Positions 1 to 64,000 of a DNA stretch of 64,000 nt are shown here, one piece after another (position 1 is the first letter of the stretch; each line of letters opens with the position of its first letter). The stretch spans positions 140,554,001 through 140,618,000 of the forward strand of contig NC_042999.1 in the NCBI RefSeq assembly GCF_006345805.1. The letters run 5' to 3'. The notes under the pieces are model-generated. The model searched no databases. It had not been told where the DNA came from and saw only the letters and a program-made list of their open reading frames with translations. The position numbers and the translations under genes are program-made. The stretch is from Octopus sinensis. Its lineage: Eukaryota.

Positions 1-472
1 AAAAGGTAAAGGTAAAGTTACCTTCTCGAGTCATACTGACTCACAAGGGCCAGTTTTCCAGTTTGATGGTGTATATATTCCCCACCTGACGGGATGCTGG
101 TCCATTGTAGGATTACTCATTTTTGCCAGCTCAGTGGACTGCAGCAACATGAAATGAAGTGTTTTGCTCAAGAACACAATGCATTGCATGGTCCAGGAAT
201 TGAAACCACAATCTTACAATCTGTTTCTTTATTACCCACAAGGGGCTAAACATAGGGGGGACAGACAAATGGATTAAGTTGATTACATTGACCCCAGTGC
301 GTAACTGGTACTTAATTTATCGACTCCGAAAGGATGAAAGGCAAAGTTGACCTTGGCGGAATTTGAACTCAGAATGTAATGGCAGACGAAATACGGCTAT
401 GCATTTCGCCTGGTGTGCTAACAATCTTACAATCATGAGTCAAACACCCTAACCATTAAGCTACATGCCTCC
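1..472 (-). mobile_element. tRNA-headed SINE interrupted by a second SINE
   Basis: Reverse strand: tRNA-like head gtggaggcatgtagcttaatggttagggtg, core ...cttgagcaaaacacttcatttcatgttgctgcagtccactgagctggcaaaaatgag (shared with 47580-47900), and (TTTACC)n tail. Confidence 0.75.
221..420 (-). mobile_element. SINE inserted into SINE, 13-bp TSD
   Basis: acaatcttacaat at 208-220 and 421-433; body homologous to the + copies at about 24620-24835 and 23165-23370. Confidence 0.8.
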
Positions 473-843
473 ACTAGATAGCAGTGGCCTGCAATTCTAG
501 CAGAGATGGATGGAATGTATCCATAAATCTTCTCTTCAGTGATCACATCATGGAATATTTGGAGCCCTCATATGAGGCCTAGGATTTGTATAATGAAATT
601 GATCTTGAAACACCTTTGTAGTTGAAATTTTAATTTCACAGTAAAGAATATTCTCTGCAAATGCCTTGAAGAAGGAAAACCTTGTTGACTTTGAAATACT
701 TGATCTATTGGCATACATAGGAGGGGCTGAAACTTCAAACTTACTGTCAACCCTCTTCTTACAAAAGTATAATATATATATACACACACACACCACATGT
801 ATGTATATATACACATATAGATGTGTATATATGTATATGTTTA

Positions 844-1060
844 TCATCATCATCATTCGTTGACCCCTTTTCCATGTAGCATGAGTTGGATGGTTCAACA
901 AAAACAGACAAACCAAAGGGCTGCATTAGTTACTAAGTTTACTTTGGCATGGTTTCTACAGCTGAATGCCCTTCCTAATGACAACTATTTAACAGAGTGT
1001 ATTGGGTGTATTTTATGTGGCATCAGCACTGGTGAGGTTGCCAAGTACCTGTAAGATTAG
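844..1060 (-). mobile_element. RTE LINE 3' tail fragment
   Basis: (CAT)n followed by ...ttccatgtagcatg...gctgaatgcccttcctaatg, matching the 3' UTR of the RTE copy ending at 44087. Confidence 0.7.
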
Positions 1061-1167
1061 ACCCCTCAAATGAGTTGGTTATTGAATGGAGGGATAAGAA
1101 ATTATGATAGAGGGTGAAGGAGAGCAGATGTGTTGCTGAAGAAGTGAATGCATGAGTTGCCCACTTG

Positions 1168-1215
<48 letters not shown>

Positions 1216-1889
1216 TGCAGTCCATGTACAAGGTGAATATTAAACATAAGATGATTAGAGATAGGGAATATGTTGGACACAGAGAGGGGAAGTGAAGGAT
1301 ATAGAAGACTGATGGAAGAGTAGGTGTTAAAAGATGAGTGGTTGAGGAAGGCTTGACAGAGCCTCAATTCTTGATACATGGATAGGTCTTCTCAAGCATG
1401 AAAAACATTATTATACATAAGTCACAGCAGGTGTCTATTCCAAAATGTAACTTTTGAGACCCATACACTTGCCCACTCAACCAAGTATGCATGGTTAGCT
1501 CAGTGGTATATGAAGCTGAGGTCACCTCAGTTCTACAAAATAACAAAACTCGAAAGGAAAAGTACACTGGCATATGTGAAAGTAACTTTAACAAAAAAAA
1601 ATGATATGCCAATCACCAGCACATAAACAAGAAGAAAACAACTAAGTTAACAAGCCATCAACAAAGAATCTTAGAGTGATTCATACCATAATGTTAATGG
1701 GTCATGGAGGTGCAGGCTTTGTAGAGTAGAAAGAATTTATATCCTTTTTAAATCTAAGAGTTCCACTGACATACTGAATTCTAGATCCAAGATTTTCACT
1801 AAATGAAACTACTTGACAAATTTCTATTATCAAACTGGCGAACACCACCCTCTCTGGATTAGGCATACAATCTCACAAACTTTAACCTT

Positions 1890-2640
1890 TCCCCTTGCAA
1901 AGTCTGGAGGAAGGGACAGAAACTTTGACCATGTGGGGCCTTCAAGACTGGCGAGTCTGATGCTATTATTATTTCATTTAAACTGTTGCAGGAAAGACAT
2001 AAGTAGGAGGTATAGTGATTCATGTAACAAGAAGCAAGGAAAAGAGTGGTTGGTCCCATCAAAGGGCTGCTGATAAGTGGACATACAATGTATGCCTGAG
2101 TGGTAGAAATACAAGACCAGCAAGCTCTGAGGAGTAAAGACCATTACTGTAGTGACAGAAAAGAGACATAGCCAGAAAGAGAGAAAAAGTCAATCAGCTG
2201 AGTAACCCATCTCAGAATGCAGTGTAAGATGTCTGTGTGCACAACAGCAGCACTATATCAGATGTAAGAGCAGTACTTCATTGTGAGCCTTACTTGAGCC
2301 TTGTAGTGACAGCAGATTTAGGGAGCTGAATTGTTTTCTGACCTTAATAAAGAAGACCTAGTCTTTGGGATGTAGTTCAAGCTGTACTAAGGATGTGTTT
2401 TCTTCAGGTGAGATCATTGGTAATAATAAGATTCAGCATTTGGAGTGACTGTGAAGGCTCAAGGTGAATGCTGTTTATGGCTTAGCAGGGAATTGGTGCA
2501 GTGGTGTTTACTTGATATAAGTAGTGCTTAAAGCTTTTTTGCAATTAAAATAGACAATGCTGGCATGGTTCCAGTGGAGGATGTTTCGGAGTTCACTGTT
2601 TATGGAGTCAAAGTAGATTTAGTAAGTAGTGTCTAACTGC
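1890..2640 (-). mobile_element. Decayed CR1/L2-like LINE, 3' part
   Basis: Reverse translation includes KAQVRLTMKYCSYI*, resembling the post-RT region of CR1/L2/Jockey-clade elements; similar to 59380-60010. Confidence 0.55.
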
Positions 2641-3519
2641 ATGTAAATGATGCATGATTAGAGAAGAATGAGGGGTTATGCTATCTATATAAGAGTGGTG
2701 TTGGATATTGTGGCAAAAAGTTTATTTTACAACCATGTGGTTTCAGGTTTATTCCCATTGTATGGCACCTTGGACAAGTGTTTTCTACTATAGCCCTAAG
2801 CTGAATAAAACCTTGCGTGTGGATTTTGTAGATGGAAACAGAAAGAAACCTATCATATCTGTGTATGTGTTTGTATATGTGTGTGTGTGTTTGCATATGT
2901 ATGCTTGCATCTTGTTGTTACACCATGCACATGTTGTAAGTAAATGTCACTGTAATAGATGCAGTGTTGTTTCTTTGCAAATTTCTGTAAAATATATCTG
3001 GCTACTGTAATGTTTGTGTTTGCAGAACTATGAGAAATGTTACTTTGCTTGGAAATAGGTAAGGGTTCATATCAGGAAGAGAATTTGGCTGTAGAAAACC
3101 TGCCTCAATGAATTTTATCTGATCCATGCAAGCATAGAAAAGTGAATACTAAGATTATGATGATGATTATTAAAAACAAACAAACAAACAAAAACAATAA
3201 AAAATTATGGTGAATATTATACATGATATATATATATATATATGCATGTATAAATTGTTACATTTGGTGATGGCCATTTTGCCAATAAGCACATGCAGTA
3301 TTTATTTGATCTTCACTTTAGCTTTATAATTATGATTAGTTTCTTTGTCAGAATTCTTTCATCAGACATTCTGTGACCTCTTCAATGACTATCTGTTTCA
3401 ATACACAATTTCACATCAAGAATCTTGCACTTGCAAAATAAATACACACACCTATATATATATATACTCTTTCCACATATCATCCTGAGATGCACTTGGA
3501 CACATCATCAGTAATGTTT

Positions 3520-4110
3520 CCTGGGGTCATAAGGTGTTTTGGGTCTTTCAACATGAGACATCCTAGCCTAGACGTCGCAACCAGGGTTGATCAAGCTCCA
3601 GCTTGTCTCCAGTTAGCACTGCCCCTTCCAGGGCTCAAAACAAATCCACACCCACCTTGAAGCAGCTTCTGCCACCTCTACAGACAACCTGATAGCCTTC
3701 TGGTCTCTGTAATGCCAAGCATTACAAACTATCTTTGTAGGGACTAGCCTACAAACCTTTGCCTCCCACCTCAATGGGATCACACATTTACCTGTCATTG
3801 CTTTGGCATAATTCCACTAGCTCAGTATATTTCCTCCTCTTGCACTTGTTAGCTTCCTCAATGTGGTCCTCAGGCAATGGAGAGTTTCAAGAGAACCACC
3901 TGCTTGGATGCTTCGGAGATCAACACCACATCCATCTTTAGTGATGTTGAAGCAGTGGTTTCTGGGAATTTCAGCACTTTTAGCTCCCAGACTTTTGCTG
4001 ATGCAAGTAGGCCTGAGGTGCTAGACATGGCAACAAGCACTTTCTCATCAAATTTGACAAAGGTGATGAGCTTCTTTGTTGGGTGGAAGTGTATGCAGTG
4101 AGTAATCTCA
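3520..4110 (-). mobile_element. Decayed RTE LINE internal fragment
   Basis: Stop-interrupted frames (EVAEAA; ITFVKFDEKVLVAMS) resembling the RTE endonuclease-RT linker. Confidence 0.55.
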
Positions 4111-5169
4111 CCTTCGATACACACACACACACATATATATGGATACATAGTTGTATATGTTTAGCAATTAAAGAAGATTGCATAACTAATAGATTTGCAG
4201 CAATATCAAATGGACGTGCCAATTTAAATATGGAATGGCACTTGCAAAATGAATTGAAGAAGTGAGGTGTACTTTTTGTTATCTTTATGCATTTCAATAA
4301 AGTACATAGAAAACTATAAAAAAAAAACTGGTGCAAGGGCAATAATTCAATATTTAAGACCTAAGAGTTATGCTTCCCGGTATAAAATATAATTAAATAG
4401 CCTAATTATGTAATTAAAGAAAGAAGGTAAGAAAGAATGCAAGGAAACAAGAAAGTAAAACAAAAACTATAAAAATTGCTGAATGAAAGAGGGCAAAGAA
4501 AGAAAGGAGGAAAGAAAGGAGGAAAGAAAGGAATGGAAGATAATGAAAAGATAGAGAGGTTAATGATGATAATAGAGACATTACTAATGGTGACCACCTC
4601 AAGTGAGTTTAGACCAGTACTTGAAAATGGTATTTCTTGTGTGCAAGCAACATGCAAATGTCTCGGATTTAGTATTCATATATATAGTTCAGGCGTTAGT
4701 GAATTCTTGGGAATTAGTCTCTTTTCTATTCAACAGTCTTCACCTTCTGCTGCAGTTGGAATAGGACTTGCATTTTTCTAATAATTTCCTAATATAATTT
4801 GCAGTTTTCTCACTTGGCTATTGTTGTGACAATCCATTTCTCATAGTTCCTGACTGAGGTAGTGATTGTGCATGTATTTTTTGACCAGAGATTTCATTAT
4901 TAAAATGTACTGTTCCACACTGGATGCCTTTACAAACTGTCTAGACCTGTCTTCAGTCTCATACACAACACACACAAATTGGTTCAAGGAGAGGAGAAAA
5001 CTGGTAGCACAAAAGGGGTAATGGAATATGTGCAATTCTGCTCTGCCATAGTTAGAAGGATGAAGGAGGGATGGGTGTTACAAAAATGAGTCATGAGGAA
5101 GGCTTGACAGGTACAGAGTGGGTGTGAGAAGTATGCATAGATATTAATGATATTCTTTTAGAATATAAT

Positions 5170-5500
5170 TTTTGGCTGAGCTGGATGGGTCTTCCCAAGC
5201 ATGGTGAATTGCTACTCATCTTGGTTCTTTGTCATCTCTATGAAGCTCAACAACTTGAGATTGGTCTTCAGTACTTTGTACTACACCTTCTTGAGCCTCC
5301 ATCTTCCACAAGTTCTCTTCATATATAGTGATCGGCACTTTTTTATGCAGGTGTCTTCATCCATACACATCACATGACCATACCAGGTGGTACTCTTGAG
5401 ATTATATAGCCAAGGTTTGACTTTGACTGCTTCAGTTTTCTTTCTTGTGTTACAAAGTTAACATGGCCACTTCACTGGCAGGGTACACCAAGGAAGAACA
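5170..5500 (-). mobile_element. Decayed RTE LINE C-terminal fragment
   Basis: Degenerate counterpart of the RLRWYGHVVRM...KKC...GTCGRGRP region seen at 53100-53393. Confidence 0.65.
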
Positions 5501-5569
5501 GACATCAGTGATCTGATTTTCCTGGTCTGAAGGTGTGTCAGGGGCTGAAATTCATTGCAGGTTTTCACT

Positions 5570-6590
5570 ACAATATGAGGAGAGTGCTTTACTGCATAGA
5601 AGTGTATATGAGTGGATCAAGAAGTTTAGAAAGTGGCCAGACATGCATGAAGCATGAAAGAGCAGAATGCCCATCAACTTCCATTACTGATGTGAAGATT
5701 CAACAAGCTTGAGAAATGGTTCTGGCAAACCAACAAGTGATAGTCAATGAGGAAGCATGTTCCTTGCAAATTAGAATGGTTCTGCATCATAAATAATCAA
5801 CAACAAGCTTTGTTTCTGAAAAGTCAGCATGAGATGGGTGCCAAAGAGCTTATTGAAGCTCAGAAGTACAATTGTGTAAAGATCTATCAATGCTTGCTTA
5901 ATCACTACAATGATGGAGGTGAAGCTTTTTTGGAGAGAATAGTCACAGAAGATGAGCCCTGGGTTCATCACTTTGAGCCAGAACCCAAAAGGTAGAGAAT
6001 GGAGTGGACACACCAGAAATCACTGGTGGAAAAGAAATTCAAGACTCAGTGATGTAAAAAGTGATGCAACCATTTTTGGGGATGCAAAAGGACTTAAACT
6101 GGAACATTACCAGGAAAAGTGGGGTCTACAGTCACCAATGTAGGCTACAGTGAAATGCTGGCCAACAAACTGAAACCAGCAACTTGTATCAAATGTTGAG
6201 GTCTATTATCAAATCAAGTTTTATTGTTGCACGACAAGCCACACTCACACCATTGAAACCATTGAAAAATTGGGTTTTGAGTTGCTGGAACATCTGCATA
6301 CACTCCAGATCTTGCCCATTCTGACTATTACTTCTTTGGACTGCTCAAAACATTCATTATGAGGTTGTTGATTTGCTATGGATAAAGAAGAACAGGAACC
6401 ATTGCATAAATGGCTGTGTGACCAACCAAAAAGCTTCTCTGATGGAATAAGCAAGCCTATGGACTGCTTGAAGAAGTGCATCAAAAAGCAAGGAGACTAT
6501 GTTGAAAAATGATATAATTGTTCAATCCTTGTTTTTGTTTTAACAAATTCCAGAAACAAGAGTGTGTATAAATTTTGACCTCATACATAT
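5570..6590 (+). mobile_element. Mariner (DD34D-type) transposase relic, frameshifted and 5'-truncated
   Basis: FLERIVTEDEPWVHHFEPEPKR (mariner IVTGDETWVHHYEPE motif) and HTPDLAHSDYYFFG (YSPDLAPSD motif); multiple stops and frameshifts. Confidence 0.88.
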
Positions 6591-6625
6591 AGGCATATAT
6601 ATTTGTATATACATATATACATACA

Positions 6626-7495
6626 TAGTGTGTAATGGGTAAATTGTCGCCATCTTTGTATTTTTCATTTCACACACACTCATTGTTGTTTTTGATTTTG
6701 TCAGCTACACAGAATTGTAGGGTCTGTTGGGCACCGTCTATGAGAAAAACAGCACCATGATGCAATTCACTCTGTCAGAAATTTGGAAACAATAAGCTGT
6801 ACTGCTTGGCATATGCACCAGAAGCTCCAATATGAACATTTCAGAGTGTTTGGGTGTCAGTCTGAGGACATGTACTGAAAGTGATTCAAATCAAACATCC
6901 AGACATCATGGTGTTTGGAGTGATCACTAGTGATGGCGATGTTATGCCTCCATTTATCTTCCCACATGGCCTCACACTCAACACGGAAGCCTACATCAAG
7001 TGCCTGGAGGAGGTAGTGCTTCCTTGGGTCAAGAGTGTGGCTACTGGAAGACCCTAAGTCTGGCAACAGGAATCTGCACCATGCCACACAAGCAGGAGAA
7101 CCCAGTCATGGCTGTCAGACAATTTCTGCGACCACATCACCCCTAACATCTGGCCACCTAACTCCCCAGACTACAACCCCCTTGATTATTATGTGTGGGG
7201 TGCAGTTGAGTGAGAGACCAACAAAATACCTTGTAACAGCAAAGATGAACTAAAGGCAAGGATTATGGCAGCATTCACCAACTTAAACAAGAAGACTGTC
7301 CAGAAAAGTTGCAGGAGATTCCGAAGTTCTCTGGAGGCCATGGTTGAAGCGAATGGCAATTTTATTGAATAAATTTACTCTTTAGTATTTCAAGATATAT
7401 TTATGGAATTTTGGTAAATATATCTGTTAAGATGAGATGTCAGTGTTATTTTCATTTTTGCGTAATTTAGATGACAGTTTATTCACTGCATCCTG
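6626..7495 (+). mobile_element. Non-autonomous maT (DD37D) Tc1/mariner-superfamily element
   Basis: MVFGVITSDGDVMPPFIF...QQESAPCHT...WPPNSPDYNPLDY with 37 residues between the second and third acidic positions; TA-flanked ends; in-frame stops. Confidence 0.88.
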
Positions 7496-7521
7496 TATAT
7501 ATCTCTGTGTGTGTGTGTGTA

Positions 7522-7537
7522 TGAGAGGAGAAGAGAG

Positions 7538-7610
<73 letters not shown>
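7522..7610. repeat. (GA)n microsatellite
   Basis: Direct reading; similar tracts at about 1170-1212, 11372-11403 and 35702-35775. Confidence 0.95.
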
Positions 7611-7615
<5 letters not shown>

Positions 7616-7797
7616 TGTCTAAGAGTCCATAAGTCAGGAAAAATTGCACTTGTATATCTGTCAGTAGAGTGGATATATTAATTTAAGTGTACAGTATTAT
7701 ATATCCATTGCAGCTGATCTTACCAATCAGTTTCACAATAGGGGTTCAACAGAGTGCCAGGTAACATTCTGATTATGTAACCCTGCACTTTTTAGAG

Positions 7798-8165
7798 CAG
7801 TGTTTCTCAACCTATTTTCCCCCTGGCCCCACTATAACTTTCCAGAAAAATGTATGCCCCACTGGTAGCATACATACAAAAGATTGATAATTTATCAACT
7901 TTTCATAATTATATACTTTCCTTAAAAAAATATCTACACTAGGGCATTAGGATAGCATTATACTGTAGTGAACAGTCTTCACACAGTATGCTTGGCTTGA
8001 GGGATTAGTTTGGCTAGGCTAAGCATAGGTGAAATATGTTTGTTGTGGATTTCAGAAGTCCATGTCACATAAAAAAAAAACAAAAAAAAAAAACGGGATC
8101 TCACACCCAACCACAATTTTCCCAGGCCCACCAGTGGGCTGTAAGCCTCACGTTGGGAAGCACTG
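7798..8165. mobile_element. hAT (Charlie-like) MITE
   Basis: TIRs CAGTGTTTCTCAAC / GTTGGGAAGCACTG; 8-bp flanks ttttagag / ctttagag (7 of 8 match). Confidence 0.8.
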
Positions 8166-8706
8166 CTTTAGAGATAGATATTATGGAATGAAATATGGTG
8201 ACTGTTCTCTATTGTTAGAGGTGAATAGGCACATCTGGTTTGTGGTTACAGTGAAAAAGATGATGAAGTGAATTGAGCAGGTGATTAAGTTAAGAGTAAT
8301 ATATATCAGGTCATCCCATAAGTTCTGTCTGATTTTACCTTTTTTAAAATTGAATGAAATTTAATAGTATTTTAGAATGTCTAATGGAATTAAAAATTAT
8401 TTTTATGCATTTGTGTACATTTAAACTACATTGTGAGAGAGTCTGTACTTGCTTATGACTACATAGGTACCTAAAACAATTACTGGAAGCATAGTTCCTG
8501 CCACCCTAACATAATTGGATGTGGTTTGGTTTTCATACATATATGGATAACAGGCTGCAGTATCACAATATAGATGGATGAAGTCTATGATGTCAAACTG
8601 AGTAAATATGGCCTTGCATTTATCGCTGCAATGTCAAAGTGCAAAGTTGGACGCTTTTCTAATGCTATTGTTGATATTCCTAAATGTATGTTTGCTATAC
8701 ATACAT

Positions 8707-8710
<4 letters not shown>

Positions 8711-8765
<55 letters not shown>
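8711..8765. repeat. (TA)n microsatellite
   Basis: Direct reading. Confidence 0.95.
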
Positions 8766-8771
<6 letters not shown>

Positions 8772-9746
8772 CACCATACACATGTGCAATTGTGTAATGT
8801 GCAAGTATGAATGAATTGATATGCTTCTTTTGAAACATAGCTTATTTCTTTTGTTCAATGTACATGCTTTTCCTTTTCAGTATCTACTCTTTAGATAATG
8901 CTACTTGAACAACTCACATTTCAAACCAGCATTATTAAACTATGCAGTGTAGTTTGGCAATTATTTTCCACCATGAAAATGTGATCAAAATGCTATTTGA
9001 TCATCTTTGAAATAATTTCAAGAGAAAAAAAAATACCTTTTTGAAAATAAAGAAAGCTGTTTTAATGAATAAATTTAATTTGAAGATCTTAGGAGAAATG
9101 AAGTGTTGAACATATTCAAAAAGCCAATTTCTTCTGATTTAATGAATATGCAGAGAAGAAAAAGAAACAAAATAATGTGATAAGTTATATTTACTTTTGA
9201 TTGAAAACTTGATGTGTTTGATTTTTAAATCATCAAGTTTAAAAAAAACCCAACAGCTTTTGACACCACCCTGTAAGTTTTACAAATTTTGAAAAATTCA
9301 AGTGAAATACTAAAACTAAACTTATCTTTTAAATATTTTTTACATTGTTTACATCTTGCTATCAGAGACGGAAACAGTATTATCATTATCAGCATCATTA
9401 GCACTAACAAAAACACAACAGTAGCAGCCAAATAGCAGAGGCATGTGGACATAGCCATGACTATTTCTAAAAGCAATAATATTGATAACAGCAGCAGCAA
9501 CAACATCAAGAGCAGTAATTTCAGCATATAATGCCTAGCAGTATATATACATACATATATATATATATGTATGTATATATATATATATTTACACACACAC
9601 ACACACACATATACATACACTCACACACACTCACACACACTCACACGTATGTATGCATGTATATAAAAGCACAACAAAACTGCAAAATACACATTAAATC
9701 AATGGAAGCAATAACCCAGTGGATTTATTTGAAACAGAAAACAAAC

Positions 9747-9758
9747 CTCTGAGTTTCG
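9747..9758 (-). CDS. Candidate 12-nt microexon (RNSE) in the IVS3-S4 linker intron of Cav1
   Basis: ttctttcttgttcatttacttatattctttgctctcag|CGA AAC TCA GAG|gtttgt; long pyrimidine tract, TGC just before the acceptor, phase 0 compatible, no stop. Prediction only. Confidence 0.4.
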
Positions 9759-11367
9759 CTGAGAGCAAAGAATATAAGTAAATGAACAAGAAAGAATTCA
9801 TTAGATATTACATACTTCAGTTAGAGAAAAACTGAGAAAAAATAAAAATAAATGAAAAAAATTAAAAAGAAAGAAAAAACATGCAATGTAAATAAGAAAG
9901 GCACAAAAATTAACATAAAATTGTGCAGAAAAAGAAGATTAACTTGGTAGCATAAAATACAGTGATAGTATTTTTATAAAATATAGTGTGTAAAATATAA
10001 TCCTGGTGAGTTTCATCTCATAAAGAACTGTGTTGTTTGGTTTGGTCTTAGGTTATTAAGAAACTAAACATGTCATGGTAGCAGTAAACAGAAAAACTGT
10101 GCACTAATATGTTTACTTATTTAGCTGACATTAGTATAGATATTTTTAAGGATATCCTCTGTTTATAATTTCACGGTGTTATGCCTTAGACTGAATACAG
10201 TGAATGCAATTTTCTAAATTTTTTCTTTATTACTAAAGTTCAAATTGATTGTCAAAATTATGTTTGCTTCTAATCACATTTTACATAATTTGATAAAATC
10301 TACTTATCTAATTACCTCTTAAAATGTTTTAAGTTATATTATCAGTGCCTAACTTACTTTGATAAAGAAGAATTGGCTTTACTCAAAGTAAGATAGAGGT
10401 GTAAACTCTGTGAAGGTATCATTTCTAATAGCAGTGGAAAGGAATCTGGCTATGATTTAGTGAGCAATATCTATTCAATCTATTTCAAGATATTTACTTA
10501 TGTTACATTAAATCTAATAATTTTAATGGAATATATTCCATTTAAAGTATTAGTTATGTAAATAAAAAGTGATGGTGTAGCAGACTTCTGAAATCTTGCT
10601 GCTAATGAAATCAGTTAAAAGAATCAGTCTCAAGAAAGTAAGTATTAGTTCTTTTTCCTAACCAAATGTATCTTTCAATGGGTGATTATTCCTGTTGACA
10701 TCAGAAGAGTGTTTCTCTATGCTGTACCTATGGTAGGATTTTGAGCTTGATATTGCACCTTCATCATGGAACCTATTTTCAGTAAAGTGAAGAATGAGCC
10801 AGTGAAAGTTAAAAATTGTAAAACTTTCAGCTAATAGATATCTTGTTGACACTCAGTTTCAACAATTTAGTTTAGTGATATAGAAAATTAATTAAAAATT
10901 TATGGCACTGGCATTAACTATAATCATGTCATAAATTACAAAACTTAACTGCTTAACTTTAGATTGCAACTTTAAATAAATAGGGTAGGAGGGAAATACT
11001 TCACTAACTAGAAAGCTAATAGAGCACCTGGAAATTTTCCACAAATGTTTTGCTGCTACTCCTCCAATAGACAAACACAGGTGCCTGGAGGCATGTGAAT
11101 GAAATAGTTGATATATCTCTTATTTCATAGAACCAAAAAGGTATTCTAATTTTTACTTTTATACTACACAATGTTTATAAAATTGTTAAGGAATATTATT
11201 ACTATCATTATTATTACTACTACCCAACAGTTTACTCACCTATCATACTTTAATTGTAATGGTATGTCTAGTGTAGCACCCTGCATATTTTAATAGATGT
11301 CTTCAGTTGCAATTATTTATTTACATTCTCTAACAGAATTTTAATTTAAAGAAATTAGTGAGTGTGT

Positions 11368-11408
<41 letters not shown>

Positions 11409-14400
11409 CCTTCATAAGGTTATTCAAAGCATAACCTGGTTCCATGATGCACTGCAGAGAAAGGTCATTGTTATGAACTGTAAGAAGGCAAAGATCATGC
11501 AAATATTTGAATTTGCTCAAACAACCAATCCATATGAGTTTATAAAATAAAAAAACCAAATGGGGCATGAAAATAAACATATCAATGAACACATACACAA
11601 AAAGTATGTAAATTTTTAATCATTAGCATGCAGTAACCTACTGATTGATAAAATTTTTTAACAAGTAAAATGTTTTCGGAGAAAGTCATTATTCAAATGA
11701 TCTCTGACATAAGAGAACCTTATGGCTATAGGAACTACCCACATTTTTCTGATAGCAAAAAGAGATTGAGAAGATATCTGTTGTGATATTACAGTGCTAA
11801 ATGATGTTTGCATGATGCTGTTTAACAATGTTATATATCTATTCCTCATCCACCTTATTCTCTTGACCTTGCTCCTTCAGACTACTATTTGTTCATCAAG
11901 TTGTCATACTATTTAGAAATTACTATACTTTGGTTATTGCTATAAAAAAAGTGATATATTGTTTAGAACAGTGATGATTTTGTTTATTTGATTTTGATAG
12001 TGTTTACCAAGGTATGTAATATTTTAATGGTCTAACATAGCATGACACATTACTTATTAGGATGAAAACAGATTTTATAAAAATGGCACAGCTTAATAAC
12101 TTATATATTATTTCAACAGTATGACATGGATAAAGGTGGCGTAATATAAAATAAAAACATGATTTGTTAGAATTTTTATCAGTACTGATAGCTGAGTTTA
12201 CCATGTGTGGTTCAAAGTACTGACAGCTTAATTTGGAGCTAACAATAAACAACTGATAATAATTATTAAATACACAATACATCTTAATTTGATAAATTCA
12301 GTTGTAGGGTAATACTCACTTTATTGAAGTGATAATTAGTAAGGTGATATATTATTTAACAAATTGACATATAATCTAATGGAGGTGATGTTGCATTTGT
12401 TACTGTAAAGTAGATTATATGAAGTGAGATATACTTTGTCAAGATAATGTAGAATTGGAAAATGCATTATATTAATTGGATGATCTGGAATTTAGCAGGG
12501 TGATAAAAATGTTTAGTAAATAAGCTAATAACAAGTGATGTTTTGTTTAGAGAGTAGGAGGTTTAGTGTTATTCTCTTGATATTAAAACCTGCTGGATGA
12601 AACAAAATATAATAAAAAAATTCAGACAGCTCAATAGCAAATGATATGGCACCAGGGCAGCATACACAAGTCTCTAAGACAACAGTTCAGTTCTCCAGAA
12701 ATAAAATTGAAAATCTAAAACAACAATAACAATAGCAAATAAATGGATAGCAGAAATAGTTCATATTGTCACATAAATAAACAATCACATGGAAAATAGC
12801 AATGTCAATACTTATTTTCCAAATTTATATTGAAAATTAAAAAAGAATTTAAAAAATGAACATAACTAATATATAAATACCTAACTAGGTTAATAATTAG
12901 ATGAATAAATAAAAAATAAAATCATATGTGTGTGCATGTAGGTGTATGTGATATAATAATACACACACACACATATATATTATATAAGTATTATATACAT
13001 ATAAATATTATATATGTATCATATGTATATATAAATTATACATATATATATTATATTATTCTTCTTAATTATGATCTTATACATGTGCTTTATGTAATCA
13101 AGTAATGTTACTAGTAACATGTAATCCAGTGCAACCAGTAGCCTGGTTGGTTCACTGGCAGCTAAACTGGCTTCATCATGGTAAGGAGAATTACTGTAAA
13201 CCTAGTAAGATAGAAACTACATGTCAAAAGAGTGGATAGATCCAGCATAGAATCAACTATTTGGCAAGAGCACAAGGACTCAGAAATTCTGGATTGGTCT
13301 TCATTGCACTTCTTAGCTTCTGTTGAAGCATATCTCCAAGTAGAAAATATCTTGCAGGAAACTGCATTGGCTGTGTTGGTGGGAGTCTTTAGCATTAGCT
13401 AAAGATTATGACTCTCACATTCCTGAATCTGTGACTGTTATTAGTACCAAATATCTTGTTCAGGCTTTTCTCTGGATCATACCAATAGGGTGAAAAATTT
13501 TTATGAGGTATTGTGCAAGCCTTATTAAAATTCTGCATGGGCATTGCTGACATCAGTACTCTTTTTTTAAAAGGCTGTTTTTATTTTAATTTTCTTATGG
13601 TAATGGGAAGATGGCAATGTGTGCAGACATGATGGATTGGAAGCACACAGTCACTGACTTATATATAGATAGCCTATGTCTGTCAGTGATGATCTTCCTT
13701 GGACATTGGTGGACAGTCATCATATATGTATATATGAGAAAAGGAGAAAAAGGCTATGCATATATAAAAAATGCGAAGAAAAAGAAAACAGTTAGCAGCA
13801 TTTATGAAGGGAAAGGGAGAGCAATGAGAAGTACAATTTGAAAAAAAAAAAACTAAAACTCTATGCATTTATGTGAATATACATGCATATTCATATATAC
13901 CATATGTGTGTGTTATGAACTGAACTAAATTGAACTGATTTATTCAAACTAAATTGATAAAAATACTCACAAGATAATATATAAATACCAACAACATATA
14001 AAACACAAAATAACAACAGTAAACAAACAACATAACTAAAAAGTTCCCCTTCACTATAAAACAAAAAGTGATGTTGAAGAAAATATCACTGTGTGAAAAA
14101 TCTCCTTTTACAGCTGCAAACAGTGAATCAGAAAATATGATTTAATATATCAAATACCGTTGGTTTCTTTTGTATAATTTTTATCCTTTTTTTTTGTTTG
14201 AACAACTGAAAGTGTCAATTTTTAAACAAAAGAAGAGAGAAAAAAAACAAAAATCCTCCAAAATGCATTTCTTGTAATATTGAAATAAGTTAAATGCTGA
14301 TCCAATATTTAATTTCTATGTTGTAGCAGGAGCAGATAAAATACAGAACAATTTCTCATTAATTAGTGTCGCTGAAACTGAGTGAGGAACACAAAATATT

Positions 14401-14971
14401 AATGCTTAAGATCAATGAGAAGAGCAGCCATGCTAAGAATGCAAGCAAAGTTTTCCCGTAAGTCTTTGAAGAAGATAGAACAGATTCAGCAAAATTTAAA
14501 CAGAACCAACAACATTTTGTTTTGTATTTAATTTCAGTTTTCTCAAAAACACTGTATATATTCAATCTTTGGGTCATAAGTAGAGCAGCATTCATTTGAG
14601 ATCAGGTACAGGAATAGTCTTGTTATGAAATATTTTGGGATTAAAATTAAACGAAAGAAAACCCCCCAGAAATTTAAAACTAAAATATAAAAAAAAAGCA
14701 GTAACAACAATAACAAATTAAGTATAAAATTAAATTAATTTAATACAGTTGACAAAGAAACTTCATGCAACAATGATGCTATTGCCTTAGAATTGAAAGA
14801 TATATAAAAATCACTGTGTATTTGTATTCTAAAGTAGATTGTAATTCTAAAGGAATATTCTTCAGATTCTGTTAACAAAAATGAAACTTGTGACTGTTAG
14901 TTCTCTAAAGAGAAAGACAACTATATATACATAACAGATAGATAGATAGATAAGATAGAACAGATACTCAC

Positions 14972-15055
14972 ATTAACTTCTGTATAAATGATATCAATGA
15001 AACTTCCTAAAACAATAATGAAATCAAAAACGTTCCAGGCATCACCAAAATAGTT
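14972..15055 (-). CDS. Cav1: Cav1 exon, IVS3 (84 nt)
   Basis: ctacag|AAC TAT TTT...GTT AAT|gtgagt; [28 protein letters not shown]. Confidence 0.98.
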
Positions 15056-15659
15056 CTGTAGAAAAAGAAACAAAGACATTTAAAATTTTAAAAAATTACA
15101 AGAAGAAAAATACATTCAAATAAAAGAAAAAGAAAATATGAATAAAATTCATGTTACCAGGACATCATTACTTATCATTACTATTTAGTGTGTCTTTGTA
15201 GTGTCTTTGTCTATACAAGTGGTTGTATATTTTAATTGTTAAGTTGATACTAGCACATTTAATATAGCGAGGCAAGACATTTTAATAAATTAAAATCATA
15301 CACATTAATTAATAATTAATTCTGGTTGAGAAAGGCAGGGGAGACAATTCACAAAAATAAATTAAAGTTAAAAATAGATTATGGGTATGAATTTGGGAGA
15401 GGGATGATATTCGGTAATATAGTGACAACTAAAGATGTGTTTCACTTTTTTTAACCCTCTTCATCAAAGAATAGTCATACCACTATTACCAGATTAAAAC
15501 AAACTAAATTATCAATATATTTTTTTATTGACTAAATACTGATAGGTCTTGTTGGTTATCTCTGTTCCAGCAGATTCTACATATAGCATTAAGGTAACTG
15601 ATCAAATATTTGCTATTTCAATCTGCTCTTATATTACATTTTACTATTATGCAAAAACT

Positions 15660-16400
15660 GTTGTTGTTTAGCCACAGATAAGCCCCAACCAAGAAGATCT
15701 ATGATCAGAGGCATTCATGCTGTGAACAATCTGCAATTTCTTCAAACATAGTGTTTATAAGACTATACTATCCAATGTGTTATTCCATATTTTTTGTGAT
15801 TTGAGAGAGATTTGGCTGCTATTCTAAAGGTCAAGCAACCTTGTAGAAGCTTCTCTTGTGACTCTTCATATAACAGTCATGGTGTATAATCAGGGTATGT
15901 TGTGTCATTTCTGCTACAGCTTGTGCATATAACAAGCCAGATGTAATTTATTCAGACAGGAGAAAATACAAAAACACAAATCGCAAAATATTAAAAACAA
16001 AATTTTTTTTAACTCATATTGATACCAAGTATAAAAATATAGAAATGATACATAATTGGATAATTAGTAAGAACTTTTCTTGGTTGATTAAAACTTTCAA
16101 GTCTTTTCAGATTCTGGGGATATTTGACTAGAGAAATCTATCAAATGGTAATAAATCTATTTGGCTGTTGTTGTTTGGCTAGCCACACTGACTGTGTAGA
16201 CCTATTATCAAAAACATTCAAATTATGGGCATCTTTTCTTTTTAGATATAGTTTATCTCAGACCACACTATCAATATAACCTTTTTTTTTGTATAGACAG
16301 AGGGATGTAATTTCAGAGACATTTGGGTGTCATTTCAAGTAGATCAAGAGATACTCAGTAACTCTTTCATTGAGTCATTTCAATAGTGAAGTGACCTGTA
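15660..16400 (+). repeat. Two decayed copies of an unclassified dispersed repeat (third copy at about 54960-55170)
   Basis: Shared motifs (tatgatcagaggcattc / tatgatcaaaggcattc; gagagatttggctgcta / ggagattttgcagcta). Confidence 0.5.
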
Positions 16401-16402
16401 AG

Positions 16403-16557
16403 CAGGGGCAGACTGAGAGTATTAAGGGCCCTTGGGCATAGCTGTTTACTGGGCCCTTAGCATTGATATCAGTAGAGTTAACATGTAGAGTGTGGGCCCC
16501 TCAGAGGTCCAGGCCCTTGGGCAGTGCTAGATTGATTGATGGCTCAGTCTGCCCCTG
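16403..16557. mobile_element. 155-bp hAT MITE with perfect TIRs and perfect 8-bp TSD
   Basis: TIR CAGGGGCAGACTGAG / CTCAGTCTGCCCCTG; TSD cctgtaag at 16395-16402 and 16558-16565. Confidence 0.92.
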
Positions 16558-17429
16558 CCTGTAAGTTATCTGGAGAAGTAGTTAGATGATACTGTGACAG
16601 ATTGGTAAATTCTTGTGTGAGCTTGTTCTCTGACTAAATTTCAACACTTGTATTTTACAATTGAATTTTTTACTTTTTCTAGTGGTAGTAAGAAAGAAGT
16701 CTAAGTAGCAACACAAGATTAGAATCAAATCAGTTCAGATATACTAAACAGAAGGAACATAACTGTCTAGCAATTGTAATGAATTTCATATCATATTCGC
16801 CCAAATAACATTGTCCAAAATGAGAAACTTTAAATCAAGGCTTTTTCACTGTGTAGCTTTTTGAAAGATACTTGATCACAAGGTCAATGATTTGGTTGTC
16901 ATTCATTATCTGAATTATATTCTTTGTTGAATGTCAATACTTGATAATATGGTATACTGGGGTTTATACCAGTTTTTGTGATGAAGATTGTTTGAAAGAT
17001 ATCGTTCCTTTTCAAGAGGGTACCAGCCTAATCATAAATATTTCCTATAAGATAGATCTCGATGTAGTATAATAAAGAATTTTAACTATTACACAGCATT
17101 TCTGCTGATAATAGTTGTGAACTTTATCTCTTCAAGGTACTTATTTAGAGTTAGGACAAGAGAGACCAAGAACTGAATCTCTTTACCAAGTGACAAAATA
17201 CATGTTGTAGACTCTTCTACTGACAGACTGGCAACTGTTATATCTCTGTAACAAACTCAAATAATTGTTACAACACTATAATAGTCTTCTTATTTCACAA
17301 ATGACCTTCAAAAAGGTATGAATGGTAGCTTTTTATCTTCCTTACCACATTACTATCATAAACTTTGATAATCAATGCATAATCAAAAGAGCTTGTTGAC
17401 AAAGAAACAATGAGTCATGAAATGTTTAC

Positions 17430-17540
17430 CTTAAATCTAAAAGCAGCCAACTTGAGCATAAATTCCACAGTAAAGAGTCCAGTGAAAATCATATTAAGAT
17501 AATCCAGCACATTTGAGTAACCTTCATTTTCACCATCATA
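17430..17540 (-). CDS. Cav1: Cav1 exon, IVS2 (111 nt)
   Basis: tttcag|TAT GAT GGT...TTT AAG|gtaaac; YDGENEGYSNVLDYLNMIFTGLFTVEFMLKLAAFRFK. Confidence 0.97.
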
Positions 17541-18907
17541 CTGAAATTAGAAAACAATTTATAAACTGTAGTGGTAAACAATGATTCAAGTGTAGCGCTG
17601 TTCTGTTTTATAAGATGTTTTTATTTACTTATTGGTTATATTAATATAGATGAATAACAAAAGTGAAGAAAAAAAGCAACTCTGCTGAAAAAACAGAAAT
17701 AATAAATTTACTTGATATTTTTAGTTTTCATCACTCCTAAATGTGTAATGAAAAGTCTTTTATTATAGAGAAATATGTTGGATAACATAAAAAATTAATT
17801 ATGTATTTCTACATGGCTTATATTCAAATATATTTGATAAATCTAGAAATGAATAACTGCAGATAATATTGAAAGTAGCTTGTACTTAAAATAAGCTTAT
17901 AAAAATTTATTGTTTTACCAGAAAAAAACTAATCATTCAGCTATGGTAGTAGTTAAATAATATTCTTAAGCCTGCAATTTACTCATGCACAGCATCTTTC
18001 ACTGTTTGTCACTAATTTAGTTCTTAACCAAATGGAAAACCATTAACAGTTTTGAGGAGGACTGGTCCCTAGCTACATTTTGGCATTAAAAAATTGAGAT
18101 TTGGTCCAGTAGAAAAAAGTTTACATCAAAATTTGTAGCAATGTTATTGGAGAGTAAGTAACACCACCAATCAAGTTTAAATCTAAATAACTTTTTTATT
18201 CTCAATGATAGAAGAAAGCGTGAAGAATTTCATAGTTTTGGTCCCATGCAACAAATATTTGTATCAAAAACGTTTTGAGGTAAAATATCATGAAAAAGAA
18301 TATAAGGCAAAAATTGGATTTAAATATAATTAACTTTTTTATTTTAAAAACAAACTATATTTTAATTAAACTTAAATGATAGAGCTCAATTCGAGGAATT
18401 TCATCGTATCTGTCTCATGCAATGAAGTTTAGAAAGAAAAAAGTTATGAGTGTTTGTTTCTCAAATTTGAGGGTGATAATATAGTTCTATACTTTTTAAT
18501 GAATATAGTTCTAGGGGACTTTTAATATGTCACTGGCATCATTGAGGTAAAGAAAAAATTATCAACAACCCACTAATTGACACATTATTAATTAGCATAA
18601 TAGCATAGCCTGGAAAAAACATGGATTGATGTCTTGGAAGATTTTGTAGATGGTGACTATGAATTCAAGATATAAGTTGATTTCATCCTTTGTTCTCTGA
18701 TAATATTTTCCAGTGATCTTGAGCAACTTTAGGCAAGATTCTATTGTTTGTTGTAGGATCTTAGTCACCTCTAATATAATTCATTTACCTCTGTCCTCCA
18801 GTCTAAGAATGATGATCTAATTAAAACTATTAGCATCGACTATAAACAATCAATAAATAAAAGTGAATTTTAATGGCAATGGTGAAAAAAAATTCTCAAT
18901 AGCTTAC

Positions 18908-19066
18908 CTTCATTGCAAGTGTGATTGTATTTATCATAATGAGAGCAAATACTGCATATTCAAATGGTTGTGATGTAACAAACCACCACACTTTATACTG
19001 CCAGCGAGCTTTTGGGATGTACCGACGGGCAGGTTTAACTTTTAAAGCAAATTCAATACATTTCCT
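18908..19066 (-). CDS. Cav1: Cav1 exon, III-IV linker and IVS1 (159 nt)
   Basis: ttccag|AGG AAA TGT...ATG AAG|gtaagc; [53 protein letters not shown] (not in the ORF track). Confidence 0.98.
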
Positions 19067-19269
19067 CTGGAAGGAAAATAAATGATAAATAAAAAATTAA
19101 GAATATAAAAGAGAGGTGCATATGCATCAATAAATTATGATATAAGTTAGGTTCTCTTTACTAAATAATTTTGGGTCTCAAGATTTTGTTTGTCAAATGT
19201 AATAATATAACTGGAAACACAAAGCCTACATGAAAATTGTTTCATAATCTAGTGTATATAAATCACAGT

Positions 19270-19700
19270 ATGTGTGTGCATAACACATACATTTCCACAA
19301 TTCTCAACAGATTTTTACCAAACTTTACATGTGCATTACTTATGTCCCAAAGATGATTGTACACTATAACATTTTGCCTAAAGCTCCCGCGTAAATAGAC
19401 ACAGTTTTTGGTATGTGGGGTCTTCCATACATTCCATAAAAGTGAAAGAATTTTGTCTATTTATTTATTTTGACTGCCAATGTGCAACAGTAACACAATA
19501 TGTGTTATGCCTCCAGTAATTTTCTTTCATATAAATAAATGTTTATATTAATTTAAGATTTATCCAAAAAATCTTATTTAGCTGTTATTTTTAGCACAAC
19601 ACATGAGTGAAGGTAAAAAATGCGCACATCTGGTGGTTAGGGTTAGGGCTATGATGAAAACGGATGGTGTGCGTATTCTTTACTTCTGCCCAACAGTGCA
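19270..19700. mobile_element. Possible Helentron/DINE-like non-autonomous element
   Basis: ttctcaacagatttttaccaaacttt motif and short ggttagggttaggg (19635-19648), resembling such families from memory; boundaries uncertain. Confidence 0.35.
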
Positions 19701-21279
19701 TTCTTATGCATTCATGCAGTGCATATCCCTCTGTGCATTATGCAATTGCCCTTTATGTTTTCCTCTATATAATTGTATGATTGCATTGTTTGTGTTCAGG
19801 TCTATAGCCATAAAAGCGTGTGCATATGGGTTTATGCATGTAGTTGTGTATTTCAGGTGCAGCCGCGCAAGTGTATTTTTACCAGTGCATTTGAATGTAT
19901 TTATGTATTGTTTATACTTCATGGGCATAGGTGTTTTATGTACTGGTTGTACACACATTTACACACACATATATACATGTGTGTGTATATTCATGTGCTC
20001 ATATGAGTATTTTTTAAATCTTGCTCCAGCTTTCATATGTTTACCTCTCTCCTTTCTGACTCTCCCATACCACACATCATCTCCCTATTTCTTATCTGTC
20101 TACAATTATATGATACTGCTGCTCTACACTCTTACTGTACTGCCACTTACACCTCTTCCTTCTTGAACCACTCCTATTTCTTTTGCCAAACCACTCCAAC
20201 CTGATATTTACTTCAGCCACATTTCCATACTTATTCATAATCCACTACATTTACTTCTACTTCTGTCTCTAATCACCTGCAACTCTCCTCTCAGACTCTT
20301 ACAAACTCATCTACTGATCCTTAATCCTATTCCTTCTTATACATTGAGAGTATGCTCTGACAACTCATCATCATCTTCACCTCTACTTCCAGGTACTCCC
20401 ATTTATAATGCAGCGTAGGAAATGTATCTCCTCTATTGCAAGACAGTAGGGTTAATCTAAAGATAAACCTCTTGATTCCAAGTTTTGCAATCATACCTGG
20501 AATTTTTCTCTAATTTCTCTATAGATTCAACAAATAGTATAATAAAGGAACAAATTTCATGTTTAATTAGGGTATCATTAATAACTCTTATGTTGATTAC
20601 TCTTGTAGTCAGATTAGTAGATTGAAGCTCACGAGTACAAAAAAAACAACAATTACTAAATAAACCAACAATATATCAACTTTCAAGAAATACAACTTAT
20701 ATTAGAGTGTATTTTAGATGAGAAAAAAACTAGATATGAGATTAGTCCACAACTTGATTATGATTTTCAGTGGAAGATATGAATACTGCAGATTCTAATT
20801 TCTCTTCCTTTATAAATCTGTAGCTATATACCAATGTGAGAAATTAGTTGTATAATAACAAATTGATCTTGCACAAACCCACACATGCATACTAATAAAT
20901 AGAATAATGAAAAAGAAAATTGATAGAATATTTGGTGTAAAACAGTTAACAGTGAAAACCTATCAATGAGCCAGCAAGGTAAGTTCATTACATAACTGAC
21001 TGACTTGAATAATGTAGTAGCCAAATCTTGATCAATACACACTCTAAACTAGGACTTTAAATTAAGACTACATGTTTTAAGACTTAAGAGTTAGGATACA
21101 ATAAAAGGAAGCTAACCATAGTTTGAACACAGATGTTTGACCCTTGCATATCAAGTAGCAAAGGCATGTAACTGGATCTTTGGGTTTTGCATAAGCATTT
21201 GAATCTAATACTACCTAAGATCTGCTCATGTAGAGAAGGTCTGGAGGTAGAAGTTAGTCAATAACAAACAACAACATAC

Positions 21280-21481
21280 CTGATTTTTGTCAAGTTCGCA
21301 ATTTTTGTATTCTTGCTCTCCCTCGTTCTGGAATGTGACGATCACAAAACCAACGAAGATGTTAACCATAAAGAATGCAATGACGATGATGTAAACAAAA
21401 TAGAAAATAGCTACTACAGGACGATTGTCATAAACCGGTCCCATACCTTCTAGATGGGAATCGATTGAAATGTACAAAAGG
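21280..21481 (-). CDS. Cav1: Cav1 exon, IIIS6 and start of III-IV linker (202 nt)
   Basis: tttcag|C CTT TTG...AAT CAG|gtatgt; [67 protein letters not shown]. Confidence 0.98.
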
Positions 21482-22186
21482 CTGAAAAGATAAGAGAAAA
21501 CAGTTCAATACTTCAAAAGAAGCTCAAATTTGAAATCAAATATTAAATTCTTCTTCCAGTTTTCAAATAAATATATACAACTTTTGTTAAAAATAGATCT
21601 TATTCCCACTCTGATGTGATCTCACACTCACTGTTTTACTTGAAGATGAATTAACAAATTAATTTTCAGTGATCTGTGTGCAACAAACCATTATGTAAAT
21701 ATAATACATAATCTTTTTATCATATACAATGCTGTGCAAAGAACTTAGCTTTTCATACACATGCTGTCATTAATATAACAGATGTACAATGTATACATGT
21801 GTGTGTGCATGTACACAAGTGCATGTGTGTGTATATGTGCATACATCCACACATAGACTATCAGCATGCTTGTCATAGAACATTGTGTTCACCAAATATT
21901 TATGAGTTATTCACAAACTTTGTACTGCATCTTTTTTTTTTCATGGTAGTGAAGGCTAAGATGGTTTACTTAATTAGAAAATAAAAGTTTGCTTATGTAT
22001 TACATTTATTTATGACACTCAGATTGGTCTTAGTCAACTACTTGTAGCATGTAAAAATTTAAACATATTTTTAGCACATTTTAGTTCTGAACTTGCATTT
22101 TTTCATGCTAGAATATCTTTATTTATGTGTGTATACACAACAAAGAAATACAAAATTAGTATGTTTAGAGGTAGAAAAGTTTTGAT

Positions 22187-22670
22187 CATCATCATCATCA
22201 TTGTTTAACATCCACTTTCCATGCTGACATGGGTTGGACAGTTTGACTGGGGACTGGTGAGCCAGATAGCTGCACCAGGCTCCAATCTGATCTGGCAGAG
22301 TTTCTACAGCTGGATACCCTTCCTAACGCCAACCACTCCGAGAGTGTAGTGGGTGCCTTTATGTGCCACCAGCATGAGGGCCAGTCAGGCAGTACTGGCA
22401 ACAGCCACACTCAAATGGTGTTTTTACATGTCACCTGCACAGGAACCAGTCCAGTGGCACTGGCAACGCCCTTGCTTGAATGTTGTTTTTCACGTACCAC
22501 CGGCACAAGTGCCAGTAAGGCGATGCTGGTAACGATCACACTTGAATGGTGCTTTTTACGTGCCACCGGCACAGGGGCCAGTCAATGGCTCTGACAATGA
22601 TCACACTCGGATGGTGCCCTTAGCACTCCACTAGCATGGGTGCCAGTCATGCAGTGCTGTCATCGAATTT
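22187..22670 (-). mobile_element. RTE LINE 3' UTR fragment with about 5 internal ~65-nt tandem units
   Basis: (CAT)n-gtttaacatccactttccatgc...; repeated ggtgctttttacgtgccaccggcac core. Confidence 0.85.
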
Positions 22671-23164
22671 GAATAAAAATAACTTGTGAGATTTTTTAGG
22701 TTGATTAGATTAATATATGATTAATTAACATTAATTTCTATTTACAGACAATAGAAAGAGCAGAAAGTTTTATCATATACTTATATTCTTTCCAACTTTG
22801 TTATGGAATTATTTTGAATATTATCTTTGTATTGAGTATATATAAATATATAATATATTTTTAAAGATTTACTTTTTCTTTCCAAATTTACAACTTAAGA
22901 ACTATTTGGAAGACCAAGAATCTTCATATTTCTAATTGTGCATACTTTTGTATAGTTGCATGTCCTAGATGAGGTTGTCTAGCTATGCTTATCTTTGCAG
23001 TAGTTTTGCTGACATGTGTACATAAGGACTACAGTATCTGAATTTGGAGCAAAGGTTTTACAAAAAAATTATTTTTTTATCGTCATAGCTTCTTTCCTCA
23101 CTGACTATGACAGTTTTTAATTAAAAAAGTAAAAAATGTTGTTGTTGCTGTTATGATGATGATG

Positions 23165-23370
23165 AAAGGTTGGCAGAATCATTGCAGCATGGGAGAAAAA
23201 AGACTTTTAGCCTTTGTTTCAGATTTTTATGTTTGAGATCAAATCCCATTAAGGTCAACTTTGCTTTTTGTCCTTCCAGGGTCAATAAAATAAAGTAACA
23301 GTCAAGTACTGAGGTCAATGGTATTCACTAATCTCCTCCCCTCAAAATTGTGCACTTTATGCTTGAATTA
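23165..23370 (+). mobile_element. SINE, decayed
   Basis: ggttggcagaatcatt...aaggtcaactttgctttt...gggtcaataaaataaagtaac..., homologous to 24620-24835. Confidence 0.65.
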
Positions 23371-23798
23371 GAAGCTATAATGATGACAATGTAAAGTAAT
23401 CATTTAAAAATAATATTTGCTTTCTAGATTTTCAAAAGAAACTGATGCATGAAATTTAAGTGTATCTAATTTTCAATACTTTGTCAAGAGAATGATTAAT
23501 TTTAATGAATAGTTGAAGTTTTGGTATTAAATCAACCATTGATGAAGGGCTATTCATTTTTCTTATTTAACAAATGTTGTAATAAAATCACAAAGCAACA
23601 CACCTTGCTTAATATTCAGTTTAACAAGTTACCAAAAGAGATTATGTTGAAAACCAAGCAATGAATTTAAAAATGGAGTTGATAAATGTTAGAATAACCA
23701 TACATTTGATAGATTAAGCTGAAGAGATCCATACCAAATGATATAGCTATTACAGACATAGCCTTCAATAAACAGGTTAAAGTATGAGAAGGACTTAC

Positions 23799-23945
23799 TT
23801 GGGCCAACCTTCAAATGTAGATACTGTGAAGAGTGTCAACATTGCCTTCCCAACATCATCAAAATTGAAATCATTGTTTGTCCACTCTCTTTCTCTCAGT
23901 TCAGGGTAATTTACATCTCCATTTTTATAAACAATGTAATTCCCC
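23799..23945 (-). CDS. Cav1: Cav1 exon, repeat III pore loop with selectivity-filter Glu (147 nt)
   Basis: tacag|G GGG AAT...CCC AA|gtaagt; [48 protein letters not shown]. Confidence 0.98.
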
Positions 23946-24619
23946 CTGTAAAAGAAGAAGAAAAAGAAGCAATAATTAAAACATGAGAAGATAAATCAAT
24001 AATATCCAATATAGTTGTGATCATATAGGATGGTTTTTTTTAGCTCCTTTTTTCACATCTTCACCAAAACTATAACTTTTAAAGCTAAATATATGCAATT
24101 CTAGATGTTGCCTTTTCATTAACTGACATTCCACAGAAGATGAAGTCATTCTTTACTCTCTGGGTTTATTAAAGTGTCCAACACTAAAAAAGACAGATTG
24201 TGTTGTCATACGATTTATCAACATCTGAAATATATCAAATTAAGCCAATGCTAATAGAATTTAGATATTCCATCAAAAGTCTCAATATCTAAAGTTTTGT
24301 CATAAAGCAACCATTTGTTTAGATGTAGATAAAGAATTCAAAGTTGTAATTAATAACAAAATTATTTTTTCATATAGAAATTGACTGAATGAACTACAAA
24401 ATATAATTTCTTCATTTGGTATGAATCTATCTACCATGGTAAATGAAATGAAATGTATTTTCTGAGAAGACTAAACAATGCATTCAAAATATCTAGATTG
24501 AAAGTCAGTAGTCTAGTATCATTTGCTCAATGTATCTTCTTGTATCTGAAAAGCAAGTTAGCTATTGATTCAATTAATAACAAAATTTGAAACAACAACT
24601 ATAACAATATTTTACAAGT

Positions 24620-24835
24620 GTAAGGCAGTGAGCTTGCAGAAACATTTGCATGTTTGGCGAAATGCTTAGTGGTATTTCGTCTCTTTACATTCTGAGTTCA
24701 AATTCCACCGAGGTCAACTTTGCCTTTCATCCTTTCAGGGTCAATAAATTAAGTACCAGATGCATACTGGGATCAATTTAATCAACTGGCTCCTTCCCCC
24801 AAAATTTCAGGCCTTGTGTCTAGAGTAGAAAAGAA
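24620..24835 (+). mobile_element. SINE
   Basis: gtaaggcagtgagcttgcagaa...gagttcaaattccaccgaggtcaactttgcctttcatcc...; reverse homologue of 221-420. Confidence 0.75.
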
Positions 24836-25845
24836 TATTTTCCAAGTGTGAAACTATTTTCTTAAAAACCTATCCACTTCCAGATATTGTTGACATGCCT
24901 AACTTTGAGACACTACAATAGCATCTCAAAGAAGCTTTACTACAATTGTTTCCCACTAACTTCAGTAAAAGGTCCCAAATTTTTAGATTCTAGAAGAGGA
25001 AATTGATATTGAGATGTTTATGCCATTTCCCCCCCAAATGCATTAGTAATACAACTGAAATAAAATATATACAAAGGGAATCAAAACAGGGTTGCTCTCT
25101 TGGCTGAGCAGGAAATCACAATAACCCATAAGCCAATGAGGCAGCCTCTTTGCAGTTACTTAATTCAATAGAAATATCAGCTAAATCTTTTTGGAATTAC
25201 CTCCCACACTCTTAAAAATGGATAATGAGGTGTAGGATGCACAATCTGAAAAAAAAAAAAAAAAGAAAAAAGAAATACATGGGATAATCCCTAATTGAAT
25301 GTCTTTCATTATAAGTCTGCTGGTTAAACAACAAAAAGAATTTTGAACTTATGATGGGGACAACTATATTGAATCTAATTTTGCCTCTCATCAAAATGTA
25401 CAAAACTTTGAAGGATAATACACTAATTCACTCCTTTGATAAACTTCAGCAATAAAATAACCAGAAACCCTACATATTGAAAACGAGATATTTCCCATTT
25501 TAAGAGATCTACTTTTCCATTAGTATTTGACTGTTGATCTATGATCTCTGACCCTCACCCAGCCAAACAGCTCATAGTCCCTATCACTTTATATATCAAC
25601 TGCCTCTTAATAGAATGCCATGGTTAAAAATAGGAATCTGAAATTTATAAAGAAATTTATGAACTAAAATTTAAAATAGATAAAACAAGTTGAAAGCTAG
25701 ACTAAATAAAAATATTTATGTTTGAAAGAAAGTGGAGTGGAATAACCTATAAAATATTTGAATTATGTAATATATTCAAGAATTACACTTGACATTTGGA
25801 AAAAGTGGGAAACACAAACTGAAAGGGATACAGGTGACAATATAT

Positions 25846-25879
<34 letters not shown>

Positions 25880-26651
25880 TCAAGATCACTGATTTAGTGA
25901 AAGCAGGTGAACACTAATGGAGGACTAACCAAAAAATAAAAAGAAGTTTTCTCATTAGGATTCTCCAAAAGCGAGAACTTATAAAGTGCAAAAGCTTGTA
26001 ATGTGACATTTGTCATTTGAATAAAAGCAAAGGATTATTCGAAGGGAGTTTTTCACTAGAATTGGTGAGCACTTAATATAGCTACTAGTTATTATAGAGA
26101 ATAAATGAGTTGAAAATGAAGTATATTTTATATTTCAAGACCTTGGAGGAGAAGTTCTTTTTTATATTTTGGATCAACTGAAAAGATAAAAAGGAACAAA
26201 AAGGAAAATACAAACTTGAGAATGAATACCTTCAATATCTCAATATACAAAATAAATATCTATTTGAGATATGTACTAGAATAAAACCAAAGCTGGTATT
26301 TTTAATTACCATCGTGATAAGTGTCTCAGATTCAATATAAACAACATAACTTATAAAAGTCAAAAACTAATTACTTAATTTTAAACACTAAATCAGACCA
26401 AGTTATTTGCATAAAAAACAATTTTATGTTTTCTATATATCCCAAATATAAGGGATATATGTTTATATGAATAGGTTGTGGTTACACTCTTTCAGATTTA
26501 GCTAAAGGGAAAATTAGAGTCAATGGAAATATGACATATTTAAGAAAATGTAAATAAAATTAATAACAATTTCAGAAGGCTTATATGATGACTACATGAA
26601 CTCTCCTATCTCATATTAACAAGAGAGATGAGGAAATACAATTCAACTTAC

Positions 26652-26704
26652 TGGCATTCTTCCATGGTTCTTTTTGAGGAATCTGAACAGCTGTGGAATG
26701 TTCC
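26652..26704 (-). CDS. Cav1: Cav1 exon, III S5-P extracellular loop (53 nt)
   Basis: ttttag|GGA ACA TTC...TGC CA|gtaagt; GTFHSCSDSSKRTMEEC(Q); frame fits both neighbours. Confidence 0.96.
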
Positions 26705-28132
26705 CTAAAATGTTAAAAGATATACAGAGAACATGAGTATTTTCACAGACATGTGTAGTAACAAAAAGAGTAACAGAAACAACAACAGTAACATCAATGA
26801 AACAAACAAATATTATTTCTCATCTGTCACAATAAAAGCCTAACTACAATAATGAACTATTTTAATTTTTGTTTACCACTGTTATATGAAAATATTGGTA
26901 GAGTAATTATGTCTCACCAGATTTCATGGTGTTAATAAGTTGAGGGACAAATATTTTTGTGAATAGGATACTAACCTATTTTTGTTTAATAAGTTAGCTA
27001 TAGGAAGAACTGGAACTGCCCTGTGATCTTTGGAAGACCTCCTAGAGTGTTGAGATCCATGTAAGTTGAAGCTTAGTGAGAACAATTCTTTGTCAATGAT
27101 AGTAAGTAAAGTGTGGGTAGGAAGAAATTTCAGAGGGCAGCAGTGAAAGGAGAGACAAAAAAAAAAACAAAAAAAAAAAAAAAAAAAAAAACAAAAAAAA
27201 AAACCCCACATATTTTGTAAGTCAGTCGGTCAGGATTTAGGCAGATGGGGATGATTAAAGTTTAGTGCTGCAATTTTAAAGAATTTACAACTTGTTTAGC
27301 ATCAATAGCTAATCAAGGCATATATATTTTCTGGTCCTAGAAATGCAACACCACTCTTGTGACACAGTTTTATCAATGTGAAATATGAGAGAGGAAAACA
27401 AGAAACCAAAAATTTAAAGAAACTAGTAATACAGTAAGTTGATAAAACAGAGTTAATAAAATTTGTATAACAATAAGATTATATATAGTGAGGAGAGTTG
27501 AGGATTTTGTCTTATGGAAAGGCACATTCGTTGAAGAAATGAACACACCTCTCCTCATGGCTCGCAAACTTATTTTATAGATTTTATGTCAAAAATGAGT
27601 AACTTCAGTAAGAAGTCAAAAATTGTTGTTAAGTCTGTAAGAAATGTAATTGCTTTCATTTGAGTATCAGCCAAATGATGAGAGTGGGGGGGGGGAGATG
27701 TATGAAAATGTTTCAGATGCTTACTTTAAGTAATACACTCATCTTTCCAGTCAGCACTACCGTTGTTCTATACCTTATCCCTAACACATACCCTCCTATG
27801 TTATAAAACTATTACTTAGAGGAGTGGTTCATACAATACTTCAGAAGTGAATTACAGAGTTTCAAAGTAAAACCATAAATCCAAAACTCATGGAATGCCT
27901 TTACACCCCTCTTAAACAAGTACAATGATCCTGAAGGAAAGGATAGTACCATTCACTCAGTTGTACACATATAACTGCCTATAACAGCAGACAAAAGGTA
28001 GATAATAGGTGTATTAGAGAGAGAAAGAGAGAGAGAGAGGTAGATATACACACGCATGTATGTGCACACTTGCACACACACACATAGACATAGCTCACTC
28101 ATGTTAATGTAAGGGAAAATGTGAGACTTTAC

Positions 28133-28240
28133 CTTAAATAGTTGTACACCAATGACTGCAAACATGAATTGCAACAGAAATGTGACCAGCATAATATTAC
28201 CAATGGTGCGGACAGCAACAATAACACATTGCACCACATG
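28133..28240 (-). CDS. Cav1: Cav1 exon, III S4-S5 linker and IIIS5 (108 nt)
   Basis: cacag|CAT GTG...TTT AAG|gtaaag; [36 protein letters not shown]. Confidence 0.98.
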
Positions 28241-28698
28241 CTGTGAAAGAAAAATATATCAGTAATTTAGATATAATTAGTAGCATATGAATTATCACAT
28301 GTAACCAGAATACCAACAATATAAGAACATTTATATTTACTTATTAATCTATCTGTCCATCTAGGTATGTGTCTATACACACACACACACACACACTATG
28401 TTTTTCATAACAACATGATAAAGCAAACATAAAATGATAAGCATTATGTGTTCATACCCAATAAACATTGCATATCTATATCTTTCTTTCTCTGTATATA
28501 TTGTTTTCCTGTTCACTGTCTAAGTCATAAAGACTTGAATATATATATAATTTTCCTATGATTTATGTTTTGTTCCAACTGCGTAACCAACTAGCATCCC
28601 TTTCTGAAATTTGCTGGTATCACAGAGCAGGAACAATCCTGTCATAAGGCACTGAAATTGCAAATATTCCTCAACAAACAGCTGATGAAGGGAATATT

Positions 28699-28866
28699 CC
28701 ACCAGATCACATGATTTTAATATTCTTTGGCCTAGTCAATGCTGGACACTGAACTGCTAGAAATAAAGTGACTCCTCTCTCTGCCAGCAATATATTAAGA
28801 AAATAGTGCCAGGTGCATTTTGCATCAAAAGCCAATATGAGAGTTTGAAATCATGTGATCTGGTGG
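28699..28866. repeat. Perfect 19-bp inverted repeat with 130-nt spacer (MITE-like)
   Basis: ccaccagatcacatgattt (28699-28717) and aaatcatgtgatctggtgg (28848-28866). Confidence 0.8.
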
Positions 28867-29395
28867 TCTTAGTACTGGAGATGATGGGGGATTTGTCTTC
28901 CTGATAGCAATATAAACAAGAGTGCATTTGGCACCAAAAGCCAATATGAAAGCTTCTCTCATGATATCTACTGCAGTATAGCTTGTTCTAATAGAACCTC
29001 CCCAAAAGATAATACTCTTGGTATTAATACTACCTCTGTCACTAATATATATTTCTTAACAAGCTCACTGGCTAATGGTGACACCTGCATCTGTTCTGGC
29101 ACTGTTTTTCTATATAAGGAAAGAGCATTATTAAAATGCTTTTGATCATTAGGTTGTTTAATCAGGACCGACACATGGGTTAACTAAGAACAATAACAAA
29201 ACCTTGGTATAATGAAAGTAATATTTCCTGTGTTAGCTCTAGTGTCACAGCTGCTTTTAGTGGTGAACTGTATTCTGTTGTTGGATTTAAAAACTGAGAT
29301 AAGGTATAGCTACAAAGCATTAACTGTTTAGTTAGATGACTAGTTCTCTGTCAATTTTCCATCTGTGAAACATAGACACAACAAAACTAGAATCA

Positions 29396-29605
<210 letters not shown>

Positions 29606-32218
29606 TCAAGAGTAATTTTACAACATAGTTTTCAACATCTTCACTTAGTAAAAGATCCAAGAAACATCATGCATTATATACATCTGTCAAGCTCAATATG
29701 TATCATGAAAAATATGTCAGTAAACATTCACTCATACACCTGAAAACACATACACCTATATAAACATCTACATACACACACACGTGTGTGTGTGTGCATA
29801 AATACACACATGCATAAATACCCCTACCACAACATACACACACTAGTTTAGCTTTATATTCTCTTTAACATCCATAAAATTTATAAAAAGTGGCACTTCT
29901 TAAAACACTGCACTTTAGTTTTCTTTTTGCAGTAAAATATATTGATTTATTCTTATTTAATTTTGAATACACACATATTCGAAATTTTAAATATTAAGAC
30001 AAGTTATAATTTTGACATTCTAAAGAAATCATATATAGTTATTTCTTCATATATACATTATATTTCAAATTTACTTAACTTTATTTTAAAGGCATAGATG
30101 TATTATTATGTGTATTACATGGCAGAAATAATACTGTAAAACTAAAAATTTTAGAAACAAGGATCAAATAAAAATTGGTATTTTCTAGAAACTGTGGTTG
30201 ATGATATATTGGGATTTATATGAAAAATTTAATATGAATTGCATATTTAAGATATGTTGGTAAACATTCCATCTGAAATACACTAATGTATTTAGAATAT
30301 AGTAGTCTTGTAGATAAGGAATAAAACAGTGTTATGTTTGGAATTAAATGAACAAAATTTTAAAGATGATTATTACTAAGGTAACAATATTGATAGTTAA
30401 GTCAGAAAGACCCTCAGCAACATCAGCTGTAAAAACATACCAGGTTCAGATTACTCATCATTGTAAACAATGGCAGCATTGTAAAATATTCAAAATGTTC
30501 CATTTACTGTCCTGAAGTTTACTTCTCCTATAAGTATTACTTTGAGAGGGGTGTGTGTTCTACAAAGCTAATGTGCCCCAGATATATTATATAGAGGCAA
30601 GGTTCTCCATGATGGTTTTATTATTCAATCATTGAGTTACAGGATTCATTCTCTCCAGTGTTAAAATAGTAAAGATTTTCTGAATCATTAAACCTATCCT
30701 TGAGTATCTATCTTCAAGTCATTACAATCAACATATTTTTATGTATGTTTTGATAAACTGGACTATTTCTTCATATTTAAAGATTTTGTGCAGTACAGGT
30801 TAGTTAGGCATATTCATCAGTAAGTCAGAAATAATTGTGTGTGTGTCCACAGGTGTCCTTTTGTCTTTAAAAAAAAAGACTATCTTTCCTCTAATGCCAT
30901 GTCAATTCCAGAGAATTCTTGATTTTTGAGATTATTTTCCCTTCTCATTCAGAGTCTATTACAGTTGCTACCAGGCATTGGTTTACCATCTCTCAAAGCA
31001 AAGCTGAATTTAGTACCAATATTCATCTCTCCATCCTGAAAATACAGGCTGGATTTACCTAATGTTTATATCCTTTTTGCAAACTGCATCTGCCAACATT
31101 ACGACGTAATTCCAAGCCCCTAGAGACAGCTGTTGGACCCGTAATACCATATTTTCTCCCTTTCAGTTTTTGCCTTTACACTCTGTGTAAGTCTGCTCTG
31201 TTAATATATAAATAGCAATATATTTATACATGAATTTTCATTTTCTGAATATCTTCAGTCATGTATATGTAGATGCATATTTTATATATCTAGCCCATGT
31301 GGTTTTATTTGATTATTTGCATCATTATCTCCATATCCGTTCACCTGGATTTCACTTATAGCCACTCTTTACTCTGCGCTACTGTTTTCTATGTTAAACA
31401 TCTCTGGATCTTACCTGTTGACTTTCTCTCTCTGTCTGTCTGTCTGAAGTACCCCCACCATTTAAATTTGTTTTCTCCTACATCCGGTATTTGCATACAC
31501 CTATGCCATTTTTCTCAGAAAAACCTCCTTCCTCTCCCTTACAATTACATATACAAAAAAATGGGGAGGACTGTTGCCACTTGAATGCTGACAAGCAGGA
31601 CAATGTCTTAAAAGACCAATCCAAGGGATATAACACTGATAGAACAAACTAAGAGCCAGCCATCTGTCTATGTGTATGTGTTTTTTTCTTTTTGCTGTCT
31701 TTCATTCCTAGATTTCTTTACTTTTTTCCACAATGTTTCTGAACTTTGTAAACCAGATGTGCTATTTTCAGACCTTCAGTACAAAAGTGTCCATTCTCAC
31801 ATACACACACATGCATCTTCTCTTCTTGGGATCACTAGCACTTCATTCAAACCACGTTTTATTATTATTATCTCCCTTGCTTTCATCCTATTTTTTTCTA
31901 ATCATTCACCATGCTAAAATCTATAAGTTTTTTTTCATTCTCTCTTATTCCTTTCTGTTAAAGAGCGTAGGCTTGAAATGTAAAAGACTTTTTCATTTTT
32001 CCTGTGTGCCAAACTATTACACTTGCTTGCTGTTCATACACCTGTCTTCATCTTTTGTTTTTCTATAAATTTCAATGATATAATGTACACATACACACAC
32101 ACACACACACACAATATGTACATATACTTTTGGGTGATTTGAGCTTGGAGGGTTTTCTTCTGTACAAAGTGCAAGAAAACATTAAACATATATTTTTCTT
32201 CAAATCTAACCAAGTTTA

Positions 32219-32259
<41 letters not shown>

Positions 32260-35200
32260 TGTGTGTGTGTGTATGTATGTATGTATGTATGTATGTATGT
32301 GTATAAACATGAGACTCTTAATGAGTGTAAATAGAAAAACAGAAGGAGAGTGTAAAAGCCTGTAGCATTTAAACTACTTTATATTTGGAAAAGTGGAATA
32401 AAAATTAAAAAATGAAATAGTAGAAAATATCTGTTTGTTTCATGTATAATCATATTTCATAGAAAATTATTTGCACCAAAATGTCAGTTTCATCATGTTG
32501 TTTTTTCATGAACATTAAAAAAATAGTAATTACTTGAAAGGAACTAGATCACTCTGTATCAGTTATTCATAATCCGAGGAAAGAATTTACAGTACTCCAG
32601 ATGTAAAATTGGATTTTTTAGTGGAAAAATTGTTTTTAGGTTTAAAAATTCTTTATGATTATCCACACTGCTATGGCTAGATTTATTTTCTTTAATATTG
32701 ATTTTAAGAGTGTTAATATTAAATTGATATAAAGCTCTTAATATTATGCAAGAAAATGTAATTATCAAAGGGAGTGAAATCAGACAAATGGTGAACTGGT
32801 AAAGCAGGGAAATACAGAAAAGATTAAGAAACACTGTTCTGTACAAAGATAATTCAATACAATTTTGATTAATTTCAATAATTCTTGTATATCATTTTAC
32901 ATACACTTGGCAATGAATTTGCATTTTGTTACTGACTGTTGAAACATACTGTATTTTGAAAGTCATACCTGTCACTTATATATATCTTTATTATCTAATA
33001 AAAGTGAAGTCTTCAATAATTTTCTTTTAATATTTTAAAAATCATTACATAAAAAATAACATTTTATTAGTGTATTTTTAAAATAGAAAACATTTTCTTA
33101 AGTTATAAAATATATTTTACTTAAAATAAATACTGTGATACAAGTGATGTAGTCATCATTACTTTATTTGTGTAATTAAAAATACATTTGAAAGCAAAGC
33201 ACAAACAAGTATGTGAAAATATTAAGGATATTTAGGGGAAAAGATTTTAGAAAATATATCTAGATTTATATAATATACATTTATAGATGAGTTGAATTTT
33301 ATAAATATTTCATATATTGCATTCAAGAAGTTTTCTAAAATTAGCTCAAATAACATTATCATAGAATAAAAAAGGAGGGGGTTGGAAAAATTGTGTTGTT
33401 TTAAAGTGCTGTTTCAGAGTAAAGTGGGTATAAAAAAAAAGAAAAAAAAAGAATAAAAAGATGAATAAAAAACAATAACAGTATCTTATCCTTATGCTAC
33501 TGTGGTTTTTACTTTACATGCATACATTCAAACTCTGTGGATATAGTGCATATAAATATATATAATTGTGGTTTATTTAACATTTAGAAACCATGCATAG
33601 TTCTAATAAACTTTTAGTTAATTCAAAGAGAATTCACTAAACGTGTCTTGGAATTTACATATATACAAAATGACATAGTAGTTAACATAGCAATGGATGA
33701 TAAGTGCATGGTTATATAAATTAATGTGAAGATCTGAGAAAATTCTAATGATAAATTTTTCTTATCACAAAATCTCTGTGAGGAAGATTAAATCTATTAT
33801 AATTCTTAGAATGTAATATGGAAATTATTTTCAAAATACTCCTATGATTTCTGAAACAAAATTCTAACAAGTACTGTTATTTCTTGAAAACTGCAAGAGA
33901 CATAAATAAAAGGAAAATATAAAGTTGAATAGTAAATAGGGGTTATGGCACTAATACTTTTTTCAACTGAACTTAATGTCATCAAATTCATAGTCAGCCA
34001 ATCAATATTTATATAATATAAATGTATATTTATATAATCACCATTATCATTTAACACCCATTTTCCATGCTATCATGGGCTGGATGGTTTGACAGGATTT
34101 GGCAAGCTACAATACTGTGCCAAACTCACACACACACACACACACTGAAATGTTTTTAACTGTTTGTATAATTTGCAGTTTGTATTTGTTTGCTCTCCAA
34201 ATCTCTAGCTAAGCTGATGCATTTCAAATGCCTTGCCAAATATTTCTACTCAATTCATTCTTCTTCTTTGGTATTTAGAATCAATCACTTCAATCAGTAC
34301 TGAACTACAAGTTACTGTTTTATCATATTTCTAACATCTAACTTTGCAATGTCTAAATTTAAGCAGCTGTTAAAAGCTATAAATATTATAATCCCTAGCC
34401 CCATCCACACACACAAACACACATTTTCTCTCTCACATCTGAAAGTATTATGTAACTTTTTATACACAGCACCAAAAATCAATTACACATAAATATTCTT
34501 TGATGCAAACTGAAATATAATTTCTCATTTCTCCATAGTCCCCCACCTTGCAGTCTTTATACATTGTTTATAAAATTATTTCCACAGCAAAATTTTGGTA
34601 GCAAAACTTAGACAGTTTTATACAATTTAATGATTCTTCAATACATGTCATTATGCAACTATTAAGTCATAATATGTATAAAGAGTTATTGAAGATTCAT
34701 CAAAATCCAAGATTGAGATAGCAAAGAAAGAGTTACTTCCTCTTACAAATAATCTCTACATAAAAAAAAACAAAAAGAACCCTAGACAGAAATGATTCAA
34801 AATTTTTTTCTCAGTTATTTTATAATTTACCCATGCTCTTTGTACATGTAAAGTACACTGCTGAATATATAAAATCATCATTCCTCTTAGCTAATTGCAT
34901 CATAGCTCAATGATGTTAGTCTTCCAATGCTCCTGGTGCTATCATAAAATCAGTTTAAAAAGTACAAGATATACAATTGCATATCTCCTTTTTACTATTT
35001 TAAAAGACTATACTGATATACCATGATTAACTCTAAACTTATCCAATACAAAACTTAATAAAATATATATTTTTTGGTTACTGTGTGTTCCCCAGTAATC
35101 TAATGTGTTGTTATTTTATTCTAATAATCTTTTGTCAAGAATAAATCTTTTCAAGGACTACTACTTACTTCAACATTTTCTACTCAACTTTTCCATCATT

Positions 35201-35711
35201 TAAATTCAGCAGGGATGTGAACGGAAGAATTATTAGAGAACTAAACAAATGCCTAGTGATATTTAGTTACATTCTTTTACATGATATGTTCAGGTACTGC
35301 TGAGACTAACTTCATTGTTCATTTCTCTAGAGTTGATAAAATAAGTATCAGTCTAGTATTATAGTTGATAAAAATTAATAATACACCTTCTCCAAAACAT
35401 TTGTGCTTTGTGAAAAGTAATTATTTAATATCTCCTACATGACATTGGATTTTATAGCTGTACCTATTTTTAGTCATCCCTCAGACACTGCAAATAATTT
35501 AATTATTTTATTATATGATCAGGTCAAATGAAATTTTCATTTTGATTTGAATTCCATTGCCATTCTTTTTGAATTCTAGAGTTTAATAATAGTCTAGTGA
35601 AAAGAGATCCTACTCCTTATTTATCTTTATAACTTTGGCATGTTGTGAGCGCAAATTGCCATCATCATGAACTGTGTTATTAATTCATTCTTTTGCCTAT
35701 AAAGAGAGAGA

Positions 35712-35779
<68 letters not shown>

Positions 35780-38700
35780 GCAAGCAAAATATAATAGATG
35801 GCAAAAGAGACTGCAAGGCTATCTTGATTTTGATAGTATCAAAGCTATTGTGACACGGCTTTGGCATAAGAATGAGCTGTAAAATGTTTTCAGTAAAACC
35901 AAGTCTACAATCCACAGCATAACATTTAAGATACTTTCTTAGTTCAATAATAATATATTTGTGATAATTAAATCAAGTATATGGATCTACTAAAGCAAAT
36001 ATCTATATTTGAATTTTCTATCATTTGCGACCAACTAACAGTGCTTAAGTGGCTTGATTGTTTTTTTTACCTGCTTCTTCACTTCTATTAACAAAACAAG
36101 TATTAAATGATGCTTTTATAGTTTAAAATAAATCTTCATGAGCTGAGTAGCCTGAAACCTAAGGAAAATAGAGTAGGATAGAAAGTAATTTCTAAACTTT
36201 TATTATTGTGGTAACATATTATGAATTTTGAAACAAGATGTACTGAAACATTAGTTTAAAAAATACATAATATATGTTTATGTTTCAATTTACTACATCA
36301 ATGAATTTACAGAAAAATGAAGAAAACAGAAATATAGTCGAGATGTATAAGTAGCATATCATGAATATATGTCATCAACTGATACCAGGTGGATCAGTAA
36401 AACTAAAGCATGAGACAAGGTTAAATAAGTACTACTCAGCACAAACACATGACTGAAATAAAGAAGAATTTTTTTATCATCATAGTTTTGTACCTGTTTT
36501 TCTAAGATGGAATGGGTTGGATAGGTCATTACAGAATGTATCAATTCTATGATAGCCAGCTACACAACAATTTTTGATATGAGATTGGATAGAAATAGCA
36601 CAAGTGGCATGGTGGTGGAAGAGAGGGTGATGTGAGCCAGAGTGACAAAAGAGTGAGCACTGAAAATGAGAGAGGAAGAGAAATGGATGTCAACAATGAG
36701 TGATAAAGTAGGGAGTAATATGAGAGAAAGTGATGCACAGCAATGGAGATCAATGATGGTAAAAGAATAGTAGTGATGGATGAGAATAATAAGTAAAAAG
36801 GAAGTGAGTAATGGGGTGAGAGAAAGCAAAACAGAAGGGATGATGGTAAGGGAGGGATTGAACTGGAGGGACCTAATGTAACATCATTCCTCATTACACA
36901 GGTGGTGTGACGAGATAAAGATGAAATTATAATTGGGAGGCACATAAATAGGATAGGGGTGACTGATAAATGTGAGTGTTACAAAGAGAAGGAAAGAGCA
37001 GTGGATGGCAATTTAACATGAATATAATGGTCAAAGGAAACTCAAAAGTAGACATTATGCATCCAGCATATTGTCATTTTCATATTTTTTACTTGCATGC
37101 ATAGTATGGATATGATCCTCTGACATTTCTTGAGTTTGCATGGTGTTTCAGGTATATACTTGATGAAATTTTAATGAAAATTAGTATTTCTGTTCATTTA
37201 TTCCTATTCTTTATTTAAGTTTGTTTGTTTGTTTATGTGTGTGTGTGTGTGCACGCGCAGACACATGCACATGTGCATTTTTCCATTTATGGATAGGAAA
37301 TTACTTTTATTTGAGTATTTTAACAAAACTCATGATAAATTTAGTAATCTTCTCAAGTACAGCATATTGCCAAAGGTCTCGGCCACCTGTCACTACTGGT
37401 AACTACTTTGTTGAGTCAAAAATTTTACAATAGTTTGGTAACTTATTTCAACAAGTTACAACGAAAGCAGTCAAACATTCAAAGTAGAGGCCACACAGAC
37501 ACACACACACACACAAAACCATCCAACAAAAAACATTTGCCTTCAAATTTAAGGGTCGTATTAGAGTTACTGCTGTATATTTGAGATGACTTGTGACACC
37601 ATTGAATGACCATACATAGACCACGTATAGTCATTCAGTGTATAACAGGAGTGAAACAGAAAATCAACTAAACAATCATGAATTTTACAATGCTACAATT
37701 GCTTACAGCAGTGAACTATACCATCTTCTTATATTTAATGCCAGGAGGCACTGGATCATGGGTAGCTGAATCATGGATACAATATAAATATATAAATTGA
37801 ACCATTACAGTAGTTACATGATATTAACTACTTTATAACTAAATCTCCTTTACAAACTTTCCGGCTATCATTGAAGATCATGTTTTAATTCTATATATTA
37901 AGACATGATACACTATAAAAGCAAGAAAGTCTTGGTTAGAGACATTGATTTATGATTTAAGTGATCAATTACATCTGTAGTGTTGTTATTCTGAAGTAAA
38001 ACTGCCTATGTCAATTAACAGAAAATGCAAAAGTAAAATATAATAATATAATTAAGTTTACATAACTGTATTTTTATGTCTTATACACATTTGTAGATGC
38101 ATGCATACATCCTTCAAAGCAGTTTCACACACATGCACATACATCTTTGTGTATGAATGTAGTAGAGAGGTGCAATTTGGAAACAGTCTCTCTCAATCTT
38201 CAATAGAATTAAAGGATTACAGATTCTTAATATCCACATGGATACCAGCAAGAAAATAAGGAAATGATGTAATGATCTAGAGATTAAAGCATAAATATAT
38301 GTAAGCTAATCTCTACAAGCTTCCCTAAAAGTGTATATTGAATATTGAGTACTTCAGTATATTTGCATGGATAAACAATATATATGATTATATAATTTTA
38401 GATAATTATTCTCAACTTTGGAATGTGTCAATGACTGAGTAGACAAGAACATTATTAACCTTAATTCAGAAATAATGATTTCTAGAAGATATCCAGTTTG
38501 GTAAAATGTAAACATCAAGGAAAAAGATACTGAATAAAGATTGGAGATCCAACTGATCAAAATGTAGTGTAGATGTAAATATAATAAATATATCAGCATC
38601 TCTACATTGATAGTTAAAGTATTTTATTTACATAAAAAACAACTTATCTTAAACATTTACACATGTAATGTAACCTTATTCACACATACACAGTGAATTA

Positions 38701-39129
38701 CTTCCTTTTTTAACAAAATGAGAAGAAAATTTAAAATAAAATGAAACACAAAACAAAATATAAAAAACTTGAACTATGAATATTAAAACAAACTATATGC
38801 TGACATTATTTTCTTCTTGATGAGGCAAATAAGCCTTATATTTCAAAATGGAAAGAGGAAATTATATTTACCCAAATCTTTTTCTAGTTATTAGCTGAAA
38901 GATTTTTAGAAATCTTCATGAAATCACAGTGATAAATCTAAAGGAGTGTATGTCGGAGGGTGGTCTGCCATTGTGGTTTATAAAAGGAATAACTTGTCTG
39001 ATATTCACATGATAGTTGAAGAAAGGAGTATTGAAGAAAGACACTAAGGGAATGGTTTCAGTAGTATAGGAACAGGATGTAGGAACAGAATCAAGAGAAA
39101 AAAAGACAAGCACAACTGTTCATCTATAT

Positions 39130-39540
39130 GTAATATGTGAAGTTATACAAGTAAGAATGTAGCAAAAATTGCATCCGAATGCCTGCAATAAGTGCAGAAG
39201 GAAAACAAAATGTATAGACACAGTAATCCACTGGAAGTTTTGTGATAATAATTCGATGGAATTTTTGTAAGGGGTTCAGCTTTGCTTGCACACGAAAGAG
39301 ATATGACTATTGGGCAGGAACAAAAATGGAAGTCTTTGAAAACAATAAAGTGAAGTAGCTATGGAACTTGACTTTACAAACTGAAAGAATAGAGCAGAAG
39401 CTAGATATTGTAGTCACTGATAATAAGACAGTGTGTCTTGTAACTGACAAGATTTTTGATACCAGAATCAAGAAAAAGTTAAAAGCAGAGTATTATAGAG
39501 AGCTGAAGTATCAGATTATCAAATGGAACTAAGAAGTTAA
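39130..39540 (+). mobile_element. Relic of an RLE-type (R4/Dong/NeSL-like) non-LTR retrotransposon C-terminus
   Basis: VK*LWNLTLQTERIEQKLDIVVTDNKTVCLVTD resembles the ILWDF.IQTD...RPDIVV.DK...C.IID restriction-like endonuclease region. Confidence 0.6.
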
Positions 39541-40056
39541 CACAGTTGAGACTTGAATGTAAGATCTTGGCATTAAGTATTAAAATAAGAAATAATGGAT
39601 TATATGATTGAAGAAAAAATAGAAAATAGATAGATAGATAAATAAATAGACTGCAAATTTTTAAAATTATGAATAAAAATAAAAGTATGAATTTAAATGT
39701 TAAACTGAAAGTAAAATGGTAGTTTTTGGCCATGTTCTTACAAACAAGTCTAGAAGAGTTGTTCCCCTTGAACAAGAAAAATTTAATGGCAAAATTTTTT
39801 TTGCACCGATGACGGTTTTTACTCGCGGTGTTCGCTCTCGTGTTAAACATACTGCAAGTATGCATTAAACTTACATAAACTGATGAAGTGCAACTTTCAT
39901 TGAATTGTTGACACGGAAACTCTAAGTCCTGAATGTAAATGTTTCCTACTAGAGTCATTTAATAAATTTAGTCCTCAATTCCTAATGATATTGAGGACTA
40001 ATTCTTTTGTTGTCACATGCAGTTTATCCGCGCACGCGTGTGTGCATACGTATATA

Positions 40057-41206
40057 CAAGGTGTTTGGGCTAAATTCGATGATTGTTTTATGTCAACGAC
40101 AATGGAGAACAAAGATTAAAGTTGTAGTTGAGAAAAAGTTAGATGACATGGAGGACTGGAAGCCATCTAAATATTGGAAAAGAGTTATACACGCTGGGTA
40201 TCAAAATACCAACGTTATATCTATTGCTCAATGTCTGTGAACAATGTAAAGGCTGTAAGACATGACATGGATAACTGTAATGGAAGCTATGAAGCTGTGG
40301 CCAGTAGGAAGGGACACAGCAGGTATTCTGACTGCATCTACATGCCAGGATTCATCCAACAACTGCAGGACAAAGTGATGGAAGATCTGAGCAAGGGAAT
40401 CTGGGCATTGGTGAAAGAAAGATGGATGTCGGAGTTGTCATAATGAAGCTGGGCTTGAATAAGGATCTTTGCTACCACTCATACAAGAGGCACAAAAGAC
40501 AAATTCTGACAGCCAAGACCAAGCAGAACTGTTTAATGAAGGCAAAGGAGCTCCTAAACAAGCTGAGGCATCCTGTTGAGCTGGGGATAATCTAGTTCTG
40601 AAATGAAAAGAACTTCTGCCAGGACCAGAAGCACAACACCCAAAACAAGTGGATTGCCTATAATCCATGTGATGTCCCACATATGAAAACCAAGTTCCCT
40701 CAAACTGTGATGGTTTTTGGATGTGTCTCCATTGAGGGTGGCATCATGCTGCCCCACATCCTTGAACAAGGCTTTAGGCTCAATTCAGATGGCTATGTGA
40801 ATCCACAAAGAGCCAGCTGTGGCTGTTGGAGAATTTCTACAACAACACCAGCTCAATTTCTGGCCTTCTGCTTTCTACATTTGTAATCCCATGGATTACT
40901 ATGTGTGGGACAAGGTTGAGAAAGATACCAACCACACTGCCTGCAACATCAAAGTTGAGCTGGTGATCAAGAACAAGGTGTTCAAAGACCTTCTCAGGGA
41001 CACAATGAGGAACACATGTGCCAGGTTATTGAACCATCTTGAGGCCATGATGGAAGCTGAAGGTGGCTACTTTAAGTAAACTGTTATCTCCCATTCATAA
41101 ACTAGTTGATATTTTAAAATTTTCTAAGATACTTTTATTTTTTGATGGGATATTGTGTTTTATTTTTACTTCTGTGCAAACAGTCAAATTTAGCCTGAAC
41201 AACATG
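40057..41206 (+). mobile_element. Decayed maT/Tc1-like element, longer copy with both imperfect TIRs
   Basis: Ends caaggtgtttgggctaaattcga / tcaaatttagcctgaacaacatg after TA; relic (F*N)EKNFCQDQKHN, MVFGCVSIEGGIMLPHI, NPMDYYVWDKVEK. Confidence 0.8.
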
Positions 41207-41261
41207 TGTGTATATATATATATTTCTACAGCTTGATACCCTTCTTAACACCAATCAGCCT

Positions 41262-41299
<38 letters not shown>

Positions 41300-41300
<1 letters not shown>

Positions 41301-44087
41301 TTAGCTTTCGTGGACTTGGAGAAAGCATTTGACAGGTACCCTGATCCCTTATCTGGTGGGTGATGCGGAAACTGGAGATTGATGAATTATTAACCCTTTC
41401 GTTACCAAACCGCCCGAAAAAAATTTTGGTTAATGTGACCAAGCCGCCCCAAACCGCCCGAATTTACCTATTCATATTTAAATGAGAATATCAGAGTAAA
41501 TCTCTTTAGTACATTCGTGAAAACACGTATTATACTTCGTAAACAGTTCAACTACAGTTTTGTACAAAAATCGAAGTTTAATTTTAATTCCATGAATTAT
41601 GGGAGATTTTTTTCCGAGATTTGTTCCTATTGTGTTTTCAAAATTTGTAATTCTGACAAAAAATAGATACGAATTTCATTATATCAAGCAGCGAGTCAGA
41701 ATTCAAAGGATTTTCTACTGAAGACCTTCATAAATCTAACTCTATGACTGAAAAAAAAAAGCATGTGGTATTTGATAATGAATCTGATGTTTCATTTTCC
41801 GAAAGTGAAAACAGTGAATCTGAGAGCTTCGATAGCGATAAAGAAAATGAATTGGCACCTGAATGGAGTGAAAATTTAAAAACTGTTTCTTTCGGTGATT
41901 TTTCTGAAGAAACTGGACCAAGCCACAGACTTTCCCAGAAGAGTAAAGCCTTAAACTATTTCTTTTTACTTTTTCGAATGAGCCTATTTGAAATCATTAC
42001 GGCGGAAACGAACCGTTACGCTAAACATAAATAAAACGAAAGAAAGGATAGTTTGTTATTTCCCACAACCTTAAATGAAATTAAGGCCTATTTTGCCATA
42101 AATATTATTATGGGTATCAGAAAGTTACCCAGAATAACAAATTCTATCGTAAAATTTTGTTGTATACCCAATTGAATATTAGCTAATAACCCATTTTCTA
42201 TAGTGATGTTTGAACAAAATGTTAATAATTTTATATATTGTTGAATTTACCTGTATCTACCTGCAATTAGAGTCACTTTGTGACAAAAATTATAGTATAG
42301 AATTGGTTGAGAACATTTCATTAAATTATCTTCCAAAATTCATGTTAATATAGTGATAAATAAAAAAGTTATAGTTGTTTAATGAAACCAGACTAAATTT
42401 ATGATTACGTTAGAAATTAATTGAAACACATAAGGGGTGTATTTTGGTCAGAAATATAGTAACGAAAGGGTTAATAAGGGCTGTACAGACCCTATACAGA
42501 GAGGCCGTTAGTAAGGTTAGGATTGGCAATGAGTATAGCGAAGAATAATTCCGGGTAGAAGTAGGGGTCCACCAAGGTTCAGCCCTCAGTCTCCTTTTAA
42601 TTATCATAGTCCTTCAGGCAATAAAAGAGGAATTCAAGATGGCTTACCCCTGGGAGCTCCTCTAAGCTGATGACCTGGCCCTCATAGCAGAATCACTACT
42701 AGAACTAGAAAAGAAATTCCAGGTGTGGAAGCAAGGTTTAGAATCAAAAGGCCTTAGAGTCAATGTAGCAAAGACCAAAGTTCTATTAAGTAGGAAGGCG
42801 AACTCATCACACACCCACTCAGGTAGGTAGCCTTGCTCGATCTGCAGAAAAAGTGTAGGTAGAAACTCCATAAGATGTACCCAGTGTAAGCTATGGACAC
42901 ATAAGAGGTACAGCAACATCAAAGGAAGATTAACTGAGAAGATAGCTTTCGTGTGCGGCAGATGCACAGGAGCAATAAACTCCACAGATGCTCAGAAAAC
43001 AGATTCCATCACACTCCAGGGGGAGAAACTAGAAGTAATTGATAGCTTCTGCTACCTAGGTGACCAAGTTAGTAGTGGGGGTGGAAGCTCAGAGAGTGTT
43101 ACCACTAGAATAAGAATAGCCTGGGCAAAGTTTAGAAAGCTTACTGGTGACAAAGGATCTCTTGCTCAGAGTGAAAGGTAGATTGTACGATGCATGTGTG
43201 CGAACTGCCATGCATCACAGCAATGAAACATGGGCCGTAACTGCAGAGGACATGCATAGGCCCGAAAGAAATGAAGCTAGCATGATCCGCTGGATGTGTA
43301 ATGTCAGTGTGCACACACGACAGAGTGTAAGCGCCCTGAGAGAAATGTTGGACATAAAAAGCATCGGATGTGGCATGTAAGAGAGACGTTTGCACTGGTA
43401 TGATCATGTACTATGGATGGATGAGAAAATATGTGTGAAGAAGTGCCACTCCCAAACAGTTGAAGGAATCTGGGGTAGAGGTAGACCCAGGATGATATGG
43501 GATGAGGTGGTTAAGCATGACCTTCGAACGTTGGGCCTCACAGAGGCAATGATGAAAGACTGAGACATCTGGAGATATGCTGTGACAGCAAAGACCCGAC
43601 AAATAAAGTGAGTACATGGCTGTATCCTACACCAGTTTTGAATAACCAGCCCCAGCCCATTCAAAAGTACCTTGGATCGTAGGACAACCTGCTGAGCTTG
43701 AGGAAACCTATTGAGTCAAGTACATCAACATCAAAATAAAAATCAAATGGAAATTGTAGTTGTGATACCCATGCCGGTGGCATGTAAAAAGCACCATCCG
43801 AATGTGGCCGATGCCAGTGCTGCCTTGACTGGCTTCCATGCCAGTGGCACGTAAAAAGCACCAACCGATCGTGGCTGTTGCCAGTCTCCTCAGGCCCCTG
43901 TGCTGGTGGCATGTAAGAAGCACCCACTACACTCACAGAGTGGTTGGCATTAGGAAGGGCATCCAGCTGTAGAAACACTGTCAGATCAGACTGGAGCCTG
44001 GTGCAGCCTCCTGGCTTCCCAGACCTCGGTTGCATCGTCCAACCCTTGCTAGCATGGAAAATGGATGTTAAATGATGATGATGATAT
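41300..44087 (+). mobile_element. 5'-truncated RTE LINE (RT, C-terminus and 3' UTR with (GAT)n tail), interrupted by piggyBac
   Basis: LAFVDLEKAFDR; GVHQGSALS; the LYADD position reads CTC TAA GCT GAT GAC (stop); RGRPRMIWDEVVKHDLRTLGL; tail gcatggaaaatggatgttaaatgatgatgatgat. Confidence 0.93.
41394..42470 (+). mobile_element. Non-autonomous piggyBac derivative (1077 bp)
   Basis: TTAA TSD on both sides (41390-41393, 42471-42474); 12-bp TIR CCCTTTCGTTAC / GTAACGAAAGGG; ORF 41744-42034 with acidic N-terminus and YFFLLF...FEIITAETNRYA, like a piggyBac transposase N-terminus. Confidence 0.92.
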
Positions 44088-44999
44088 ATATATATATGTG
44101 GCTGGTTGGCATTAGGAAGAGCATCCAGCTGTAGTAACAATGCTAAAGCAGACATTGGAGTATGAGGTAGTCTTTGGACTCATCAGATCCTTGTCAATCC
44201 ATCCAACCCATGCCACCATAGAACATGGAAATTAAGTGATGAATATGATATTCTTTTAAAAGCTTCTAAAGTCACTTTGTTCAATAAGTCTCCGGTATGA
44301 ATTACAGCTCTGGAACATTGGCAAGTTAAAGATGCCTAATGATGATTTCTGATGGGATAAAGCCACAATTTCAAAAGTTTAGGTATATAATCAAGATGGA
44401 ATAGTTTCTTCACCATATCTTTAAACAAATGCAATACAATAATGTAAAAGATGGGGAAAATGAATAGCTGCTAAAGATGAGCTCAATTTTCTTTCAAGTA
44501 CATTGTATTAAACCACTATTTAGCCATAAATTCAACACATAACAAGGTATTGAAGCAAATTCCGATTGGAGATATTGAACTAATTCTTGAATAGTGCTTT
44601 TGTGATTGTCTGTTCAAGGTAAATATAAATTGCATTTACTATCAATGTAATTATAAATTTCTCAATGTTAAACAGTTTATCAGATCTATTAATCACAGTA
44701 TGGATTTGGATTCTATTGGGGAAACGTATATATGTATTGAAATATACATCTTCACTGGTGCTGAGAAGAAGGTATAGAAATGCTAGCATAAAAGATTGCT
44801 GTATAACTGAAAAGGCCATTAAGGGTGTGAAAGCAAGGAAATAACTACATCATCATAGATAATGACTGAAATGCTGTAGGACATCCATTACTCAGTTGAA
44901 CAAGGGAGGAGACTTCCAGTGACTGATATTGCAGTATCATCATCATCATCAACTCTTCAAAAGACAAAAGAGATGCTTTAAAGAGAAGTAACTACAGAG

Positions 45000-45520
45000 G
45001 TGTCAAATTAACTGACAATGTTAAGTAACAGACTGAGTTCCAATGCAGCTAAGGAATTAAGTTAGATGAGATGAAGTCTGGATTTGTATTATGATGCTTA
45101 TTCCTAGTGAGATAATTAAAGAAGGTCTCAGCAAAGGGCAAGTCTCTAGCAGTAACTGAGCTGGAGAAACCTTTTAACAAAGTATAATGTTCTGTAGCCT
45201 GGGGGTTGCTAAGAAAATTAAGCATAGATGAACAGGTCGTGAAAGCTGTACAGCAAAGTGAGAGTTGACAAGAGATTTGGAAAGCAGGTTGGTGTCCATC
45301 AGACTCAGTTCTGATCTTCCACCTCTTCAATATAGTTTTTCCATGATATAGTAGAGAAGTATAGGACTGGTTGTCCTTGGGAATTTTTGTAAACCAATGA
45401 CCTAAATCTTATAGCTGAATCTGTTGAAGAATTTGACAAAAATTCCAAAAGAGAGGTTTTAAAGTAAACTGAAAAAAAAAAAAACATTTTGATTTAGCAA
45501 GAAACTCAAATCTCTACAGA
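45000..45520 (+). mobile_element. Old RTE RT relic
   Basis: Degenerate counterpart of the LEKAF...LRKLGIDE...VGVHQ...GCPWE segment. Confidence 0.6.
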
Positions 45521-46935
45521 CATCTAGGAAGTATGCATGCTTGATATGACGAAAAGGTATAGGTATGAATTCTTAATTATTAATCCAAAGTAAATTAGTG
45601 GTGAGCAAGAAGTACAACGAGAATACAGGAATATGTAAGCAGCAGGTAAATAAAAGTGGAATACTCAGCAGTAAGAGTATCCATGATATAAACGCTCAGA
45701 GGGATCCCCTAAAGTAGTTGATAGCCTTCATTACCTAAGTGAACTATTTAACAATGGAGAAGGCATTCTGAAAATATAGTAACCAGAGTAAGAACGAGTT
45801 GAAAAAAGTTCAAGGAGCTGAAAAGGATTATTTTTCCAAGTTAAGGGCAGATTGACTGATGTATATGTAAGAAATGTAATGCTGCCTGATAGTAAAATTG
45901 AGTAATCAATGCAGAGGATATATGAAGGCAGGAAAGAAATAAAATTAGCATGCTTAACTTGATGTGTAATGTTAGTGTTTAAGAAAAACAAAGCACAAAT
46001 GAGCTGTGGGAAAAATTAGGTATAACTGCAATCAGATGTAATATGCAAGGCAGAAGATTGAGCTGGAATGGGGATGGCATATTGGTAAAGAAGACCGAAA
46101 CAATCCAAGTGGAAGGAACAATAAAAAAGGAAAACCAAGCAAGGTATGGGAAGTAGTGAAAACAGATTTCAGGAGGCTGAACTTCCTGAAGGAGAAGACA
46201 AAGGACAGCAGCAAATGATGAAACACTGTGTTGGAGAAGACCCAGCGAATCCATGCGAATTTGGAAAAATGGATGTAAACTGATTTCAACACAGATTAAA
46301 TTACTACAAGTTGCATTTAGCTAAGCCAACAATATGCTTGAGTATCATTCAAATCTTACTTGGTTTAAACCCTCAGTGGCCTAGCTCCTAGCCATAAAAG
46401 ATACCAGTACTTCAGACCTCACAATTATAGGAAATTAGAGCAATATAAAATTGACAAGGATCTCATTAGCTTAAAACATTGAGTTAAATTCCCCATTTGG
46501 ATATTACTTGAATAAAGTGGGAGGAAGAATAACAAGGGAACATTTGCAGACATTTGAGTGACCATATACACAGTACACAGTCACTCGATCTTCAAGAAAT
46601 AGTAGCCAAATATTCTTCAAATCATAAAAAAAAATGAATGACACATTGGATAAAGATCGATTAGTTGTGCTTGGAATGCTTTTAATCATAGGTCTATTCT
46701 TTCATCATCAACAACGACAACAACAAAAGGATGCATTTGATAATGTAGTTTTGAAAATGCATTTAGAGAAAGGCCTTTGTTAGAATGGGGTCTGATTGAT
46801 TAGGTATCAGTTATGATCTAAGGCTAAACAATATCAAGAATTTAAATGGAGGATGAGCTCCACAGAGTAGTCTTGCTCATGATAGCCATATGAATCATAA
46901 AACATGCCATCAGTAAAATAAGAATAACAGACATA

Positions 46936-47101
46936 TGCGCAGGCATGGCTGTGTGGTAAGAAGCTTGCTTCCCAACCACATGGTTCTGGGTTCAGTCCCA
47001 ATGCATGGCACCTTGGGTGAGTATCTTCTACAGTAGCCTCAAACCAACCAAAGCCTTGTGAATGAATTTGACAGATAGAAACTGAAAGAAGCCCGTTTTG
47101 T

Positions 47102-47137
<36 letters not shown>

Positions 47138-47350
47138 TTCTGTGTGTGTGTGTGTGTCTTTGTATCTGTATTTGTCCCCCCAGCCCATTGCTTGACAATC
47201 AATGTTGGTGTGTTTATGTCCCCGAAACTTTGTGGTTTGGCAAAAGAGACCGACAGAATAAGTACTGGGTATACAAAGAATAAGTCCTGAGGTCAATTTC
47301 TTCAACTAAAGGCAGTGCTCCAGCATAGCCACAATCAAATGACTGATATG
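46936..47350 (+). mobile_element. tRNA-derived SINE with internal (TA)n/(TG)n
   Basis: Head gcgcaggcatggctgtgtggtaagaagcttgcttcccaaccacatggttctgggttcagtccc (A/B-box-like). Confidence 0.85.
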
Positions 47351-47389
47351 TGTAAATGAGACAATATGAAATAATTATTTAATATATAT

Positions 47390-48110
47390 AGGTACAAGTG
47401 TGGCTGTGTGGTAAGAAGCTTGCTTCCCAAGCACATGGTGCTGGGTTCAGTCCCACTGTTTAGCACCTTAGGCTAATGTCTTCTATTATAGCCTCAGGCT
47501 GACCAAAGACTTGTGAGTAGATTTGGCAGATGAAAACTGAAAGAAGCCCACTGTATATAATATATATATATATATAAGAATGAAGGCACATGGCCTTGTG
47601 GTTAGGGTATTTGGATTAAGATCATAATGTCATGAGTTCAATTCCCAGCAAAGCATTGTGTCCTTGAGCAAGACACTTTATTTCATGTTGCTCCAGTCCA
47701 TTCAGCTGGCAAAAATGAGCAGTACCTGTATTTCAGAGGGTCAGCTTTGTCACACTCTGAATCTCCCTGAGAACTATGTTGAGGGTAAATGTGTTTGTGG
47801 AGTGTTTAGCCACTTGCATGTTAATTTCACGTGCAGGATGTTCCATTGATCAGATCAACTGGGACCCTCGCCATTGTAACCAATGAAGTGCCATATATAT
47901 ATACATACACCCATGTGTGTGTTTTGCACCCCCACCACTACTTGACAACTGGTGCTGGCTTGTTTATGTCACAGTAAGGAGTTTAGCAAAAAGAGACTGA
48001 TAGAATAAGTACCAGGCTTTAAAAAAAAGGGCAGGGGTCAATTTGTTCAACTAAACCCTTCAAGGTGGTGTCCCTTCATAGCCTCAATATAATGAGGCTA
48101 AACAAGTAAA
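47390..48110 (+). mobile_element. Two further adjacent SINE copies (about 47390-47555 and 47580-48110)
   Basis: Same head as 46936; second copy has the gtgtccttgagcaagacactttatttc core shared with 1-472. Confidence 0.75.
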
Positions 48111-48613
48111 AGAAAAGATAATACAAAGTTAAGTCAGTAAGAAACAGCATGTACTTGATAAAGTTGTCCGGGTTTTCAGATGTAACACACATATGGGACA
48201 ATTATATTTTTTAATTACAGTTCACTGGTGTGCCAATATTTCTTGGTTTCTTTGTTATCTCTCACCCCAGTGACTAATTGAATTGAATAACAGAGAAGTA
48301 ATAGTTATTATTAATATAGATTAATAGACTACCAATTCACCATTCTGATATATTTTAGGGCAAGCAAAAACAGATGAATATTTGATGCCTCGCTTTTATA
48401 CAAACAGAACACACATACATTCATATTCTTTTTTGTTCTGGAAGAAAACCAAATTTTGAATCTATTATTTCACTATCTAGCACTTATGTTATCAACGAAA
48501 GGGTCGAGGGCTGTGTTCAGCACATCACAAACAATAAACTGTTAAAAATAGTCCAACTTGCTATTTGACTGGTAAAGACATACATATATCAAGTGAGATA
48601 GGTCCTGTATCAC

Positions 48614-48920
48614 CATCATCATCATCATCATCATTGTCGTTTAATGTCCACTTTCCATGCAGACATAGGTTGAACTGGCAAGCTGGGAGGCTGCACCAGG
48701 CTCCAATCTGATTTGGCAAGGTTTCTATATTTGGATGCCCTTCCTAACACCAAACACTTTGAGAGTGTAGTGGGTGTTTTTTATGTGCTACCGGCATGGG
48801 AGCCAATTAGGCGGTACTGGCATCGGCCACGCTCATATGGTGCTTTTTATGTGCCACTGGCATGGGTGCCAGTCAAGCAGCACTGGCATCGGCCATGCTT
48901 GAAGGTGTTTTTTATGTGCC
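48614..48920 (-). mobile_element. RTE 3' UTR fragment
   Basis: (CAT)n tail with about 3 tandem ggtgctttttatgtgccac units. Confidence 0.8.
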
Positions 48921-49624
48921 ACATATATGATTATACAAATACACTCATCATCAGCATTTACATCATTTTTATATATTGGAATGTATTGGACAGATTGTCA
49001 TGGTTTGAACCAGTTTCAGTTCTTATTCAGAGTTACTGCCATCCTAGATGGGTTTCACATATAAGCTCCATTTCTGGAAATGGTCTCTGTGGCTGGGTGC
49101 CCTTACTAAAACCCAACTATTTTACAGAATGTACATAACATACAGAAATACATATTAAAGTGATATGATATTGGTAAAAGAAGGAAAGAGAATAAATTAG
49201 TCATTCAACCAAATTAAATAGAGATAGATAAATAATTGATATTTAATCATTAGATGAAAATAGAAAAACTAGTTGTCTAGTTGTCATAAGAAAACAACTT
49301 TGTGTTGCTTTCTTCCAAGCATGAAATGTAGTTCTTTAAATAGCACTCCAGACAGATATTCTAACATGTAACTGTGTTTCATATGTTGTTCTTGTTTTAG
49401 TTAATATTATCATTATATGATTATTATTATTACTTGAAGATATTTTGATTAATATATAAATAAATGATCATCAGATGTGATAAACTCAGTGGTTAACTAA
49501 CTATAAAGAAAAAAATAAGATGGATTCCAGTTGCGATGTATAAACTAATTTTAATTAACAACTTATCGATAAATAGAAATGTGCGTAGGAAAAGAATTAA
49601 ACAAATATGCATCTATCTCAATAT

Positions 49625-50050
49625 CATCATCATTGTCATTTAATGTCTGTTTTCCATATTGGCATGGGTTGGGTGGCTTGACAGGGACTGGTAAGGAGCT
49701 GCACCAGGTTCCATAGTCTGTTTTGGCTTGGTTTCTATAACCAGATGCCCTTCCTAATGCCAACCACTCCACACAGTGTTTTGGGTGCTTTTTATGTGGC
49801 TCCATCACAGGTGCTTTTGAAGTGGCACCAGCACCAGTGCTTTTTATGTGGAACTTTGATTGTAGGATCTCAATTATGTTGTGGTAGGTGGGTCTTCTCA
49901 AGTACAGCAATGCACCACATATCTTGGTCCTCTGTCATCTCTGATAGGCACTTCTTTATGCAACTGCACTCATCCATCCATGTCATATGACCAAACCAGC
50001 ACAGCCTCCTCTCTATACTGCATATAATTCCTCTTATGCCCAACTTCTCC
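49625..50050 (-). mobile_element. RTE 3' end fragment with deletions
   Basis: ERRLCWFGHMTWMDECSCIKKC relic plus tail. Confidence 0.75.
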
Positions 50051-50112
50051 TTCAATAAACACACACACATACATTTACATACATATACTTACACACACAA
50101 ACATATATATCC

Positions 50113-50156
<44 letters not shown>

Positions 50157-51059
50157 ATATATACACATACACATATTTATACACACAATTTGATAGACAG
50201 AAACTGTGTGAAAGCCTCTCTCTTTCTTCATTTTACGCATGCAACTGATATCAGACACAACTGATATCATTCAAATCTGTCCCTCTCAGAATGTTTTTTT
50301 TTTTAATATTTCAGGGTTTATTCACTACCAAACTGATCAACATAGTATTTTTTACTTCCATTAATAAAAAAGCTATGTACTTCCAGCCAGCAGGTTTGAT
50401 TAGTTATCTACATTGTCAAGTGCAATAGTAGATGTGAAAAACCAATGGTAACTTTCTGACCAGCCATAACTATATAACTTGACTACATAAATTGCCTAGT
50501 AATAATATTGATTATATTACTGCTAATAATCCTCCCTTAAGACCTGTTCTGAGAGGAGAATTAGTACTAATTCTATTAATACAAGTGAATAAATGTCTTT
50601 GTAATTTCAAAGACAAAATTACCGGTCATTTAGAATATCAGTGTTTAAGGAAGAATATAGTGTTTCAATGTAAGGTCATAACAGGAGTTCATACATATTA
50701 TTACATAGATCTTCTGCTACAATTTTGAAATCTAGATTACATAATCATTCTTCTTCATTTAAGATTACAAGAAAATGTAATTCTACGAATCTTAGTAGGT
50801 GCATTTGGGCTTTTAAAGACAAGAACATTAATTATGATATAAAGTGGTCCATTATTAGTTATGCACCATCACACAATACTGGTAAATTTTAAATGTGATC
50901 TTTGTCTTGAGGAAATGTATTATATAGTTACTTCTAAATTAGTATTATTAAATTGTGGAAATAATTTTACAGTGAAATGTTCTCATAAATATAGAAATGC
51001 ATTTAAATATTTCAATAGTAAATAACTCATTAATTACAACTGCTTTTATTATAATCTAA

Positions 51060-51482
51060 TTCTTTTACATGTTCCACTCACTTGATTGTAGCCATGCTGG
51101 AGCACAACCTAAAGAGTTTTATTCTAAGAAATCAACCCCAGGACTTAGTCTTCGTAAGCCTAGTACATATTCTATCAGTTCTTTTGCCGAACTGCTAAGT
51201 TATGGGGGACATAAACACACCAACATTGGTTGTCAAGCAATGGTGGTGGTGGTGGTGGTGGGGACAAACACAGACATGCACATATAAATATAAATATATG
51301 TATATAGATACATACACACACATATGGGCTTCTTTCAGTTTCTGTCTACCAGATCCACTCACAAGGCTTTGGTTGGCCTTGGACTATAGCAGAAGACACT
51401 TCCCTAAGGTACCATGCAGTGGGACTGAACTTGGAACCATGTGGTTGGGAAGCAAACTTCTTACCCCACAGCCATGCCTGCA
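51060..51482 (-). mobile_element. tRNA-derived SINE, inverted relative to 46936
   Basis: Ends gggactgaacttggaaccatgtggttgggaagcaaacttcttaccccacagccatgcctgc, the reverse complement of the SINE head. Confidence 0.85.
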
Positions 51483-51739
51483 CCTAATATGCATAATTTT
51501 TCTAAAAAAAATAGCATATTTAATAGATAGATAACTAATTGTTGTGATGTAGAATTTCTATGTTTATTTTTTATTCTTTCGTTATCTACTGATGTCATCA
51601 AAAGTTAAATACTAAACTGGCTTGTCTAAAAATATGATATTTTTTCTTAACATTCTTTTTGTACGTGTTCATCTATTAGAGATATTTTCTGAGTTCACTT
51701 TGCATTTAGCCCAAGTTGGATTGCTTTGATAATGTTTTC

Positions 51740-52620
51740 ATCATCATCATCATCATTTAGCATCCGCTTTCCATGCTAGCATGGGTTGGACGGTTCAACT
51801 GGGGTCTGTGAAGCTGGAAGGCTTCGTCAGGCCCAGTCAGATCTGGCAGTGTTTCTACGGCTGGATGCCCTTCCTTAGTATATATTAATTTGACTGGTAT
51901 TTTATATCTTTTTTCTGTCTCTAATATGCTGGTACAACAGAAATGGTCATCAGTAATATATGATTTAATCATCAATTAAAGATGTGAATTTCTCCATTCT
52001 TGTTCTTATATATATATATATATGTTCACACACACACACACACTCCACGCACACGCGCGTGTGCATCTAAAAGTAACCAGAAACGTTCCATGTGGGACAA
52101 ACCCGTTGAGGTTCAGGCTTTCACGGCTAGACGCCACTTGATGTGACCCTCAGGCATTAGTCTGCCAATTGGTGGCATTGTGTGATGTCATATGTGTCTT
52201 TGCTTTGCAGTGCCTCTTCCCTTTTCAGTCTGTCCTTTATGTCTACTCATTGATGTCAATGGCATTTTGCTGTTAATGCCACCAAAATAAACAATCTCAT
52301 TGACAATGGCACAAAACTTTGAGGATTTTTGGTCAATAACTGATGAGGAATGAGCATGTCTACACCTTGTGTGGGTGTTTTTTTTTTCTGTTTTCCAGAA
52401 ATTTTTTACCCCACACACAATCATCATCATCATCATCACTATCACCATTTAATGTCCATTTTTTATGCTGGCATGGGTTGGATGGTTTGATAGGAGCTGG
52501 TAAAGCTAGGAGCAGCATCAGGCTCCATTGTCTGTTCTGGCATGGTTTCTACAGCAGTATGCCCTTCCTAATGACAACCACATTACAGTGTGGTGGGTGC
52601 TGTTTATGTGGTACACCAGC
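51740..52620 (-). mobile_element. Two short RTE tail fragments (about 51740-51873 and 52420-52620)
   Basis: (CAT)n-tttagcatccgctttccatgctagcatggg pattern. Confidence 0.7.
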
Positions 52621-52646
52621 ATCAATGCTTATATATATATATATAT

Positions 52647-53393
52647 ATCATCATCATCATCATCGTCGTTTAACGTCCGCTTTCCATGCTAGCATGGGTT
52701 GGACGGTTCAACTGGGGTCTGGGAAGCCCGAAGGCTGCACCAGGCCAGTCAGATCTGGCAGTGTTTCTACAGCTGGATGCCCTTCCTAATGCCAACCACT
52801 CCGAGAGTGTAGTGGGTGATTTTATGTGCCACCGACACTGGTGCCAGACGAGGCTGGCGAATGGCCACGCTCGGATGGTGTTTTTTACGTGCCACCGGCC
52901 ACATTCGGATGGTTTTCGTATGTGCCACCAGCACTGGTACCACAAAACTACAAATTCCATTAATGTTCGAGTTTGCTTTTGATTTTGTCCATTTTCACTT
53001 GCCTCAACAGGTCTTCACAAGTAGAGTTATGTGTCCCAAGAAGGAAGGTATGCATAGGTGCACTGACTACGTTCCAGGTAGGGGCCATGGGTTATGGCCT
53101 CACTTGTCCAGCCGGGTCTTCTCACGCACAGCATACTTCCAAAGGTCTCGGTCTCTGGTCATTTCCTCGGTGAGACCTAAAGAGCGAAGGTCGTTCTTCA
53201 CCACCTCGTCCCAGGTTTTCCTGGGTCTGCCTCTTCCACAGGTTCCCTCAACCACCAGGGTGTGGCACTTTTTCACACAACTATCTTCATCCATTCTTAC
53301 TACGTGTCCATACCAGCGTAGACGCCTCTCTTGCACACCACATCTGATGCTTCTTAGGTCCAACTTTTCTCTCAAGGCACTTACACTCTGTCT
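52647..53393 (-). mobile_element. Relatively young 5'-truncated RTE LINE (ORF C-terminus and 3' UTR)
   Basis: Uninterrupted QSVSALREKLDLRSIRCGVQERRLRWYGHVVRMDEDSCVKKCHTLVVEGTCGRGRPRKTWDEVVKNDLRSLGLTEEMTRDRDLWKYAVREKTRLDK*; CpGs retained. Confidence 0.92.
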
Positions 53394-53462
53394 GTGTATA
53401 TATATATACATATACACATACATACATAATATATATGTGTGTGTGTATTTGTATGTGCCACA

Positions 53463-53495
<33 letters not shown>

Positions 53496-55380
53496 CATCA
53501 CATATACAAACATAATATAGTCACCTATGCTGACACATAAAAATAAATACACATTATCTGGGGCCAACACTGGTAACAGTTATCGCAAAAATACCTATTG
53601 GAACATGAAAGGTTACCCTTGATATTGGATTCAATCATAATAATATAGAATTTATTACTTAATATATGAGAGGCCACATGGAAATAACAGTGACCATGTC
53701 ATCAATTAAGACATAGAAGAAGACAAAATCTAATTCAGAAATATGACAAAATATACCTAAATATTAATAAATTAAAGGTAAGAGATAGACAGACAGATAG
53801 ATAGAAAGATAGATAGAGAGAGAGAGAGGAGAGAGAAACAACTGATTTTGGGAAGAGAAATTTAAATATTTCTCCAAAATATATTACTTTGCCTTAAAGA
53901 TATAAAACAGTTTCAGTTAGTAAGAACATTATTCAAACTACTACACAACATCAAGTTTCTTTAGGTATATTTATAGGGGAGGAAAATTCTCTGTAGAGGT
54001 TACTAAATTATACATGTATATCAAAATTTTGAGAACTGCTAAAACAAAATGGTACATTTTTCATTAACATTCATACAGTAACTAACTACAACTCAGAACA
54101 TGCTGTATGCACAAATATTACTAAACTAAACGAAAAAAATCAAAACAAAATAATGAAAGCAACTCTCTCAAAATACCTTACTATTAGATTTTATGATAAA
54201 TAAATACGAGATTACAAATACATACATGTATGTGTGTGTGCATGTCGAATGCTGGTGTAATGGGAAAATAATTCATGCTGATGTCACTGACACCCAACTT
54301 GTTTTCTCAAATTGAAGTAGTTATACATGTTTGATAATGGACAGCTGGCATACATAACCCTACATGTAGGAAGGAGTAAAATTAATTATACCCCAAAGGA
54401 TATATTCACTAACTCCCTATAAAATATTTGTACTTTACTAAATAAGATGTCTAACAATAAGAGAGAAAGAAAGAAAAGGGAGAGAAAGAGAAAGAAAAGA
54501 GAAAGACAGAAAGAGAGATATGCAATAGAAGCAGATTGACATGTAAAAGAAAAAAATAGATACTTAAAAATAATGGCAGCAAACTCCATGCAGTTCACAA
54601 CATCATTCAAAATTGACATTACATATATGGGTAAGATAAACAAGTCATCATGCACAATTCTACCAGGATTTCAAATAAAATGAAAAACAGACCAACAAAA
54701 AATAATAACCTATTAAAATAATAGTTGGACATTTGCAGTCAGAATGAAGATCTGTTTGAGCCAGAGTAAAATAAATTTAGCTTTTAAAATATTAACCAGT
54801 TCACTGCACATATGTCTAATGCATATGTGTTTTAGTACATACACTCTGGCACACATACAAATACACTTGTGAAAGTATAGGTTGGCCACTTACTGGCAAA
54901 ATCATAGAAGAGAAACTTAGGGCAAAAACTGAGTCAGTGATCTAGTTGTTATTACTTAACCCTTGAGTTAACACTGATAGAGTCTTTCTTATGATCAAAG
55001 GCATTCCAGTTATGACTAAACTGTTTTTTATTCAATGTGTTTAGGACTACTTTATCCAGTGTATCCATTTGTTTTGTTCCTTTTTCTTAATACAATAAAG
55101 TGTGATCCAAGGGAGATTTTGCAGCTAATCTTGGGGCTCAGACAAATACAGAGGTTCCAGTGGCCTGTGACTTAGTTAATGTTCCTGGCTTTCGATATCA
55201 TACATCACATGTCATTAATGTTCTTAGAGGAAGACATAAATTATTGGAATTCCAATTTCCAATCCTCTTCCCAAAACTGATAAAACTAAACCTGCATTGA
55301 ATGCATTTGATCAAGAAAAATGAATCAATAAATAGCTGCATGAATACATACATAAACACACACACATACATATATACATA

Positions 55381-56190
55381 CAGGGCATGATGGGTAAATT
55401 GTTGTCATTTTATACTTTTAATTTCTCCTGTGCACATTGTTTTTGATTTTGTCGACTATACCGTATAGTAGAGTCAGTTGGGCACTGTCTGTGAGAAAAA
55501 CAGCACCATGACGCAAATAACTCTGCCAGGAATTTGGAAATAACATGTTTGGGTTTCAATCTGAGGATATGTACCAAGAGTGATAAAAATCAAACATCCA
55601 GTCAATATTATGGTATTTAGAGTGATTACTAGTGATGGTGACATTATGCCTCCATTCATCTTTCCACATGACCTCAGACTCAACACGGAGGCCTACATCA
55701 AATGCCTGGAGGAGGAAGTGCTGTCTTGGGTCAAGAGGGTGGTTGCTGGAAGACCCTGTGTCTGGTAACAGGAATCTGCACCATGCCACACAAACAGGAG
55801 AACCCAGTCATGGCTGTCAGCTAATTTCAGCTATCATATCATCCCTAACATCTGGCCACCTAATTCTCCTGACTGCAACCTCCTTGATTATTATGTGTGG
55901 GGTGCAGTTGAGCAAGAGACCAACAAAACTCCTTGTAATACCAAAGATGAACTGAAGGCAAGGATTATGGCAACATTCACCAACTTAAACAAGGAGACCA
56001 TCCAGAAGAGTTGCAGAAGATTCCAAAGTCATCTAAAGCTGTGGTTGACGACAATGGCGATTTTACTGAAAAAATTTATTAGTATTTCAAGATATTTTTA
56101 CGTAATTTTGGTAAATATATCTGTTAAAATGAGATGTGAGTGTTATTTTCATTTTTGTGTAATTTGTACGACAGTCTGTTCACTGCACCC

Positions 56191-56192
<2 letters not shown>
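55381..56192 (+). mobile_element. Non-autonomous maT (DD37D) element, sister copy of 6626-7495
   Basis: Alignable end to end with 6626-7495; same internal junction before aaatcaaacatccag. Confidence 0.88.
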
Positions 56193-56224
<32 letters not shown>

Positions 56225-56239
56225 CCTCTCTCTCTTTGG

Positions 56240-56432
56240 GAGAGGCACAAGCACCTACACGCACATATGCACACACGGCAGTAACTTCCACCTACCGAAT
56301 TCAATCACAAAGCTCCGGTCAGCTCGGGGCTATAGTGAAGACACCTACCCAAAGTGCCACGTAGTGGGACTGAACCCGAAACCATGTAGCTAGAAAGCAA
56401 GCTCCCTAACCACACAGCCATGCCCACGCCTA
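56240..56432 (-). mobile_element. tRNA-derived SINE 5' fragment
   Basis: gtgggactgaacccgaaaccatgtagctagaaagcaagctccctaaccacacagccatgcccacgcc. Confidence 0.8.
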
Positions 56433-56433
56433 C

Positions 56434-56720
<287 letters not shown>

Positions 56721-56820
56721 CATCATCATTTTTATGCCTGCTCTGGCATAGGCTATATGTCTTGACAGGATCTAACAGGTCACAAGGACACATCTGTTCC
56801 AGTGTCTCAGCTTTGGATAG

Positions 56821-56875
<55 letters not shown>

Positions 56876-59379
56876 GCATGTAAATTAATAAATGACAAAG
56901 TTAACACTTCATACTCTATGATATCTGGTACAACTGCGTTAATCTTCAGATGGAACATCTTGCAAGCTTGCAGGTTCCAACCAACCAATAAAATCAACTA
57001 CTATACACTGCTGTTAAACACACTGAATACTTTTTGATTCAAAGACACCATATCCTCATAACTAAGAGTACTTATTTAATACACACACACACACACAATT
57101 GACAAGATAAACTACAAAAAAATTTGTGTTACAGTCAAAACTCTGCAATTCACTCATCAGATACACTAACAACATGATAATTTTAAGAGAAAACAAATAA
57201 TTACGACTAGGTATGCGAGATGGGGAGATAACTCAGGTAATCATCTGAGGGATTTATCTCCCTGTGTATGTGTATGCTAAGTTTATATGCCTATCTGTGC
57301 ACATACAGGTATGCCCACAAATTATATTTGCTTATGAAGTGACTTGATTTGAAAACCCGTGTTGTATCTGAAACAACTGCATTATAGTATAGTCATAGGA
57401 GTCATTTAAAATACATGTAGTATATTTTCATCATAATAGGTAATACTGTTATAAAATAAAACAAAAGTGAATATAAACGGTATATAAGTTTTAAATGTCT
57501 ACATTGATTATGATAACATTCATAATTTGCTAAACTCTAATATGGTATTATTATTTAGAATCAATTTCTTATAATGGTCTATGGTGTGTTATACATACTT
57601 ATATACATACATATATATATATATTCTATGAAGGCAAGCCTCTCAGCATGCCTTTTTCGTCGTACTATTATCAAGTTTTAAATCTCAGCATTGTTTCATT
57701 TTGATGTAACAATGATCCTCTTGGTTCAGCAATAACAACCACAATTTCTCCTTTTCTCTCAGCCTCTCTCTCTATATAAAATAGCTGAGGGAACATGGAA
57801 GTTTTCAAACATCCAAACAAGAGGTTCATACCTGTTAAAAGCAGAGTGTCAAGTCCAGATATAACTCTCAAATGACTTAGTTCACTGAAATACAAATAAA
57901 TTTAGTAGGGAAGAATTTAATTTAACATAAGACATAGTTAAACTTTCATGAACTAACAAAGGTGTCTAATTTCATCAACCATAGACAAAAGCAAGTTTAA
58001 AAGTACACATATAAGGGCACACAACCACATAGCTAAAGCATTGAACTACCTACTCATGGAACATGAATTCAAATACACTACAAGCCTTCCATTATGTTTC
58101 TGCACTTTATTCTAGATCGTCTCAGAAAAGAATTGACAAATTGTATCAGTCCACCTTACTATTGTATCAAGGATATGTTCTGATTACATGTTATATGAAC
58201 TTAAGTTAAAATCATAAAACAGGAACAACACAACCTGGCGTATATGTTCGTTGCTTATAAGGAGTTTTGCAGTGTGTATACATACATGTGAGCACTGTAT
58301 AGAAAACAAGCTGAGCCTGCAACACACACACATATACATGTGTATTTGCACACACAAACAGACACACACATGTATGCATATATACACACACAAATGTGCA
58401 CACACACACATGTATACACTCACACACACACATGCATACATGGACATATACATACAAATATACATGAAAACAGAGACAAACAGGATAACTGAAATAATGT
58501 ATATTGATTTCTCACATTGTGACATAGAAATTTGCAGGAGTGTATTATAATTGATTTAAAAGGTTCTCCAAAATAACTGGTATTCCTTTATCAACCCTAC
58601 CCCATGCCAATGGATGAGCAGCAAAGTTGAGCATTACAGGATTTGAATTGAGAATACACAGAAATACACCAACTAAATGCAAGGCATTTAATCCAACACT
58701 CAGCTTTTTCAGCTACTCCAAATACACACAGTAAGCAAACTATTGGAATTTATTGACACAAACTTTTGCATACAAAGCAGCTTCCAAACAATACAAAACT
58801 TCTCAAGAGATAATGCTCTGCAAAAGAACTTTTAAAAACACTTAGCATCAACAATTACTAAAAACCTAAAAGAAAAAAATATAATTGTTTGTTGGTTGGT
58901 TGGAAATAAACCAAAAGTGAGGAGAGGAGCAATAGCTAAAATAAATTAATAATCAAATAAACAAACATCAGCTAACAAGGGCACATAAACAGTAAAGGCA
59001 AACAAAATACATATATGCACATGATATGTGTGTGTGTGTGCGTGTGTGCAATAACTATTTTGTCATGCTAACATGGCTTAGGAGAAAACTGAGGCAGAAA
59101 TTTTGACTAGATGCTCTTCCTTTCCCAACCCAAATAGGACTTTCTTTCAACAGGAATATATATATATAAGCTTGTATGAATGTGCGCTGGTGTGTGTATA
59201 CTCATATATTACATACACACATGGAAATTTAATCAAAGTAATGTGGTTGCCCTAGACATCAGCAAAGTTCTTGACAATGTCTGGTATGCAATTCTATTTA
59301 AATGTCCCACCTAAGGGTGACATAAGCCTCCTATCAGTTTCACCACTGTCAAGTGTTTTGATGAAAATCTTTGTTTCAC

Positions 59380-60010
59380 TTTCAATCAACTCTGGCTTGC
59401 CCCAGGGTTCAGTTTTATCCCCCACTCTTTTCCTTCCATACATCTATGACCTACTTGTCATCCAACAACACCCACTCTTATGCAGAAGGTAAACCCTTTA
59501 ATCATCCCTAACTTTTCCCAACTAAACATCATCTACACATAGCCAATCTGTACTGATCCCACAAAAGTAACCTCAAAAATATCCTCTATGGGTACATGCT
59601 AGTCTTGTTTTTTTTTTTCAATAGCAAAAAGACTCAAGCGCTATTTATATTAAATAAATACAATCACACCACATTAAACATGAGCAGTACTCAAAGTGTT
59701 CACATTTGCTTCAAATGTTAGGCTTCACTATCACTGATAATCTCTCCTGGTGAAAGAACATACTAAACATAACTAGACTGTATCCCAAAGATTAACACTT
59801 CTTTTCAGGATCAGAAAATTTTTCATTGTTGCCCTATGAAGCTCATGTGAAACCCATAATGGAGCATTGCTTCCACATCTAAGATGCTACTGCTGCTACA
59901 CATACAATCACCTCTAACACATCCAGAGAAAGGCCATTTAAGTGATTGGCATAATATCAGTCATGGACATGCTCCAGCATCTGGCCACAGACACACTGTC
60001 TCTTCTCTGT
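59380..60010 (+). mobile_element. Decayed CR1/L2-like LINE RT fragment
   Basis: INSGLPQGSVLSPTLFLPYIYDL, the RT motif GVPQGSVLSP-type. Confidence 0.75.
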
Positions 60011-60759
60011 TTTATTTCTGCAAGAACTATGTTTACCTCTGTTGGATGGTCTTGAATATTGTGTGTGCACATACATGCATACACAAGTGTATTTGGAAGT
60101 TTGCTTTGCAACAACATGGCTTTGAGTTCAGACTCAATGCTTGGCATCTTGGGCCAACTAATGCCTTCAAGTGAAATTAGTAGAAACCATAAGGAAGCCT
60201 ATTTTGTGTATGTGTGTGTGTGTTTGTGTGTGTGTGCATGACTGTCTTTGATTCTAACATGCTAGGTCTGACAACACTCATAAAGCAGTGTCTGCATTCA
60301 TGTCCTATAACTTAGCAGTGCAATAAATAGAAATAATTGAAATAATTAAGATATTAGAAACATAAGTATCTTAATTGATATAGTTGATTAAAATCTTCAT
60401 CAAGACAGTGCCCCAGTATGGACTCAGTCAAATGATTGACACAAATGAAAGAGATAAAAGAAACTATTTGTCTATATATTCAGAAGATCAAGTCAAAATG
60501 AGGTTTACAAGCTCACCTTTATAAGGACATACATATACACATTTATGCTATTCATATATACATATTCTCATACATACACATATGTAGTATCCATATATAC
60601 AATATAGTTGTATATACATGTATTTTCATACAAACACAAATACACTATTCATATATACCTATATATGTTTATGCAAATATATATTTGCTTATATACACTT
60701 GTACATTATTCATATATGTATATATGAATACTTATACATTCACACACACACACATCATC

Positions 60760-61145
60760 ATCATAATTATCATCATCATCGTTTAACGTTCACTTTCCAT
60801 GCTAGCATGGGTTGGACGATTTGACTAAGGACTGGCAAATCAGATGGCTGCACCAGGCTCCAATTTGATCTGGCAGAGTTTCTACAGCTGGATGCCCTTC
60901 CTAATGCCCACCACTCCAAGAGTGTAGTGGGTGCTTTTACGTGCAACCGGCATGAGGGCCAATCAGGCAGTACTGGCAATGGCCATGCTCAAATGGTGTT
61001 TTTTACGTGCCACCTGCACAGGAGCCAGTCCAGCGGCACTGGCAATGACCTTGCTCGAATGTTTTTTCATGTGTCAGTAAGGCGACACTGGTAACGATCA
61101 CGCTCAAATGGTGCTTTTTATGTGCCACCAGCACAGAAGCCAGTT
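60760..61145 (-). mobile_element. RTE 3' UTR fragment with about 4 tandem units
   Basis: Closely alignable to 22187-22670. Confidence 0.85.
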
Positions 61146-61974
61146 TTATATATATATAGACACACACACACACACACACATATATATTATAAGTATATAT
61201 AAATATAAATAGCATTAAGTTTATTGAATTTTCTGTTTTGTTTTGCTTTCTGTGATTGTAGAATTAATAATCATTTTGAAAATATGTAGTGAAGTAGCAG
61301 CAAACCACTAAAGCAATTTAAGTCAGATAGGAGCATGACAAATATAGAAAGAAAAATTATTGCAGTTTCCATGTCAAAGTTTTAAAATTGTGATTGTCAC
61401 ATGAAATTTTAATCTAAACTGGTTTACTATATATAACTAAGTACTATGAAAAGAATTTATCATAATTTAAATCTAAATTACTGAGATAACCTTAATTGTC
61501 ATCCTAACTCACATATGAAGAAAATAAGTACTTTCCCATCTTCTCTGATTGCACTTTTTTGATTGTTGATGTCTGCATTTTAACTTAAACATAAGAAATA
61601 TATAAAGCTGTAAAAAAGATAACCACAAATTGAGTATATAGAAAATTATAGTTTCTTAATCAATATTAGATATATTTTTTAAAATTCATATATAAAATAA
61701 CCAATTTGTTACATTACTCAATGTATTCACTCTATGCTGTGACATACTCAGATGTTCTAACACTTCTGACTAGTTTTGCTGAAAAATCTCTGAAAAGAGA
61801 TAGTCCTTAGATATTTACCTATTGAAAATAGTTGATAGACAGATTGATTGATATGTTTGGAAGGGCTGCTCTAAGTAAGTCAAGCACTAGCATACCGATG
61901 GCACTGTATTCTAAGGTCATAGTTGACATGCTTAAAGTTAAAATTAAGCACCAATTGATGCTGGTAATTCTCAC

Positions 61975-61980
61975 CTGGGG
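61975..61980 (-). CDS. Candidate 6-nt microexon (CCCCAG) in the IIIS3-S4 linker intron of Cav1
   Basis: cacttctttttcatcttcctttctttgtccaaccag|CCCCAG|gtgaga; strong tract and donor; in a phase-2 intron gives xxC CCC AGC. Prediction only. Confidence 0.42.
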
Positions 61981-63154
61981 CTGGTTGGACAAAGAAAGGA
62001 AGATGAAAAAGAAGTGATGATTTTTTTCTTCATAGATAAAGCAAAAGAAAAAGATAATTTACTAGGCCGAAACATTTATGGATTTTAACTACTTGTGTAA
62101 CAATAGGAGCTGTAAGTACTTGAACTATCACTCACACAAACACACTTCTTTACTGCATCTGACATTAACCAAATTAAGTACAAACTATATAAAATCATTT
62201 TCAGTTAGCAAGCTAATCAAATACATAGCTTTAGAAAGATTTAGTTACAACAATGTGAATTTTTTTCATAAACCCATCTATCTGGATATTTGCTCATTGA
62301 TGTGGAGCAATGATAGATAGGATATTTCTGTAAGCATGGACACAAAACACAGCAACCTGTAATCAGATATATTGACATCAAATTGGAAAGAAACAGAGCA
62401 ACAGTATATATAAAAAAAAACATGTATGAAATATTAAAATTCCCAAGGAATGAAATAATCATTTAACATTTTGCAGGGGTCAACAAGAAGCATACAAGTT
62501 GTGGCATTGTTTTCACAGAGTAGAGGACTGTTTCAATATAACTAGTTATAATATTGAGAAACATAAATTGAATATTAAAAAAATATCTGGAAATAATATG
62601 AATATTGTTTCTCATCAAAAGTACATAAAAAATATGAGTTAATTATTTTGTAAATTTCCAGAGTATCTCTCTGTTTAGTAATGATGTTTTTTTAACTAGA
62701 CTTTGATAAAACTAGTTTTTCTGGAACATTTTTCTTTCTTTCTTGTGTTTTAGATATTCATTTTGAAAATAATTACAAAAGTTCTATTTTGACTTTAATA
62801 AGAAAAGAAGGAAGCAGGAAAATTCAGAATATAACAAAAACATAAACAGATGCATATACATATACATAGATATATATGGACAAATACTGACTTCTCACAC
62901 TGATAATAGGTTTCAAGTTTGTTGGGATGAGAAAATGAAGTTGTGTAAAATTGTTGCCTTTCAGAAAAGCATAAACTGTCCAAGTAAGACAAAGTTTATC
63001 ACCAGGCTCTCTGAGAAGTTTTGCTGTTCACCAGCGTTTTGAAATCATTGATTTCAGGGACACATAGATTCCACAAGCCTGAAAGCAGTGAATTTTAAAG
63101 GTCAGTAAAAGTTTAGAGTTCAATAAAACTGAAAACAATTGATACACAGATGAA

Positions 63155-63295
63155 CATCATCATCATCTGCATTTAATGTCCCTTATTTCATGCTGGTATG
63201 GATTGGATGGTTTGACTGGAACTAAGAGGCCAGAGAACAGTGCTAAGCTCAACTGTCTGCTTTGACATAGTTTCTAGAGCTGGACACTCTTCCTA
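63155..63295 (-). mobile_element. Short decayed RTE tail
   Basis: catcatcatcatctgcatttaatgtcc...tttcatgctggtatgg pattern. Confidence 0.6.
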
Positions 63296-64000
63296 TGCAT
63301 GCATACATATTACATATATACCTAAAGAAAGATTTTCTTAAAAGTTATTAACTATGTGAGTGTGTGTGTAAGAATTGCTTTAATTATGTCAAAGCATAAT
63401 TAAAAATGAGTTTATTCAACACATTACTACAGTAGAAGCTGTCTGGGTTTGGTGGGGGATTTTAAATGGTGAACTACTAATTGGATTTAATGAGTAAGCT
63501 CCAGCATATCTTGTTTATAGTGCTATACTTATAATAGAAGTATTCATCATAATGGATGATGTGCAAAATTAATGAATACATTTCCTTTGCCGTTAAAGGA
63601 TACTTGTCAGTTTTAAGGCATGAAAGAGAGAAAATATAATTTCATTCTGTATAGGATGTTGGTCTATTGCAGGTAGAATTCCCAGATGATTCTGCATTTA
63701 TTTCTGAGATCAGAAGAATTAAGTCAGTGTAGAATTATGTTCTTTTCAGAAATACAACAAATCACCAGCAGCAGTTTTGAACTTGCGACCTTTCAGCAGT
63801 TAAGTCAGCACTTTATCCTCTCTGCCACTTTATCTCTGTAGTTGATATGAATTGAAGTTTATCTCAACTTTTATAGTTGTAAAAGGTTTGAAAGCCAGAC
63901 ATTGCTTTCTCTCTCTCTTTTCTTGCTCTTTAACTAGGAATGGTAGTCTTTCATAGATTTTGATAATGGGAAGATTTTTAACTCCCATCCACCAATCATG

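What the first reader, a model, noticed from the sequence alone, without database searches (positions are those of the whole stretch)
9747..9758. Candidate neural-type 12-nt microexon (RNSE) in the repeat IV S3-S4 linker of Cav1
Seen: on the minus strand, a ~40-nt pyrimidine-rich tract ending ...attctttgctctcag, then CGA AAC TCA GAG, then gtttgt. It is 12 nt, phase 0 like the upstream IVS3 exon, and stop-free. There is a TGC 6-8 nt before the acceptor, branch-like ctctaac and tatctaat about 50-70 nt upstream, a TGCATG at 9880-9885, and TG-repeats about 90 nt downstream. Established: SRRM3/4 (eMIC)-dependent neural microexons typically have UGC near the 3' splice site, and short cassette exons in the IVS3-S4 loop tune gating in vertebrate Cav1.2 (exon 33) and Cav2.1/2.2 (NP/ET dipeptides). 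Inference: it would give ...YTEVN-RNSE-[IVS4 exon], an independently evolved voltage-sensor tuning insert. The GTTTGT donor is sub-optimal, so chance occurrence is possible.
Basis: partly seen in the sequence, partly recalled or inferred. Interest (0 to 1): 0.72.

Follow-up and report, generated by a model that had tools for sequence, protein, structure and literature searches.

The report
Unproven 12-nt pseudo-exon in Cav1 intron
The 12-base AG...GT segment is in the sequence as described, deep in a long intron of an L-type calcium-channel gene, but similar look-alikes arise by chance about as often as seen here and no RNA or cross-species evidence could be obtained, so it is most likely an unused pseudo-exon.

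Summary
The gene is a Cav1 (L-type) channel. Seven exons (28240-14972) splice into one open 288-aa frame ending ...IIYTEVN in phase 0.

The IVS4 exon is not in the window. The intron after IVS3 is at least 14,971 nt, and the candidate lies 5.2 kb into it.

The acceptor side fits the architecture of eMIC/SRRM-dependent microexons well: a 54-nt AG-free zone, a CTAAT branch site 41 nt upstream, 80% pyrimidines, and UGC at -9 to -7. Only 4 of about 7,400 AG sites in the window share this combination.

The donor GAG|GTTTGT is weaker than all seven real donors by position-weight scoring.

Candidates at least as good on both sites occur 5 more times in the 128 kb of the two strands. They also appear in 12-27% of Markov shuffles of the intron.

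No cephalopod transcript, protein or orthologous intron was reachable, so inclusion and conservation are untested.

Best reading: a chance pseudo-exon (about 0.8). A real neural microexon remains possible (about 0.12).

The parts
9747..9758 (-). Candidate 12-nt segment CGAAACTCAGAG (R-N-S-E in phase 0)
   Evidence: Read directly. It ranks third of 315 in-frame AG..GT segments of 3-30 nt in the visible intron, and second of four when lengths up to 150 nt are allowed with score floors. GC is 50% against about 30% locally, but 22% of intron 12-mers reach that.
9759..9814 (-). Putative 3' splice-site region: a 54-nt AG-free zone (9814-9761), CTAAT branch-like site 9804-9800 (branch A 41 nt from the AG), pyrimidine tract about 9797-9761, TGC 9767-9765, CTCTC, and acceptor AG 9760-9759
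   Evidence: Only 4 of about 7,400 AG sites in the window combine an AG-free zone of at least 40 nt, CTAAY, a nearby TGC and at least 72% pyrimidines. The acceptor position-weight score of 4.55 lies within the range of the seven real acceptors (-3.9 to 11.8).
9741..9746 (-). Putative donor GTTTGT (context GAG|GTTTGT)
   Evidence: The position-weight score of 1.1 is below all seven real donors (3.3-7.8), which all have A or G at +3. The U1 duplex energy is -5.8 kcal/mol against -5.2 to -9.5 for the real donors. 7.6% of the 802 GT sites in the intron do as well or better.
9816..9831 (-). Neighbouring frame-breaking decoy: ctcag|TTTTTCTCTAACTGAA|gtatgt (16 nt, contains an in-frame TGA).
   Evidence: It shows how dense splice-like motifs are in this T-rich tract. 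A branch at CTAAC would meet the AG at 9816-9815 first, not the candidate's AG.
9880..9885 (-). TGCATG (Rbfox-type hexamer) about 120 nt upstream of the acceptor
   Evidence: There are 37 copies on the sense strand of the window and 10 in this intron part, or 0.5-0.6 per kb, so it is uninformative.
9542..9646 (.). Microsatellites (TA)n 9542-9588 and (AC)n/(TG)n 9591-9646, about 100-200 nt downstream of the candidate on the sense strand
   Evidence: Tandem Repeats Finder and repeat families D1/D2.
14972..15055 (-). Cav1 IVS3 exon (84 nt, [28 protein letters not shown]), acceptor ctacag|, donor |gtgagt, ends in phase 0
   Evidence: The amino-acid sequence is identical in L037.
1..14971 (-). Visible part of the IVS3-to-IVS4 intron. 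It runs off the window, and no IVS4 exon or second IVS3 exon is present.
   Evidence: Motif search in six frames and tblastn with relatives that include IVS4.
17430..29564 (-). Upstream Cav1 exons: IIIS4 29564-29477, IIIS5 28240-28133, loop 26704-26652, III pore 23945-23799, IIIS6 21481-21280, IVS1 19066-18908, IVS2 17540-17430
   Evidence: tblastn and boundaries read from sequence. The seven exons from 28240 to 14972 join into 864 nt with no stop.

Best explanation
The 12 nt are most likely a chance pseudo-exon: ordinary deep-intronic sequence in the long, AT-rich, T-rich intron between the IVS3 and IVS4 exons of a Cav1 gene. A pyrimidine-rich stretch ending in AG happens to lie 12 nt before a GT. 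On this reading the segment is not, or only negligibly, included in mRNA. The channel's IVS3-S4 linker would then be encoded, as in other invertebrates, by the first few codons of the IVS4 exon, which lies outside the window.

Shown: the sequence, the exon map, the weak donor and the background frequency of equivalent look-alikes.

Inferred: non-use, because no RNA data could be consulted.
For: 1. Frequency.
- There are 315 in-frame, stop-free AG-(3..30)-GT segments in the visible intron.
- Five further sites in the 2 x 64 kb of the window equal or beat the candidate on both splice-site scores. That density predicts about 0.6 such sites per 15 kb.
- 12% (order-1) to 27% (order-3) of Markov shuffles of the intron contain at least one.

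2. Donor.
- GAG|GTTTGT has T at +3 and +4.
- It scores below all seven verified donors of the same gene, which all have A or G at +3.
- It sits at the weak end of the real donors for U1 pairing.
- Vertebrate SRRM3/4-dependent microexons are described as having strong 5' splice sites.

3. The supporting motifs are common here.
- TGCATG occurs at 0.5-0.6 per kb.
- TG and TA microsatellites are frequent in the window.
- A frame-breaking AG-16 nt-GTATGT decoy lies 58 nt upstream in the same T-rich tract.
- An unrelated 12-nt in-frame AG..GT (cccag|GTGGTGCAAAGC|gtgaac) lies in the same intron of locus L037.

4. Comparative transcripts. All 14 intact invertebrate Cav1 and Cav2 transcripts read across the junction go from the conserved IVS3 end into the linker and IVS4, and none carries an RNSE-like insert. 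The same holds for the proteins that reach IVS4.

5. Selection.
Against: - The acceptor side is unusually well formed. It has a 54-nt AG-free zone, CTAAT 41 nt upstream, 80% pyrimidines, CTCTC, and UGC at -9 to -7. Only 4 of about 7,400 AG sites in the window show this combination, and it matches published eMIC-dependent architecture.
- In Drosophila, eMIC-dependent exons have weak 5' splice sites, so the weak donor does not disqualify it in a protostome.
- The location is a recognised site of cassette exons in vertebrate Cav1, and linker length varies among arthropod Cav1 sequences.
- Within this intron part no other in-frame candidate beats it on both sites.
- The segment lies outside every repeat family detectable within the window.
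- No RNA data were examined, so non-use is not demonstrated.
Confidence: 0.8

Rival explanations
1. It is a real, neuron-enriched 12-nt cassette microexon. Srrm234 (eMIC domain) bound at the UGC/UCUC element between the branch site and the AG would recruit early spliceosome components and allow definition of an exon too short for normal exon definition. Inclusion would insert R-N-S-E after ...YTEVN, lengthen the extracellular IVS3-S4 linker of voltage sensor IV, and shift activation voltage or kinetics. This would parallel vertebrate Cav1 exons 29/33/32.
For: - The acceptor architecture matches the published code: long AG-free zone, CUAAY branch site, long pyrimidine tract with UCUC, and UGC close to the AG. 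This combination is rare in the window, at 4 of about 7,400 AG sites.
- The segment is 12 nt, stop-free, and in phase with a phase-0 intron whose position is conserved.
- Fly eMIC-dependent exons have weak 5' splice sites, and the fly eMIC programme is enriched in voltage-gated calcium-channel subunits.
- The linker is alternatively spliced in all four vertebrate Cav1 genes, with gating effects.
- Linker length varies among arthropod Cav1 proteins.
Against: - There is no transcript or conservation evidence of any kind.
- The donor is weaker than every verified donor in the gene.
- The overall pattern is expected by chance in roughly 12-45% of introns of this size.
- Fly eMIC-dependent exons sit in short introns, whereas this site has 5.2 kb upstream and at least 9.7 kb downstream.
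- The feature set used was chosen after seeing the candidate, which inflates its apparent rarity.
Confidence: 0.12
2. It is a cryptic or decoy exon used only at noise level or kept silent. The well-formed 3' splice site may engage U2AF/U2 without productive inclusion. The nearby long UG repeat could bind a UG-repeat-binding repressor of the TDP-43 type, known from vertebrates to silence deep-intronic cryptic exons. That last point rests on my own knowledge and was not tested here.
For: - A good acceptor is paired with a poor donor.
- The (TG)n tract at 9646-9591 lies about 100 nt downstream.
- The site is deep in the intron, 5.2 kb from the nearest exon.
Against: TG and TA microsatellites are common throughout the window, so their proximity is unremarkable. 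There are no RNA data. Inclusion would be in-frame, so it would not be a 'poison' exon.
Confidence: 0.06
3. It is a recursive splice site or recursive exon that helps remove the very long intron in steps.
For: The intron is long (at least 15 kb) in a neural gene, and a well-formed internal 3' splice site is present.
Against: Recursive sites need a 5' splice site regenerated at the junction (AG|GT...). Here the AG is followed by CGAAAC, so joining ...GTTAAT to CGAAAC regenerates no GT.
Confidence: 0.01

Closest known systems
Vertebrate Cav1 IVS3-S4 linker cassette exons (exon 29 of Cav1.1, exon 33 of Cav1.2, exon 32 of Cav1.3 and Cav1.4)
   Same: The candidate lies in the same intron, between the IVS3 and IVS4 exons, after the conserved ...EVN codon in phase 0. 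If included it would lengthen the same extracellular linker, whose length and flexibility shift activation voltage and kinetics (PMC5279877).
   Different: The vertebrate cassettes are demonstrated in mRNA and are longer than 12 nt. From my own knowledge they are 33-57 nt. The candidate has no RNA support, and RNSE shows no evident similarity to them. Any relation would be convergence, not homology.
eMIC (Srrm234/SRRM3/SRRM4)-dependent neural microexons
   Same: The candidate is 12 nt and in-frame. It has UGC close to the AG, a UCUC-containing pyrimidine tract, a long AG-free zone and a CUAAY branch site at 41 nt.
   Different: Neural inclusion, eMIC dependence and flanking-intron conservation are all untested. 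The donor is weak, unlike vertebrate microexons. The flanking introns are very long, unlike fly eMIC-dependent exons.
Cav2.1/Cav2.2 IVS3-S4 dipeptide microexons (NP/ET, 6 nt)
   Same: This rests on established knowledge and was not re-examined here.
   Different: They occur in a different channel subfamily, with a different size and sequence. Those exons are documented in transcripts.
Deep-intronic pseudo-exons (decoy splice-site pairs)
   Same: The AG and GT pair has plausible but sub-optimal signals, lies kilobases from real exons in a long intron, and occurs at a frequency matching background expectation. A comparable decoy lies 58 nt upstream.
   Different: The acceptor-side motif combination is better than most decoys in the window.

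Membership tests
eMIC/SRRM-dependent neural microexon | Exon length 3-27 nt that preserves the reading frame | tested here: met
   The segment is 12 nt with no stop and follows a phase-0 exon end. The downstream phase is inferred from the conserved phase-0 intron in L015, L016, L020 and L002, because the IVS4 exon is outside the window.
eMIC/SRRM-dependent neural microexon | UGC motif between the branch point or pyrimidine tract and the AG, with a UCUC-rich tract, a long AG-free zone and a distant strong branch site | tested here: met
   TGC lies at -9 to -7, CTCTC is present, the AG-free zone is 54 nt, and CTAAT has its branch A 41 nt from the AG.
eMIC/SRRM-dependent neural microexon | 5' splice-site strength (strong in vertebrates, weak in Drosophila) | tested here: inconclusive
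   GAG|GTTTGT is weaker than all seven real donors by position-weight score. By U1 pairing it falls within their range but at the weak end. This fails the vertebrate pattern and fits the fly pattern. The rule in cephalopods is unknown.
eMIC/SRRM-dependent neural microexon | Inclusion in mRNA, enriched in neural tissue, and dependent on the eMIC domain | not testable with these tools
   No RNA-seq is accessible. No cephalopod transcripts are in the protein or contig collections.
eMIC/SRRM-dependent neural microexon | Conservation of the exon and its flanking intron in related species | not testable with these tools
   No cephalopod genomic sequence was reachable. The best related loci are 75-83% identical at the protein level and non-cephalopod. 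The first 1 kb of the L037 intron shows no counterpart.
Cav1 IVS3-S4 linker cassette exon | Located in the intron between the IVS3 and IVS4 exons of a Cav1 gene | tested here: met
   Cav1 identity rests. The candidate lies 5.2 kb downstream of the IVS3 exon with no IVS4 exon before it.
Cav1 IVS3-S4 linker cassette exon | Presence of the insert in some mature transcripts or proteins | not testable with these tools
   None of the invertebrate Cav1 sequences retrieved carries RNSE after EVN, but none is from a cephalopod.
Recursive splice site / recursive exon | A 3' splice site immediately followed by a regenerated 5' splice site (AG|GTRAGT) | tested here: not met
   The AG is followed by CGAAAC.

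The most novel reading that the evidence does not exclude
The 12 nt are a genuine neuron-specific, Srrm234/eMIC-dependent microexon. It would insert R-N-S-E into the IVS3-S4 linker of a cephalopod L-type calcium channel. That would be an independently evolved counterpart of the vertebrate Cav1 exon 29/32/33 cassettes and the Cav2 NP/ET microexons, tuning voltage sensor IV.
Probability: 0.12. Interest if true: 0.5.

Novelty: not a real feature. Interest (0 to 1): 0.15.

Why it matters
If the exon were real, it would show convergent use of one small extracellular loop of voltage sensor IV as a splicing-controlled gating element in molluscs and vertebrates. It would also add a concrete ion-channel target to the little-known lophotrochozoan microexon programme. 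Such a target could be tested by electrophysiology of channels with and without RNSE.

As the evidence stands, the value is mainly cautionary. In long, T-rich introns, in-frame AG...GT pairs with respectable acceptor motifs arise at about the observed rate. Sequence inspection alone cannot nominate microexons.

Tried and rejected
1. I looked for the IVS4 exon, or a mutually exclusive second IVS3 exon, in the window. Neither is present.

2. I searched the 5.8-billion-protein collection with the spliced IIIS6-IVS3 peptide for cephalopod transcripts carrying or lacking RNSE. The best identity was 81%, all hits were shorter than 330 aa, and none was cephalopod.

3. Exact-sequence look-ups of three window ORFs were run to find contigs of the same or sister species: two versions of the ORF over the IIIS6 exon, and the 131-aa ORF beside the candidate. 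None is on record.

4. The metagenome and metatranscriptome scan gave 80 loci.
- They were useful for the conserved phase-0 intron and the typical 5-8-residue linkers (PGxNI-ISINFF).
- None was cephalopod.
- L037 has an identical IVS3 peptide, but it is a GC-richer, non-octopus genome. Only 1 kb of its intron was retrieved, with no counterpart to the candidate.

5. Literature searches found nothing on cephalopod Cav1 linker splicing.
- Searches on octopus microexons, invertebrate IVS3-S4 splicing and cephalopod L-type splice variants gave no relevant paper.
- The peptide strings IIYTEVN, TEVNRNSE and GSFIDIIY gave no hits.
- A 2026 preprint uses Octopus bimaculoides RNA-seq. Its text does not mention calcium channels, and no supplementary files are held.

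6. A transposable-element or repeat origin was checked. The candidate region has no other copy in the window.

7. A structured-RNA explanation was checked. There are no Rfam hits in the window.

8. A recursive splice site was rejected because there is no AG|GT.

9. I considered a second 13-CPU-hour protein search with a hypothetical RNSE-containing junction. I dropped it because the first search showed that no close relatives are in the collection.

Full report
**Observation**

On the minus strand the window reads ...gaattctttcttgttcatttacttatattctttgctctcag|CGAAACTCAGAG|gtttgttttctg....
- The acceptor AG is at 9760-9759, the 12 nt are at 9758-9747, and the GT is at 9746-9745.
  - TGC at 9767-9765
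  - CTAAC at 9824-9820
  - CTAAT at 9804-9800
  - TGCATG at 9885-9880
  - a (TG)n tract at 9646-9591, followed by (TA)n at 9588-9542
- The coordinates and the literal description are therefore correct.

**Gene context**

Six-frame translation and tblastn with relatives place eight exons of a four-domain calcium channel on the minus strand.

| Exon | Window coordinates |
|---|---|
| IIIS4 | 29564-29477 |
| IIIS5 | 28240-28133 |
| loop (53 nt) | 26704-26652 |
| III pore | 23945-23799 |
| IIIS6 | 21481-21280 |
| IVS1 | 19066-18908 |
| IVS2 | 17540-17430 |
| IVS3 | 15055-14972 |

- The seven exons from 28240 to 14972 all have AG/GT borders. They join into 864 nt (288 aa) without a stop, ending ...[10 protein letters not shown] in phase 0.
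- The closest proteins are named L-type alpha-1D or muscle alpha-1 channels at 75-81% identity.
- Cav2-like loci are only 48-51% identical, so the Cav1 assignment holds.
- I could not verify that the genome is a cephalopod.

**What is missing**

- No IVS4 exon (the highly conserved ...FFRLFRVMRLVKLL...) exists anywhere in the window, and there is no second IVS3-like exon.
- The intron after IVS3 is therefore at least 14,971 nt and leaves the window. The candidate sits 5.2 kb into it.
- The phase argument is nevertheless reasonable. In four genomic loci of other invertebrates (L015, L016, L020, L002) the intron lies at the same codon boundary, and the next exon starts with a whole codon (PSGKNIISINFF, PEGKNLISINFF, ATGGPPVGISINFF, PGSSIISISFF).
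- L037 encodes an identical IVS3 peptide followed by gtaagt at the same place.

**Splice signals**

The position-weight matrices I used were built from textbook frequencies recalled from memory, so the scores are crude.

Acceptor side:
- The candidate scores 4.55, inside the range of the seven verified acceptors (-3.9 to 11.8).
- It also has a 54-nt AG-free zone, a CTAAT whose branch A is 41 nt from the AG, 80% pyrimidines, CTCTC and a TGC at -9 to -7.
- Only 4 of about 7,400 AG dinucleotides on the two strands of the window have this combination.
- These are the features reported for eMIC/SRRM-dependent microexons:
  - long AG exclusion zones, UGC close to the 3' splice site, long UCUC-rich pyrimidine tracts and strong CUAAY branch sites (PMC8797185)
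  - a UCU_CUC...UGC element with a long branch-point-to-AG distance (bioRxiv 10.1101/2024.09.17.613571)

Donor side:
- GAG|GTTTGT scores 1.1, below all seven real donors (3.3-7.8), every one of which has A or G at +3.
- Its predicted pairing with the U1 5' end is -5.8 kcal/mol, against -5.2 to -9.5 for the real donors.
- 7.6% of the 802 GT sites in this intron part pair as well or better.
- A weak donor contradicts the vertebrate microexon pattern but not the Drosophila pattern.

**Is it more than chance?**

- The visible intron holds 315 in-frame, stop-free AG-(3..30 nt)-GT segments, 24 of them exactly 12 nt. The candidate ranks third by summed score, and none beats it on both sites.
- When lengths up to 150 nt are allowed, with acceptor score at least 2 and donor score at least 1, it ranks second of four. 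It falls behind a 57-nt segment at 11084-11028.
- Across the whole window, five other sites (three sense, two antisense) equal or beat it on both scores. That density predicts about 0.6 per 15 kb.
- Order-1 and order-3 Markov shuffles of the intron contain at least one such site in 12% and 27% of trials.
- The extra motifs add little:
  - TGCATG occurs 0.5-0.6 times per kb.
  - 22% of intron 12-mers are at least 50% GC.
  - TG and TA microsatellites recur through the window.
- Just 58 nt upstream, in the same T-rich tract, lies a frame-breaking decoy, ctcag|TTTTTCTCTAACTGAA|gtatgt, with a better donor.
- The same intron of L037 holds an unrelated 12-nt in-frame AG..GT segment.
- The rarity figure is inflated, because I chose the feature set after seeing the candidate.
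- Overall, a look-alike of this quality is expected in roughly one in eight to nearly one in two introns of this size.

**Evidence from elsewhere**

The decisive data are junction reads and cross-cephalopod conservation, and neither could be obtained.
- The protein collection returned no relative above 81% identity.
- Three exact-ORF look-ups were empty.
- Literature searches found no study of cephalopod Cav1 linker splicing, and no text contains the peptide strings.
- A 2026 preprint analyses Octopus bimaculoides tissue RNA-seq. Its text does not mention calcium channels, and no supplementary files are held.

Comparative data do give context.
- Invertebrate Cav1 transcripts usually run ...(E/D)VN-PG(T/G/S/N)(N/D)(I/M)-IS(I/V)(N/S)FFRLFR, a 5-6-residue linker encoded by the IVS4 exon.
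- Some arthropod sequences have 12-15-residue linkers (P0005, P0022).
- All four vertebrate Cav1 genes carry a cassette exon here that alters activation (PMC5279877).
- The position is therefore a plausible place for a cassette exon, but nothing ties these particular 12 nt to one.

**Other explanations examined**

- The region is not part of any repeat family detectable inside the window, and no Rfam family matches anywhere in the window.
- It is not a recursive splice site, because the AG is followed by CG rather than GT.
- A silent or noise-level cryptic exon remains possible. It might be repressed through the downstream UG repeat by a TDP-43-like factor. That idea comes from my own knowledge and is untested.

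**Verdict**

- Weighing the a-priori plausibility of a linker cassette and the good acceptor against the weak donor, the chance rate and the selection effect gives these estimates:
  - about 0.8 that this is an unused pseudo-exon
  - about 0.12 that it is a genuine neural microexon
  - the remainder for a cryptic, noise-level exon
- Interest is low unless RNA evidence appears. If the exon were confirmed, it would be a modestly interesting case of convergent voltage-sensor tuning.

Noticed in passing
window 22185-22582, 43772-44085 (inverted), 48618-48922, 49610-49832, 52647-52899, 60763-61144: An interspersed repeat family of about 250-400 nt has at least six copies at 72-83% identity, all inside introns or flanks of the channel gene. 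Translated copies share strings such as APTTLSEWLALGRASSCRNSARSDWSLVQ. Pfam found nothing in two copies.
   Followed up: partly
window 6609-7499 and 55366-56196; 43313-44242 and 52442-53397 (inverted): There are two longer dispersed repeat pairs: 894 nt at 80% identity and about 1 kb at 69% identity. They are probably transposable-element remnants. The ORF at 53103-53579 ends in a ...GRPRKTWDEVVKNDLRSLGL... string reminiscent of LINE C-termini (my recollection), but it has no Pfam hit.
   Followed up: partly
window 61975-61980, minus strand: A 6-nt segment has much stronger splice-like signals than the reported candidate: cttcctttctttgtccaaccag|CCCCAG|gtgaga, with acceptor score 5.75 and donor score 8.07. 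It lies more than 32 kb upstream of the IIIS4 exon. No exon was recognised between 29,600 and 64,000, so its intron and phase are unknown.
   Followed up: no
window 11028-11084, minus strand: A 57-nt in-frame, stop-free AG..GT segment (APVFVYWRSSSKTFVENFQ, ctccag|...CAG|gtgctc) lies in the same intron. It was the only candidate that outscored the 12-nt one once longer lengths were allowed. The peptide is hydrophobic and unlike known linkers, so it is probably chance.
   Followed up: no
window 27967-27978, minus strand: This is the second sense-strand site with the same eMIC-like acceptor combination: an 88-nt AG-free zone, CTAAY and TGC at -9. It is followed by in-frame GTs after 3 and 12 nt (GCA / GCAGTTATATGT) in the phase-0 intron after the IIIS5 exon. 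The donors are poor.
   Followed up: no
window 29600-64000: No IIIS1-S3 exons were detected upstream of the IIIS4 exon at E <= 1e-3. Either the preceding intron exceeds about 34 kb or the exons are too short or divergent for tblastn with 65%-identical queries.
   Followed up: partly
L037 5352-5435 (contig JAAUXT010080915.1): A metagenome-derived eukaryotic contig of about 48% GC encodes an IVS3 peptide identical to the window's ([27 protein letters not shown]), with the same intron position. Its IVS1-IVS2 region is 83% identical. It is likely another lophotrochozoan host genome, and the rest of its 55-kb contig was not retrievable.
   Followed up: partly
result list: All 120 listed relatives are shorter than 330 aa, and no full-length Cav1 from any model organism appears. 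The word-indexed protein search seems not to return long channel proteins for this query, which limits what absence from it can mean.
   Followed up: no
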